From NCBI GenBank assembly GCA_037379345.1, contig CM074522.1, positions 24,304,001-24,368,000 of the forward strand: a stretch of DNA of 64,000 bases. Direction: 5' to 3'. The position numbers were made by a program, and so were the translations under genes. The notes beneath the pieces were generated by a model. It did not search any database and was not told the DNA's origin. It saw nothing but the letters and a program-made list of their open reading frames with translations. This DNA comes from Perna viridis. Lineage: Eukaryota. Of the stretch, positions 1 to 64,000 are shown in pieces (within the stretch, counting starts at the first letter, position 1; every line of letters begins with the position of its first letter).

Positions 1-930
1 GGTAATCAAAAGAATGTAATCCAGGGACAAAGACCAGACTTGGAAAACAGGCATACACAACAAAGAACATAAAGTAACTAAAATCATACATACAAAGTAA
101 CAAAAGTAAATGGGCAACTCGGACTCCACTAAAAACTGGGAGCATGGACCAGGTGCACCGGTAGGGTAAGCGTCCTCTGCTTTTCTATATTTTATGTTTA
201 TATTTATAGTGAGACGTTAATAAATAATATGTTTACTGTAGAAGTACTTTTATTCGCGAATAACCGAGTTGCTCATTTACTTTTATTGCTTTGTATGTAT
301 TATTTAAGTTAATTTATGTTCCTTGTTGTGTATGTCTGTTTTATCATGTCTTGTCTTTGTTGGATTACATTCTTTTGATTTTTGGTTCCTTGATTACTCT
401 TAGAACGGTGACACGTGCACATGTACATAATCAATGAAACTTTTTAATGTTAAATACGTTACAATTTCCGATGATTATGAAGCTTTAGAGAAAAACTACA
501 TACATGTACACATGTAATGTAGATCAAGTAAGGGGGATTATTTATTCATTTGAAGCATTGAATAAGATCTCTTATAACATCAGTCAAACTGATATACAAA
601 TGACTTGCATCTCTTCACCCCGAATACCCATACAGGTCTCTCACGATCGATGTTGGTATGTTAGTAGAACCAACTGGTGGTGGTAGCGGAGGCCATCCTT
701 CGGGATATATACCTGGCCCCGAAGAACTTGTCCAGGGTATGTCCTACTAGCGGCTGGGCAGCTGTGTATATGCTCTGGCCTACTCCCAGACCAACTAACA
801 TCATACATACAAAGTAACAAAAGCAAATGAGCAACTCGGACTCAACTATAAGCTGGGAGCATGGACAGGTGCACCGGTAGGAACACCAGCCGAGGTGCTA
901 ATAAAAAGTCAAGTCCGGAGTAGTCGAAAG
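1..930. mobile_element. Cluster of PLE 3'-end (family A) fragments: 1-185 (-), 264-400 (+), 791-930 (-)
   Basis: Shared core GGAGCATGGACCAGGTGCACCGGTAGGGTAAGCGTCCTCTGC and terminus CCTTGATTACTCT. Confidence 0.8.
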
Positions 931-1452
931 CTGAAAAAATACATTCATCGGATCTAATGAGTTAAATAAAACCAAGAAAAACGAAGTAACTTAAGTGTTA
1001 AAAATCACAAAAATATAATGACGGAATGAAAAATAAAATTAGTAACTTGACCTAATGATCTCCATGTCATTTTTGCTCAGTTTCCATACTCAAACACTAC
1101 TTAAAATATTTTACAATTCATCTATATGTAATTAGAACTGATATAAACGCTATTTTTAATTGGAAAATGTATAGTGTAAGCTAAACATTATTTTCGTTTA
1201 TCAAAGCAATAACGGAACACATGAACAACTATCCAGTCTAATAGGTTATAGCGAAAGTATATTTTTATTAACCCTATGAAATGAACCGCGGATTTTTTTT
1301 TTCAACTTACCATATCATGCATGAAAAAAAAATCACACAAAATGACACTGCATTCATTAAATATTTATATATATAAATGTGTGCTAGTATATATACATCC
1401 TTTCTTATTTGAGTTTTTTAAACTACATTGATTATTTTCTTTTTGTTATACA

Positions 1453-1782
1453 ATGTATCACAATTCTCTGCTCAGAGTTTTATGTTTTACATATTTTTTT
1501 GCAAGTAATCCTAGAATTTCAGGAGGTTTAATGATAAATGGAGAAAGTGATGAAGATAATCTACCAGGTCAGGGAGGCTTAGGTCAGAATGACATAGATC
1601 GGAGAGACTTTAATCACGGAGACATAGATAAGAGAGACTTCGACCATGAGGATACAGAAGAAAAAAGAGAGAACTTGGCGGATGGAGAGTTAAGTGACAA
1701 GGTATTCATACAATCTACAAAAACAGAAGATCCAACCATCTGGTTTGACAAAGAACATCCTGCTTTTAAATACATACATCAG
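1453..1782 (+). CDS. Convertase exon 1: signal peptide, acidic repeats, start of prodomain
   Basis: ATG followed by hydrophobic LLRVLCFTYFFA; ends FKYIHQ|gtaaga (phase 0), which aligns with furin GFLNLGQ|. Confidence 0.75.
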
Positions 1783-4700
1783 GTAAGAACAGCACACAGA
1801 CCATTCACCTCATAATTCACAATTTTTTTTTCAAATTTACAGCTATTCAACAACTTTCAGAAGAACTAACTAAAGGATAGTTCTGATTTTAATTACAATT
1901 CGAATCTTGATTTCCTTGATTACTCTATAATTGCTAACCGAAACGAATTCTTCAGTCATATAAGACATACGAGTTTTTCTACCACAAAGCATTTTCATCA
2001 TATTAAAAAAAAACGCCTTGCTCGAATACCATATAACGTCATGTAACGGGATGTTTTGTTAATAGTGTATCACTCGCAAAGGTTTACGACATTTTATCTT
2101 GACATCTTTAGTTATCTATACTGCTAAATGAAGAGAGTTGAAATTTTGGTCGGCTCTTATTTATTTATTGTTCATTGGAAGTATATTTATATGCTGCCAT
2201 TGTAAATAACAAGACAATGTATAACCCTCGTCTATGGGGAATATTTAGGTGAACAGAGGGGAAAAGTCAAACCGGACCGGTCGGCCCAATCTGTATCAGT
2301 TACCAGTAAAATGTTAATATTGATATTTAACTGTTGCGCCAAAACTCCAAAGCCTATCTCTGTTACCAGATGGAACGTTAATTAACTATTTAATAATTTG
2401 AATAATACCAAACAGTCTTAATTGGATGATGTGCATTTTTTCTTGAGATGAATGTATGATTTTCTAAAAAGTGCAGATTTGAATGCAGAAAAGATTATCG
2501 TTATGTGAAAGTATAGCATAAGTAGACTGAAAACACATCTTTTGTTTCGTGGGTTTTTCTTAACCATGAATCACTTTACCATTGGCCGTGTCTGAATTTT
2601 ATATGGACTGGTACTTAAATGTTCACATTGACTGCATTTAAAAATATTTCATGTCAAATGATGTTGATGATATCCTGAATGAAGTATTTCTACCGAATAC
2701 TTGTAACTATATTCCAGACTGTATACAACTCTCAAGATTACTCAAATTAGCCAAGAGTCTAATAAGTATTGTAAAACATGTTAGACTTGTGCACTGACTC
2801 TCAAATTAGAATCCTGAACGGTAGAACATTTGGTGACTCATCTGGGAAGGTCATCTTTATAAATAGTAATCATGGTTCTTTAATAGATGACTACTGCTTA
2901 TTGCGCTTCCTTTCTTGAAAATATTAGATATGTTAGCGTTGGAGACTTTTTATATCATTTTTAAGCCCCAGGTTAATTTACATCAGCAATAAATTAACTA
3001 TATAAGAGGCAAGTAAAGCCTTATTTTGTTTAAGAAAAATTCTTTATTCTGATTGAACTGTTACAGTAGTACATCATAAACTATTTAATGCATGTATTGA
3101 ATCAATTTTTTTATATTGCTCTGAGATCATCCTCCCAAGTCAGGGTTTTGAGTCCACCCTCGCTCCCTCAAACCCCTGACATAACTCATTCATTTTTAGT
3201 GGGTATCGTCCAGCCAATTCCGATTGGTTGCTTCTCCGGGTGAGAAGCACCAATGAAAATCGATTTAACATAAACTGTCTGTGGATAGGTAAACAATAAT
3301 ACCAGGTAATGGACGATCCGATATAGTAACTGAAAGTTGTATGATGTCACAAATGATGCAATATGAGCAAAAATGATAACTGTAGATTCTGTTTAGAGTT
3401 TTTACTGAAAACAATGACGTTATGTGTAGCCACTTTGTAAGTTATATCGAGAGTTTCTATTACGAGTGATTTGACTGGATTTTTGATCCGGGTTAAATTT
3501 AAGTAACTCACTAGATGGCGCTGGACGATACCCGCTATATATATATGAATGAGTGATGTCAGGGGTTTGAGGGAGCGAGGGTGGACTCAAAGCCCTGACT
3601 TGAGAGGATGCTCTGAGATGTGGTGCTTGAATAACTTAATCAAATTCAATAAGTCTTTGGAATTTCAGAAACGAAAATTTTAGCACTTAACAGCTTCAAA
3701 TAAAAAAATGCAAGATATGTTTTAGGAGTGTCAAATAAGTCTCGAAATTAGCGGTTTTATCAGAGTTAGGATTATTTCCCCTTTCTATTTGATCCAATAA
3801 AGCCACCTGATCAGACTTGAATGATGACTTAAAAAAAACAGGCCTACTTGGATACTTTAAATACTACAGGCAGTTTTTGTAGTAAGTTTGAAAGACTTTT
3901 AGGCAAGTTAATCTTAAGACATGTTTGGAAAAATCAAAGTACTACAGTCATTACATCCTCTAAAAATAAGCTGACTCATGCAGTTTATAAAAAATTGAAA
4001 GATAACTATATTTCATATTGAAAAACTTGTTAATTGATGCGGAAAATATAATTATCTCCTTGCAAGAACAAATTGAGAACATAAAGAACATTTTTGGACA
4101 AAACAAAGACTAGAATGTCAAGTGTTGTCCCGCTTTTTTTGTTTTTTGTTTTTGTATATCTCAGCAACTGTATTTACCTAGATCAGCTACAAAGGATTTA
4201 TTAATCATATAATGAACACATTTCACAAATGATAAAATGGAAATGCATGTATGCATTATATAAATTTTAATTTGTATAACCTGTGGTAAACGCAATTATT
4301 CTGATTATATACAACATTTTTGCGGGAAATTTCCAAGGCAATTGATTAAGGGTTCGGTTTGGGTATTGATAAATGTGTGGGTACATACAATTACTACACC
4401 ATCAGGATATAGATGGCTAAGGCTCACACCATGAGTTTATACCGAAAGGGGGGATGGGATTATTATGAAAAAGATATTGACTTGTACAAACTACATGTAC
4501 ATGTATTTAATATGCATACATGTATATAAAGTAATACAGGCTTGTTGTGCATACATGTAGTATATACATACATATACACGAACCGATTTGTTCACTATAT
4601 CATTCTAGTCCGGACGTTAAATTCTATAGGAAACTGGCCTCGGGAGGGTGTTTTCAGAAAAGCAGAGGACATTTACTTCACTGCTAAACACGGTCCATCC

Positions 4701-6694
4701 TCCTAATTTAAGTAGAGTCCGGGTTGCTCATTTACATTTCATTCTTTCATTATTTCTTTGCATGTGTTGTTTTGGTTTTAACACGTTCTTTGTTTTGAGT
4801 ATCTATACCCTTTTTTGTCGTTACTCCTGCGTTTACTGTTCAAATCTCATTTTCTTGAACGCTTTAATAAAATTTCAAATGCAAATGTGATTAAGGTATA
4901 CATCTTATGTTAACATTTGGTTGCCATGGAGTGACATTATAAAACCTCGTTTAAGAAAACACTTTAAAATTGTACCATTCGAAGAACGTTACAATTTCAT
5001 TATTAATATTTACATTTATCTTGATTTGAAGTTCGGTGTTCGATCAATTGCATGTAACTTGGTGTGGAATATATGCTCTACATTCTTTTATAATATTTAA
5101 AAGTTATCAACTTCTCGACCAATTTCGGAATATCGAACATTGCCGGTTTTGGTCGATGATGTACCGATTGTGATTTTACGCGATGTTATCCTCGTTTGAC
5201 ATGAATAATGTAAACTTCGAAAGGCCTGTCTGCACTGTTATTAAGAGAAGAAACCAACGACTGCTACTACGTGGAACTTGGTAAAAGCAACATATGCTCC
5301 AATTCATCCTGTTTTGTGTTAGTACATAGAATGTAAGGGGCTAAACAAAGTGTACTGAGATAGAACAAAGATAGAAAAATGAAATCAATAGGTCAAAGAA
5401 GCGGATCCAAGAGTTGTAAGGGATTGATCCATGAAATGGTAGTGCATACATTGCATGTTAACGGGCATCTGAAAAAAGAAAATGTCCCAGACACAATAAT
5501 CCAATACTGTTGAGAGGGAAAACGTTGTCAAATACAAATGCACAAGCGTGAATCCCATTTTATAGTTAACTTTCCAAAGTCCAACGCTACGGAGGCATAA
5601 TATAATATATATATATATTTTTTTTCAGATGACGTTTGGAGGTGAACGGTTCATTATAGCAAAAATACGTAAAAGTAGAACAAAAAGAAGCATATCAAGA
5701 ACGGTTGAAGATAATGAAGTAGAACAACTGCGACGACATTCCCATGTAAGTACATGTATATGTTCAGTTTATTTTGCCCGCTTCTTTCACATTATATCAA
5801 GCGAGAGAAGCGATAACGGTTGTCAAGTACGTGTATTGCGGCTTGATCGTGAACGTAGAACATTGAGGATTGTGAACAGAACTTTGAAATTGTTACTTTT
5901 TCGACAATTTCAGCAAAACTGCCAAATTAATGATGTCTGTCAAAATGATGCTTTTTATTAATATTTTCTGAAAAATAAAGGAAGTAGACCTACGATAGGG
6001 GACACAATCTTACAAATCATTGGAATATTTGTATTTACAATTTTACATCAATCTCATGCAAACATCATGGTAACTTGGACTGATTTCATTCTGTTTCAAA
6101 TGGAAGCTTGATAGGCTTTGGTGAAATTGAATATGATACAAACATGTCACTGATTTCAAGAGTTATATCCCTTCTTAGGTCTTCCTCTTTAAATAACAGG
6201 CGCAGAACTTTCTATGTATATTCTTTGCAAATGGTTTTAGTGTCAACCAACATCCTTGATTTGAACGATACGCTTGATTCGACTGACATCCTTGATTTGA
6301 ACGATACGTTTGAAAGTAATCATACACCAAACATTCCGCATTGGTTTTAACTTGACTGTCAAGACAGTGTCATTAATACGGGAACTTATTTTTTCTCTCT
6401 AGATTATATCCGTAGAACAGTCAGTTGCTCATATCCGTAAAACACGCACGTTGGACCCAGAATGGAAAAACCTGTGGCATCTGGTAAGACCTAAGTACGT
6501 TAATAACAGGCTACACGTATAACAAATATTTTGTATATTTCAGCGTCATTTTGTTAAAAAATTATTAAAACAGATACGACTTAGAAATGTTTGTCCAAAC
6601 AAATTGAGACATTCTTGACAAGTTGAAACATAATTTACTTCTTCAACATATGCGATTATATACAGTTAAAGCCGCAGTAAAAAACAAAACAAGA

Positions 6695-6731
<37 letters not shown>

Positions 6732-8130
6732 TATTTTCACATCATTTACTCAAAGTTTTGGAAAACAAACTTTCTTGAAAACCACGAGCGATATCTGATT
6801 TACATTACTGGTGTAAAATAATACATAAATGCCCATTGTTTTTTGACACGCATGCTCGTTACAAAGATTTGTTATTAAGCAGTAAAAACATACTTATACA
6901 GATTTTCTGGTACGACGTTGTTTTATTTATGTTGATGTTTGGGGGGGGGGGGGAGGGGTTGAAGGTTAATAAGTGTAAGACTGTAAAAATCAGGCAAAAT
7001 CAGAAACATACCTGTCAAGTACGCACCAATCTGACAACATATGATTTCTCTATTTGAATAGACCACTATTTGATCTGAAATGTTTCAATAGAATGTTAGA
7101 AAAATGAGGTCTTTGACAGAGTTATCTGCCCTTGAAATATTCATTTCGGTGCATTTCAATGATATAATAACTCAGTTTACCGAAATGATGTAGAATACCT
7201 TGTCTTTTTTCCTTGATTCTGATAGTGTAAATTGTAGTAAACTTACACTTTCGTAAAGGCTTTTTTATACCATGTTCAACCACTGCCTGAATCTTACTGA
7301 GACTGACGTTAAATTACAATGATGTCATTTGTGTGATAATGAGTGTATCAATGAACAATTTTAAAGCCAGATATTTCTTCATCCAGAGGTTCTTGAGTTA
7401 ATTCCTCCAAGTAGTTTTTCGTGCTGTCTTAATTTGTAAATGACTGATGATTTCATTAAAGAAAGATTTTGTGAATAATTAATACATGTTTATTTAGATT
7501 TAAGACACGAAAATTAAATTACATGAATATATGGTCGAACTTTAACCCAATGATATATTATTGTCAGAACGGAGATGTCACGCCATCTATGAGAATTGAA
7601 GATGTGTGGGCGGAGGGTTACAGTGGACAGGGGATTACGATCGCCATAGTTGATGATGGTTTAGAATATACCCACCCTGATTTAGCCAATAATTACGTAC
7701 GTATGAAAAAACTTTTTTTTAATTAAAAAAAATATGGTTCAACCTATAATGGAGAATTCGATATTAATGTAGTGGTAGACGCCACGTTATTGTGGAAAGA
7801 AAAGGATTGCAATATGTTCATAATGGACTAACTCGGAAACTATTTTCTTTTCATTTTGCTGAAAATTAAACTTGACTGTAATACTAGTATGGTACGTAAC
7901 AGCTGTACAAAGTTAAAACAATATTTTTGATTCATTCTCAACTTATCACCTGAAAACCTTCGGGGACGGACAGACGGACGGACGGTCTTGCAATTATTCG
8001 GAGGGTATTGCAAGAAACCCCGCCACTTCATGGCCTATAAAATAGATACATTGTATAATACGTGTATACTGACTCATGAAACATTATTTTTAAAGCGGTT
8101 TATCCAATTATATTTACGTAGTACTACTTC

Positions 8131-8180
<50 letters not shown>

Positions 8181-11100
8181 TGCAACCATTTCACAGTTTA
8201 TAGGGCCCGAATCACAGAGTAGCATTTAAAGTATTAACATCAGATTTTTGTATTTTTGAACATAAAATGTACTTTATTCATTTGGCTTTTCAAACTGCAA
8301 ACTCTGTACCAATGCATAGCCACTGAATTTAAATAGTTTTTAAAGAAAGCTGTGGAGAAGCATATTGTTCAAAATACCATTAGCAACGTATGAGAACGTC
8401 ACATTGACTCTCGTCCCTTACTCAAGATTAGTTCCGAGACTATCAAAATTACAGAGAAACCTGAAACCTGTATAAATCGAACCATTGTGGATTCTAAAAT
8501 ATGTTTGGATGATTGGGTAAGACCGATGTTTGGTTGATCAAGGTGCAAAATGCTTTTAAACTGATACAACAGGACTCTAAAATTTATCTTGTTTACACAT
8601 GTTCGGATTATTCGGGGTTCGGTTTAGGCAGGTTTCAGTGTAAAAGTCCAGAAGTTTCGGTGGAAGAACATGAGATACACATTCAGCGCATGCGTGTGTC
8701 TACTACACGTACCATTCGTCAGTTACAGTGAAAGCTAAAACTGGTAAAAAAGTGCTGTGCTCGCTTACATACTCCATATCAGTGTAATCACAAACAGAAT
8801 ATCCCGTAAAGTCAAAAATGTTTCTATGGAACGCCTTTTTCGAAATTCCATTCACTGTTCGTACTGTAAAAAAAACCAACAAATTTTAATAACAATGTAC
8901 TGATTGTATAAGGCCAAAAAAAGTATGTCTGTTGAGGGTTACATTCCTCCCCAAAAATAGGGTAGGTCGGTCGGCATTTTCATTTTATTTTTTTTTTTTC
9001 ATTTTATTTTTTCTCGACTAAAGTTGAGCCTATATTAGCAAAATAGCATCATGTTTAAGTCATGAAAGTGTATGGTTTTAAGTAGAAAGTTTAATTTTTA
9101 ACATACACATCTATGGAAGTCTATTTCTGTCATCGTGATAAGTAAAAGTCGCGAAAGATTATCTCGAAAAGTCGTGATAATTGGTGTATTTTGTCGACAA
9201 AAAGATGACAATTTCATCTCAAAAAGTTACGATAATTTTTCGTGATAGTTAATATAATTATGTCGACTGTTCGAGTTAATATCACGACTTATGTAGCCAA
9301 TATGTAGCTTCGACATAAATATTTTCGCAATAGCTTTTTACCAATATCACGACATTAGAGCTAATTATTGTGTCAAAATGGAGACATGTTATCTCAACTT
9401 GTCGTGAACTTATTGATATCTGTCGACATAAACTATCGCAATTTTATAGTTTAAAGTTATGAAAACGCCAAATAGTGTCAGCTACAAATTTTTTGCATTT
9501 TGATAAATCATGTTGACTTTTTTGTGAAATAACTTGAATTGTTGAAGTATTATTTCGACGAACGCGAAATGTCGCGACAATTTATCGTTACTTACCACGA
9601 AAAACTAGCTTTTGTCGAGATATTAAGTCAATACGTCAAGTTAATTCACGAAAAAGTCAACATGATATATCGCAACTCACATGTTTGGTTGTTGACACTA
9701 CTTGGCATTTTCACAACTTTAAATTCTCAGATTGCGATAGTTTATGTCGACAGATATCATAACTTTTACGACCAGGTGAGATAATATATCAGGATTTGTC
9801 ATGATAATTAGCACAAAATGTCATTGTATTAGTATAAAGTTGTCATAGTTTATCGTGAAAATATTTTATGTCAAAGGCACAAATTGTCGTCGGTTCCCTT
9901 AAAGTCGCGATAATTCAAGTAATTATATCGAACGGTCGACATAATTACCTTAACTATTGCGAAAAATTATCGTGACTTTTTGAGTTAAAATTGTCATTTC
10001 TGTCGACAAAATACCCAAATTATCACGACTTTTCGAGATAATTTTTCGCGACTTTTATTGACAGAATAAATTTAGCCTCAATTTGGCCTCAGAAACACGC
10101 CAGACATACATCGACATTGCACCCCCTCTAGAAGAATATTTAAAAAAATTAACCTAAAAAAATGTTTCGCCTCGCTCCGCTCGGTGATATTTAATCGTGC
10201 ACCCCCTAATCTAAAATCCTGGATTGATATTTGTGTTGTGACATTTTGGCTGGAGAAAGTCCAAGATTTTACAGTGTGAATTATCGATTTTTTTTAAAAC
10301 AGGACACGATTCGATAGATCAGTGCTATCTATGTAATAATAGTTCTTCATTATTATAAGGAGCTTTTGTTTAATAAGTTCTGATACAATCGTTGTGTTTT
10401 ACACGTATATCATATGCACAAATTTAAAGTAAATACTCACCCCTTAACTGTGTGTTCTGTTGAAACCCATTTTTGTAGTGCCTACACCTGTTCCGAGTAG
10501 TCGAAACATGGTGTGAAAGTAAGTTTTCAAGTACTTCTTTGTCTAAGAATCAGGCAAAATGTGTATAAGGTGTGACACATGAAGAAAAAAAAACGCAGAT
10601 TTACTTGCATCATCCAAGTTTTTATCCCTCATAACCACCAGAAATAACCATCAAAGTTTTCGTCAAATTTGCCGTATTAGATTTTGATTTGATGAAATGC
10701 ATCATGGGAAATTTGCGGGAAAATTTCCTGCATTTTTTCTCTAAACAAGCAATCAAAAACTATCTACGACACAGATATTGCCAAATAAATTTAAATAGCT
10801 TTCGTTTTTTCTAGATGTATTGAATATATTTGAGGAAGAAAAGACCAAATTCATAAAAATGATGTGCCATCCATTGCCTAATTCTTACACAGAATAGTAC
10901 TAAGGTCACCGAAAATTAAAATCTCTTTTTCAGGATACAGCCAATGATAAAGACGTTTATGGAGGTGATAATGATCCTTATCCACCAACTGGAGATAGGT
11001 AAATGTACGATATGACCGTATCTGTTTTGCCTTATTAGCTTGCCTGGACACTTGACATGCGTCGTTGTCGTCCGTCAACAATTTTAATACTAGTTTTTTC

Positions 11101-14100
11101 GCCTACATTTCAAAAACCGTAACTGGCACAGAAAGAAGACAATTACGTCTTACAGTTGCGATCACTTCTAAACTCTCCTCGATTCTGTCAGTATTTGCTG
11201 TCATAGAACAGTTCTAAACTGTCAGAAACTATACTGACCTTTGACACACCTTGTCAAGATCTGTGAGGGCTATGTACAGCTCTTTCATAATCTTTCATAG
11301 GTCATGACACGCTCCTGTCAGGAACTGTTCTAGGTAGAAATGTTCTGTTTTACGTCATTCTGAATACATTACCTAATCTTAAAAGCTAAAACCACTTCTA
11401 AATGACGTGAATTAAAAGCTTAAGAGTTCTTGACAGATTCTTACAATAAATAGCTAGAAAATATGTCTCTGACAGTATTACATTCAGAGCATGTACATGT
11501 AAATGATTCAGAAAAAAGCGGCAGCGCAGCCGAATCCCGTATCGTACGACGGGAAGTAAGCCTTGCTACATGTAAGTTTAAAATTTTAATTTTTTTTCAG
11601 ATTTTGATTAGACGTTTTTGTACGGCATGCAGTACTGACAAAAAATACAGCCCTTGCCTGACCTGTCGTACTAGATGATACGCCCCTGACTTTAAAGAAT
11701 TTGGACTGAAATTTGTGTGTCTCAGTCACTTGTATGATACAAAATACTTATATTAGACATTTTATACGAAAAATTCAGACCTATATGAAACTTTCAAAGT
11801 GTTCACACTCATACATTATGCCAGAATATGATAATTTTGAAGAATTTTGACTGAAGTATATGTGTCAGTCACCCACATGATAGTTACATGTATATTGAAA
11901 AAAAAACAAAACAAAACAAAACAAAAAAAACCTAATATTTTATACCATAATTTTATACCCTTATGGAAATTAAAAGTGCTCACACTCATACATTTTGCAA
12001 GAATATGACATTTTAAAAGAATTCTGACTGAAATATATGTGTTGCAGTAACCCATATGATAGTTATATTGAAAAATTTAATAATTTGTATGGAATTTTTC
12101 AAACCGTTCTATGCTTACTTTATATTCCCTGTATCAATTTGATCCGATGGAGCAGTGTAGCGAATAGAGTCGTCACATTCTGAGACGTTTGTATAATATT
12201 GATTTGTTGTGACATGTATCGTTAATTTGATCCTCTATCCTACATAATAACATCTAAAATGAACTGTCCCGTACTACCATACATCGTGTACTAAGTTACA
12301 AACCTAGATTAATCCTACGAGAAGGAATGACCTGGCCAGCTAAAGCTACACTTTAATATAGCCTAGCTGATCGAGTGGTCTAGGGCACTGGACTTTATGC
12401 AGGCGGTTTTGCTATAGAAGTCACAGCGGTACGAGTTCGAGTCTCGCGGAGGGAACGACCAAAAATTTACTTTGCAAATTTGACATGCAGTTCTAACATT
12501 GTTGGGAATTTTTCAGACCTATACATATAGGTATTTTTATACTTACCTACTCAATTGTTTCTTGTAGCTGAAAACAAGACAATTGATTGGTTTGGACTTA
12601 CATGTACCATTCGGTATCAGAATCAACCAATGGGTGGTACATCATTTTTCACAATTTTGTCTTTTTGCCTCAAATGTATTCACCAAATCTAGTTTACAAC
12701 CGAAAAGCTATTTAAATTTATCCTGAAGCATATGTGACGTAGATGTTTTTAACTGGTTATATAGACAAAAAGTGTGGGGCAATTTTCCGGCCATTTTTCC
12801 ATAGTGCATCTTACAACTCAATTTGACTTATCAAGCACGTAGGTGATTATTTCTGGAAGTTATGAGGTATTAATACTTGGATAATGCAATAAAACCCCTG
12901 CGTTTTTTCTTCATGTGCCACACCTTATACGCATTTTTACTGATTCTTAGACAGAGAAGTACTTACTTGATGGTGCTTAACTCGCGGGAAAGTGTAGATA
13001 ACTTCAGAAAAATAATTGATTATTTGCGAGTTAACGTCCTGTGGCAGATGTATAAATTTCATGAGAAAATTTGATCAGTTGAACGGTACTAAGCCGACGT
13101 GCTGAGCCGGATTTTGTTACTGTGTTACCATAGTAACAGCCCGGCGTTATTTCTGTAATCACATACTCCGATGAAATTATTCTGACTCTAAGCCGATCAG
13201 TCGTTCTTTTTTCTCGTATTTGCGCATACTTAGCGTATATTAATTAATAAAAAACAAAATCATTAATATCTTTCAGGCATGGCACTCAAGTTGCTGGATT
13301 GGCAGTAGCAGTAAAAGACAACAATATATGTACAGTTGGGACTGCATTTAAAGCCACACTTATAGGTCTGTATGTCTGCACACAATTAACCAATTCATGA
13401 GATATGTAATAGCAATCCAAGAATTCCCTACAATTCTGAATTGGTCCATTACAACGTATAATCAAAACAAGTGTAAATAATTGGTAAAGAAAAAAAGTTT
13501 GAAAAAAAATATTCGTCATTCGATCATTTTACAAGGAAAGGAAGTTTTGTAGAGACGATTATATAAACAGCACTGAATTTAAATCACCAAGACACATTAT
13601 AATAGACTTATTCAGAAACAGAGAGGCATAAAACAGATGCTAATATGTTAATTTCGAAAATTCAAAATTATTAACCTGTACTTATTGTCTCTTTAAAACA
13701 TAAGGTGTAGATTTAAAACCAATATAGAACTACGTCATCAATTAGAAGTCAATTAAATATATGGTGATTAATATCCTGCTGGAAATTTGTCTGCATGCTG
13801 AGAAAATGACCTATTTCCTTACAGAGTTGCAAACCTGACTAACCCACATTTTAAGTATGATCTAATCACCCGAAAAAATGATTTGCTATATAAAACAAGA
13901 GGCTCCCAGGAGCCTGAATTGCTTACCTTGTTAAATGTTTGCTTTTCTAAGGCAATAACTCAAACAAGGAGTTGTCCGACAATTTTGACTAAAAAGACTT
14001 TAGAAGGACTTATCATAAGGGTCATTGAAAGTTTCATTCAATCTTTTATAGCTTTCAAGATATTAGCTGAAAACTGCTAAAAACATAATTTTTGCCCTTT

Positions 14101-17100
14101 CAAAGACTATAATTCTAACGAGGAGTCGTCCGAAAACTTTGATCCCTTTCACAATTTTGTAGGCCTAATCATACGGATTATTTTAGCTACTGATAGTTTC
14201 ATCCTATCTATTATCTATCATAGTTTTCAAGATATTGGCTGAAGACTGTAAAAAAACCCCGCCATTTGTCACCTTTCAAGGGCAATAACTCTTACATGGA
14301 GTCATCTGACAACTTTGATCCTTGAAGACTTTTGTAGGCCTTATAACAAGGATCATTTCAGCAATTGAAAAAATTCGGTTAGACCTAAATGTTTTGGAGA
14401 TATATGAAAAAACCTTCTTACCGACCCCTTTGTTCTATTCGGCGGCCATGTTTTTCGACGGATCAGAAATCTCCACATCAGTTCTATGCGGTATAATCCA
14501 AGGAACACTCATACCAAGATTGGCTCCAAGTAGTCTCAGAAAAAAAGAGTTTTGAAAAATAGTAAACAACGACGACGGACGACGACAGACGACAAGTGAT
14601 GGCAATAGCTCAAATGGCCTTCGGCCAGGTGAGCTAATTAAACGTTAACTTTAGACCAATTGAATTATTTCCAAAGTATGTTACACCAGGGATGTATAAA
14701 CAATTTTGTATAGTTTAAAGCTGCAGTATATATATGTATATACAGTATTGTTGGCTGATATGTTTGACTACATATGAATATCAAAAATATCAAAAATAAT
14801 ACATAAATAATCTAAACAGATGGGATTTTCTCCGTTTTACCTACATTCACCAACGTTCATTATGAACGCTTGAGCTGTTGCTATTCTATGTTAATCTCTT
14901 TTGTCTCTGTTTGTGTAAAAACTTTGTCACTTCCTCTTTATGGTCCATAATCTGTTGTGTAATTGTATTCCAGAGGATAATTTTTCAAGTAACTGTCAAG
15001 TCTATTTTCGAATGTTTTAACTTTGATGATTGATACAACATGATTAGGTAGGCTGTCTCATGTGTCAACTACACGGTTGATGAAAAATATTTCTGAACAT
15101 CAAGTCTACATCTCCGTTTCACAACTTTCATACAGTGGCCTTTGGCGGTATTCCTATTCAATATTAACATTCCATCTGTCGTTTTCTCATCATAATTTCC
15201 GGTTAGTATTTTAGAAGTTCCAATCATATCTCATCGTAGCCGTCTGCATTTGAGTGTTAACAGTTTCAATATTTCCAACTTTTCTTGATTACTTTTCTCT
15301 AACATGAGCACTTTTCTGGTGGGAAGCGTAGCATTCATTCAAAGCTCCAGTCGTAGTGGTTGTTGAGATCATGCATGTTGTAAAAGTTCAACGTCATCTT
15401 CAGTTTTGATCTCTAAACAATTTGGTGTCATCAGCGAACAAAAATACTTCTGATAATACGCATTCAGGTAAATCTCTAATAAAGATGGCAAAACGTATAG
15501 GTCCAAGAGCAGATCCTTCAGGAATGCCGCTTGTGACTTCATGCCAATGTATATGGACATGTTGCTTTTTATCAGTCAGTTAGAAAATTCTGGATCTAAT
15601 AACAGGTTTTGTCACTAATACCATACTTTTTTTAAACTTCAGTAGAAGGCATTTGTGAGGGAATTGCTTCAAATGCCTTGAAAAGTCCATGTAGATGGAG
15701 TGTATTGTTCCACCTACTGATAAATCCAAACTTTTTGTTACTGAAGAGGTTTGGAGTGTTTATGTGGTCAGCTATGTTTTGCGTATTAGTTTTTCCATAA
15801 TTTTACATATTACGCTGGTAAGACATACTGGTCGGTAATTGGACGGTAAAGTATTATCTCCCTTTTTGAACAAAGCTGATATCTGACCAATTTTCCATTG
15901 TTGTGGCACGACGCCGCTGTTGAAACTTTCGTTTAATATCATGCAAAATGGAGTATCGATTATATCTGCCAACTCGAATAAAAATTGTGGGTGTATTTTG
16001 TCTGAACCTGTTGATTTCAACGTGTTAATTTCCTTAAATATCTTTGTAATGTCTTTTTTATTAATGGTGAATCGGAAGATGATAAAACATAATAACTCTT
16101 TCCATTGTCAACTGGGTTATCCGTCTCCAGTGTAAATACGCTACTGAAAAATTCAGCGAGTACTCGGCTTCGTCATAATCTGTTGTAGCAACAAAAAGAG
16201 TTCCTTCAACTTCAGTGTGAAATTCTGATATACCAGAAACGGATTTGCGTTTGGAGTTCACATATTTCCCAAAACAATTGCAATTGGATTTGCCAGATTT
16301 TGCAATAATTTCTCATTTTCTTTCATTTTTTGTTACTGAGTTCTCATTATTTCTCCCTTTCCAATAATCTCTATAATGTTTACTGTCCTTGTTTCTATAT
16401 AGCGGATCCACAATCTATGTTTTCGCTTAATGCACTTGACTGCGTCTTTCGACAATTGCATTTTGCTCTATTTACTACGTGGTTTTCTCTTTGGAATACA
16501 ATTGTCCATTCCCTGTGTAATTGAATATGGTAATCATGTCATCAGTATTATTGTTACTACAGTTGGTTCCAATCTAAATCTAGTTCCTTCCTTATTTTGT
16601 CATAATCTTCTTTGAAATAGTTGTATTTCTCGCTAACGATTGAGCCATAGATTATAAAACAATTATAATTAAAGTTCAGAATGTAGTGACCACGTGATCT
16701 AAGTTGGTTTTCATACCAGATTTTCGAAACTCGATTATTGTCATTTGCTATTAATAGATCTAGAACTGAAGGTTCCTGGCGTCGATTTCACAAAAAGTCG
16801 TAAGTGTAAAGTTGATCGGAAGTAATGACGTCACAACCTAAATTAGCATTGTGACGTCATAATTTACGATCAATTTTACACTTACGACCTTTTGTGTAAT
16901 CGACGCCTCATTTATACGATATCTCGTAGGTTTATCCACCAGCTGGTCAAAGTAGCAATCACGGGTACATTCAATAAATTTCAAGTATATGTTATCTTTT
17001 CCACTTCATTTTGACAAATCAATCTTAGGAAAATTAAAGTCTCCAGTTATAAGGATGTGGCTGAATTTACTTTTATAAGTAGCTCATTTAGTTCCAATAA

Positions 17101-20100
17101 GTAAGTGTCATCAGATGAAGAGCTTTTGTATATGCAGCCTATGAGCAGTTTATCATTGTCTCTCAAATTTATTTATATCCATACATGCTCTTTGAAATTC
17201 GATTCAATTTTGACCTCTACAGCTTTAACTTCAGTTTTACTTATATCTTATTCCTTGCCCTTCCCCTGATGGGAAACTATGTGGGAACATCTCATAACCT
17301 ATCAGTGATAATTCACCCTTGTTAAGTTTATATCTAGAGTTCTTCGGTAAAACCTCGGCGAACATAATACTATCTGGAGGTAATTTATAATCACCCATAT
17401 AACGAAGTTTTAATTCATCAAATTTGTTTATAAAACTGTCTGCATTCGTGTAAATGCATTTTACTTCATTTAATTCGCAATGTTCAACATTTCTGGTTTT
17501 AGAAACTATTTTACCGTTTAAATTCTTTCTACCAACATAATTGTCAACTAGCACATTTACATTGCTTCGTTCAGTATCTCTATCACGTACATGTATATTT
17601 ATGTTTGCTTTGGAATCTTTACAGTTCTCATGGCCCACGGTGGGCCCCTTACTATCCCCGACTTTTCATTGTCGTTTTTTGCCTTTGCCTCTTCAAATTT
17701 CTTTTTTGTAGTTATCTCTCTTATCATTTGTTATGTCATGTGATACACTTATACTTAAGTATGGACTTTCTTTATCAGTACCTTTCAATCTAGTTAAATT
17801 CTTCATGAATGAGCGTTTTGAATCGGTCTCTAATCACACTTTTTTCACGGGTCTAGCTTTCGACTTTTCATCATCTTTTATCTCCGGTCGCTTCCCAATT
17901 CTAGTGATATTGTCATTGTTATATTCAACTTCCAAATAGGTGTTCAAATTTTTGATATGTTCAGCATCACTTTGCTTTCTAGTTGCACTGCCATCACCCT
18001 TGCATTTTTTTGCATCACGAATAATTATGTTTTTTTCCCTTAGAATACTCTCACGTTACATTTGGTACGATTGTAAATCCTGCTGGAGGAGGTAGACCTA
18101 GGGTAATAGACACAACTCTTAAAAATCATTGGAACGTTTGTATTCAGCATTTTACATAAATTTCATGTAAGCATCAAAGTAACTTGGACTGATTTCATTC
18201 TGCTTCAAATGAAAGCTTGATAGGCTATGGTGAAATTGAATATGATACAAGCATATAACTGATTTCAAGCCATGTCCGTTACGGCAGGTCTACCTCCTAA
18301 AGCAGTTCAGATAGTTTTATATAAGAGATCGAAGTCTCGATTTTAATAAAATCTTACAATTTACAGGGATAAGGCTAATTGGTATTTATGCAGTTGACGA
18401 TGATGAAGAGGCAAGTGCTCTCAGCCATTTTTCTGAAGGCGTTGATATATACTCAAACAGTTGGGGGCCTCAAGACAAAACAGGTTTCGGTAAACCTGGG
18501 ACCATTACAAATATGGCACTTAAAGAAGGTGTAACTACGGTTAGTAAATGAAATTATAATTAAATGTGTTTCTCACCTGTGAATTCCGAGAACCATCATC
18601 CGATAGAATGAATAGTTATTTTTTCCCCTTGATTCATGGATACGTAATAAGGGCATTTTACTTGAAATTATGTTGACTTGTAAAAATGCAACTAGACAGA
18701 AATTTTTTCAAACATTTTGCATCGAAACTGTTTTTTCTCTGAAATGCTTGTATCAGGGTTCCCACATGTTTGCCTTGGTGAAATTCAAGGTCTTTTCTAG
18801 GTCTTTTCACGGATTTTTCAAACAATTCGGGCATTGACATCGTGTACTAAGTTACAGCGCTAAAGTATTCCTACAAGGAGGCCAGCGAAAGCTATATTGA
18901 TAAAGTAAAGCTGACCGAGTGGTCTAGGGCGCTGGACTCTGTGCAAGCGGTGTTGCCAAAGATGTCACAGCGGTACGAGTTCGAGTCCCGCGGAGGGAAC
19001 GACAAAACATTTGTTTTGCAAATTTGACAGTTCTAACATTTTTGGAATGTTTTGCAGACCCTTTTTAAGTTCGTTTAAGTGGTAACATGTATACACATGA
19101 CTATACAAATAATTAAATGTAAGTTTTTCATCATTCAGTACGAAAGTTTCAAAATTAACCGTGTGAATTAAATAACAATACCTCTTAATTCAATTTAAAC
19201 ATATCTGTATCATGCCATATTTTTATTTGCAAAATTATCAGAAGAACATGATATGGCATTCAAATTATTTGACTGAACATGAAGGAGTAATCAAAGGAAC
19301 CAAGGTTATAGCAGTAATCAAAAGAACGCAATCCAGGGACAAAGACCAGACATGGAAAACTGACATACACAACAAAGAACATAAAGTAACTAAAATCATA
19401 CTTACAAAGTAACAAAACCAAATGAGCAACTCGGACTCCACTAAAAACTGGGAGCATGGACCAGGTGCACGGGTAGGGTAAGCGTCCTCTGCTTTTCTAG
19501 AAACAACCGCCGAGTTGCTATAAAAAATCAAGTCCGGGGTAGACAAACGAGGAAAGGAAAACTATGACCTGTTGAATAAATCAGTTTTCATGGTGCAGAT
19601 GGATACACCATAACAATCCACGAGTTCACGATGACGACCATAAAACTTCTGTAGTGATGACTTCAATCTTGTAGCAACATAACCCTGTTCCAGATGTCTA
19701 TTTGTTAGTGTTCTATAAAAATAGAAACTATCCATATAAATGTCAATAAGGCAATCTTAACGTCATGATTTTTGCAAATATTGTTCATAGTGGTACTTAA
19801 CAGCCCCTAAGGCAGTTGACTCTGTCTAACTGAAGGCCTCCATCGCCACTTAAACAAAGGGGGGACAATTTGTAAACAATAAAAAAAACATATGGATCTT
19901 TATCGATAGTTTCTAAATGACATAATTTAGTAGGAACACATCTAAATAGAGTTAAACAGACATAAATATTGCCACGAAAATGAATTTATACGAAGATGTT
20001 TAATGATCTTCAAAAAATTTTATCCGACAATATTGTCGTTGGAACTCTCCGTTACTTATTATAACACAATTTTCAACTGCCGATTTCGTTAAGATACTTC

Positions 20101-23100
20101 ATTACACTACCATTTAAAATAGAGAGTTGTCAATTGTAGGCACATACGTATAAATTTCCGTTCCCAAAATGATCCTGAAATACGCACGGAATTCAGAGAA
20201 ATCACATATTTTTCTCGCTCTTCCTTAATTAAAGTAGCCAATCGGCCATCTTGGTATCCCGGTGGAGCAGTAGTTGGCTGGGATGTTCAATGCTTTGTTT
20301 CAGAGGGGATTTTTAACTTTCTCATTCTAAATTTGTAAAAAAAATCCGGGCTAATGATACAAAAAAAAATCAAAAAGTAATAATGGAATTCATTAATAGA
20401 CAATCAGGACTCCCCAAAAAAGACCTCAATTTGGTTGTAACTCAACCTAGACCTTCTAGATGCTTCCCAAGATACATGAAATTGGGAACCCTCGGAGACT
20501 GACTACTCAGCCTGTAGCTGTCCTACTGCATACATTTCTAGTTTTCTTCACGACGTTTTCATGCCCATCGTGGAGAACCTACCTTCATATATAAAGTACA
20601 CTACCCATGCCTTCTGTAATCTTGATTCTTTTTAGTTTGAGAGTTTAGATTTCAAACATTTCACTATGAATGTGACAGTCCTGTATACAAGCATCCCAAT
20701 TAATGATGCTATGATTGCTTTGGAGCATTTCCTTGACTGAAGACCCAATCCTAATGTCAAAACTGACATCGTCTTAAGGCTTGTCGAACTTGTCCTTAAC
20801 CTCAATGCCTTTAATTTCGATGGCAAACACTATGGGGGTGGCAATGTCCACTAAATTGGACCCAGATTTGCTTGTCTATTTGTTAGCTACTTGGAGAAAA
20901 AATGTTCTCTAAGAACATAGGCCCGAACCAGATCTTTACAAACGATACATAGATGATGTCTTTGGGGTGCAAAATATGATTTGATGACTTTCATCAATTT
21001 TGTTTCTTCTAACCATTCAGCCAAAGGATCATTTCTTTCCTTGACATCAATTGTAAAATGGGAAATTTTCAACCTGTCTTTTACAAACCCACGGATGCAC
21101 ATTTCTACTTTATTTATCAGTCCTGTCATCCTCAGTCATGCAAAAATGCCATTCCCAAGTCACCATTTCTGAGATTTCGCCGTATTTGCAGCGATGACCA
21201 ATGTTTCAGGGTTCAATGTAACACGATGAAATTTTTTCTTTGTCAAGAGAGGCGATCCAAACAAAGTTCTGGATCGAGCGATCACGTCAGTTTCCCAAAT
21301 TAAAAGATTTGAGTCTATGGAAAAGAGGATGAGCAACGCAAGAGACCGCGTTCCTTTGGTCTTGACATATCCTCACAATGTTACAATCCAGAACATCCTG
21401 ATTTGCAACTTTAATCGATAGTTCGTAGAGACGTAAACATGTCCTCAGTATTCACCGATTTGCTGCCAATTACTCCCTGTAGAAAGGGAAAACGTCTGAA
21501 AGCGCACTTTGTTACGAGTTCTTTCTACAGTGCCACTAGACGCCCCGCCAGTTACATAGGTACACGCTGTTTGACATGCCCGTTTCCTCGGGAAACTGAT
21601 CAGGTGGTCGGGCTAGCAAACGTCTTTGAATTAAAAGACTGTTTCACCTGTTCCTCAGAAAACGTCGTCTTTGCTGTGGTTTGTAACCGCTGTAAAATGG
21701 TTTATGTGGACGAGACCTATCGGAGATGGGATAATTATGTTGTAGAACACAAAGCATCACCAATGGAAAGGATTATCCAGTCGGGGAACATATTTTCCTA
21801 AGGCAAACCTTCTCGTGCAGGTCCGGGTGTCAAAGGAATAGGCCTGTAGCAGCGCTAAGCTTGTCGTAAAAGGCGACTAAATAGTGCTCAGAAACCTACC
21901 CGGGGTATAAGCGGTCTGCCCACAGGGCAACTGGGATGTATGCCCCAGGTGGTGAAATGGGGTACCCCTAGCATGTTATATGCTGGGGTTGTCAGCCTAT
22001 AATACGGAAAACCTGATCGCAAACCATAGTGGTGCACCGTGCTGGGAAAGAAGCCAGTTTCCTTGCACGTTAAAGAACCCTGCCGTGGTATTCGATAGGA
22101 GTAGGAACCTTTGCGCAGGAGGCTAAACCGCCCGATTCTACCTATCTCTCTCTTTTATCTTGTGGAAATCAAAATGTCGACCCTATTATTCTTGTGTCCC
22201 ATCCCTTTCATGTTCATCGCCTGAATATAGCTGAGATATTGCTGCTCGGGCGTTAAACCCCAACAATTAATCAATCAATCAATCAGTCCTAAGGCAAGTC
22301 ACAGAGTTGACGACATGAAAGTTACTGTCCTTTTGAAAACATGTTCAAGAGAAAAACAATGCAAGTTCCTAGAACAGCGTATCATCAGCTGTCTTTGGGA
22401 CTGCCCATCTCTTTGGAATGACTGTCAAAACCCGCATTATTTAGTCACCACAACACGGTTTTGAACTACTTTTCGTTTTAAAAATTTTCATTTTGAAATT
22501 GACGCATATCTCATAATGTGGTAGAGATTGACTGTTTTATCCTGAATAATAATTGCCCCTGACGAAGGCCATAAGGCTAAAATTTGGGATCATATTTTTC
22601 AATGGTTGTTTATTTCATTCATATTTAATTTGTATTTAGTTCCTTTTTACCTTTTAAAGGAGGCTATTGACGCATAGCATAGTTTTTTTTTCTATATAAC
22701 TGAATATCTCCCTACATGTGGATGTATTTGGTTAATCTTCTACTAGTATGCATTAATTATGTGTTGCGACATCTGTGTTTACGAAAAAAAGAAAGTGGAA
22801 TTGAAATATGCCAAATAAAATGTTTCTTAGATCTGTGGCAGGTTTCTTAAAAAATCAAATTGAAATGTTTCCTCAAATCCTACCTCATCTAAAATTTCGA
22901 CCGGTCAGATCACTTGAAATTGAATATTTAAGGAAATACTCATGATTTGAGGAATATTATTTTTTTGAACCCATGAAAGGTACAAAATGTTCACCAAATA
23001 GAATATTAGGAAACACCATTGGATTAGAACTACCCCGATTTTGAGTTGTTAATCCGAATTTGTTTACGTTGATTTAAGCAGTTATATATTATGTACATGT

Positions 23101-26100
23101 ATATGTCTATCGCTGCGTGCAATCTGTGTTTCTAACCCGTAATGACAATGTTTCTACTAAAATAGGTAACAAAAATTCTATAGATCACTGAAGCATCGAT
23201 CATCAAGGCAGATTCTATATTTCACAATATCTGTTCCTTTTAGATTCGACGTCTTATTGATTGACAACAGACCGACCATTACACCTTCCAGCCACAGTAA
23301 AGCACTAGTCAACGTGGCTTAGTCAAATAATTTACTATAGTTCTCTATTACAATTTTTAATCACATGGCTTTCCTGAGAAAGCGTTTAAATTGCTATGTT
23401 TTGTCATCATAGTTTAGATGCCCATTTCTAGAGAGGTAAGATTTATTTTATTTTATACCGGAAGTGGATGTGTTAATTTTGTTATTATTTTCTTTTTAAT
23501 CATAGCACATTATTATATTCAATGACTTTGCTCTTGTATCTATTCCGTGGCCCGACCTTTTCAAGACATATTTTAGGGGGGGGGGTTAAGTCTATACTTA
23601 ATTTTAAACAATGCTTTTGCCCCCAGCATGTCCCGGTGTCAGCACTAAGCTTGTCGTAAGAGGCGACTTAAGAGTGCCCAGAACCCTGGCTGGGGAAGGG
23701 GGGGGGGGCAGGACGCTCTGCCCACAGAGCAACCGGGTTGTTTGCCCCAGGACATGCTGGGATCATAATACAGTAAACTTGACCGCAAACCATAGTGGTA
23801 CAACGTGTTTGGAAAGATGTTGCACCATTCGCACGTTGAAAAAAGCCCTGCTGTGTATTTTATCGGAGTAGGAACCGTTATGCGTTGCCACAAGGAGGCT
23901 AAATCGACCCCATTTTTCTTGTGTCCCATACAATTTTTCATTTTTTTCATTTCATCATCATTTCATTTTCATTTAATCACCCATTTGATGTTCATATCCT
24001 GGATTTAGCTGAAATATTGCTGCTCGGACGTAAAACCCCCAACAATCATTCAATTAATCAATCAAAAAATGCTTATAAAATATGTCCTATATTCAAGCTA
24101 CATGAATATTCTTACGCAGGTATGGCTGTCAATAAATGTTAAAATGAACTCATTTTTTCCCACATTTCATTTCTTTTAAATCTTATAGTAAAATACTGAA
24201 CTCAAGGCTGTTTTAACGACTGATTTCTATGTATTTGAATGGGACCCATTCTCGTGAAACCACGGAGTCAAGAGATGAGACTTACATTTGCTTATGTTCC
24301 TTTCCTGATTATATCAGTGTTTACTACAAAATACTTATTTCTTTAGTGAGAAGATGTTGTCGTGCGTTTAAATGATTTGGTTAAAATTCAAATAAAATAC
24401 ATGTGTCTTAAGGTAAAAATAGGAAAAAAAAATCAAAAACTCCAGTGTCCAATATTGCTTATTTTTAGTGTATTAAGTCATCCTTGCATGTACATTGTAA
24501 ACATTAACAGGTTTTGTTAACCCTGTTTTTAGTATGTATATTTCGTGGTGAGAATAAAGATCAAGGTCACAAGAAAATGCATGTTAATAACGTCGAAAAT
24601 ATAATGTATGATGTCGACCTTTTAAATGACCATAATGAATAAAAAAATGACCTTGAAATTTAAAATCTAGCCTTTTTATGTTCTTGTGAATAATTTTGCA
24701 GTACTAGTAAGCTAATTACTTTAAATGTGAAGATATTAATGAAAAAAACTAAAACATGTCATTTTCTAGAAAAATTACCGATGGTTACCAACTTAACTCT
24801 TCAATTTTTTCGAAATCGAAAGATGGCACATGTCTAATATTTATATAATTTTCTTTTGCAATGACAGTACTATCCAGTTTTGATAGATAAAGCCATTAAA
24901 GGCACACACATATCTGTACTGTTTGGTGTTGAACATTACTTAAAAGGTTATTGAAAAATGAAAAAAAGTGACTGCTTTTTGAAACAATTGTAAATACTTT
25001 TATACCCTAGTATCTGAACATATGGATGTTACTACTCATGGAAATTAACTGTATTATTATCAAGTAGTTGTCAAACTATCTACAGTAGAAATTTATAATC
25101 ATGCTAATGTCTGTATTAATGGTTTCCATGGTAACAAGTCCATTGATATTGTAAAATTTCCCATTCGGTAGTTAAGGTAAATGCTAAATGTTGGTTTCCA
25201 TGGCAACGGGTTTGCAAAAATAAAGATTTAAATTAAGTTCGATGTTTAAATGTCAAATAGATATATTTTAAAAATTAAAAAAAAGAATGGAAAGTTTCCA
25301 AATGATTTTGATCCATACAGATAATGGCTTTTAATCTCTAATAAATACAGGGTAGAAATGGAAAAGGTGCTATTTACTTGTTTGCCGCAGGCAATGGAGG
25401 AACTTCATACGACAACTGTAATGCTGATGGATATGTAAACAGTATCTACACTATCGCCGTAACAAGTGTTGAACAGGGACAAAATGCCTGGTACGCAGAG
25501 GTCTGTGCTGCTGCATTAACAGCTGCTTACGGTGGAAGTGATGGATTAAAATTGGTAAACCATTTTGTAAATTGTTTATATATTCTATAAAGCTATCAGG
25601 CTTAATGTAACATTCCTAAATATACTTTTAATTTTGTGCAATTTAGATTAGTAAAGCCTTGGTAATTTAGCACTTTAAGAATGTATTAACATACTTTCTA
25701 GTATGAACCCTTTTTATAATAAAGGATCATTCAGCCACGCATATTTGTTTTGTGTATTTCGATTGTTGAATATAAAGGCAGGGAAAATAAGTGGAAACAG
25801 TGTATCTTATATGTACCGATGGACGGAATATATAATGAATTAATATATTTTCTTTTTATGTGAATAAAACCAATTCTTTTTTAACTATGATATATATTCT
25901 TACATTTCAGACAACAACAACTACCAGCGCAGGATGTACGATCAATAATATTCAGGGCACATCATATTCTACACCATTAGTGTCGGGAATTATAGCCTTA
26001 ACATTGGAGGCAAAGTAAGTTTTTTTTTATTCCAAACCATAACAAAGACATATGTTTGAAAAGCCTTACGTTCCATAATTCCTTTACCCGCGGGAATGTG

Positions 26101-29100
26101 ACAAAACCAATCTACATAATCTTTTCAAAGACTTTTTTTTTATTTGAAATGGCATTATCATTGTTTTATACTTTTAAACCATACAATGCAACCCCGTATA
26201 GATAGAAGAATTAGGATTGATTTTGCATACGATGTGGACATTACTTTTTGTAGATTTAAAGTGGTCTGGAGCAAGCATTTCAGTTAACAGCAAGTAGTCC
26301 TTAGTTTGTGCATTTGTGTAATTTATATTCAGTATCTTTGTTTCCGACCTTTTTGAACTGATTTTTAGGTGTGTTTAATTGTGTAATATGTTTTTTACAG
26401 TGGCCAGATTTTAAAGGTGCAGAGTTGTGATCACGCCAAAGTACTTTAAAAATGTGTGTTTAATTGTGCAATATTTTTCCACATTGGCCAGATTTTAAAG
26501 TAGGAGGGTTGTGATCACGCCAAAGTACTTTAACCCCGCCGCATTTTTTGCGTCTGTCTCAAATCAGGAATTTCTTGCCTCAGCATGTCTTATTTCGTTT
26601 TCACCATTAGTTTATTTTTTTGTTACTCAGTATATAGGGGCAACTCTTTTGTTGTACCTGTGTATAACGATGTTTTGGGACCAGCCACAGCCTGCCCTGT
26701 GGTTTGAGGATTTCATCGTCGTTCATTGAAGACCAATGGGTGCCTTGGGCTGATATTTTAAACCCGGTGCGGTTGTTGTCTCTTTGACATATACACCAAG
26801 GTTATTATCGTGCAATTGTAAATAACAGTGTCATAATTCATATAAAATGAATAAATTTTATCCTTAATATGACATCTTTCAAATCTCAATCCAGAAAAAC
26901 CTAATACACTATTTTAGACACAACTTCCTGAAAAATGTTAAGTAACTCTCTTTGTAAGAATGATGCAAAATCTGAAAAATGTGTTACACTCCAAAAAAGG
27001 CTACATATTTGTATTTTTTAATTAAGTTGTTTTCTGGGTCTATACTATGAAATGTGTAATTATTCATTCAAATCTGCCTGCTCTTAGGAGATAATCGACA
27101 TTGAAAATCCAATAGATTCTATTGTATTTGGGTGTCATTTACAAGTTATCTCAGTTAATTTTGAAATCTACAGTGCATTCTAAATAATTTTTATCCCCTA
27201 AGAACACGGGTTATATGAAAAATTGAACGTTAATTTCTGTTTACTGTGACAATTCAAGCAAAATATCAAAAATAAAAATATGTAGGCTTTTTACCCATGA
27301 ATCACATGTTGCATGATTCTTAGCTGGAATGCTACTTAAATTATTGTGTATTCCTATTTCTGCTGTGAATGTTAAATATTCACTGTTATTTTCCTTTTAA
27401 TAAAGTACGCGAATATATAAAAATTGTTTGAATAGCACATGGTGATCACTAGGTTCCTTAAAATAAAAGCCCTTTTTAATTTGTCAAACCAAATACCTGC
27501 AGTTATTTCATATGTCTTATTGATACATAATAAGGGTGCCATTATTTATTGCTCCATAAAGTAAACTATTTTAGGCCAGAAAATGAAATCGCCGCGATTG
27601 AATCACTCAATTTTTATTGGATCCCTTTCTGAGTCTGCTCTGCTGGGTAGCTCTACTATTGTAAGTACCTGTTAATTCTTACTGCATTATGATCACTACC
27701 AATATGCGTTTTTTTTGGTGTTATTGTCATATTGCTTAAGGTTGAGTTCTTGTGTAGCGTCCTGCTTTTTATATGCATTCTTTGTGTGTTTTTTTGGTAC
27801 ATTACGTGCATTTGTTTGTAGAACGTCTTTCCTTTCTGTTTTCTTCCGGAACAGGGTTATGTTGCTACAAAAGTGAATTTGTCCCTACATTTGTTCAATT
27901 GTCAGTTTACCTTTCCTCTTTTGGCTCAAATCGGCGTGTGTCTATAGAAAAAGCTGAAGACGCTTACCCTACATATGCACCTGGACCATGCTCCCAGTTT
28001 CTAGTAAAGCCTTAGATGCTCATTTAGTTTTGTTTCTCTGTTTTGATTTGGTTATTTCATTTTTTATTGTGTTTGTCTGTTTTCCCTGTCCAGTCTTTGA
28101 TATCTTTGTTGAAGAATATTTTGTAGGCGCTCGTTATATTGAGTATGTCATTCTTTGCACAATGAAATAGATCTTTGTGGACTTAGACAGATGACCAGTC
28201 CACATGAGTCCGGTTCGAGTTTGATTCGGTCAGGGTTTGCTCTACCAAAGAAGTAATTATGTCGTGTACTTAACTTTAATCATCATATTTTCCCGATAGT
28301 AATGATCTAACATGGAGAGATATACAGCATCTGATAGTGATGTCTTCAAGTTGGCAAGGTTTTAAAGACACGTTTGGTAATTGGACAATGAATGGTGCAG
28401 GAAAAAATGGTAAGAATTAAGTAGTAGTATAAAATAAGACAGATTAAGTGGCTTGTAACTGTTACTGAATTAGAAATAAAAGTTGGTTTGGTGGGTTTGT
28501 TATATGCCTGAATCGCCTCCTGTCTAATTTTTATTTAGACTGTTTCTGAAGATGTTGCATTCACACATACAGTGTGTATATTCTACACGACTTGCATAGA
28601 AAATGTACTGATTATATGGCTGTACAAAAATACATACAACAAAAAACAGGGTTCTGTCTCGCTTGTAACAGTAGACAACGATGAAAGAACTAAGCTTTAA
28701 ATTAAGCATTTATTTGACGAATTCTGAAAATTGAAGATAGATCTGTTTGTGTACTGCCCCAGGCGGCAGCAATTTTAACCAAAGTTAGGGGCCAGGCAAG
28801 AAAAACTCAACCTGGTGAATTTATTTTATATTAGTTTTTTCTATATGATAAAAAGTACAAAATACAATGAAATAATTAAAAAGGAGTTCGAGTAACATAA
28901 TCGCTATACACCAATAACTATTAAATTTCAAATGATGAAACGTCAAAAAATGTGGGGAAGATTTGTCCATGTTGAGGGACGATATACCTTTCCTGGGGGA
29001 ACAGGATGTCCATATCGACGGTCCAATTGAGCTGATAAAATAAATTACATGAATATAGCAAATGCTGTTCACTCAGAGGTGTACTCGCGTAAACATGGCG

Positions 29101-32100
29101 AGACACAAGACAGTTTCTGTAGAAAGTACGCAGTGGACTAAAATAGCATTCAGGTGTGTAAACAAGCGATTTGGTAGAAAACAAATAAATCCAGAAGTAG
29201 AATAATGAAACAATTATTTGACAAATTGTGTACTTTGCTACAGGATTCCTAAGTTCAAGAAAGAGTTTAGGCAAACATTGAAGTTGTAATGTACAATGTT
29301 AAAGAGCAAGAATATTTCAGTGACTGGTGGACAGGTCACTTTTTCCCCTCACTTCAGCTTTCCTGGCGCGGTTATCTGACCCATCAATTGCCCTAATTAT
29401 GGCACCAACAGGCAAATTGATCTCACTGATCGGTAGTTCACTTTCTTCTAACTTGCAGTAAAGGGACCAGAATGTCTGTGCAAGTGATTGCACTCGTTTC
29501 CATTGTGAGCGATACAAGTTGATATGACATGCTTCATCAAGTATTTTCTCGACACTGTTTGCGACGTTGATCAAATCTCCTGGTAGAAATGTTCATGTAG
29601 CTTAGGATTTCTTTACAGTCAGTGTCTACAGTCTAGTTGTGTAGTTGCAAATTGTGCTAACTCAACTGCCAGGACTGCTGTATAGAGCTCTTTATTCGCT
29701 ACGTGGTTCTAGGCTTAGGGGCAACTTTGGCCTTTCCAAGGACGCTTGAAGTGAAAGTCACCTCTGATGTCCTTTGTTCGCAAGTAGACAGCAGCTGCAA
29801 TCATTTGTTTTTGACGTATCTGAAAATACCTGCAGCTCCCTTGAAGTACATTTACTGAGTTCTGGTATATATACTGTGAGCGTATTAATTTTTTTTGCGG
29901 TATACTGAAAGACGCGAAAAAAGGTCTTGCGAAATTGTTTTTGGCATTATGTTACACAAATAAAATTTAACCACGAAAATTGATACCTGCGAATATCGTT
30001 ACTTGACTGAATCCGGGAAAATTAGCAACCGTACAAAGTAATACGTTTACATTATTCTGGAAATTCTTAGGTCCTTGAGTGGTTCGAAGGACGCTTTCCA
30101 TTTTTCCAATTATTGACTGTGTCGTCTGGTACAACTTGAACCCAGTAAAGTAGAAGCTTCCTTAATATTATAACCCATCATCTTGGTTAACATTTCATTG
30201 TTCTTGTACCAGAAGAGTATAAGTTAGTTGCAATGAATTTCTCTAACTATTAAGTAGGAAAATATTTGCTGAACATCTGCAATGACAGCTACTATATTTT
30301 TCTTAGGCTTAGAAGGGCCCCAATTAGGTTGTTCGCTAAGTCCGTCCCGATGGTCGTAGGTCTTTTATTGACACTTCTATGCGTGTGACAGAAAAATCTA
30401 ACACGCCCTTTAAATGGTTGGGCTTTATAGAGTGATGGCAAATACTCAGGAATGTGCTATCACATTAGTGCTATATGCAATCAGCAATCATGGGAACCGA
30501 GATCCTAACGGAAACCAAGAGAATGTAATCCAGAGACAAAGACCATACATAGAAGACTGGAATACAACAAACAACACTAAAAGATATATACAAAGTAACA
30601 ATAGTAACAAAAGTAAATGAGCACTCCACCAAAAAGTGGGAGCGAGAACCAGGTGCACCGGTAGGGTAAGCATCCTCTGATTTTCTCGAAACACTAGCTG
30701 AGTTGCTCATATAAAGCGAAGTCCAGGGTAGACAAAAGAGGAAAAGAAAAAAAAAAGTATGACGCGTTGAACAAATCAGTTTTCATGGTGGAGATGGATT
30801 CATCATAACGATCCACGAGTTTAAAATGACAACCATAAAACTTATGTAGTGACGACTTCAATCTTGTAGCAACATAATCCTGTTCTAGAAGTCTCATTGT
30901 AAGAAGTCTAGCACGGCACAAGAAATCTGCGTAGGTATGGCAATATCTACCATTATGTATGAGTTGGGACGAATACTCCATACACAGGTGCTAAAGGAAT
31001 GTTTCCATAGATGAAAGAAAAGCCGTCGTGTTTGTGTATAGTTTGGTCAATACTTATCTTTTACACAGACCTCTAAGTGTAGGGCAAGACATGAGACTGA
31101 CTTTAAAGTATCGGCCACTGCCTATGGGTGCAATTAACATTTGACACGCATTTTAATTTAGCGAAAAACAATTCATTTAAGTTAACGAAACTTAAATTGA
31201 ATCAGTCATTGGTAGTAATAAGTGGTTTAATAACTAAGCATAAACGCACATCTTAACACAAAAAAAGCGGTGCTTTTCTGGTATAATTATTATGTGTGCT
31301 AGTGACCGAAATATATTTCTTTAGTTACATCGATGACACTAATCACTAGTACATGATAAATTCTTTCCGCCGGATATATGGAACATACATAAATATTGGA
31401 TTATGTTCTGTATACACGCCTTGTAATCATTTCGTGATACTTAACCGCTGATTTGTACAAATTTTCTTTGATGCGTACTTGCCGATAATGCAAGGATCAG
31501 TGAACTGACTTGATGTTTACTTGCTGATAATGCAAGGATCGGCGAAAAAAAGATATGGGGGCAAAAAAACTAACGTTTTACAGTGATATTTGAACGACTG
31601 GTTAATTCGTAGTTGTAACCGTTTTGTAAACAAATACCACAAATAATTAAATATCAATACAAAAACAAAATAACTGAGGTCCATGTACATGTGTACATTT
31701 GCTGATGCAACCTAAAATGCCATTATAAATCAATACTATTCTTTTTTAAAGCAACGAGAAGGATTTGTTGCATTCTTCCATGCACATGTTTGAAGAACAA
31801 AAAAATGGGAATGACCGTGATGCTATTGCGTATTTTATGCAGCAGATGTTAATCTTGACTTTTATACTTGTTACTGTAAAGTATTATTATAAAGATAACT
31901 TACAATGATGATTGGCCTGTGTATGCCTTACATCTTCACTTCACATGAATAATTTGAAATTCAAGAAAACTGGCAAAATCGTTAACAAATCATAACTCAC
32001 CATTAAAGACTCTAAATAATCCTTGATAGAAACGCACAAAAAATTCAAGAAATAGTTCTTGTGATATGCCAATCAAACTGACGCATGGGATTAATTTGGA

Positions 32101-32229
32101 CTGGCATGATTATTAGTGGTCATCCGATAAAATAGCCTCGATTTGATTAATATTTTTTGGTAATATTTTGAACATATTGCAGATAACAAAAATACTTTTC
32201 ATTCATAAATCCCAAATTATCATTATGTA

Positions 32230-32267
<38 letters not shown>

Positions 32268-35200
32268 GTCTCAGATTGTGACGACTCTATTCTCTACACT
32301 GCTCCATCGGATCAAATTGATACAGGGAAGATAACGTAAACTTATAGAAGGGTCTGAAAAATTCCCAACGATGTTAGAACTGTCAAATTTGCGAAGCAAT
32401 TTTTTGTCGTTCCCTCCGCGGGACTCGAACTCATACCGCTGTGACATCTATGGCAACTCCGCCTGCACTTAAGTCCAGCCCCCTAGACCACTCGGCCAGC
32501 TAGGCTATATAAAAATATAGCTTTTGCTGGCCGGGTGATTCCTCCTCGTAGGATTAATCTAGGGGTGTAACTTAGTACACGATGTATGGTAGTACGGGAC
32601 AGTTCATTTAGGTGTTCTTATGTAGGATAGAGGATCAAATTAACGATGCATGTCACAACAAATCAATATTATACAACGTCTCAGAATGTGACGACTCTAT
32701 TCGCTACACTGCTCCGTCGGATCAAATTGATACAGGAAAGATATATAAACGTATAGAAAGGTCTGAAAAATTCCCAACGATGTTAGAACTGTCAAATGTT
32801 TTTATATATATATGATCAAACTGATACAGGGAAGATAACGTAAACTTATAGAAGCTATATTTTTATATAGCCTAGCTGGCCGAGTGGACTTAGTGCAGGC
32901 GGTGTTGCCATAGATGTCACAGCGGTACGAGTTCGAGTCCCGCGGAGGGAACGACCAAAAATTTGCATCGCAAATTTGACAATTCTAACATCGTTGGGAA
33001 TTTCTCAGACCCTTCCATATATATATCATTGTGGGTAAAATACTGTATTCATCTCAGTAATATCAGGAGTTGTGTCCATTACCCTCGGTCCGCCTCCTTA
33101 AGTAGCACTCTTTGTAAGAATCATTCAAATTTTGTAATATGTGATACACCCTGCTCTTAGGGGATAATTCACATTATTTATAATTTATATCTCCTTTGGA
33201 CAAACCACATGCTAATTTCTGTTCACTATATCACTTTAAACAAAATATGAAAAATAAAAATATGAATAGGCTTTCCAATAATAAATCAAATTTTGCATGA
33301 TTCTTTCTTTAAACAACCCACATGCTAACTTCTGATTACTATATCAATTAAAAAAAATGTCAAAAATGAAAATATGTAGGCTGTCCAATAATAAATCACA
33401 TTTTGCATGATTTTTAGCTAGATAACTCTTCTTAATTAATCATTTCTTTCAGTGTGCATTCTTCTAATGTAATCATTAAATAGAACGTTGTAAACAATAC
33501 CAATCCAGGGAACCAGGTTATAGCGGTAATTAAAAGAACGCAATCCAGGGACAAAGACCAGACACGGAAAACAGACATACACAACACAGAACATAATGTA
33601 ACTAAAATAATACATACAAAGCAACAAAAAGCAAATGAGCAACTCGGACTCCACTAAAAACTGGGAGCATGGACCAGGTGCACCGGTAGGGTAAGCGTCC
33701 TTTCCTTTCTAGAAACACCCGCCGAGTTGCTCATAAAAAGTCAAGTCTGGGGCACTCTTGTTTCCTTTTGTTAAGAAATTTAAACTGGTTGTAAGACACA
33801 CCCGATTACAATAGATGGGTAAATATTATTGGTCAGTATCAGCTTACTGTCCAGTAATTAAAATGGTAAAATAACTAAGGTACGAGATCACAATTAATTC
33901 CACTTGATTTTTATTGTGTTTTATCCTGATTCTATTTTTTGGTCCTTGCTGCGGAAATGTACGTAGGACCAGAATCGACATTACATTGAATTTTGTTTTA
34001 TTCTGCAATTTTGTACAGGAGTTGTGATTTGGTCATGTGAAAGAATGTGAAAATTTAGGATATTTGGCAGTGGTCACTCCTCATGTCTACGGGGTCTCTT
34101 ATCATTGTTGTTAAAATACAAAATGTTGGTATTTTTATTCTGCAGCACTTGCATGAATTTTGTTTTATGTATGATTTCTATATTAGTGAAGTGTATTGAG
34201 TTTAAAGCAGTGGATTTTATATTAGTTATAATAGGTCTGTTAAAATGCATTACGAAATCAATTGTGGTCCCTACCATACGTAGGTGGCAGAATAACCTAC
34301 TGAGTAGGCTTGCATAAAAATAAAATTGCCGTTTATTCTGTGATGAGACAAGATACACCAATAAAACTTTCAATGTAATTTGAGCATGTTAATACTAATT
34401 GTTGAAATTACGAAATTTCCTTTTAAGAGTCACCCAATCGTTCCACTACAAATTTACATTGCAGTTAGTCAAGTTCTGGGCTTTGGTTTGATTGATGCAC
34501 ATGCAATGGTAAACAGTGGAAAAACATGGTCCACTGTCCCTCCGCAGCAGATGTGTGAACAAACTAAACCGTAAGTACATTTGTTATGTTTTTTTTTTCA
34601 TTTTATTATTAATGTATATGTAAGCAGTTTATTTATAAACACGAAGGGGACATATAAAATCTGTACACTTATCCTAATCCTTTCACCTTTACTAATAGGG
34701 AATGCGCTGAAGATTTTATTTCAGCTAACGGTTCAGACAAATTCAAAAAATTACAAAATACACTGGTTTAAAAATTTTCATTGTCAATTGTGCATAGAAT
34801 TGAAGGTTGAAATATAGCAAAAATTGAAAAATTAACCACGTACGGGTAAAATAGTCGATTTCATGTGGCTTTTTTATGTAGAAAATACATTTAAAATGGT
34901 AATACGGGGTAAAACGAAAAACTAAACTTCTACAATGTGAACAAATCTGTTTTCTTGGTTCAGAAGGCCACACCGAAAGAATCGACGAGGCCATTTTATA
35001 GGCCGTAAAGCAGTGATGAATTTGTTCCAATGTTAGAAAGAAAACATGGAACTAATCTTCTGTGGGCTCCGGTATAACGTTTAAATAGCCATAGATAAAT
35101 CAAAACTAATCTTCTGTGGGCTCCGGTATAATGTTTACATAGCCATAGATAAATCAAAACTAATCTTCTTGTAGCTTCCGGTATAACGTTTACATAGCCA

Positions 35201-38200
35201 CAGATAAATCAAAAATCGACAATTTGAAATGACAAATCACCACAGTTGCAGAATATACCATCTGTAAGATTTACTTCTCCGACAGTTTTTAGTAATAAGC
35301 AAGATACGAACCTTCGGGATTCAAACAGGTCCTATTTATATACCAATTTGTTTTTTTTTGTGTTTTTTTTACTACTCTTGACGAATACATTGTCTGTCAT
35401 TAGTTATGTTAGTCATCCTCTGTGAATTAAGAAAAAAAACAGTGTAGTTCAGATGCAGTTTTACAAAAATAGAAAGAAAAATGCTGAGTACCATGACAGT
35501 TAAACTTGTCTAAACCAAAGCAAACTTGTGAAATATCCTTTGAATCAGACAGGTATTAGATTTTTTGGAATGGTCGTGGTCAACGCAAGAGGGACAAGAG
35601 GTCTTATTCCTAATTGATATTAAAACCGTGTTCTTTTGTTTTTGTTTTGTTTGAAATTTTTGTTTAAAACTATCCTTCATTTTGACATTCTTATACATTT
35701 TCTATTACAGAAATATACAAGAAAACTATTCTACTTTGACAATCGCAGCAATTGGTAATTGTTCGTCAATCGGATACCTTGAACATGTAACTGTAGATGT
35801 CACGTTCTACTATTCTCGTTTCCGAGGTAACACTTTAATTTACCTCATATCTCCGTTTGGAACAAGAAGTAATTTGCTTCATTATAGATATTACGATGCG
35901 GCTGATAACATCTCAGAAGGCACCCATACCTGGAAGTTTATGTCCGTACATTTTTGGTGGGAAAAACCTCATGGAACATGGATTTTGGAGGTCACTCCTG
36001 ATAATCCCTCGTTTTCAAATGGTAAAGTATCTTACTAATCAAGTTACTGTCTCAACGATTTCGCTCCAATAGAACTGTCAGGCATGACTCCCAAAGGAAT
36101 ATATCGTGTCACAAGACAGTCTTTGAAAGATATGATTACCAACGTTAACCCTGTAAACAACTCCGTATTTAAGTAATATTTATCTATAGTCACAATATTT
36201 GCCTCTTTCATTGCGCAGTAAATCTTTCCATTAAACTAACAATCATGATATCACGTAATGGTAAAAGACCCTAGGTATCCGATATGCATATGTACTGCCA
36301 CCACAACATGGATACAAATATGGCTACAAGTCTCCATGTGCAATGCAGGGGAATGACACCAAGTAAACATGCCCTCGTTAAGGTTATAAATTTAAAACAA
36401 ACTTGAATCAATCATGAACAAAAAAACTATTCTCTTAGTTTTGGAATGACATGAGAGACTTAAACATTTATATATTTGGTAACTAGATATCAACCAAACT
36501 GTGGTATCCAGTGTGTATACATTTACCTTAGACCGGCTAGTGCTCCAAAACGAGTGTCAATACAAAACATCAATAATATTTTAAAACTCTCGAATACTAG
36601 TATTTGAATAAAAGACACCACGATATCATAGTATATTTATTAAAATTCGACCGCTTGATACTTTCGTAAGCAGAATGGACAATCACACAGCAGTTTGAAA
36701 AGTTCAGAAAATTCAGACATGAAGTTACTTTCGTAAGCAGAATGGACAATCTCACAGCAGTTTGAAAAGTTCAGAAAATTCAGACATGAAGTCATTCGTG
36801 CATGCCAAAAACCAACAAAGTTAACTTTTTAAAACATCTGATTCAGAAACAGATACAGACCATATATTTTGTGGCATATAACCAGTTTTAGTTTCCCGTC
36901 CAGTTTTTGCACTTTCGAAAGTAAAATTATATATATTATGTATGAAATTGGTACGTTGAGTTTTTTTCTGATTTGGTATGTTTTGGTAGTTTTTAGTGTA
37001 CGGAATGTATGGTGTTTGAGAAATACAGATCAGAATACAGACATGATGTATCAATTCATTGTAATAAAACATACGAGACCGAAAGAAGCAAAATTTGTTT
37101 AGTGGGTTGCCCAACACCATTAATCAAATCTGTCGCGACAAAAAAGTAGAAATAAACTACTCTACAAGGTTAACAAATCATTAAAATTTTCTCAGTGATA
37201 AATAAATACTTCAGATTCTCTTTCATCTCAGACATAATGATGTGTTTGTTCAGTTGTATAGACAAGCAGAAATGTCAGTGCCTGGAATCGACAAAACTTT
37301 ACTTTTCGCAGTCGACACTATTGACTCAATGTGGTTATAGTTTGGAGATATGCATAAGAGCAGATTTATTTTTCACATTTTTTTCAAAGTCCTTTCGATT
37401 AAACGCGGATTTGAAACCAAATCATGTATTAACAACTCTGCGAATATTTCCAGAAAAGCATAGTACGCTTACCGTATTGATTTACATATACTTGTTGTCT
37501 ACTCCAAATATGGCTTGTTCATTTATTTGTAAGTTTCTTTGTGTATATTTTTGTATATTTGTGTAATGTATCGTCAATACCCTGTTTGCCGTTCAATTAA
37601 TAATAATGTTATTTTGTATAACGTGCTTTTAAATAATGGGTTACAATTAAACTAGCGAAATAACAAAATCAAGACTTGAATTACAGTTCATTATTTGTGG
37701 TATATTTCAATAAAAATCACGGACAGCAAAAAAAAAAAAAAACCTGTAATTTACGTCGATATGGTTCAGCAGCTTGAAGTTCAACTAATCTAAATCCGAT
37801 TCATAAGTTGCTTCATTGTTAATGAAATGTAAACTGTCCTCAAAATGTTATTACACAGCGTAGGTCGAACATTGAAAATATTCCTAAATTTACCCAAAAG
37901 ACAGATTGAAACTAGGGTTTAAGACAATTATCGCAAAAAGCGTTTTTATTGATTGTTACGCATGGTCTAACTTTATTTGAAAAAATCTGACAATCCACGC
38001 CACGTGACTATGTGTATTCATGGAACCCGTACTCGAACTCAAATTGTTGAGGAGTGACGACTGCAGTCTTGTAAACGAAAACCATTGATGCATAAAACGG
38101 TAAAAATATTATACTTAACTATTTCTCAACTATAAAGAAATAGTGATTCAAAATAGTAAATTCTGACGTTCTAAGCAGGTTAGTAATGCAATTGGAAGTT

Positions 38201-40192
38201 GCAAAATAAACACAGATCGGTTTTCGGGTTTCAACGCTTTTAGCAGTAAATTCCGGGAAAATACTTTTTCTGTAACAATAATTATACGCCGGATTGCTAC
38301 AGTTAGTTGATTGCAAATTCGCCAGAAATTACAACACCAGTAATGTTATTGATTTGAGATATGTACTCACATTACGAACGCTCTTAATGTACTCACCTTA
38401 ACAATCCATTAATTTTCTCAATCACGTCGTATGTTCGAAATCATTTTCTTCCTAAAGTATTGTTTTCGCATATTTAACTTCTATTTCATGACACATAAAG
38501 TGTTTTTGCTTTTCTTTAATTTTCAGTGCATATAAAAAGTTGGAAGATAACGTTGTATGGAACAGAAACAGATCCTCGACAAGGTATTTAAACAAAGATC
38601 TATTAATGGGAATGTACTGCGCGCTGCTGATTGTTACTATGGATATTTCCCAGTTTTTTTTGGGGGGGGCGGGACTGGGGGGGGGGGGGGGGCTCATGCC
38701 TATACAATCAAAATATCAATAATTACAAGGCCAATTCATTATCCTCGTTAGATCAGAACATATGATAGTACATATTTTGATGTAATGCAATTGTAACTAA
38801 TAACTCAAAATTTATATGTTGTATAATTCATGGCAATGCCAGGTTGCACTTTAAGAAAAAAATATCTATCTCGTATGATTGGTATAGTCATATCTGACTG
38901 TTCATTTGTACGAAACTTTCTTGGCTGTTTTTTTTTAATCTATGTGTTCCAAAAACTGTGTCTAATTTGGTACGATATTTTAGTCATTTAGTTTCATACT
39001 CGTCATAGTCTATGAATGTAAGTAGATTTGAATGTTACAAATTAACAATTTTTTGCATAATTGGCATTGAATCACCCATTCCAAAGTCTTTAATTGACGA
39101 ACTTTGTTTTACTTCATTTGTAAATACATACATTTTATCAACGTTCTAAGTAAAATTCAATCTGAACCCAGATTACTGTGGAAATACTTTAATTCGTTGG
39201 TACCAATTTTCATGGTTTATGGAAGAAACTTCTGCTGTAGAATATTGAATTTGTTGATTCGACAACTTAGTTTAATAAATGAATGAAACATTAACTTTCC
39301 GGTGGGGATCTAACTTTCATGGTTTATCAAACAAACCAAAACCATGAAAATTGGGACCCAACGAACAATGATACTTTCACAGCACTTCTTTCGATTTATG
39401 CAGTTGTACAGCTAACATAAATTTGAAATATCCAACATAACGGGCAAAATAATTAACTTTAGTAAATTTTGTACGACAGAGCATTACAAGGGAATTAAAT
39501 GATTGTTCTTTTATGTAAAAAATATGTATAGAGCAGAATACTATAAACTTGTCGATTTTCGTTATTTACGCAGAGGACAAACAAAAAAAAAAAAAAAAAC
39601 GTTTACAGTACTAAATCCTTGACGTAATATTAATCTGGTGTATTTGCTAAATTTTTTATATTAAACCAATTTCCGTATTAATGTTTACATATTGATTTTA
39701 GATCAAGTAAATGATGGTTCATCTCCACCATCAACGTCTTCTGATTCACCGATTACAGTTACTTATGTATCAGATACAAAAACAGCAGAAACAACAAAAA
39801 CAACTACTGATGAACACGAAACTACTACGGATACACCAGTAACAACCACCGATTCGCCAACAACAACTTCGGATACTATTATACAAGAAACAACTACAGA
39901 TACACTAGTACTGGAAACAACTACAGATACACTAGCACAGGAAACAACTACAGATACACTAGCACAGGAAACAACTACAGGTACTCTAGTACTAGAAACA
40001 ACCATAGTTGCTCGAGCAACAACCAATGATATTCCGACTACTTCAGATGTAACGAGGCCTGCCCAGTCTACAGCGATAACGGGTAGTGCATCATCGACAG
40101 AGCTAAATTTTGATTCTGGTAGCATCCGTACTATTAATTATAGCATATACATTATAATGATATTATTGATCTTATCAGTTTTAATAATTTGA
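1453..40192 (+). CDS. Furin/kexin-like proprotein convertase (S8B + P domain), 14 exons, ~788 aa, with mucin stalk and predicted GPI signal
   Basis: Exons 1453-1782, 5629-5745, 6403-6483, 7568-7696, 10934-10998, 13277-13365, 18367-18539, 25351-25554, 25911-26014, 28300-28409, 34465-34570, 35711-36021, 38527-38583, 39702-40192. All introns GT-AG with matching phase; total 2367 nt, no internal stop. Motifs: AIVDDG (Asp), RHGTQVAG (His), SNSWGP, AAGNGG (oxyanion Asn), GTSYSTP (Ser), LTWRDIQH, LEHV...SPFGT...WKFMSVHFWWE (P domain). Confidence 0.93.
3128..3610. mobile_element. MITE with ~65-bp TIRs and 9-bp TSD
   Basis: TIR CATCCTCCCAAGTCAGGG...GACATAACTCATTCAT and its inverse; TSD CTCTGAGAT at 3119-3127 and 3611-3619. 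Confidence 0.9.
5629..5745 (+). CDS. Convertase exon 2 (prodomain, RKSRTKR)
   Basis: ttttttcag| acceptor and |gtaagt donor; 39 codons; prodomain-like ...RTKRSIS... Confidence 0.85.
5978..6192 (+). mobile_element. ~210-bp MITE family (Kolobok-like termini); other copies 18086-18300 and 52753-52951 (inverted)
   Basis: TIR (TTAA)GGAGGTAGACC / GGTCTACCTCC(TTAA); shared body taacttggactgatttcattctg...gaaagcttgatagg. Confidence 0.7.
6403..6483 (+). CDS. Convertase exon 3 (IISVEQSVAHIRKTR/TLDPEWKNLWHL)
   Basis: Matches furin WLEQQVAKRRTKR...DPKFPQQWYL; ctag| acceptor and |gtaag donor. Confidence 0.9.
7568..7696 (+). CDS. Convertase exon 4 (catalytic Asp)
   Basis: [31 protein letters not shown]. 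Confidence 0.95.
8134..8175. repeat. (TA)n microsatellite
   Basis: Direct reading. Confidence 0.95.
9122..10068. mobile_element. Foldback-type element, almost entirely an imperfect inverted repeat (~950 bp)
   Basis: Arms pair from the ends (taaaagtcgcgaaa / tttcgcgactttta) to near the centre (catgttgacttttt / aaaaagtcaacatg). Confidence 0.85.
10934..10998 (+). CDS. Convertase exon 5
   Basis: DTANDKDVYGGDNDPYPPTGD; phase 0 to 2. Confidence 0.9.
11690..12070 (+). repeat. Degenerate satellite-like tandem repeat, 3 units of ~145-175 bp
   Basis: gaatttNgactgaa...cagtNacNNNNatgata at ~11697, ~11843 and ~12019. Confidence 0.7.
12091..12520 (+). mobile_element. tRNA-Leu-containing ~410-bp element (family B), copy 1
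   Basis: tRNA-like segment 12361-12454 with A box and B box (GTTCGAGTC); terminal direct repeat ggaatttttcaNacc at 12091 and 12505. Confidence 0.8.
13277..13365 (+). CDS. Convertase exon 6 (catalytic His)
   Basis: RHGTQVAGLAVAVKDNNICTVGTAFKATLIG. Confidence 0.93.
13895..14637 (-). mobile_element. Non-autonomous Helentron (HINE)-like element with ~155-175-bp tandem core
   Basis: Ends AACAAGAGG... and ...GGCCTTCGGCCAGGTGAGCTAA; (GAC/GACG)n microsatellite; three aagggcaataactc-type units. Related copy at 60073-60700. Confidence 0.75.
14900..18050 (-). mobile_element. Decayed CR1-clade LINE (ORF1 remnant, APE endonuclease, RT)
   Basis: KCIYTNADSFINKFDELK (APE); KSTGSDKIHP...LFKKGD...NYRPVCLTSVICKIMEK (RT); GHCMKVVKRRCRLDVQKYF (CR1 C-terminus); many stops and frameshifts. 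Confidence 0.85.
16778..16907. mobile_element. 130-bp palindromic MITE (PIF/Harbinger-like ends) nested in the CR1
   Basis: GGCGTCGATTTCACAAAAAGTCGTAAGTGTAAA ... TTTACACTTACGACCTTTTGTGTAATCGACGCC. Confidence 0.8.
18367..18539 (+). CDS. Convertase exon 7 (SWGP, substrate-binding loops)
   Basis: IRLIGIYAVDDDEEASALSHFSEGVDIYSNSWGPQDKTGFGKPGTITNMALKEGVTT. Confidence 0.94.
18838..19060 (+). mobile_element. Family B tRNA-containing element, 5'-truncated copy
   Basis: gctgaccgagtggtctagggcgctggac...gagttcgagtcccgcggagggaacgac. Confidence 0.8.
19285..19710 (-). mobile_element. Family A PLE 3' end with RT C-terminus
   Basis: Translates GYVATRLKSSLQKFYGRHRELVD..., followed by the conserved 3' region. 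Confidence 0.8.
21807..22286 (+). mobile_element. ~480-bp non-autonomous retroposon (family C) with (CAAT)n tail and 11-bp TSD
   Basis: TSD TCCTAAGGCAA at 21796-21806 and 22287-22297; tail GGCGTTAAACCCCAACAATTAATCAATCAATC. Confidence 0.85.
22556..22588 (+). ncRNA. Degenerate minimal type-I hammerhead ribozyme in the Penelope 3' region
   Basis: CCC-CTGACGA-AGGCC-ATAA-GGCT-AAAA-TTT-GGG; the expected CGAAA has become TAAAA. Confidence 0.6.
23617..24063 (+). mobile_element. Family C retroposon, divergent second copy
   Basis: Shares blocks AAGCTTGTCGTAAGAGGCGACT, CTGCCCACAG, CGCAAACCATAGTGGT, GCACGTT, GGAGTAGGAACC, GGAGGCTAAA and the tail; imperfect TSD AAACAATGCTT/AAAAAATGCTT. Confidence 0.8.
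25351..25554 (+). CDS. Convertase exon 8 (oxyanion Asn)
   Basis: [35 protein letters not shown]...WYAEVC. Confidence 0.95.
25911..26014 (+). CDS. Convertase exon 9 (catalytic Ser)
   Basis: TTTTTSAGCTINNIQGTSYSTPLVSGIIALTLEAN. Confidence 0.95.
26360..26800 (+). mobile_element. Interspersed repeat fragment with ~85-bp internal duplication; second copy 49335-49500
   Basis: gtggccaga...gggttgtgatcacgccaaagta...aaccccgccgcattttttgcg shared by both loci. Confidence 0.65.
26948..27322 (+). mobile_element. MITE-like family; other copies 33108-33420 and 42471-42841 (inverted)
   Basis: Termini tttgtaagaatNatgcaaa / ttgcatgattctta and shared internal sequence. Confidence 0.6.
28300..28409 (+). CDS. 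Convertase exon 10
   Basis: NDLTWRDIQHLIV...WTMNGAGKN. Confidence 0.94.
28750..29860 (-). mobile_element. BEL/Pao LTR retrotransposon remnant
   Basis: ELQVFSDTS...IAAAVYLR...LGKAKVAPKP...ELYTAVLAVE (Pao RNase H region); YRSQWKRVQSLAQTFW and PVGAII...DNRARKAEV...PVTEI (integrase C-terminus). LTR boundary uncertain. Confidence 0.75.
30490..31050 (-). mobile_element. Family A PLE 3' portion (Naiad-like, RT C-terminus)
   Basis: SQLIHNGRYCHTYADFLCRARLLTMRLLEQDYVATRLKSSLHKFYG...LVDRY; the ORF ends with no downstream endonuclease. Confidence 0.8.
32265..33017. mobile_element. Family B compound insertion: 1.3 tandem units (-) plus inverted partial copy (+), in (TA)n
   Basis: aacgtctcag recurs at 32265 and 32675 (period 410); strand switch near 32852; TA tracts on both flanks. 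Confidence 0.85.
33505..33750 (-). mobile_element. Family A PLE 3' end; further copies at ~4640-4760, 27935-28100, 42147-42350, 43376-43505, 53565-53720
   Basis: Close match to the shared core. Confidence 0.8.
34465..34570 (+). CDS. Convertase exon 11
   Basis: VSQVLGFGLIDAHAMVNSGKTWSTVPPQQMCEQTKP. Confidence 0.94.
35050..35214 (+). repeat. 54-bp tandem repeat x3
   Basis: aactaatcttctgtgggctccggtataacgttta...agataaatcaa at 35050, 35104 and 35158. Confidence 0.9.
35711..36021 (+). CDS. Convertase exon 12 (P domain)
   Basis: YLEHVTVDVTFYYSRFRGNTLIYLISPFGTRSNLL...WKFMSVHFWWEKPHGTWILEV. Confidence 0.94.
36659..36792 (+). repeat. 67-bp near-perfect tandem duplication
   Basis: tactttcgtaagcagaatggacaat...cagacatgaagt at 36659 and 36726. 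Confidence 0.9.
38527..38583 (+). CDS. Convertase exon 13 (end of P domain)
   Basis: VHIKSWKITLYGTETDPRQ carries the W.L.LYGT motif; phase 1/1. Confidence 0.9.
39174..39382. mobile_element. Tc1/mariner-type MITE
   Basis: Inverted ends tactgtg...ttcgttggtaccaattttcatggttt / aaaccatgaaaattgggacccaacgaa...cacagca. Confidence 0.6.
39702..40192 (+). CDS. Convertase exon 14: Thr-rich stalk + C-terminal hydrophobic (GPI-type) signal
   Basis: ttttag| acceptor, phase 1 matching exon 13; ETTTDTLxx repeats; ends DSGSIRTINYSIYIIMILLILSVLII-stop. Confidence 0.8.
39887..40003 (+). repeat. Coding 27-nt minisatellite (ETTTDTLVL/ETTTDTLAQ, ~4.3 units)
   Basis: gaaacaactacagatacactag... recurs at 27-nt spacing. 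Confidence 0.9.
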
Positions 40193-40388
40193 TTTGAAAT
40201 TGATGCCATGAGTTAGGATATAGATTGATAGGATTGACTGTCTTTCCTTACTTTCTACCGCCTGTACTTTCTGCCTTCCTTCCGACAACATCTTAATTAT
40301 TTTTTGCAATATGTATATATGCTGTTTTACGTTTGATTACTTTCTGTGATACATTGTGTATGGAGGGTTAGAACATAAGTACCAAACT

Positions 40389-40394
40389 AATAAA
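40389..40394 (+). terminator. Candidate polyadenylation signal of the convertase gene
   Basis: First AATAAA, ~200 nt after the stop codon. Confidence 0.4.
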
Positions 40395-43300
40395 ATATAG
40401 GTAGTTGTCAAAAAGGAAAATATGTATAACAAATGGCAATATCAGGGCAAAAACCGGAATTTGGAAAACAACTGAAGTGTTCCTGACCTGGTGCAGGCAT
40501 TTCAATATGAAAGCTGGATTAAAACAGGTTTAATAGCAAACTAAATCTCCCGCTACAATACTGCTGGAAGGAGTGTGATCAAACTTGGCATGACCTTCAC
40601 TTACAATATCCTTATTTATCTGTGTGTATTAATTTACGATCTGGCGATAAACCATGGCCATTCGTCAACAAATGGTTCTAAGTAAGCTAAGTTCTAAGAT
40701 ACGCAAGAAAACTAAGGTTCTATCATTGATTAAATGATTTCTGTGACATAGGAACAGTATGGTCAACAGTCCAATTTTGAGTTATTGCTTTAATTTATAA
40801 GACTTAAAAAGGCTAATTATGACCAGTTGAGCAATTCAGGCTTTCGACAGCCTCTAGTTTGTTTACTTGACCCAAACCTCCAACAGGCTTACAGTCCCTG
40901 AAGCGATCCCGGCAACGCTTTGACGGATCGATGACCGTTGACTGGTGACCGATCTGATCGCAGTTTTGTTATGTAAAATGACGAATGAATCGTAAAAATT
41001 AAACACATGTACAAAAAAGTATATTAAAAAGTAAATTGATGTTCAAATTTATTGCATAATGTAAATATGTGTAAAATTGACAGAGAAAACACTGGAAACT
41101 GTAAAATATATTGACCGCTCTGTGGTCACGTGATGCGATCACCGGTTTGATAGGTAGGTTTGACGGATCGATGACTGATCGGAATTTTTGTTGTACGGAT
41201 CGGTTCAGGTACTGTATCAAGGCTGGCGAGCGATACTGACTCGGTAGAGATTTTGTTGATATATAGGTAAATGAAGGCGATAAAAATGAAATGATTCTGG
41301 TGCAAAAAAAGTTCTTTCATATTTAAACATTAGATCAAAACACAACCATTCGAAGTCAACAAAATATTGAATCAAATTGAAAAAAGAACATTAACCCAAT
41401 GACATGACTAAGGTTCTTTATAATGCCATGAGGTTCATTTATGTCTAAACTAAAACAAACATCTCACGACAGAGAAATAGATTTAAAGAAACTATACAGT
41501 GAAACAATAATGCATGGGTGCACAATTAAAGTGGGAAATAAATGTACATCGCGAATAACTAAGAAAATCCATAGAATGTCTTTAACACGTCGGACTCCAA
41601 ACAATAACCAACATTTCTAATAGATTTGAAACAACTGACACATCTCAAGTCTCCTACCTCAAGGCATAGAGTGAATATGGTAATAATAACACAGGCTCAT
41701 AAAACAACTTAGACTCCTAAAACAGCCCATAGAATAAATTTGAAACATCATATAGGAATAGGTTTGACTCCTGACATAATTCATACAAAAAGTCTGATTG
41801 TAACAGTAGTTCCCGGAATGTTTACTAAAACGGTAATTTCTTTTTTAAGACAAGGTTGAAATCACTTAAAAAATTTATGGACAGTAATGTTATGAGTTTC
41901 AATACCGATCAAGAAGAGTTTCTTAATTCACATCCGGTTCAGTCTGGAGTATGAATATCCAAAAGCACCAGTAAAAACAAACAACAGACACAGCTAATCC
42001 GGTTTAAATCGAAACCGTATTTGACTTTATAATTATTGTTATTCTCAGACGATTGCTATGCGTAGAATACAGTCATCAAACTGACATAGTATTCATTGAA
42101 ATACATGTGGTTTAGATAAGGTTTATGGAATGTTTAAGGTATGGTAGAGTAATAAATGGAACCAAGGTTATAGCGGTAATCAAAAGAATGTAAACAAGGG
42201 GCAAATACCAGACATGGAAAACAGACATACACAACAAAGAACATAAAGTAACTGAAATCATACATACAAAGTAACAAAAGCAAATGAGAAACTCGGACTC
42301 CTGTAAAAACTGTGAGCATGGACCAGGTGCACCGGTAGAGTAAGCGTCATTTGGTAAAAACAAATTACGATGTACACATCAAAATCAAACAATTGTTATT
42401 TTGTGGCTAGAGAGAAAAAGCAGACAGTTATTTAAAGATTAAATCTCTGAAAGCATTAAGTACCACTGCGGTTAAATATCATGCAAATGTGATTCATGTC
42501 TGAAAAGCCTACATGTTTTTCATTTTAATAATTTGTTTGAATTGTAATAGTAACACAGAAATTAATATTGCGTTTTTCATATAACCTGTGTTCTTAGGGA
42601 ATAAAAATTATATAGAATGCAATAAAGATGTCAAAATCAAGGGAGATAACTCTGACACTCAAAAAACGATATAATCGATTGGATGTCTGATGTTGATTAT
42701 CTCCTGAGAACAGAGAGATTGGAATAAATAATTACACATTAAATAATAAATACCCATAAAACAAGTTAATTACAAAAATAACAATATGTAGCCTTTTTAA
42801 AGGTCTATCACATTTTCAGTCTTTGCATGATTCTTACAAACTTGAAGACAGTTACTTAAATCATCTTTATTTATAAAATAAAAAACCGTCTATAAAATAA
42901 TTCAAGTTTCCTTTCAGTATGAAGGCTTTTGTTATTGCAGTTACAACCATTTTTAGCGTATTCCAATTAAGACGATTACAAAATACAATATCTTAATTGA
43001 TTAAAAAGGACAAAAACTGTTCATTAAGATTACAACATAGGTCCGGAGGTTTATGTATTTTGACAATTTTTTAAAAAAAATAATCAAATTAGAAAAAAGA
43101 AAGAAAAAAAAAACACACATCATTTTGACATTTATTTATTTTTATTAAAAAAATCATTTTGATTTTTCATTGTAATGCAGCAACTCTTCCCTGTATTAAA
43201 CGCTCAATTCTCCCTTCCACATTTTTCCGTTCCCCTGGCCCAGCGTCACATTGTCCATGCCATATTCATACTAATCATTATTTACGCGTAATAAATATTG

Positions 43301-43950
43301 TTCATATATATAAGGACATTTAAGGGGTAGAAACTTTTATTGAATACAATATTTTACATATAGCAATGTGATAAAGAGTAATCAAGGGAATCAAGATTCT
43401 AGCGGAAATCAAAATAATGTATTCCAGGGAGAAAGACCAGACATGGAAAACAGAAAAACACAACAAAGAACACAAAGTAACTAAATAGTACATACAAAGT
43501 AACAACTTCGTTTAGTATCAATGTGTGCCAAATCAATTGCAATTTCAATTTTTCCAATCTCAATTTCCAATTCTCCATAACCGCATGCCCCATGTCTCAA
43601 TGCAGTTGCTCGATACCGTATTCGGGTACGGTAATAACTCGAATATTGATTTCTTTCTATCATTCTGTCTTGATTTGTAAGCACATATCTGATACACTCG
43701 TTCAAACCAACCGCGATTTCCGCTTCGATAACCTTGTCATCTATATTACCACAGAAATACGTCAATCAATCGCAAGCAATTACAACATATTCTCGAAATA
43801 ACATTATAATGATTATAATCAAAATTCTTGTCGAACTCAAATTCGAATATAACACTTTTATAATTATATAGGCTGATATCTTTGGCGAATCTTAGATTGT
43901 CTTCAGATTTTCGAGTATTTATTAGTTGTATATATTTTCCGCTTGCTTAG

Positions 43951-43956
43951 TATAAA
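43951..43956 (+). promoter_or_regulatory. Candidate TATA box of the Ig-SRCR gene
   Basis: TATAAA ~160 nt upstream of ATG 44110; the AT-rich background makes this weak. Confidence 0.3.
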
Positions 43957-44109
43957 CGCTTGACTACCTGTCAATTAAGATTATATGAAGATGTAAACTC
44001 CTACGCCTTGGAAATTTTTGTTTGGAATGAAGCCAAAATGTATCATATGAATAATGTTTTAAACAGAATGTTTTGAAACTATTGCTAAGCATAACTGATT
44101 TACGAAATA

Positions 44110-44191
44110 ATGGAAATGATTGCCTGCCTTTTGATTTTATATCTTCAGGGACACTCCGCTTCTGCGGTTTTCCGACCAGAACAACAAGACT
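44110..44191 (+). CDS. Ig-SRCR exon 1 (signal peptide MEMIACLLILYLQGHSASA)
   Basis: In-frame upstream TAA (44092), hydrophobic core, ASA cleavage motif; |gtaagt donor in phase 1 matches the next exon. Confidence 0.75.
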
Positions 44192-47100
44192 GTAAGTAAT
44201 TTCAGTTATATTTAACCTAGAGATAAATGTAAGCAATTTTTCTAAATGCAACTGAAATAATAAAACTAACACCTATTTTGAACTTAAATATACCTCTACG
44301 TACAAACAAAATTCCGAGTACAGTTCAAATCTATATCATACTTTCAACTGGCGTGTATCATTTTTCATCACGGTCGTGTTTCACGTTTCTCACATGCATG
44401 TATCATTTTTCTTCACTTGAGTGTATCATACCTACCACTAACGTGTATCATTTTCATCACGGGCGTGTATCATACATGTACCTACTACTGGCGGGTACCA
44501 TTTTTCATCACGGGCGTGTATTATACATGTACCTACTACTGGCGTGTATCATTTTCCTCACCGGCATGTATCATACTTACCACTGGCGTGTATCATTTTT
44601 CATCACAGTCGTGTGTCGTGTTTGTCACATGCATGTTTCTTTTTAAATCACGGGAGTGTATCATGTTTATCGAAGATGTCTATTTTTTTTGTTATTTAGA
44701 CATTGTCATAATTATTTGTAAGAAAAGGAGTACAAGGATATTATATTCCTTACCGCTATCTATAGTTCATGTAGAATTGATACAAAGAATACATGGAGTA
44801 CATTTTTCATTTAACGGAGGTTAGGGGACTGGCACTTGGGCAATTAAATATAGGACAGAGGTGATAGGCAATAAATAGGCGCATAATGATGTGGAAGAAT
44901 TTTTAGTTTGATTATAAATGTAAAATATTGTAACAAACAAAGTTTATGATGTAAAATTTTTATATAACGATTTATAATAATTTGGAGGTACATGTAACTC
45001 TTTTCGTAATAATTGTCACAAAATTGTTTCATACAATGTTACACGTTGTTTTTTAGACACAGATAAGACAAGACGCACCATCAGCGCATGATAAGCCCCT
45101 TCTCCCAATTTATAACGTGTTTAGTAAGGCGCACCATTAGCGCATGATTAGCCCCTCCTCGACATTTATAATGTGTTTAGTATTTTTTGTTTGTGTAATA
45201 AAAACTGCTTTGATGATCATAGTTAATAGAGCATTTTTTTTTCCTATGTATGATTTCCCTAGAAAATCCGTGTTAAAATTGACATATTTTTTTACTATTC
45301 AGTATTTAACCTTTGTTCTTACGCCACAATATAACACTAAAATTTAACATGTTTTCCACAACAAATTGTGTTTTTAACTCCTTTTTCTTAAAGCATCAAT
45401 TTTATTCTTTTTGATAAATAATTGTTAATATTTTTCTCATGTAGGTCTTTTCTTAGTTCAGAGACATTTATCAGTCGTTGTGATACAATCATATCTTTTG
45501 CATTTAATGCATTTTTGAAGATAACAGAAAACTGTCGTAGGATAGATATAAAGTAGAAAACATTGAGGATTTATACGACTTATTATCATTAAAAAAATAA
45601 GACAATGATTAGAGATGAAATGTAGATTCAGATTTTTTTGTCCAAAGTCATTAAAGTCCCGACTGCCTCTTTCAAAAACGATCGATCGAATACCATCTAC
45701 TTAGTTATATGGCTATACTGCATCAGTATGTAATGCATAGCTATATAATTTAAAGAGAATCAATTCTAGAACTGACATGCATTGAATAAAAATAGTACAT
45801 GTTATGAAACGGCTAAAATAAAACGTAAACAAAAATAACGAGTAAGTGAACAATAACCACGCTAAAAAGATAAAATGGAACTACATGCAAATAAAATATA
45901 AATAAACGTAGAAAATAAAAGAATATGGGTCAAACTTTTCTGCCTTACGACCTGTATCAGGGCCAAAAAGTATCAAAAAACAACTGCCAACCCACACCAC
46001 AGAATAACGGTTACAATTTTGAAAGGTACCTTGTCTCTGAGCTTACTTCAGATTTTAAGTATATTGAGTATCCCCTAACCTCAGTAAATATCTTACGTTA
46101 ATTTCAGGACATAACCAAGACGGAATGTGGTTAAAATATGTTTTTCTTCCTTCTTTTTCTAGATGTTCATGAAACTCGTGGTGCTAAATTTTTGCCGCCT
46201 TATTACAGTAATTATGGTGTCTACAAACAAAGAAATGTCGCATTGAAATGCAGAGTTTCGGCTGGCGAAGGGGACAATGTAAAATTTGTGGTATGTTAAA
46301 GAAACAGCTTTATACTTGACTATATAGTTTAGAGATGTTTTGTTATTATTACCAACTTTGAGGCAATTTACCGTAATAATTGAACGTATTGAACTATTCC
46401 ATGGGACAAAAATTCTACATATCGTTTTTGTTTAGCAATTTTCCATATTTGTTATTTATATTTATCATCGATCCATAAATATTTGTTTTCATCTTAACAA
46501 TATTTTACACTTACTAATAATGCAATATTTAGTTTCTTCTAAAAAAAAACCTGGGCCAATTTGTTTTCTTCATAACCGATTTCCGAGCCCATAAAACTCC
46601 CTTTCGTTGCAATTTACCTTCGATGAGTGGAGAGTTTTCTTTATTAAAGTACTTAGTCTAACAGCTCGACAAATTGTAATTTACATTTCCATCATCTTTT
46701 GAAGCACCCATGTCACTCTTGGTTTTTGTGGAAGTTTATATGGAAAGGGCTTTATTTTTTTTGTGTGTGACACCTTGCTTTCTTAATCTCCAGAATTTAT
46801 ACGTAATCTGTTTATTTATTATTTACATTGCTTAAGTAGATCGTTTCTGTTTCCTGTTTTTTTGGATGTTGACGTATTTGAATTATTTTGACAACACTGT
46901 TGACGCTTTGGTTTCCTGGCAATATATTGCTGTCTTTATTGTCAATGTTTCTTGGATAATGAACTATCGCTTTTATAAATTGAAACCAATTTTTGTTTTC
47001 ATTTTTTTTCAGTATGTTCTTTAATTTTTGTTTATGGTATTCTTGATAAATGGTATAAGAATTCATAACTTATTAAGTACTAATTTACGTTAAAATCGGA

Positions 47101-50100
47101 CAATGATAGAGGAGATTCAAGGTAAAACATAAATCAAAGAAATAAAAATGACCGCTCTTGCCGAGTGTCAATTTCATATGCAATATATAAATAGTAATTA
47201 AACAATAACGAACAACCAAAGGACAAGCTTAGACTTCTAATGTGGGCTATATAATTTTTGAACTACAGTCAAACCTCGGTAGCTCGAACTCCAAGGGACC
47301 ATTGAAATGTGTTCGAGTTATCGGGAGTTCGAGAAATTGAAGTTCGTATATTTTCCGGATTTTCGGTGCCGGTCCGAGTTCGACTTTATCGTTAGAAATT
47401 GCCTACTTCTTACGAAGTTGTGTTAGTTCGTGGATCTTTTCCGTTCGCGTTTGGAAGATTATGATGATTTGTGAACATTAAAAATGCTGTGTTCGCTTTT
47501 AAAAACGTTCAGAGTTCGAGTTCCTTGGTCAATAATTTGTTTTCATCCGATTTTCTTTCATGCATTTATCATACCAACATTCTCGAACTTCAATCAGTGT
47601 TATGTGAAAGATCAAAACTATCTAATTAGTGATGACTTAAATTTTACCTGTAATTAACTAAAATGACACTGATTAATGGTAGGGTTTCAGTTTTTCACCC
47701 CTTTTATTACCCAAGCTGACAAAATTGCTGACGAGTTCGAGTTAGTGAGGGTTATTCTCTAAGATATATTACCGAACGGACCGACTAGTCAGTTCGAGTG
47801 TTCGAAAAATCCAAGGTTCTTTATACTGATTATATAGAAGAAAATTTTGGTACTTTGAATTGCGTTCGAGAAATCCCGGGTGTTCGAGCGAGTGAAGTTC
47901 GACTGTATAAAATAAAATGAATTTTGTTAAAATTTTAAACAGACACGAATCATTCATAGCTGATCTTTATAAAAACTGATACTTAAAGTGCGTTTATACA
48001 ATTTTTGAGTTCGAAAGTTTAATCATTGAAGTTGATTAAACCTAGTATACCCAATCGTGGTTTCTACTGTAATGAGATTAATCTATGATAAGGTGAAGGC
48101 AAATGGTGCAACAAACGTCTTACTACTTTACCAATCATGTCAAATATGCTTACATCAAAGTGTTCCTTTTTTGGTTATATATAATTGCATATTAAATTGG
48201 ATATCTCAAATATGTCATACGTTTAATAATATCGTTTGGTTAGATCCTGCAATCTCAATTTCAATCTCTTATCTTTCTAGATTGAAGTCATCACTACAGA
48301 AGTTTTATGGTCGTCGTCATGAACTCGTGGATCGTTATGGTGTATCCATCTGCACCATGAAAACTGATTTATTCAACGGGCCATAGTTTTCATTTTCTCG
48401 TTTGTCTACCCCGGACTTGACTTCTAATGAGCAACTCGGCGAGTGTTTCTAGAAAAGCAGAGGATGCTTACCCTGCCGGTGCACCTGGTCCATGCTCCAA
48501 TTTTTAGTGGAGTCCGAGTTGCTCATTTGCTTTTGTTACTTTGTATGTATGATGTTAGTTACTTTATGTTCTTTGTTGTCTATGTCTGGTCTTTGTCCCT
48601 AGATTACATTCTTTTGATAACCGCTATAACCTTGGTTCCCTTGATTACTCTTTAAACACAGCTAGTTTATTTGAGGTAAAAGTCAGGCAGTGGATGAGAC
48701 ATGGTGCAAGGAAACCATCATTTTGAAAGTATAATTAGATAATTTGCATTAAATCACATTCAAGGAAATAGGAGATCATTTTCCATATAATTTTTGTAAA
48801 TTGAGTTATAATTTCATTGAAATTCACTGAAAATGAACATCTCAAGAGCAGATAACGCTGTCGAAACCCGCATTTTTCTTGCATCCTTTTTAATGTTTTC
48901 TGAGCAAATCCAGTGATACAGATATAAAAAAAATGCTCTTTTCAAATAGAGAGAGCAACCTTGATTGAAATTATATTGTCAGTGGGGTTAGGATATGCAA
49001 TATTACCCATTTTCCCCGATTCCTACAAAAACTAACATTTAAGGCATTTAAATTAATAATCCTTCCTATTAATTGCATTCATTGAAAAAGATATTTGTAC
49101 ACAGTCTGGATTTTATTGCCGATAAGTAGTAAAATTTGTCTATACCGAACCCGGAATAATCTGAATACCTGTGTAAAGGTAACACTTTATAAAGTATCCT
49201 TAACATAACATTTTGTAGGTTTAAACTGGTCTGGAGATGTCACGTCAGTTAACTGCTAGTAGTTCTTAATTTGTACATTTGTGTAATTCATACCCAGTTT
49301 CTTTATTGCCGTTGTAGCAAGGGACTTAACCCATAAAACTGATTTTTAAGTGTGTTTAATTGTGTAATATTTTTCCCACAGTGGCCAGAGTTTAAGCGGG
49401 GAGGGTTGTGATCACGCCAAAGTATCTAACTCCATCGCCTTTTTTGCGCCTGTCCCAAATCAGAAATGTCTGGCTTCTTTTTGTCTTGTTTCGTTTTTAC
49501 CTTGTGTAAAATGGGTAAACGAGATGCTACCGATTGAAATATTTCCGGATTTATCACATTTCTCTTCCTAACTGGTTTTGATTTTAAACGTTACAAAGTT
49601 ATACTTCGGCAAAAAAATTAAAAATGAAGAAAGCAGCAGAGTCTTGTCAAAAGATGAATTCCTTTTTCCGTAAACGAATAGCTATTCTAGATAATACATG
49701 TAGTGACAATGTCCATTCAGATGATCAGGCTACGGAGCCAGTAGTGGCATCCACTGAAATTTCAGACAAATCAATGCCAAGTTACAGTGATAGTTGTTCA
49801 TCCAGCCAGTCCTCTATCAAAAGCTCGAAAAGAAATGGCCTTTCTTATCATGATATTGGTGATATATCGAGCAAAGATATGACCCGGGACAATAATATCA
49901 AAATGCTTATGCCGATGATTAGCTAGGAAAGTGTAGACAATTTCTCTTTCCCTACTAGGTATGTACCATTTTCTATCATTGATCTAAAATAAATGACCGG
50001 CCATTATTTAAACTGTCACAACCCGTAGGGAAAAGACAAATTCGAGGCAAGACCAAATAAAATAGAGTCATCAAGGATATGCCGGAGGTTATCAAAATTA

Positions 50101-53100
50101 AGTCACACAAGACACGTGTTTCGGACCCACGAGGTGGGGAGGGGGGTTAACTTAACTGGTAAAAGGGTACAGGTGTGCAGCCCCAAAAACATTTAGCCAT
50201 CCCATTCATATATTCTGACAACCAAAAAGCGACACCCATTCATATATATGAAATGAATATAAGTAACCCATATATATATATATCAATGGTGTTTATCAGT
50301 ATCTACCTATCACAGCAGGATGCTGATCAAAACATGTTACATTGTACATGTATCTAAAGACATTATCAGTCAAGTGTTAATTTTTATTTACTTTGATGAC
50401 TTTAAGGATGATTCAATTGATGTCAAATCATGTGTAAACATATAGGCTATAGTTACTAAATTTTAACCCCAATCATATATACCGCAATTAAATTCCTACC
50501 ATTTTCATATATTACTAATCATGACAAGTTGACAGATGTGGACTGCACATCTGTACCTACCCATTGTACTTAAGTTACCCCCCACCCCTCCGTGTTCAGA
50601 CCTAAAGTCTCATCAGCTACGTTTATCAAAAATTTAGTCAAATCAGTTAAAAATAGTCGCAATCGAGGAGAAGTAAAATTTCAACAAAAATACACTGACT
50701 TGGGGAAAATCAAATTTCATATCTGAAACATATTAAAAATAGAAATCAACTCTAAATTGTCCATCATCGACCATATAAATTATATGTACAGTGGAAGTTT
50801 AACCCCCAAAACCCTCAGACAAAACTAATTTGATGTACCACCGTCAACACCCCTTACAACGGGGCGACAGCGGAATCGAGCAAATCCAGCAATCTCTGAT
50901 ATTCGCGACTACTGGCGGGTTACAAAGTATTACGCATTCTTAGACCATCTACTAAGTGAATTGATAGATCGATTGGTAAAATTTGAAGACAGATTTTTTG
51001 CCCAGAAACTGATCCCCAAAAATCTAAATGCGCATATATCGTTAAAACCGACCTATCTGAAAACCATTATGGTCGCGAAATCCAGAGATGGATTGCTCGA
51101 TGGGAAAGATTTCCCTCGGAGAAAATAAGTCAGATCTGTGAGACATTAGAAATGACAAACAAAGATCTATATCCCAATGTGAAAGGTTAAAGCCTTGAGC
51201 GGCCCCAAACCGCCTGCCGTAAGGCTTTACGTTCCTTCCCTAGGTTCTGTGTGCACAGCACACAGAATCTAGCTACGCCACCGGAGATAAATAAACACCT
51301 GTAACATTTTTACCAATTTTTAAGTCTTATAGAGTTCGGATGAGACAGAGTTTACTGTACTCAAGGAAAAAGAAACTAAAACGCCTGTACCTGACAGTAA
51401 TGTGCAACCATAAAGAAAACAAATTCTATTCATTATAAACGGAATTCAGATGTAACACGCTTTCTGATTGGATAAAACAAATTATCCATTATCTCATAGA
51501 CCAAATTTTGTTATATGACTGTGCCATTTATCATTTTATTTTTGTTTTGATAATTTACTCGTTAAATGTTGATACTAACACTAAATTACAAGTATTGTTA
51601 TATTTTTGGTCTATTTGAAATAACCCCAAATGCCCGTGGTGCACACTTAAAAATACTATGCCACGTAAGTTATTTAGTACGCACCACGTGATTGAGGTTA
51701 TTTCGTCATAGATCTAAAACATATAAAAGTTATTCCATAAATGTGAAATGAATCTTTTCCATTTTAGTGGCAAAAAGTGAATGATGACGGTGATGCAAAA
51801 ATTATAAGAGAAAATAAGAAATATTCAATGAAAAACAGATATTTCAATGCATACTGGAATTATGTTTTTTTAAGTAAACTATTGATCCGACGAACGGAAA
51901 CCAACGATAGTGGATATTACAGATGTCGGGCGTCAGTATCAACAAATAATACAGACCTTGTCAGATATTTTTACATCAACGTTAATCGTAGGTTTTTCTT
52001 TTTTTTGCATGGAAACTATTGTTTTTAAGAAACGTTTTGTAATTTAAAACTTAAAGAAAAAGAGAACAAAACCATAAACCTACAAAAAAGGGTTCACATC
52101 TCAGCGATGTGTTTATATTAACAAATGATAACACAAGCTTGCAATTGAAATTACAATCGCTTATTTACATACACAGAACTATTAATTATACACATCCGAT
52201 TACATATCAAATTATAAAGTTAATCTATCTTTAACGAATAACTAGACACCATTCGTAAACCAATTCGCCTTGTGTCCAAGAGTGTGGAAGGTAATGGACT
52301 GATTCAAGTTCTTCATAAACAACATTGGGGAGGATTGTGCGATCTTGGATTTACAAATATTGAAGCCACGATAGCATGTAGGTCCTTGGGATATGTGTAA
52401 GTACTAAATAAGTTTTCTCAAGTTTTGAAATACTTAAAGAGTTCGTGAAGCACAGTAAATTTTAACACAGTTTTGTTAAAACGTTATGCTCTATTTTAGT
52501 AACAGGCACAAATACTTCAAATTGTTCTTTTATATTGCCATTTAATTGTGAGATATTGTTCATGTCAGTGTCAGACAAAAATGATTCAAGTGTATTAAAC
52601 GAGTGGAAACAAGGAGGTCAAAACAAGGTGATACAAGTGATAAATAGAACAGGCGTAAGTGGAAACAAGACAACTCAGATACTTAGAATACTTAGGCTCA
52701 ATGGGTATTTCAGTTACTATTGAGTGCATATTTTACAGCGATTTTGTCATTTAAGGAGGTAGACCCAGGTAAAGGGACATACTTATTAAAATCAGTGATA
52801 TGTTTGTTCAAGCTTGTCAGTCTTTCACTTGAAACAAAGTGTAATCAATCCAGGGTACTTTGATGCTTACATGAGATTGATGTAAAATGCGGAATACAAA
52901 CGTCGAATGATTTGCAAGACTTATGTCCGTCCACCTAGGTCTACTTTCTTACGTAAAAATTTGGGATATGTTTTTTTTTGCAATTTCATAGTTAGCATTC
53001 GTTAATACCAGTTTAAACTCTAGGAAATTAATGCGAATAGCATATTTTGCATTAAATACTGTTATGTGTCTTTGCCTTTGTAAGAATCAGACAGTGGGTG

Positions 53101-56100
53101 AAACCTGGTATGAAAAAACCACCATTTTGTTAGTGTAATTTGACTACTTGCACAATTAGTATTAAGGAAAAAACAAGATTTTCCATATCATCGTGGTGCT
53201 TTGTGATATAATTTCATTTAATTGCACTGTAAATTAAAATTTAAAGGACAGATAACTCTGTCAAAAACCTCTTTTTTTCTAACATTTTATTAAAAAAAAT
53301 ATGGAAGTAAATCCAATGATGTAGAGATCAAATAATGGCCTTTTCAAATAGAAAAAGCATCCTTGAGTGAAAATATATTGTCAGATCGGTGTAGTTTTGA
53401 CATGCATGTTTCTAATTTTGCCAACTATGCCTGATTTTTACAAATACTTACACTTAATTGGCACAATCAGCTAATCATTTTGAGAAATATCCTAAAATCA
53501 ACATCGACATATTATTAATTGTGACATGTAGCGGTATTGTAGTTATTTTAATTTTGTGACTCCTTCAGGACGTTTACCCTCGCCCCATGCTCCCAGTTTA
53601 TAGTGCAGTCTGAGTTGCTCATTTACTTTTGTTGTGTACGTCTGCTTTATATGTCTGGCCTTTGAATCTGTATAACATTCTTTTGATTTTCGCTAGAATC
53701 ATGGTCACTTGCTTACTATTTGTCCTATAATTGTTTATCCATAGGTAGTCAATTGGCCGATATAGGTAATAGATGATGGTATGGACCTATGACTATCTTA
53801 TATTTGCTCCTACATTATTCATATATTTATTGTATTTTGATTAACAAAGTTCATATTCTGGAAAACACAATTTAATTTGAAATATTAATCATGGGAAGGA
53901 GAGATGATTCTATTGTTAAGTCATTTTTGAAATGTATGATATGGGTGTATGTTTGAAGTATGTAAATATGTTTACGTATCTTTTAAAAAGTTATTTATTA
54001 TTTTAGATCAAAAATTATGTTTTTGGCATTATTCCCATAGTTGAAAAGATATCTTTTTATTTGTTATGATTTCTGTCGCAAACAAATCATTTTTTTCTAT
54101 TTCCTAAAAAATCCAAATTATTCAGAAATATGGTACTGTTTTCGGAATAACTTTGCTTAAAAAAGGTAATAATGATATTTCATTTTTCATACTCATAGAT
54201 TAAATATTGAAATAATATGTATTTCAGACACGGTGGGTCCGTCCGTCGTTTTAAGTTTAGCAAGCACTTTGACTCGAAGAAGAGTCGTGTTTGGACCAGA
54301 GATATCAACTGTCCATTACACGCCTTAGATTTAAGCACATGTTCCGGATGGGGAGATTTCATCGGGTGTAATTCATGGCTTAATGGCCCTGCTATTATTG
54401 TATGCAGAGCAAAACCGTTGAAAGGTAAGTTGTTATTGAAACTACGCAGTTGGATATGTAATGGTGGTTTTTATAATAGGGTTTTAGGATCTCACGCCAA
54501 AATGAAAAAAAATATCTTAGGTATCTTATTACTGACGGTAAGGGTGTAGTTTTTGTTGCTCATATAATTGCATAAAATTCAGTTAAATCAACAAGTTTGA
54601 ATAAAAACCATAGGCATAGTAACTGTAAACCCCGCCACCAGTTTCTACTGCTTCTTTATTGTAAAAATAATTGATATAGTGAGAACTACGGATGCCTATG
54701 CGCAATTGAATGCAACATCTTTTATATTGTAAATGCATTTATTTTCAGTATAATAATTATGACGTTTTTTGCTGTGATAAATTTGCGCGACAAATATTAA
54801 TAAAAAAAATGATTAACACCATGAATCTCCAATCAGTTCATAAAGCCATCAAAATTGATACCCTTTAAAATTTTACTTGGAATAAATTCGTGACATTATA
54901 TTCGTTTACCAGAAATGTAGCAATGACTTATATGACGTCGATCGGATTTAGTAAGACATGTCTAAAACACATATCTATTTGACTGTAGAATTTATACATT
55001 AAACAAAAAGAATGAAAATTGTCGAGTTAGGAGGTTTTTTGGTGTTAATTCTGAGTTTGGTTTAGACAGGTTTCAATGTGATTTCTTTCAGGTCCCAGAC
55101 TTCTTGTATAAACAAAACTGTTTTTCTATCTCATTTTCTTTCAGTTTATAATGATATGGCAGTAACTCTACCAGGAAACCTGTCAGAGGGAATTGTTCAA
55201 GTTACTAAGAATGGATTTATGGGGACTGTTTGTGCAGATTCAATCTATGGGAAAGAAGTTGATGCAATTTGCAAAATGATTGGATTCGGGTAAATATGAT
55301 CACAGTTTTTCAGATCTATGGAAATAAATATTCGTTTACATCTGAATGTCTGCATTACTTCTTGATCTATACACCGTAAAGTGTTTTCATTGTCTTTTAC
55401 TCGCAGTTACTGCGTTCAATCTATTTTTCATCAATTTTAATTAGCGATTGCTCCGTTAATAAATTACATTTTATTTATTTAAAAAAAATATATATTCGCG
55501 AATATTTAATTTTGTCGCCACATTTTTTACGGTTTACCGTATACATGTACGCAGCTTGATTTTTCTGTCATGAAGCATTTTTGTTTCTGTTCAAGCTGTT
55601 CATAAGTGATAAAATTGAAAACAAACCATCTTTGGGATATTTTATCATGATAGAAAAAGAACAGAACTGGTGAAACGTATAAAATGCACCAGCGTATGGC
55701 TTAAATTCAAAATAGTATATACTTTCAGAGATTACAAAACGTTCTTCAATAAGTATAAACAAACCTTAGAGAACGCTCTGGAAGGCCCCCAACAACAATC
55801 AACAATATGATAAATGAAACATTTCTGACCTTTGACAGTCAATTAAATTTGCCTGGTGGGGTTACACTACTTTCATAAGGCTATAACCACCCCCGTTTAT
55901 TGTTAGGTGAAAATGAACCGAAACGACTACTAAACACACCTTGAAATTTATTCAATGATTCATCCAATTCTGCCCTTGAAATAATGTAGGTCAACATAAA
56001 CCATATAAACAAATGATATATCCATTTAACGAACGATCGCAGTTACTGAAATCTAGCTCAGAATATAATAAAGAATAAAAATGCCGTCAAAACTACCAGT

Positions 56101-59100
56101 CTAAGAAATAATCACTCACTACAACTGCAGTGGGCTGATTTTTGAGAAATACCGTTGCAGTAATAAAAAAATATCGTATTTGTTACGTAAGGATGCAATA
56201 AGGGGTCAAATATCCCTATCATTGAAAACAAGGTTCAAAGAATTACAATAATTTGAAAATCATATCCTTTACAAATCAATATATTCAGGGCGGGCGATAA
56301 ACCCATCCGAATTTGTTTGATAGAATGTGTTTTATAGACTATAATTCCCCCAAAAACTGGATTTGCAATATGATTTTAAATTAAGAACTTGCAAGTGCTG
56401 TTATATTTTGGTATCAAGGTAATGTAACGTTAAAAAAGTTGGTTTATGTTTTTAGAAGTTGAGATATCGATGCCTCAGTATCAGTTATCATTAAGGAATT
56501 CATTGCGATCATTTTGAAGATTTTTCTTTATACAAATAACATCTGCAGTTGAGGACGGTATACTACATTACCACACGAAGGAAGAACCTTGCTCTAAAGA
56601 CAAAGTCGAGGAAGATTTTCTTTTTTGAATGTGTTTATCTGGTATCCATCTCCAAGTGCAGGTAGTATTTGTTATATAATACTGAATATCTTTAAAATCA
56701 TGTTTGGATATGCGTAAATTACTAATGTAATTTTTAATTACGTCTAAACAAGTTATCGATTGATGTTTTGTGTTTGGTGGAATTATAAAACGTGGATATC
56801 GTAACGGAAATAGCAAGGCAAATTTCCGGTTGAAACGGGTGGAATCCTTGACGGAAGGATGGTATTATTTAAGAAATTATGGTTTTATTTGGGGTGGATT
56901 CTTTTATGATCAATGAAAAGTGAAGATCTTTTTGTATAATGTTAAAAATATATGATACTCTTGTTTCAACGTTGAAATGTATTTCAACGACCATGTTCAG
57001 TTCACTATTGAAGTGTCCAGATAAAGTGAGGAACATGTAAATAATTTAAAAAGCAGAAACAAACACTTACAAGTACATTTCCGGGTTATACTCAATCTTG
57101 GATGACTCTAACCTCGAATAACTCGAACATTTTGCCAGTTCCCTTCGACTTTGACCTAACAAAGTATGATTGTAGTTCATTTATGATGAAATTGGGTACA
57201 GGCATATCAATTTATAAATGTATTTGACCACACTGTTTCTTAACTGCAAACACAGGTTGACCTTGTTCATATGGTTGGATCTATCCACCGCTAGTAAATG
57301 TAACTACATTGTTTTATTTATGTTTTAAATATTTCAAAAGTTTGTTACTGTACCACTTCGTTAAAGATTTGATCAAATCGTTACTCTCATTAGATTAAAA
57401 AAAGAGAATGTGCTGTAATAAAATACTCTTGGTTATTTATTGAGCATGGACTTTTTACAGGTTTGGTGGGTATAAGTACAAGCCACCAGCATCTGTATGG
57501 TTTCGGTACATTTCGATGAAACAAATTCTCCAGAATTTAACTTGCCCAGGGGATGCTTATAGACTTAATGATTGTACCCATGCAGGTTGGGGAAAAGAAT
57601 GCGAAGGGTGCAAATGTAGAAACCAACATCCACTCGCGTTAAAATGTTGGCTTCCTAATGAAAAAGGTAAATATATATATATATATAGAAAGGTCTGAAA
57701 AATTCCCAACGATGTTAGAACTGTCAAATTTGCGATGCAAATTTTTGGTCGTTCCCTCCGCGGGACTCGAACTCGTACTGCTGTGACATCTATGGCAACA
57801 CCGCCTGCACAAAGTCCAGCGCCCCTAGACCACTCGGCCAGCTAGGCTATATAAAAATATAGCGTTCGCTGGCCGGGTCATTCCTCCTCGTAGGATTAAT
57901 CTAGGGCTGTAACTTAGTACACTGTGTATGGTGGTACGGGACAGTTCATTTAGATGTTAATATGTAGGATAGAGGATCAAATTAATGATGCATTTCACAA
58001 CAAATCAATATTATACAACGTCTCAGAATGTGACGACTCTATTTGCTACACTGCTCCATCGGATCAAATTGATACAGGGAAGATTTGTAAACGTATAGAA
58101 AGGTCTGAAAAAGACTCAACGATGTTAGAACTGTAAAATTTCTGAAGATTCTGAATATTGTTTTATGTAAACACATGTTTTGTGATGATTTTTAGCATTG
58201 TGTAAAAATATCAACTAAAAATATTAACAAACACTATAATGATAAGAAACTATATGAAAAGAATGACCTTAATGTTTTTTTTTTAATTTATTCCGTGTGA
58301 ATATAAGCACGGAGTTGTTTTATCCAACATCCTTCCCGCTTCACTTTCCTTTGATCGCTCCAGATTGTGTTTTGTTCCACGATTAGAATTTTCATTTTGT
58401 TGAAATCATCGAGGCAATGTTTTGGCAATCTGAAGTGTTGACTCACAGGGAGTAAAGACTTTTTTGTTAGGTCGCTCAAGTGTCCGTTCAAGCGTTGCGA
58501 AAAGGCTGTTTAGATTCACCAACATAATGAAAGCCACAGATTGGACAGTGGCGCAAATATATCACAATAGCACTGTTGCAGTGCACGTTACAAAATATTT
58601 TGTAGTGTTTCCCCGTGACCGTTCTGGTGAATAATGACGAGTGGTGCATTTGTTTGCATCATTTACACCATTTGTTACCACAACAGCGACTCTCGCCTGG
58701 AGTCAAGGTTGGGTTTAGATATTTCAGCCCTTACAAGCAGACTACGCAAACTGTCTGGCTGTCTGAAAGCTGTATGATAGGTGGTTCTGGAAAGACTTTT
58801 TTTCGACAGAGGCTCAGTGCTCACGAGTGATATTGTGGCTGTTTTTAAGGCAAGGGTGATATGTTTGTGTTGTACTTTTTACACTTTTTCTTTGCCTTGT
58901 ACTGTAACAGGGTACTCCTTGTGATATTGTTATTCTTTGGAACTCTTCTTTAATGGTCTTGTATCGATATCCCCTTTTTCCTTTATCATTGGAACAAATT
59001 CACCTTAGCCTAAGGCTTGACTAAATGATATACTTTTAGTCAGGTGAGAGGGATAACAGCTATTAGGCATATATTTCATATCTCGCTTATATCAGATACA

Positions 59101-62009
59101 TTTCATTAACAACTCACTCATTTCATTTCAAATGTAAGTAAGTTTTCACCATTCCTTAGTTTCAGAATGTTTTAACAAAGTATAAAAGATGATTTATCGT
59201 TTGAAAAAAAAAGATATCGACTTTTACCATTCTTGTTACGTCTGTCTAATGGAGAAGGTATAGATATTCTTTCCATTTTCACCTTATACTCAATACAACA
59301 AAAACTGATGTTCAAATCAGCAACATTCTATTCTGATATACTACTACTCAAGGAAATGACAATTTAATTCAATGAATTCTTCTCTTACCACTGATTGAAT
59401 TGAAATAATTGTTGTTATACAAATTAAATTCCGTCTTTCATAATATAAATGAGCATATTAATATTTTTTTTTACATTATATTCTTACATCAAATGTAATC
59501 CTAGAAGTAGTGCTGGAACTATAAATTATTCTTTTGAAGATATTAAGGTAGAACATACCATTAAATCTAGTAAATATGAATTGTTTTCTAGTTTTTTCTT
59601 GATGATGACTTTGAATGAACATACCTAAGAGTTCAAATTTAAAAACTTAAGTCACCGAGATAATTAAACCTTTTAAATGTATTTTTTTTTACAAATTTTA
59701 GCGACATATATTAAAGTCATTGCTTTATTACACGAATCAACGTCGTTGTGAGACTTTATTTTCGTTTTTTATTCCTATGTTATAATAATACGCTATTAAA
59801 TTCTACATTACCGCTTTTGATCTATCTTTAGCGTAATCGTGCAAACGGAAAGATTTTGTTGCATTTGACCGAATTATGAATACATGGAATAAAACGATAT
59901 GGAGACAACTACATGTAGTAAAGGGTGATAATTTTGAAAAAACTAATAGGTCATGGGCTGGAAGTGTCGACCTTTAACCCTTACCATCAACTTTCCGATA
60001 ATTTTCAGGTAGCTTTATACCGCTCATTTACAATCAACAGACCGCCATTAGAAGAATACTTTGGGGTTCTTTTTAGCTCACCTGGCCGAAAGGCCATGTG
60101 AGCTATTGCCATCACTATGTGTCCGTCGTCCGTCGTGTCCGTAAACTTTTTTCCAACATCTCCTCTGAGACAAAAAAATAAAAAATAAAAAAAAATAAAA
60201 ATAAAAAAAAACCAGTTGTGTTTAGCTAAAATCTGGCAGGAATTAAACTTATTCAGCATGATGGGATTACCTACATAATCGTGAATGCTGACATTTTCAG
60301 AAAGATCCGTTGACAAATGGATAGTTATGGCACCTGAAATGGATTATTTTAATATCTCCTCTTAGATAACTTGTAGGATGGATTGCAACCAAACATTGCA
60401 TGAATGTTTGTTAGGATATCCTTTACAACATTTCATCTGTCGAAGTCATGGCCACCACTAATACAAATTGACGACTTGTTGAAATAACTTGAGAACCAAA
60501 GGGTTTAGCCAAATTTTCCGGGGGGATTAATCAGCATGGTGAGACCAACATATATTGAACTATTCATAATGGTCTGTTGCTCAATGTTGGAGTTATTGCC
60601 CTTGAAGAGATAAAAAATGACAATTGGAGATTTATTTCATAATATGAAAACCAGGCGGATAACTATTATGATCTTTTCTTTCGTCACAAAATTGTTACAG
60701 AACACCACATTTTTATGACAGGGGAGCGTCATCATCTTAAAACAAATAAACCAATAAACGGTAATGAAAAGTCCATATCTTTAATTGTTAAATTTATAAT
60801 AAAGTTTTTATATGAGTACTTAGAAAATGTAAAAACCAACATTCTTCATTGTAATTATTTGCTTTATTTAAATAAAGTTCTGCAGGGTATATATCTTTAG
60901 CATAAATATTGAAGTCGTCGTTATTAAGAACCAATATGTCGTCCAAATATCTGAAAGTATTATTAAATTTATCTGTCAAATGTTGCTTTCAATGGTCTCC
61001 ATTTATTCTAGTCATAAATTGTGATTCATAACAATACAGAACGATGTCCACAAAAAGTGATGCATAATTTGTTCTCATGCATATGGGAATTCAAATAACT
61101 GGAGGATAAACGGTATTACTATGTTGTCTAACAGGGCCTAGAATCAAGATTGGCTTTCACATGATTATCAGAGAAACTCTTGATCACAATACTTCTCTGT
61201 TTACAACATGTTGTATGTGACTGCTGCTATATGATAGTATATTATCATTGGTGTATAAATCACTTCTTGAAACAACGTGAAATATATCGTGAACAAGGAT
61301 ATGAAAAAGAACAGGTCCCAAAGTTGACCTCTGAGACACCCTTTTAAATATGTCCAAAAAAGGAATGCAAATTAAACTAATTTGCGCACACTGCTACCTG
61401 TTTTTAAGATAACTTTTTAATAAAGAGAGGACATTTCCAGAAAAGTCATAGCTTTTAAATTTCAGCAGGCACTGTTCATGCGATAAGCATTCAGAAGCCA
61501 TCAATATGGCAGCAGTGACATTATTAATATCCAATGATCTACGCCGGTCTTTAGTAACATTAATTAAGACATCTTGAGAACTGTAACCAACTGTAGAAAA
61601 TTTTACATCTGGTATAAAAGAATTCACATGTTTGAGATTCAATAGCTCTCTAAAAAGTTTTGAGATGGTCGGTAATACACTAACTGGTCTGTGATTGTCT
61701 TCATTTACAAGTATATGGTCTTAATAAAAAAAATAATATATGATTCAAAAACCTTTTACATGTTTTCTAATTTTACTTATATGTGCTTGTGTACTGTCTA
61801 ATAAATTTCAAACATAATACAACAATAACATGATCTTTATTGTCATTTCGTTTCAAAGTACTTCCTGATGGCTCGATAAAACTAGCTGCATCAAGATATG
61901 GATATAAAGGAAGAGTCACCATTAAAAACAACGGAACCTGGGGCAGTATTGACAGATGGTCAATTGGATATGCCGAGGCTGATATGCTTTGTCGAATGTT
62001 GGGATACAG
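44110..62009 (+). CDS. Secreted/surface protein: signal peptide + Ig domain + at least 3 SRCR domains (3'-incomplete)
   Basis: Exons 44110-44191, 46163-46290, 51768-51987, 52246-52396, 54228-54424, 55145-55289, 57461-57666, 61859-62009; GT-AG with consistent phases. Ig: VALKC...FV|W...DSGYYRC. SRCR: IRLV...WGGLCD...ACRSLGY; GTVCAD...ICKMIGF; GRV...WGSID...LCRMLGY. Confidence 0.88.
44340..44670 (+). repeat. Degenerate minisatellite (GGCGTGTATCAT units) in intron 1 of the Ig-SRCR gene
   Basis: Alternating ...ggcgtgtatcatttttcatcac and ...ggcgtgtatcatacatgtacctactact sub-units. Confidence 0.85.
46163..46290 (+). CDS. Ig-SRCR exon 2 (Ig N-half)
   Basis: VHETRGAKFLPPYYSNYGVYKQRNVALKCRVSAGEGDNVKFV; strong polypyrimidine tract. 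Confidence 0.8.
47266..47905. mobile_element. pogo/Tigger-like non-autonomous DNA transposon
   Basis: TA-CAGTCAAACCTCGGTAGCTCGAAC ... GTTCGAGCGAGTGAAGTTCGACTG-TA; repeated GTTCGAG subterminal motifs. Confidence 0.8.
48277..48652 (+). mobile_element. Family A PLE 3' end, well preserved (RT tail + structured 3' region)
   Basis: RLKSSLQKFYGRRHELVDRYGVSICTMKTDLF, then a 14-bp closing stem 48426-48439/48514-48527. Confidence 0.85.
49520..51283 (+). mobile_element. Decayed hAT (ZMYM1/THAP12-like) DNA transposon
   Basis: PLTTGRQRNRANP...DYWRVTKYYAFLDHLLSELIDRL and KDLYPNV transposase motifs; right end CTAGCTACGCCACCG resembles a CAGTGGCGTAGCTAG-type TIR. Left boundary uncertain. Confidence 0.65.
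51768..51987 (+). CDS. Ig-SRCR exon 3 (Ig C-half)
   Basis: WQKVN...SKLLIRRTETNDSGYYRCRAS...YINVN. Confidence 0.88.
52246..52396 (+). CDS. SRCR1 N-half
   Basis: PIRLVSKSVEGNGLIQVLHKQHWGGLCDLGFTNIEATIACRSLGY. Confidence 0.92.
54228..54424 (+). CDS. SRCR1 C-half
   Basis: VWTRDINCPLHALDLSTCSGWGDFIGCNSWLNGPAIIVC. Confidence 0.88.
55145..55289 (+). CDS. SRCR2 N-half
   Basis: SEGIVQVTKNGFMGTVCADSIYGKEVDAICKMIGF. Confidence 0.9.
57461..57666 (+). CDS. SRCR2 C-half
   Basis: ILQNLTCPGDAYRLNDCTHAGWGKECEGCKCRNQHPLALKC. Confidence 0.9.
57686..58138 (-). mobile_element. Family B tRNA-containing element with ~45-bp terminal direct repeat, next to (TA)n
   Basis: atagaaaggtctgaaaaa...cgatgttagaactgt at both ends, period ~408. 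Confidence 0.85.
58288..59070 (-). mobile_element. Second Penelope-type remnant (RT thumb + GIY-YIG)
   Basis: NSCYPSHLTKSISFSQAL; CNSAIVIYLRHCPICGFHYVGESKQPF...RLNGHLSD...PVSQHF...REGCWIKQL. Confidence 0.85.
60073..60700 (+). mobile_element. Helentron/HINE-like element
   Basis: TTAGCTCACCTGGCCGAAAGGCCATGTGAGCTATTGCCATCAC + (GTCC/GTC)n; same terminus as 14637. Confidence 0.7.
60830..61110 (-). mobile_element. PLE (Naiad-like) RT core fragment
   Basis: ...LYCYESQFM...KFNNTFRYLDDILVLNNDDF...IYPAELYLNKAN. Confidence 0.75.
61280..61710 (-). mobile_element. LINE (CR1/L2-like) RT fragment
   Basis: NHRPVSVLPTISKLF; LLKFKSYDFSGNVLSLLKSYLKNR; GVSQRSTLGPVLF. Confidence 0.7.
61859..62009 (+). CDS. SRCR3 N-half
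   Basis: SIKLAASRYGYKGRVTIKNNGTWGSIDRWSIGYAEADMLCRMLGY (the supplied ORF 61898 is in the wrong frame). Confidence 0.88.
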
Positions 62010-62299
62010 GTAACAGTGTACCTAACAGAATATATAGATTATTAACTTGCATTTTCTACATCGGCTCATGTATCTACACGATACTCCAATATAAAGCCGG
62101 TCATCTCGAGGACTGAAATGGGTTGTGAGTGAATAGAAAGCCGTAATAATGCAATGCCATTGTAATTTGATCACATGTCCAAAAAAAAATTATAGGTTAC
62201 TATTTTATAATCCTATTCGAATTGCATTTCTTTATATATAATAATAAGACAATTATTTGATTTCAGATCAGAACGTTAGTTTTATAAATGATGACGTAA

Positions 62300-63470
62300 T
62301 TAATCAAGGGAACCAATATGGTAGTGGAAATCAAATGAATGTAATCCTGGGACAGTAATTAGACATGGAAAACAGACAAACACAACAAAGAACATAAAGA
62401 GTAATCAAGGGAACCATGGTTATAGCGGTAATCAAAAGAGTGTAATCAAGGAACAAATACCAAACATGGGAAACAGACATACACAACAAAGAACATAAAG
62501 TAACTATAATCATACATACAAAGTAACAAAAGCAAATGAGTAACTCGGATTCCACTAAAAACTGGGAGCATGGACCAGGTGCACCGGTAGGGTAAGCGTC
62601 CTCTACTTTTCTAGAAACACCTGCCCAGGCTCATAAACAGTCAAGTCCGGGGTAGACAAACGAGAAAATGAAAACTATAAAATAAGTAAATAATACATAC
62701 AAAGTAACAAAAATAAAAAATCAACTCGGAATCCACTATTAACTGGGAGCATGGACCAAGTGCACCAGTAGAGTAAGCGTGCTCTAGAAACACCCACCGA
62801 GTTGCTCATAAAAAGTCGTTTGGGGTAGCCGAAAGAGGATAAGAAAAGTATGACACTTTGAACAAATCCGTTTTCAAGGGGCAGATGGATACACCGTAAC
62901 AATCCACGAGTTCAATCTTAGACCAACATTACCCTGTTCCAGGAGAGCCAAATTGTAAGAAGTCTAGCGCGATACAAAAGTCTGCGTTGTCACGGCAAGC
63001 TCTGGCATAACGTATGAGTTGTGATATGAAAACTCATTACGCAGGTGCTGAAGGGATGTTGCAATAATTGAAAGGAAAATTGATAATACTAAATGAAAAA
63101 TCATCGCATTTGTCATATAGTTTGGTATATAATTTTCCCTTACCATCGATTTTTTAGTGTACGTTGAGATATGATGCTGACTTCACATTGTCTGTAGTAT
63201 CCTTTATCTCAAATTCTTTGGGGTAGATGCGATGTATCAAAACTAAGAATGGTAACAATAATACGTCATCGATATGGAAGAAACTGATATTAAAGGATCC
63301 GGCGAAACGATGTTCTTTCTTTCGGATCAGATCGGCACTAAATTCACTCATAAGAGTGAAGGAGTAATCAAGGGAACCAAGGTTATAGCGGTAATCAAAG
63401 GAATGTAATCCAGGGACAAAGACCAAAAAAACAGATATACACAACAAAGAGCATCAAGTAACTAAAATCT
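62300..63470 (-). mobile_element. Family A Naiad-like PLE: 5'-truncated RT flanked by repeated 3' ends (pseudo-LTR arrangement)
   Basis: SFNISFFHIDDVLL...IYPKEFEIKDTTDNVKSASYL, KLYDKCDDF; 3'-end copies at 63360-63470, 62680-62900, 62400-62670 and 62300-62400. Confidence 0.85.
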
Positions 63471-64000
63471 TGAAGGAATGGGTCAGCAATTAGAGCACAA
63501 TTTGTCCCATTAGCGTGCCGACCGTTTGTTCAAAAACGTGTCCACCACACTGCCATTGACAACGGGCCGATACCAATGACGTTGTCTTTAACGACGGGTC
63601 AATTACTAGTTATCAGCCCAGATCTAATATCGGCGTGAATCTCCCGGCGTTATAAATGGGAAGGAGACGTTCCTAATTCTTCCAAATATCAGATCAGCTA
63701 TTATTACATAGCATGACACGTTCGATTTGTAAACAAAATATTCTCTAAAAAGCGTAAATCCTATTAATACTTGCGCAATCATTGAAATGAACGAGTCACT
63801 TTTTATTGTGTTCGTCAATTAAAATGTCATTCACCAAAAATAGATATGTTTAAGAGGATCTTGATTTGTTGATATTTTGTTACTAACAATAGCGACATAT
63901 CGTGGCTTTTTTTTTGCAATTGACATATAACTAAATCACGTGATATGACGTCGTGAGACGATTCATTTGGTTTGTTTATTTGTGAATGGGAGTTAGTTTT

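Follow-up and report, generated by a model that had tools for sequence, protein, structure and literature searches.

A two-ended, TA-targeting repeat with a tRNA-Leu-derived segment in Perna viridis, and a terminal module that it shares with Neptune-type Penelope-like elements

The window analysed here is a stretch of 64,000 nucleotides from Perna viridis, and it carries a repeat at four loci: 12091-12520 (plus strand), 18837-19060 (plus), 32260-33019 and 57673-58141 (minus). A first-pass annotation of this DNA had described one repeat of ~410 bp at these places, and both the identity of the four loci and the size are borne out, as the repeat period in 29 of the best copies from a genome search is 409 bp. 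These young copies match their own consensus at 97.6-99.3% identity. The unit is a non-coding repeat, whose longest stop-free frame spans 80 codons. Searching the 723-Mb, 46-contig genome returned 2,399 candidates, and 40 stretches of 10 kb placed at round coordinates contained six insertions (five with stricter filters), from which we estimate ~9,000-11,000 insertions genome-wide (95% range ~3,000-24,000). A sister repeat of ~465 bp, 64% alike to the unit overall (1,403 genome candidates; 25 copies examined, L349-L373, e.g. L350 and L357), shares the unit's tRNA segment and junction hairpin and has a separate pair of ends, ~125 nt apart, and a separate pair of modules. Positions within the unit are given below as phases on the tRNA-sense strand, and E1 (phase 36-58) and E2 (phase 117-133) are the phase ranges in which 3' ends were counted. 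The features of the window that bear on this repeat are as follows.

32224-32263: (TA)n target microsatellite, (TA)20, where the long arm ends at E2
32260-32797, minus strand: long arm, 1.3 units, 5' end at phase 1 and 3' end at E2 (phase 123-128), 95% identical to the consensus
32309-32356, minus strand: second E1 site with module M1
32352-32364, minus strand: the other T5, ~145 nt past the tRNA start, missing from the sister family
32412-32505, minus strand: tRNA-Leu-derived segment, 3' limit approximate, +1 equivalent at 32505
32421-32430, minus strand: B box
32488-32498, minus strand: A box
32488-32536, minus strand: junction hairpin with a T5 in its loop, the T5 lying 5 nt upstream of the tRNA start
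32632-32682, minus strand: internal E2 site (AGAC), then hairpin module M2 (32632-32650)
32719-32765, minus strand: internal E1 site (AGAC), then hairpin module M1 (32719-32734)
32798-32853, minus strand: inversion joint, a TA-rich linker plus a 40-nt piece of phases 40-78
32852-33019, plus strand: short arm, phase 275 to E1 (phase 46), then TA; its tRNA part carries an internal deletion
12091-12520, plus strand: unit copy, phase 24 to E1 (39), 431 nt, 91%
18837-19060, plus strand: older 5'-truncated unit copy, phase 213 to E1 (38), 84%
57673-58141, minus strand: young unit copy, phase 408 to E1 plus TA, 97%
58145-59067, minus strand: old fragment of Neptune-type family A, 79%, directly adjoining the 57673-58141 copy at its 5' end

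The sequence from 32260 to 33019 is a single head-to-head insertion of the E2+E1 type, with a minus-strand arm of 539 nt, a short joint and a plus-strand arm. What had been called an inverted appendix is indeed an inverted piece, but it is more than an appendix, being a second head-to-head arm that ends at the other fixed site. Three copies in the window exceed one unit, as annotated (431, 539 and 469 nt, the latter two counting terminal TA), and the 18837 copy is without a TA tract. Other inverted structures in the window are a 74% inverted repeat pair (10529-10900 and 12604-12964) on either side of the 12091 copy, a 915-bp imperfect, MITE-like palindrome with well-matched outer arms (9143-10057) and a 130-bp hairpin (16778-16907).

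The ends of the repeat were mapped at 269 loci not picked by unit content, namely the window together with PLE, tRNA and random loci. Segments counted if they had at least 40 nt and at least 85% identity and did not lie at a locus edge, which gave 77 insertions with 112 segments. Outer 3' ends concentrate at two sites, with 32 at E1 and 29 at E2, together 61 of 92, where 9.8% would be expected by chance. The two sites lie 82 nt apart (3' ends at phases ~38-46 and ~120-128), and TA adjoins 54 of the 61 canonical ends. The 5' ends of the 112 segments are scattered almost everywhere in the unit. Phases 275-300, which contain both the tRNA head and an internal TA run, form a modest peak (17 of 112, against 7.1 expected). 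Almost half of the segments (51/112) continue from upstream through the tRNA head, 21 of 112 are longer than one unit, and the longest seamless run measures 1,076 nt, or 2.6 units. With fixed 3' ends and scattered 5' ends, the 409-bp unit is thus not freely permuted. The different end points that had suggested circular permutation are real at the 5' side, whereas free permutation of both ends does not hold, and the overlaps of ~15, ~45 and ~120 bp seen among the window copies reflect varying 5' ends together with the use of either E1 or E2.

When loci picked by unit content are included, the set grows to 187 insertions, 60 of them head-to-head. At least one non-canonical end is found in 34 of the 60; the 26 with two canonical ends comprise 24 E1+E2, two E2+E2 and no E1+E1 pairs, an excess of E1+E2 (24/26) that has p=5e-6 against a 50:50 choice. 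The same pairing accounts for seven of the eight pairs with two canonical ends in the set not picked by unit. Direct repeats of at least 7 nt, sought as target duplications, occur at 3 of 187 insertions, against 2.9 by chance. The earlier judgement that the repeat does not behave like a SINE agrees with these counts, given how few 5' ends fall near the tRNA head (17/112) and that target duplications are at chance level. Partial tandems, inversions and an optional tail are features described for PLEs in PMC8557442, and the insertion pattern of the unit is the Penelope-like 'tail' signature.

The tRNA part lies inside the unit and derives from tRNA-Leu, as first annotated: local scores of the segment against host Leu genes are 41 (TAA), 45 (TAG) and 43 (AAG), above shuffle maxima of 28-30, while Thr, Lys and Met genes score 19-27 with shuffle maxima of 28-33. 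The TAA, TAG and AAG genes thus score alike, and the 'TAA' by which the segment had been named is private to the 32265 copy: among 108 copies, it is not one of the ten most frequent loop variants. Inspection shows that the segment has lost the acceptor stem and retains three of five T-stem pairs. ARAGORN finds no tRNA gene in the window, and Rfam returns no tRNA (RF00005) match for two unit copies. The suggestion of an RNase P/Z substrate is not upheld, in view of the missing acceptor stem and the ARAGORN result. The A and B boxes, which are established Pol III promoter elements, are kept, and on this sequence evidence the segment is probably a Pol III promoter rather than a processing substrate. 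The tRNA genes, for their part, are found in long tandem arrays (L384-L389, G000:C5:24.73-24.79 Mb; L161; L093): the Leu(TAA) pattern has 166 matches, with a 528-bp period among the matches listed, and the array periods are 1,087 bp for Leu(TAG) and ~1,090 bp for Lys/Met.

A T5 run ~60 nt downstream of the tRNA-like segment is present as described (27 of 29 young copies have it, at +145), but its role as the key terminator is not sustained, as it is missing from the sister family. A different T5 is common to both families and sits in the junction hairpin; in the sister consensus it is the sole sense-strand run of at least four T, five bases before the tRNA start. It is intact in 23 of 29 unit copies and 11 of 25 sister copies. 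An RNA running from the tRNA head to the hairpin T5 would be one unit long, and in modelled folds the ends of this RNA pair in both families with a probability of at least 0.95 at most stem positions. In 23 actual copies, 15 of the unit and 8 of the sister, with 17 distinct, the hairpin pairs in 91% of cells, and between the families it shows one compensatory and two G-U-preserving changes, in what is a single contrast of two families. The hairpin T5 is thus predicted to be the terminator, and the hairpin the end-pairing stem, of a one-unit RNA. Length variation, considered as a possible mark of a joint, is found at the hairpin T5 in 37 of 121 cases and at the other T5 in 7 of 181; another TA-rich site varies in 35 of 134 (p=0.49 vs the hairpin T5). 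The nested stems noted earlier (ATAGAG/CTCTAT and GTCACA/TGTGAC) form in the predicted fold, which has a z of about -3.5, both strands folding equally better than chance. Internal priming drops the sequence past the start, so linear copies of a Pol III-start RNA would shrink in every round; young copies reach 2.6 units, which implies a rebuilding of tandems. No sequencing run on record as RNA contains the 409-bp unit; it is covered by contigs from runs presumed to be RNA, which are silent on start, end, strand, level and circularity.

The reported absence of a hammerhead core holds for both strands of the unit, and no CUGANGA core occurs in the sister either. Rfam gives no ribozyme for two unit copies, and its MIR821 matches are due to the inversion. 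A possible hammerhead remnant after the B box was considered and dropped. A pattern that combines a hammerhead with the unit's end matched at 11 scattered places, which make up no family. At L381-L383 (G000:C9:22.2-22.7 Mb), three near-identical hammerhead-like matches precede an end resembling E1.

Families of PLEs were gathered through GIY-YIG searches, with PF01541 scored for 150 of 486 candidates, and these yielded a Naiad-like family (B) and several families with the RT before the GIY-YIG. Families A and C-G carry a CX2-5CxxC linker and a minimal hammerhead core, and we call them Neptune-type from architecture alone. Among the Neptune clade features of A/G is a frame of 897 codons in which RVT_1 precedes GIY-YIG, each scoring slightly below its Pfam cut-off. 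In 26 of 30 loci, Neptune A stops at one of two sites separated by 88 nt (17 and 9), and Neptune G does so at two sites ~83 nt apart in 18 of 30 loci, seven of them from one local array; both families and the unit end in AGAC plus TA. Taken as a whole, the unit resembles the Neptunes weakly: its local alignment with Neptune A is within chance, and a first, looser alignment was not significant (z=2.0, 36/1000 shuffles). When alignment is anchored at the ends, the unit and Neptune A give z=3.95 (0/2000 shuffles), the true E2 being the best of 818 phase/strand windows; Neptune G gives z=2.5 (25/2000), with its best window at phase 208 and not at E2. The second-best windows lie one tail further, which led to the finding of a module after each unit end.

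This module consists of AGAC, 21-34 nt, YGYATY, a stem-loop and GATCC, and it follows both ends of the unit, the sister, Neptune A and Neptune G, so that there are eight modules in total; the second modules of Neptune A and G emerged only after full-length 5' regions were fetched. By inspection, the inner stems of the eight differ yet pair, the first variable pair being kept in all eight with three pair types. The pattern, which was derived from the unit, sister, Neptune A and Neptune G families themselves, has 294 matches in 1.78 Mb, compared with two on the reversed sequence. Among matches assigned to groups, all but 2 of 268 fall within those four families, and families B and C-F have none. 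A match of 9 nt that links unit phase 191 to the start codon region of Neptune A was rejected, as it is missing in the sister and present in the Neptune D tail, and five older A-like loci show, by inspection, no closer match to the unit.

Position in the genome does not single out a partner, since the unit is enriched beside Neptune C-F (16 per 100 kb) as much as beside A (8) and G (16), with 1.25 at random loci. Seamless joins of the unit or sister to Neptune G, A or C without TA occur at L289, L297, L330, L351, L269 and L249, and these may be template switches or nested insertions with deletion. In the window, a 97% unit copy abuts a 79% Neptune fragment (58145-59067), which favours later insertion with deletion, and we set the joins aside as proof of co-copying because nested insertion is possible. 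Family B was rejected as a partner: it has other ends, no module and a unit density at the random level. Its 3' end is the commonest repeat of the window (1-187, 19280-19706, 30483-31112, 33502-33752, 42146-42348, 48279-48653 and 62301-63552), and the family shows an N-terminal GIY-YIG, a DKA motif and no TA targeting in the window. At L122 (G000:C6:47.136-47.151 Mb), four family B GIY-YIG matches stand ~5.1 kb apart, and two copies examined are 99% identical. A 4.1-kb tandem duplication of a Neptune A 3' part with unit copies lies at L331 (G000:C12:17.76 Mb), with four GIY-YIG-region matches in register.

Our sequence comparisons make it reasonably likely that this two-ended, TA-targeting repeat, which shares a module with Neptune A and G, is copied in trans by a Neptune enzyme from a predicted Pol III RNA. 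The parts of this reading differ in strength. Very probably, a PLE enzyme would make the copies by target-primed reverse transcription from two sites inside the RNA, and head-to-head pairs would form when both nicked (TA)n strands prime, one at E1 and the other at E2. The first-pass proposal of a non-autonomous PLE partner with a tRNA module and no hammerhead gains support from the fixed ends, the TA targets and the lack of duplications, and its proposal of a template longer than one unit is supported as well. The enzyme donor is likely to be Neptune A, Neptune G or a close relative, and the hairpin 21-34 nt past each AGAC would position the enzyme; such a protein would nick (TA)n, bind the hairpin module and start cDNA at the upstream AGAC. 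Slightly less likely than not is a predicted scheme with two joint parts, in which Pol III would start at the tRNA head, sometimes pass the +145 T5 and stop one unit on at the hairpin T5, and the resulting one-unit RNA, through its paired ends, would allow either a jump by the enzyme or closure by a ligase, rebuilding tandems without a ribozyme. The T5 at +145 means that many transcripts would end early. More tentatively still, we propose a type of ribozyme-free Penelope passenger, in which a Pol III one-unit RNA with paired ends would act as a circle and a portable 50-nt AGAC-hairpin module, present twice, would direct a Neptune dimer to both nicked TA strands.

The same mobilisation by a PLE could draw on another template, namely a Pol II or read-through transcript of genomic tandems, with the tRNA segment a passenger or the source of a dead-end 150-nt RNA. 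Such a template would sit well with the +145 T5 that 27 of 29 young copies carry, with runs of up to 2.6 units and with the location of PLE promoters in upstream tandem copies, as given in PMC6765202. We regard it as unlikely, as the A and B boxes and the T5 hairpin are kept in two families 64% alike, linear templates would be expected to shorten by internal priming so that tandems need rebuilding, and no long array is present among the loci looked at; the 5'-end peak at 275-300 also speaks against it, though the internal TA run explains that peak equally well. Nor do we think it at all probable that the unit is a mere pseudo-LTR and tail of an autonomous PLE with a tRNA-like segment, even though its end region is laid out as a Neptune pLTR end, tail and 5' UTR, and family sampling was partial (PF01541 scored for 150 of 486 candidates). 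Copies run into the next unit at every phase, unit-PLE joins vary in position, the 11 scattered matches to a hammerhead plus unit end form no family, and 80 codons is the longest stop-free frame. None of the hammerhead-bearing families has the terminus of the unit as its end, and the refuting condition set in the first-pass annotation, a unit that is just the pseudo-LTR of a known autonomous element, did not hold.

A retrozyme with a self-cleaving motif of an undescribed kind would account for the size, the tandems and the stable fold (z about -3.5), which match animal retrozymes (PMC7229834), and for the GAAA that stands before a stem in the junction hairpin. This has a slimmer chance again, for there is no CUGANGA core in unit or sister, the would-be cut triplet differs between the two, and two copies find nothing in Rfam. 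The reading as an ordinary LINE-dependent tRNA SINE, duplicated locally at a later time, is largely refuted, and we place it lowest: a tRNA-Leu head with A and B boxes is there, and bivalves have tandem and palindromic SINEs (PMC11481361), but 51 of 112 segments run through the head from upstream, there are two internal 3' ends, and target duplications are absent while E1 pairs with E2.

One PLE enzyme has been studied in purified form so far (PMC11167929), and much about how such enzymes recognize RNA, pick two internal starts and assemble tandems has yet to be worked out. The reading of the unit as a trans-copied Neptune passenger bears on each of these points. Two autonomous and two passenger families provide eight natural versions of the module at a near-constant distance past each start, which allows a direct mutational test of the recognition signal, and the strict E1+E2 pairing predicts different sites for the two target strands. 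Should the one-unit Pol III RNA exist, then retroelements can form tandems without needing a hammerhead, and Pol III-driven passengers occur in all three retrotransposon classes. A ribozyme-free passenger, if true, would stand on the PLE side as the counterpart to SINEs and TRIMp3, and it would identify the signal in the RNA by which PLE start sites are set.

The closest likeness in layout is to MRC1 and other Chlamys partners, which, as described by Craig et al. 2021 (PMC8557442), share with the unit the lack of an ORF, partial tandems, head-to-tail multimers, inverted truncated copies, an optional tail, microsatellite targets and a 3' end resembling autonomous families. The unit differs from this type in its likely Neptune-type partner and in having a short repeated module as the shared part, its tail is 82 nt compared with the 30-40 nt described, and it has a probable tRNA-derived promoter, of which that account makes no mention for MRC1. 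Animal non-LTR retrozymes (PMC7229834; bioRxiv 10.64898/2026.07.22.740005) are likewise non-coding tandems of the 170-400-nt class with a proposed PLE dependence and a stable fold. However, retrozymes are defined by a type I hammerhead, and the unit, which has none, does not belong to them. A 2020 review (PMC7761336) describes retrozyme repeats as without a conserved motif pointing to a helper element, whereas the unit has one in its module.

The schistosome repeats Sm-alpha and Sj-alpha (PMC6765202, PMC2770079) resemble the unit in being tRNA-related and SINE-like, with apparent Pol III transcription and spread from tandems of at least two units. They differ in carrying a hammerhead, and those accounts mention no PLE tail or partner. 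TRIMp3 elements (Cassandra, Helenus and Ajax; Kojima 2024, PMC10886601) similarly hold a Pol III promoter derived from a small RNA inside a non-autonomous element; Cassandra RNA spans one promoter copy to the next, and Helenus is present in mussels, according to the same source. Unlike the unit, they are described with two LTRs, a primer-binding site, a polypurine tract, 4-5-bp target duplications and LTR-element enzymes. The unit is a continuous tandem without an internal segment, and its duplications of at least 7 nt are at chance level. With tRNA SINEs (SINE2) it shares the A and B boxes, and it has neither their start at the tRNA head, nor a LINE-type tail, nor target duplications. Our search of the literature found no description of a PLE passenger with a tRNA promoter; Repbase, Dfam and paper supplements lay outside that search and may hold the family.

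For the enzymology, the nearest comparison is PAc, a Poseidon element of the anole, whose reverse transcription from two internal sites defines the tail (Frangieh et al. 2024, PMC11167929), and which in vitro requires downstream RNA and can dispense with hammerhead cleavage. As reported there, PAc is like the unit, in our reading of the latter, in its two internal starts that define a tail, its AT-rich targets, the need for RNA downstream of the start, and the cutting and extension of both strands. PAc is autonomous and belongs to another clade, and its start is not homologous to the target, whereas in the unit both starts lie on an internal TATA, with which (TA)n might pair. Against this background, the present analysis adds the end statistics, the module found in the unit and in autonomous families alike, and a position for the conserved T5.

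Follow-up and report, generated by a model that had tools for sequence, protein, structure and literature searches.

Does the open frame at 39702-40192 on the forward strand of this stretch of Perna viridis DNA close a protease gene, and if it does, how would the encoded enzyme be held at a membrane? The window, by which we mean the whole 64,000-nucleotide stretch analyzed, carries the exons of a furin/kexin-type convertase (MEROPS S8B) upstream of this frame. The frame fits them as the last coding exon, and we put at roughly even the chances of the reading as a whole, in which it closes an intact gene of this type and its hydrophobic end most likely serves for attachment of a GPI lipid. An earlier note, made from the sequence alone, had assigned the exon to such a gene; Pfam matches to the catalytic (S8) and P domains, together with furin and kexin as the best solved structures, bear out the assignment.

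A convertase gene spread over colinear exons

Exons were placed on the forward strand by Pfam searches and by comparison with two Mytilus proteins, P0005 (XP_076100234.1, M. galloprovincialis) and P0152 (XP_071161258.1, M. edulis), both uncharacterized RefSeq predictions named "neuroendocrine convertase 2-like." The first coding exon (1453-1782, 3' end approximate, within an open frame at 1432-1812) starts at ATG 1453 and encodes a hydrophobic N-terminal stretch that is a likely signal peptide, together with short acidic repeats and the first part of the pro-region; residues 38-77 of P0152 align to 1663-1782. Two further pro-region exons between 5626 and 6483 (about 5626-5751 and 6412-6483) were located by tblastn with P0152 and P0005 and carry the motif R-K-T-R, which aligns with R-R-A-R of Mytilus just before the mature enzyme. 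No Pfam match to a pro-domain was obtained in the pro-region exons.

The subtilase catalytic domain follows with its Asp, His, and Ser triad and oxyanion Asn all present. The Asp motif (DDG) lies at 7547-7693 (PF00082, E 1.4e-4), the His motif (HGT) at 13278-13376 (E 6.4e-6), and the Ser motif (GTS) at 25905-26012 (E 8e-7), each also aligned to P0152; PF00082 matches were found in five exons, three of which reach or exceed the curated cut-off. Another catalytic exon (25351-25542) contributes the oxyanion Asn within GNGG as well as a CN-x-DGY motif and aligns with furin residues 172-234 of solved structures (E 9e-16). A small catalytic-domain exon at 10934-10978 (limits approximate) is weak on its own in tblastn with P0152 (E 0.12) but colinear, and the exon with the WGP loop of the substrate subsites (18366-18536), placed by alignment to P0152, is more divergent than the other exons and had no PDB match at E <= 0.001. 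The exon that closes the catalytic domain (28304-28405) and the one at the junction with the P domain (34467-34556) show 62% and 73% identity, respectively, to P0005 by tblastn.

The P (Homo-B) domain comes directly after the catalytic domain. Its main exon, exon 12 (35711-36021; acceptor ...tattacag, donor ATG|GTAAAG, one base left over), matches PF01483 at E 1.4e-16 and furin 1p8j at E 1e-14; matches of the P domain to furin and kexin structures range from E 1e-14 to 4e-8. Exon 13 (38527-38583; donor AAG|GTATTT, one base left over) supplies the last P-domain strand and ends in ...LYGTETDPRQ. All of these upstream exons are open and the catalytic motifs intact. The top sequence matches of the gene were models from Mytilus, oyster, Mercenaria, and unionids, and the nearest relatives are all bivalve. 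Over alignments of about 390-450 residues, the gene is 57-61% identical to the Mytilus RefSeq models, with all exons colinear.

A terminal exon with a Thr-rich stalk and a hydrophobic end

The terminal exon starts 1.1 kb after exon 13 on the same strand and in a compatible phase, behind an acceptor ag at 39700-39701; the G left over from exon 13 joins the first two bases, AT, to give Asp, and the frame continues. From 39704 to 40189 the exon translates into 162 codons with neither a stop nor a Cys. The order that the earlier note had read here, a P domain followed by about 130 Thr/Ser/acidic residues, D-S-G-S, IRTINYS, 15 hydrophobic residues, and a stop, was reproduced by translation, composition, and repeat finding. 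The stalk part (39702-40111) resembles a mucin-like linker: its composition over the first ~135 residues is 35% Thr, 10% Ser, 9% Asp, and 7% Glu, its GC content of 40% is like that of the other exons, and it includes 5.2 copies of a 27-bp (9-residue) tandem repeat at 39862-40002 (Tandem Repeats Finder score 189, 87% matches). Next come D-S-G-S (40112-40123), the candidate GPI omega region, and the polar spacer I-R-T-I-N-Y-S (40124-40144), together 40112-40144, and then the 15-residue hydrophobic C-terminus (40145-40189) and its TGA stop (40190-40192). The first AATAAA 3' of the stop, at 40389-40394, is a possible poly(A) signal, a weak indication in AT-rich DNA.

The statement that the protein has neither a Cys-rich region nor a cytoplasmic tail holds in the gene model: no Cys-rich open frame occurs between exon 13 and the stop codon of the terminal exon, and zero residues follow the hydrophobic run. 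A misread TGA would conceal no long tail, since the frame meets its next stop 8 codons further on. No homologue of the terminal exon was detected in the species' own genome or among proteins of 89-283 residues, and no predicted protein in public collections carries it. The phase-1 junction from a ...YGT-x-x-DP exon into a Ser/Thr exon is nevertheless common to the window gene, its own paralogue L033, and Mytilus locus L045, as are the motif and phase of exon 13.

Support for the junction 38583|39702 was sought in three RNA-seq runs, of which about 1.6-1.9 Gb each were read. Neither exon 13 nor the terminal exon was covered by any read and no junctions were seen; exon 12 drew only one or two reads in the same runs.

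A bivalve family in which the cytosolic tail is repeatedly lost

The earlier note regarded the gene as a convergent design and perhaps an undescribed class of convertase. This view did not survive a search for relatives, which showed that the gene does not stand alone: dozens of bivalve gene models share one order, with S8 and P domains followed by a Ser/Thr stalk and a single hydrophobic segment. The linker after the P domain is Ser/Thr-rich or EGF-containing, and the family, which appears specific to bivalves, is predicted to have no Cys-rich region. Tails were counted in the 142 gene models whose P-domain end is recognizable. Cytosolic tails of at least 7 residues occur in 77 of them, with lengths of 7-45 residues among the tailed members; in 19 the hydrophobic segment lies at or within 6 residues of the C-terminus (12 reach it), and 46 have no such segment. 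Most relatives are predicted to be ordinary type-I membrane proteins with a short tail, and beside them the window gene reads as a tail-less variant of this family.

Near-tail-less models form a minority. Those of Mytilus include P0174 (M. trossulus) and P0208 (M. galloprovincialis); Crassostrea virginica contributes P0225 ("kpc-1 isoform X2"), and Sinanodonta woodiana P0218 and P0220. Like the window gene, these combine S8 and P domains with a linker or stalk and no real cytosolic tail, but the tail sequences are unrelated and the losses are independent events; judged from these models, tail loss recurs in the family. At the P0208 locus, the anchor exon has TAG as its final codon, which removed the tail; the old tail exon is still recognizable downstream, and the protein keeps a full 24-residue transmembrane run. 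The literature searched contained no experimental study of any of the five.

In P0005 and P0152 a Cys-rich region is likewise lacking, the ...YGT-x-x-DP exon leads through a phase-1 junction to about 140 residues of Ser/Thr stalk, and the hydrophobic segment is almost C-terminal. They differ from the window gene in the anchor. In Mytilus a separate small exon, about 0.7 kb past the stalk exon, encodes a Gly/Ala/Val-rich anchor of 20-21 residues with one Lys behind it as the last residue (...TYATK or ...TYAAK in the models). The anchor of the window gene is Ile/Leu-rich with a 15-residue core, is encoded on the stalk exon itself, and ends at the stop. Both Mytilus and the paralogue L033 encode the anchor on a distinct exon further downstream, so the fused arrangement appears to be the derived one, and the fused anchor, at only 13% GC, may be young. 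A GC content of 13% is also the look expected of exonized intron sequence.

How the hydrophobic end may be used

The proposal that the C-terminus has the layout of a classical GPI-attachment signal agreed with a check against textbook rules, in which small omega residues, a spacer, and a terminal hydrophobic run were all found. With D or S as omega, omega+2 is G or S (D-S-G or S-G-S, exon residues 137-140); the spacer is 7-8 residues, the hydrophobic end 15 residues, and 24-25 residues lie past omega. GPI anchoring of the window protein is thus plausible on the layout of its tail, with a probability that we put slightly short of even.

Two other uses of this end have to be weighed against GPI anchoring, and we consider each of them unlikely, though to be taken seriously. 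The exon could be used as modeled while its hydrophobic end simply stays in the membrane as a tail-less type-I anchor, a truncated form of the family transmembrane segment that is never exchanged for GPI; close relatives do carry transmembrane segments with tails of 7-45 residues at the same position, and P0208, which lost its tail to a stop codon, demonstrates that such forms arise in the family. The run without charged, polar, or Pro residues is, however, only 17 residues long in the window gene, against a median of 23 (quartiles 20-25) in tailed relatives; its hydrophobic core is 15 residues, it has no basic flank, and the small residues and polar spacer in front of it are the layout of a GPI signal and not of a stop-transfer sequence. 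Short hydrophobic C-termini without cytosolic residues are typical substrates of the GPI transamidase. The other possibility, of similar weight, is that the hydrophobic end is missing from the mature mRNA, either because splicing leaves the stalk exon at a weak internal donor and joins an unrecognized anchor exon or because the tail is intron read-through in a silent or decaying gene. The ancestral layout of Mytilus and L033, in which the stalk exon closes on a phase-1 donor and the anchor follows on an exon of its own, speaks for this, as do the RNA-seq runs without reads on the exon and the GC content of the tail, which at 13% is below even that of the neighboring intron (31%). Both GGT codons near the stalk end also provide weak donor-like phase-1 GT sites, 40082|40083 and 40118|40119 (CTG|GTAGCA), but the +4 A and +5 G of the donors used in the gene model (GTAAAG and GTATTT) are absent from both candidates (GTAGTG and GTAGCA). 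No other convincing anchor exon was found within 8 kb downstream of the terminal exon; the sole hydrophobic candidate, at 45141, is 5 kb away and contains Lys. In addition, an in-frame 15-residue hydrophobic run with a stop is rare in the noncoding DNA of the window (at least 13 hydrophobic residues among the last 15 at 4 of 7,926 six-frame stops), and the open upstream exons with their intact motifs argue against decay.

Two further readings would remove the exon from the protein altogether. If the intron after exon 13 were retained, read-through from 38583 would add two codons (G-I-stop), and a soluble, secreted enzyme ending at the P domain, with neither stalk nor anchor, would dominate; several relatives' models do stop just past the ...YGT motif (e.g., P0163 and P0193), but these may be truncated predictions, and the donor AAG|GTATTT is ordinary, so we regard this outcome as improbable. 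More improbable still is a chance juxtaposition, in which the Thr-rich frame would lie outside the convertase gene and either be a low-complexity repeat or belong to another gene. The sequence is indeed of low complexity, with a 120-residue open frame on the opposite strand as well, and the exon has no homologue detectable by sequence; against this, it lies on the same strand and in a compatible phase behind a good acceptor 1.1 kb past exon 13, a Ser/Thr exon occupies the same position and phase in L033 and Mytilus, and an open frame of 163 codons is itself unusual in DNA of 33% GC.

Comparison with other convertases and proposed mode of action

The catalytic and P domains of furin, PC5/6B, and PC7 are homologous to those of the window gene, and among solved structures furin matches best (E 1e-14 to 9e-16). 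In our model, a single C-terminal hydrophobic segment tethers the window protein as it does the vertebrate membrane-bound convertases. The latter have cytosolic tails with sorting signals and cycle between the TGN and the surface; PC7 is also without a Cys-rich region. The window gene differs from them in that it has no tail, its C-terminal exon encodes no Cys, and its stalk is long and mucin-like; both the Cys-rich (furin-repeat) region and the cytosolic sorting tail of the furin and PC5-6 type are absent. Six groups of bilaterian kexin-like proteins have been recognized (bioRxiv 10.1101/802215). The note's further parallel, a surface kexin with a GPI signal in Pneumocystis, is sound as far as the fungus is concerned, since the kexins of Pneumocystis carinii are described as surface proteins with a predicted GPI anchor (PMC7940399). 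These PRT1/KEX kexins form an expanded fungal group with subtelomeric genes and have been linked to the processing of surface antigens. A common origin of the Ser/Thr and GPI module with theirs was considered and rejected, as the terminal exon has no homologue detected in the species' own genome or among proteins of 89-283 residues and the nearest relatives of the gene are all bivalve; to judge from the sequences, the likeness is one of functional analogy only.

If the terminal exon is used and GPI anchoring applies, the protein would enter the ER and then cleave its own pro-region at the basic site. The Thr-rich stalk of about 135 residues, extended and probably O-glycosylated, would hold the catalytic and P domains off the membrane, and the short hydrophobic C-terminus, with zero cytosolic residues behind the small residues and polar spacer, would serve as the membrane-anchoring segment in the window copy. 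Its most likely fate would be cleavage by the GPI transamidase near D-S-G-S and attachment of a GPI lipid. Such an enzyme would be a cell-surface protease that cleaves its substrates, for which the note suggested mucus, shell matrix, gamete, or immune proteins as candidates, after basic residues, without the tail-driven TGN recycling of furin, and phospholipase could shed it from the surface.

Gene model and expression

Pfam Peptidase_S8 matches lie on exons upstream of, and on the same strand as, the terminal exon (39702-40192, + strand), and a P domain lies at 35711-36021 (exon 12; Pfam, E 1.4e-16); the best solved-structure matches are furin and kexin. With the Mytilus edulis protein P0152 (XP_071161258.1) as guide, thirteen colinear exon matches, none of them interrupted, run from 1663 to 38576 and contain the DDG, HGT, GNGG and GTS motifs; the hydrophobic stretch behind the ATG at 1453 resembles a signal peptide. 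On checking splice sites, we found that exon 12 ends at the donor ATG/GTAAAG and that exon 13 (38527-38583) opens after the acceptor ...ttttcag, encodes the last P-domain strand (...LYGTETDPRQ) and closes on the donor AAG/GTATTT with one base left over; from 39702, after ...gattttag, the frame reads on as Asp-Gln-Val-Asn.... The terminal exon fits as part of the convertase gene, and the predicted junction joining 38583 to 39702 rests on splice-site logic and on a position and phase conserved in relatives. Retention of the intron after exon 13 would bring a stop after two codons (38583-38590), and the product would then be soluble, with the P domain at its end.

Of the catalytic exons, the one that encodes the WGP subsite loop (18366-18536) resembles furin least and has no match among solved structures at E ≤ 0.001; its loop reads WGPQDKTG, compared with WGPGELTG in P0152. 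Because this exon is so divergent, subsite preferences beyond P1 may differ from those of furin. Short acidic repeats (D-I-D-R/K-R-D-F...) occupy 1540-1640 near the N-terminus, and in P0168, a relative from Mytilus edulis, the corresponding end holds a 19-aa unit in ten tandem copies; the insertion of repeats ahead of the pro-region or inside it seems to characterize the family.

The earlier note had looked to RNA-seq for support of the last junction. We searched roughly one-fifth to one-quarter of three raw RNA-seq runs (same species label), together with one contig set, over 35600-41500. Neither exon 13 nor the terminal exon was covered by the sampled runs or the contig set; exon 12 received one or two reads, from one run, and no splice junction was seen across the region in the sampled runs. 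This result is neither for nor against the gene model. No predicted protein in public collections carries the terminal exon, and a search of a 5.8-billion protein collection with the P-domain exon returned no candidate fragment from P. viridis. RNA depth at 40.3-41.3 kb is repeat-derived: reads and contigs cover short stretches at 40424-40459 and 40920-41310, and their ends enter unrelated sequence. The covered stretches represent transcribed copies of dispersed repeats and do not form a 3' UTR of the convertase gene. Separately, the intron contains a G-rich tract at 38655-38695 (runs of 8 and about 14 G). RNA reads at this tract carry a C>G difference relative to the assembly at position 38670, along with a 31-base joint that goes back; this suggests a repeat family or local assembly uncertainty.

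The terminal exon and its hydrophobic tail

The window (contig C12, 24304001-24368000, of a 723 Mb assembly) is AT-rich, at ~33% GC. Translation of 39704-40189 gives 162 codons free of stops and of Cys. The first ~135 residues form a stalk of 35% Thr, 10% Ser, 9% Asp and 7% Glu, with a 27-bp unit repeated 5.2 times in tandem at 39862-40002; the exon then ends in D-S-G-S, the spacer I-R-T-I-N-Y-S, 15 hydrophobic residues and a TGA (40190-40192). The layout described in the earlier note, from composition to stop codon, is thus confirmed exactly. Even with the TGA discounted as an error, the next in-frame stop lies 8 codons on, so the exon hides no long tail. In the window, most of which is intron and repeat, at least 13 of the 15 residues before the stop are hydrophobic at 4 of 7926 six-frame stops, this tail among the four, and a random read-out is therefore very unlikely. 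GC content is 13% in the tail, 40% in the stalk and 37-47% in the other exons; the tail is lower even than the adjoining intron (31%). The terminal exon is probably the real C-terminus of the protein.

A bivalve family with recurrent tail loss

HMMER with the P-domain exon, a cluster look-up and a word search seeded by the best full-length hit consistently returned bivalve gene models as the nearest proteins (Mytilus species, oysters, Mercenaria and unionids), which are 57-61% identical to the window exons. Their automatic names disagree (NEC2-like, furin-1-like, PCSK4/6-like, kpc-1, aex-5-like), and they share a common order: S8 and P domains, ...YGT-x-x-DP, a linker rich in Ser/Thr (which in some models includes an EGF-like motif), one hydrophobic segment and a short tail. 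Among 142 models with a recognizable P-domain end, 77 have a tail of at least 7 aa (45 of 7-45 aa and 32 longer), 46 have no such hydrophobic segment, and in 19 the C-terminus is at the segment or no more than 6 aa past it; in 12 of the 19 the segment itself reaches the C-terminus. Models ending at or a few residues past the segment include Mytilus P0174 and P0208, Crassostrea virginica P0225, and Sinanodonta P0218 and P0220. At the P0208 locus of M. galloprovincialis (L046:46671-47703), the transmembrane or anchor exon ends ...CTT TAG/gtatgt, with the stop as its last codon in place of the Lys/Arg codon that opens the tail in paralogues; the former tail exon is still recognizable ~0.9 kb downstream, 65-73% identical to the paralogues' tails, and M. 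trossulus P0174 has the same truncated end. Since tail-less models occur in several genera and the cause is visible at P0208, tail loss is recurrent in this family of stalked convertases.

In the P. viridis genome, P-domain matches number 23 and fall at about 21 loci, several of which are grouped in tandem (for example C4:40.72-40.89 Mb, C13:0.53-0.59 Mb, and C2:8.08 and 8.22 Mb), a complement far larger than the seven kexin-like genes of vertebrates; Mytilus has dozens of family models. The P exons of two C4 copies translate identically. Downstream of divergent P-domain exons at three loci (L034, L035 and L036, at C2:8.08, 58.12 and 8.22 Mb) lie repeated exons with thrombospondin-type-1-like motifs (W-S-x-W-S-E-W...C-P), joined at L035 by WAP-like Cys-rich open frames; the modules may be unusual C-termini of convertase-like genes or may belong to neighboring genes.

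Origin of the anchor and mode of attachment

In M. galloprovincialis locus L045, the stalk exon ends with a phase-1 donor and the anchor is on a separate small exon ~0.7 kb further. The closest P. viridis paralogue is L033, which lies 21 Mb away on the same chromosome and is 70% identical in the P exon. Its entry to a Ser/Thr exon of ~400 aa is likewise phase-1, that exon closes on a good donor (ACAG/GTAAAA), and 5 kb downstream lies a likely anchor-plus-tail exon. In the window gene, by contrast, the anchor is contiguous with the stalk. An alternative anchor exon was sought in all + frames from 39.6 to 64 kb without a convincing find; candidates at 45141, 44233, 46984, 48.5 kb and 53.5 kb were weak or repeat-derived. 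Donor-like sites near the stalk end are only weak (CGG/GTAGTG at 40082/40083 and CTG/GTAGCA at 40118/40119). Given the contiguous anchor, the weak donors, the lack of a downstream anchor exon in that scan and the 13% GC, the simplest history is that the ancestral donor was lost and the frame would have run on into AT-rich former intron that by chance encodes an Ile/Leu-rich tail. DNA alignment of the tail with the start of the L033 intron was too dissimilar to show homology, the terminal-exon protein matched only itself in its own genome, and it had no match in the 89-283 aa band of the 5.8-billion protein collection. If the donor-loss history holds, the anchor would be young.

A tail-less C-terminus of this kind could be a transmembrane anchor or a signal exchanged for GPI. 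Classical GPI rules call for small residues at omega and omega+2, a polar spacer of ~5-10 residues, a hydrophobic end of ~12-20 and nothing cytosolic. Our rule check bears out the claimed GPI-signal layout, with D or S as omega and 24-25 residues after it. Charged, polar and Pro residues are absent over a run of 17 aa here, against a median run of 23 (quartiles 20-25) in tailed relatives, and the tail lacks a basic stop-transfer flank. With this layout, a short run and no basic flank, the sequence appears to favor GPI exchange over a tail-less transmembrane anchor. The protein is a candidate for GPI anchoring in vivo on this rule-based call, with chances that we place just short of even, and the earlier interpretation is partly supported.

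Discussion

In vertebrates, the trafficking of the type-I proteins furin, PC5/6B and PC7 is directed by their tails, whereas the window gene is tail-less. A survey of metazoan kexin-like genes described six bilaterian groups with lineage-specific duplications and made no mention of GPI (bioRxiv 10.1101/802215). The expanded kexins of Pneumocystis carinii, to which the gene had been likened, have indeed been reported as surface proteins with a predicted GPI anchor and an unknown function (PMC7940399; PMC6345417), but they are analogues and not kin. In the literature searched, we found no paper on a GPI-anchored animal convertase or on the present bivalve family.

The proposal of a dedicated, undescribed convertase class does not stand as worded, as relatives with S8 domain, P domain and stalk are widespread in bivalve annotation. 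The window gene is instead a tail-less, GPI-signal-like variant in a bivalve-wide family of stalked, membrane-tethered convertases that is visible in databases but unstudied. With the family already in public annotation and the GPI call rule-based, this is a modest, testable curiosity. We tentatively propose, as something a little less likely still than GPI anchoring of this one protein, that furin-like convertases with a mucin stalk and a membrane tether have undergone a lineage-specific radiation in bivalves, shedding the cytosolic tail repeatedly, and that the window gene and the Mytilus, Crassostrea and Sinanodonta models are genuine GPI-anchored convertases, the first in animals. If true, these would be raft-resident, phospholipase-releasable surface proteases outside furin's TGN cycling route.

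Convertase biology rests on vertebrate enzymes placed by cytosolic tails or by secretion. GPI anchoring, if it occurs here, would be a third placement route for an animal furin-type protease: permanent display from a long, glycosylated stalk attached to the outer leaflet. The finding also draws attention to a large, unstudied expansion of bivalve convertases, within which anchor type varies among paralogues and species, and this natural series of tailed, tail-less and GPI-like forms would allow tests of how anchoring sets substrate choice.

Follow-up and report, generated by a model that had tools for sequence, protein, structure and literature searches.

The 102-nt motif at positions 48426 to 48527 (+ strand) of the window, by which we mean the whole 64,000-nt stretch of Perna viridis DNA analysed here, is a real, strongly covarying RNA with a pseudoknot, located in the terminal repeat of a Naiad Penelope-like element (PLE), as judged by sequence comparison. 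We consider it probable (about 0.6) that the motif is a self-cleaving ribozyme with a fold not described before, whose activity would require a dimer. More tentatively, at slightly under even odds, it may represent a new ribozyme class that is an obligate strand-swapped dimer and occupies an exchangeable, palindrome-gated slot, which could hold the motif fold, a twister or a hammerhead. An earlier note on this DNA had proposed a new ribozyme or an RNA that loads the reverse transcriptase (RT); its conserved, pseudoknotted and uncatalogued ribozyme candidate is retained here, and RT loading is the weaker option.

By domain order and motifs, the host element is a Naiad. The flagged copy lies in a 5´-truncated insertion of approximately 375 bp from a 3,409-bp unit (48279 to 48652, + strand, 3´ end within 3 nt). 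The insertion comprises the last 35 RT codons and the stop (48279 to 48386), with the same C-terminus as intact relatives, the motif, and the remaining 3´ UTR with a 38-nt tail (48528 to 48652), which extends to the 3´ end that insertions share, the inferred RT start site. Twenty full-length loci encode an endonuclease followed by an RT, and most end in the UTR of the flagged copy. One array of the family has a period of 3,409 bp, and upstream repeats and inverted copies are seen among the full-length loci. Full-length copies with the flagged UTR align to P0084 from the endonuclease through the end of the RT, and P0084 matches GIY-YIG and RVT_1, both below the curated cut-offs. The translations of L290, L291 and L293–L295 contain the CX2-5CxxC, CCHH, CxC and DKA motifs that characterize Naiads (PMC8557442). 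A single ORF with an N-terminal GIY-YIG and a C-terminal RT, partial tandems, inverted copies, the tail and the unit length also fit this clade, for which a 30–40-bp tail and a length of 3.4–4.4 kb were given (PMC8557442); the Naiad-like assignment made in the earlier note thus holds. Insertions of the family have one common 3´ end, the next tandem unit begins at a fixed junction, and the 38-nt tail repeat appears in 504 RNA reads as a joint going back 38 nt. In partial tandems, one motif is located 230 nt 5´ of the unit start and another 3´ of the ORF. The fixed junction and the tail repeat together imply that a partial tandem transcript holds the motif twice, before and after the ORF.

The motif is recurrent in the 64-kb window, where a covariance model finds 13 matches, in agreement with the approximately 13 loci counted earlier. 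In addition to the flagged copy, they lie at 4631–4735, 27921–28027, 37427–37537 and 53546–53626 on the + strand and at 106–205, 823–903, 19418–19523 (the second motif copy), 30606–30711, 33631–33735, 42280–42378, 62532–62637 and 62713–62810 on the − strand. Besides the flagged copy, blastn yields 12 matches of at least 39 nt within the window, and a 20-mer from the motif occurs exactly 16,073 times across the 723-Mb genome. As first described, the motif lies just after the RT stop (TAG, 48384–48386), at a distance of 40 nt, and is closed by a 14-bp stem. The 102-nt stretch folds with z = −3.9 (0/200 shuffles as good), mainly owing to this closing stem, and the fold is equally good on either strand.

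Relative to the family majority, the flagged copy has changes at 48442, 48465 and 48475 and in the P4 loop. It reads GAGUG, GGAU and GCCGGU, and the letters that had been quoted for it (GGGUG, GGAC and ACCGGU) are those of the family majority. Of these changes, the one at 48442 disrupts the inner stem P1, and the proposed pairing GGGUG/CACCU is that of the majority. Across 117 matches within the family (the window plus 600 kb of sampled genome), identity to one reference is 0.886 in the motif compared with 0.873, 0.835 and 0.867 in the flanks. The motif was thus not the best-conserved block within the family, as would be expected of dead copies, and the flagged copy itself is probably inactive, a decayed and truncated insertion. 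The variants in the window that had been read as retaining pairing are ordinary C-to-T decay (transitions) in one family. The hairpins AAGC/GCUU and ACC/GGU, also proposed from these copies, exhibit no two-sided change and are 78% paired, which is the shuffle level. Decayed copies from a single family cannot support the claim that was built on them.

The fold is formed by four helices and two palindromes, all on the + strand. The 5´ strand of the closing stem P0 (48426–48439) pairs with 48514–48527. It is followed by an unpaired C and the 5´ strand of P1 (48440–48445; GGGUG in the family, GAGUG here, where the pair with 48485 is broken) and by the 10-nt loopless palindrome 1 (48446–48455), which is predicted to form a duplex between copies. 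A conserved CAG joining strand (48458–48460), with C and A invariant and G in 13 of 14 families, leads into the 5´ strand of the pseudoknot helix (48461–48465), which pairs with 48488–48492 at four of five positions in the window family. The single-stranded conserved GCUYAC and a pyrimidine linker (48466–48474) form the candidate core. Palindrome 2, of 6 nt (48475–48480; ACCGGU in the family, GCCGGU here), is predicted to provide a second inter-copy duplex. The 3´ strand of P1, CACCU, with a nearly invariant G (48482–48487), precedes the 3´ strand of the pseudoknot helix (48488–48492). The hairpin P4 (48494–48513), which has a variable loop, is stacked between the pseudoknot strand and the 3´ strand of P0 (48514–48527). 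Approximately 20 core positions (CGGGUG, CAG, GCUYAC and CACCYG) are nearly fixed over four phyla.

Conservation was assessed between families. RT alignment gave the best 80 of 335 confirmed metagenome loci, among which pattern labels assigned the flagged motif to 23, a second motif to 15 and hammerhead core words to 5; 22 of the rest end too soon and 15 carry no label, and 8 of 14 unlabelled loci searched with the covariance model contain decayed motif matches. One locus per family, after exclusion of four near-duplicates and six decayed copies of one family, gave 13 families, or 14 with that of the window. Between families, core identity is 0.75 compared with 0.51 and 0.54 in the flanks (0.48–0.52 when shuffled), and at this level the block is indeed the best conserved. 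In the resulting alignment, A2, 97.8% of 270 cells are paired and 11 of 18 pairs have two-sided changes, whereas slid controls are 39–48% paired. This score was reached by 0/500 shuffles, which ignore relatedness and make the p-values optimistic, yet the palindromes differ even between tree neighbours. The GGAC/GUCC pseudoknot, proposed in the earlier note, is paired in 68 of 70 cells (66 without a 3-nt offset given to L192) with two-sided changes in all five pairs, compared with 45 cells when families are swapped. The CUCC/GGAG hairpin of the earlier note corresponds to P4 and is formed in 14/14 families. The inner 6 bp of P0 are paired in 80 of 84 cells over the 14 families compared with 58.6 when shuffled, a count that is favoured by picking the 3´ strand for each sequence. 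In contrast, P1 is nearly invariant and has no two-sided change, with only a one-sided G.U/G-C alternation at its first pair; the topology of the pseudoknot therefore depends on a helix that does not vary. For 15 copies of a further family in the same genome, the majority sequence likewise fits the motif model. Thus, P0, P4, the 5-bp pseudoknot and both palindromes keep their pairing while their sequences change.

The two palindromes, UUUCUAGAAA and ACCGGU in the majority of the window family, are both loopless. These are the main feature of the motif and had been missed in the first reading. Palindrome 1 has 5/5 pairs in 14/14 families, and all five covary, across 13 sequences and six central tetramers. 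Its central pair is A-U, U-A or G-C with no loop (28/28 central cells compared with 16.4 when families are swapped), and it is fully self-complementary, centre included, in all 26 sequences of the 14 families and 12 published consensi. A loopless stem is impossible within one strand, from which we infer that palindrome 1 must pair between two copies. In palindrome 1 and the pseudoknot together, G.U occurs seven times and C.A never, which favours sense-strand RNA over DNA. Palindrome 2, located 5´ of CACC, is UCCGGA in 12 families and ACCGGU in the window family, and is decayed in L261.

The published Naiad consensi, as far as the PMC8557442 supplement could be parsed, provide a set that was not used in deriving the model. 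The motif is present in at least 12 of 54, as checked by string search and by eye in a file whose line breaks may hide more. These include hydrozoan (1_Chem, 2_Chem), bivalve (CGi, Sglo, Olur, Tgra and Pmar) and hemichordate (1_Skow, 2_Skow, 1_Pfla, 2_Pfla) consensi and one from a fish (Cmel); Pmar and Cmel are assigned from file order. In this set, palindrome 1 is perfect in 12/12, the pseudoknot is paired in 58 of 60 cells and palindrome 2 is present in 11/12. The latter reads UGGCCA, GGUACC, CCUAGG, CCAUGG, UUCGAA, GUCGAC or UCCGGA (6–8 nt across all sets), with one extra central base in Pmar, whereas CGGGUG, CAG, GCUYAC and CACCYG are fixed. The motif thus spreads from hydrozoan to fish. 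These observations suggest that the palindromes are likely to pair two motif copies. In co-folding, dimers are 6–17 kcal/mol below two monomers for 7/7 motifs; this result is not counted as evidence for a dimer because the gain is largely due to swapping of P0 and pseudoknots are absent from the calculation.

In the proposed mechanism, both palindromes would form duplexes between two motifs of one tandem transcript, or of two RNAs, and the two duplexes would bridge the inner P1 ends of both copies. Since such duplexes are antiparallel, both ends of the 19-nt inter-palindrome segment of copy A would lie at P1 of copy B. The loop of CAG, pseudoknot strand and GCUYAC from one copy would sit at P1 of the other, the simplest partner for the pseudoknot strand of copy A would be the matching strand of copy B, and each core would be built from both copies. 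The RNA would be cut only if both ends of a full unit were present in one tandem transcript. Cleavage may shorten tandem and read-through transcripts to a single unit, which could then circularise; unit-length release and circularisation are the role proposed for hammerheads in other PLEs.

One argument for the ribozyme reading is that the same slot behind the RT is held alternatively by a twister-like fold or by hammerhead words. The second motif reads as a permuted twister, in the order GA with the T1 strand, two palindromes, UAA, P2, T2, P3 and P4 with its L4 loop, so that the palindrome pair stands where P1 would be. In 11 of 12 loci parsed, P2 (22/22), T2 (22/22) and P4 (43/44) are paired, and T1 is paired in 27 of 33 cells (p = 0.09). 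Rfam sees only the P4 part (10.7 bits compared with a cut-off of 37.6). The twister features used for comparison are those given in PMC6154101, together with the general twister consensus at the level of single positions. The twister-like family is also found in the Perna viridis genome and, decayed, in the window. None of the best 80 loci is labelled with both motifs behind the RT. L200, of the twister type, has a separate copy of the flagged type 1.2 kb away on the other strand. In a quick RT tree with an arbitrary root and no named reference clades, L199 and L200, both of the twister type, cluster with loci bearing the flagged motif (support 96), and L205/L206, which carry the flagged motif, branch outside. 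RTs that are 62–63% identical carry the unrelated twister-like fold at the place of the motif.

A third structure bears on the proposal that the motif loads the RT. A long hairpin is located directly after the tandem junction in the window family, L190, L193, L198 and L259, and in a looser form in L199. It is also found at the start of published consensi of both motif types (PMC8557442). In the one PLE studied in vitro (PMC11167929), the RNA required is that at, and on the 3´ side of, an RT start site inside the element; its hammerhead, that of an anole Penelope, was dispensable for insertion, cleaved only with protein and left no trace in RNA-seq. The flagged motif is approximately 125 nt 5´ of the inferred RT start site. 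Given the position of the RNA needed in vitro, the unit-start hairpin is the better RT-loading candidate. RT loading by the flagged motif is the weaker option because relatives swap the motif for an unrelated fold and the structure at the RT start is common to both types.

Traces of cleavage were looked for in RNA and in insertions. In RNA run X24, of which 19% was read, no pile of read starts or ends was observed; 52–64% of the matching reads run on into unrelated sequence, and most reads derive from dead copies within host transcripts. The 5´ truncations have no dominant site (55/16,073 at one candidate site and 106/12,679 at another). A cluster of 6/117 starts at 22–24 nt into the core amounts genome-wide to only 0.84% compared with 0.34% at another site, and the 119 truncations at the first G of P1 have no denominator and are confounded by CpG decay. 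Among full-length copies, the start of the upstream repeat varies widely in position, and in 3 of 20 (L296, L297 and L302) this repeat is too short for the motif. Because the hammerhead of the PLE studied in vitro leaves no RNA-seq trace and needs protein, these blank read-end and truncation tests are uninformative. Moreover, some of the conserved RNAs found by structure-guided searches failed to cleave (PMC6765202).

The strongest competing explanation, which we consider unlikely, is a non-catalytic element for dimerisation and protein binding, in which the palindromes would pair two RNAs, or the two ends of one, and the core would bind an RT-endonuclease dimer. Dimerisation is the best-supported property of the motif as inferred from its sequences, P1 is fixed in sequence as is often the case for protein sites, no cut is visible in the X24 reads, and such an element could explain tandem and inverted insertions. 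One PLE protein has been predicted to dimerise and depends on a particular stretch of RNA (PMC11167929), but that stretch lies at and 3´ of the RT start in the tested PLE, and the motif is on the 5´ side. The use of an unrelated twister-like fold by RTs that are 62–63% identical and the presence, with both motif types, of a distinct structure immediately 3´ of where insertions end also argue against a protein site.

An improbable alternative is that the motif is a rearranged version of a known ribozyme, with pistol as the likeliest model, in which the palindromes would provide the stems in trans. The pseudoknot strand is directly flanked by A-G on its 5´ side and G-C on its 3´ side, and a G-C pair may form across it; these residues resemble A32 G33 and G40 C41 of pistol (PMC6154101, PMC6795133, both in part), and natural non-circular permutations exist for hammerheads (PMC10085705, in part). 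The corresponding A34, G35, G41 and C42 of A2 are invariant or nearly so. However, U takes the place of G42 in 13/14 families, the pseudoknot has 5 bp rather than 6, the junction that follows palindrome 2 is 0–1 nt rather than 2, and the pseudoknot partner strand is outside any hairpin loop; the pistol mapping was rejected. No match to Pistol in Rfam was observed even at E≤10 on 151 nt.

A role in post-transcriptional control of the downstream ORF in tandems, as a nuclease block or a translation or export signal, is still less probable. Compact pseudoknots can block exonucleases and the motif precedes the next ORF in tandems, but this role leaves the two loopless palindromes and the exchange with a twister-like fold unexplained. 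Least probable is a DNA-level feature, such as a promoter whose palindromes bind proteins, or fortuitous pairing within a repeat that is decaying: PLE terminal repeats hold promoters (PMC6765202, in part), both strands fold equally well and the motif has no extra conservation within the family, but the palindromes change sequence freely, wobbles favour the sense strand and the long-range pseudoknot covaries, so that the covariation largely refutes this reading.

A dimer-dependent ribozyme at this place would be a rare find. Only about ten small self-cleaving ribozyme classes are known (PMC10085705, in part), and recent classes came mostly from bacterial data, whereas this one would reside in a repeat that ranks among the most abundant in invertebrate genomes, as a 100-nt motif with more than 20 natural variants bearing matched compensatory changes. 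Naiads have been taken to thrive without a ribozyme, and hammerheads were therefore suggested to be mere parasites of PLEs (PMC8557442). If our reading is true, one slot would be occupied in turn by three unrelated folds, all gated by palindromes, which would argue that dimer-dependent RNA processing is part of the PLE mechanism.

The fold was compared with catalogued RNAs. In agreement with the earlier note, Rfam 15 gave no match in the window at E≤1, and no ribozyme or cis-element family was found in related motif loci. Hammerhead, HDV-like, twister and SECIS consensi, which the note had dismissed by eye, all failed on feature tests. Hammerhead identity was rejected, with no Rfam match and no pair of CUGANGA and GAAA boxes on either strand of a full family unit. 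Twister identity was rejected because the U-A-A cleavage loop, GA with T1, L4 and the second pseudoknot are all absent from the flagged motif; no twister loop was found in a full unit of the family. The first P1 pair fits an HDV-like fold (GU in 13, GC in 1 and another pair in 1 of the 15 rows of A2), but both the direct and the circularly permuted HDV-like folds were rejected: there is no P3 with a 7–8-nt L3 and no P4 with a J4/2 cytosine, a single G separates P1 from the 3´ strand of the pseudoknot, and the would-be P3 region is the freely varying palindrome. SECIS was rejected, with no Rfam SECIS match in the motif, though one was found in the related locus L227; the conserved cysteines, where a SECIS-dependent gene would have an in-frame UGA, are intact in L290, L291 and L295. 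Twister-sister, hatchet, hairpin, VS, glmS and hovlinc gave no match in Rfam 15, which also misses the twister-like motif at its cut-off. The core fits none of the known catalytic sites. When viral and prokaryotic collections were scanned by pattern, only chance matches were obtained except for L072, an apparent host-derived contig; an RT scan of viral contigs found none, and no RNA holder of the motif is listed among the indexed sequencing runs. In the literature covered, which leaves most subscription journals, Repbase Reports and Dfam notes outside, no paper describing the motif was found.

Several known systems share features with the motif. Pistol has the same order of A-G, pseudoknot strand and G-C, with 4–5 nt from the preceding helix to the pseudoknot strand (PMC6154101, PMC6795133, both in part); the flagged motif differs in the U for G42, the 5-bp pseudoknot, the lack of a 2-nt cleavage junction and its connectivity. 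HDV-like CPEB3 shares the G.U start of P1 followed by G and a P1 interleaved with a second helix, and can dimerise via a 4-nt palindrome, but the CPEB3 dimer is inactive (10.1101/2022.09.22.508989, in part). The twister-like sister motif, comparable to type-P5 twister (RF02684), alternates with the flagged motif at the same place behind the RT and has the same two-palindrome design, but the two share no core: the flagged motif has no UAA, no GA with T1 and no L4, and one pseudoknot instead of two. The Naiad clade (Craig et al. 2021, PMC8557442) matches the host element in domain order, motifs, partial tandems and tail. That paper describes no canonical hammerhead, the text searched mentions no other ribozyme or palindrome, the main text has no occurrence of "twister", "palindrom" or "hairpin", and the flagged motif stands unannotated in 12/54 consensi. 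A further parallel is provided by the dimeric minimal hammerheads of metazoan PLEs (Cervera and de la Pena 2014, PMC4209133; Lunse et al. 2017, through PMC6765202), in which stem III is palindromic, cleavage is weak and requires a dimer, and the partner comes from tandems (PMC4209133, PMC6765202). They share with the flagged motif the PLE terminal repeat, a loopless palindrome for a stem and the tandem partner, whereas the flagged motif has no CUGANGA or GAAA, two palindromes rather than one, a pseudoknot, another core and cleavage that is predicted. The fold thus appears to be undescribed and uncatalogued, and the role proposed for it has a precedent in the dimeric hammerheads.

Immediately downstream of the inferred RT start site is a long, conserved hairpin that carries compensatory changes. 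At the fetched locus L290, it occupies the first 75 nt past the tandem junction, the fixed joint between successive units, and it was also located at L190:149–210, L193:1929–1990 and L198:1614–1673. This unit-start hairpin occurs both in families with the flagged pseudoknotted motif and in families with the twister-like fold, and is a candidate RT-recognition element.

The flagged motif has further carriers. In the Perna viridis genome, at least two older families (L033–L062) bear it with different palindrome and pseudoknot sequences. It is also present at L072, a contig of a bacterial metagenome-assembled genome; because the motif belongs to an animal retroelement, this contig is probably host contamination. 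Two repeated arrangements were observed in the P. viridis genome. Complete 3,409-bp units, at least nine in number, are arranged head to tail at L289 (contig C3, about 46.03–46.06 Mb), and a 6.6–6.8-kb segment that includes a Naiad piece is repeated nine times at L015–L023 (contig C7, about 37.40–37.46 Mb).

The window contains several other features. Copies of a separate repeat family of ~457 bp (12091–12548, 32343–32797, 57684–58139 and 18837–19071) are 82–93% identical, and two long inverted repeats have arms that are 74% (9143–10057) and 87% (16778–16907) identical. A 175-codon open frame on the plus strand (39665–40192) is a candidate mucin-like exon: it is rich in threonine, contains short repeats and ends in a hydrophobic stretch.

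Other RNA motifs were also noted. A SECIS element scoring above the Rfam cut-off is located behind a related RT at L227:1987–2048; L237 and L238 contain similar text, and L238 also has the twister-like motif. Five RT relatives (L209, L210, L212, L213 and L255) contain hammerhead core words, GAAAC first and then CUGAUGA, and four of them have ~320 extra codons past the RT. Decayed plus-strand copies of another Penelope-like family (window 26480–26570 and 49395–49470) possess a 3´ end with the twister-like fold and two palindromes, and RT remnants were observed upstream in several genomic copies of this family. Among the published Naiad consensi (supplement of PMC8557442; Craig et al., 2021), 1_Movir and Mley exhibit twister-like loops, unannotated in that paper, at their 3´ ends by eye, and in Mley these loops accompany two palindromes.
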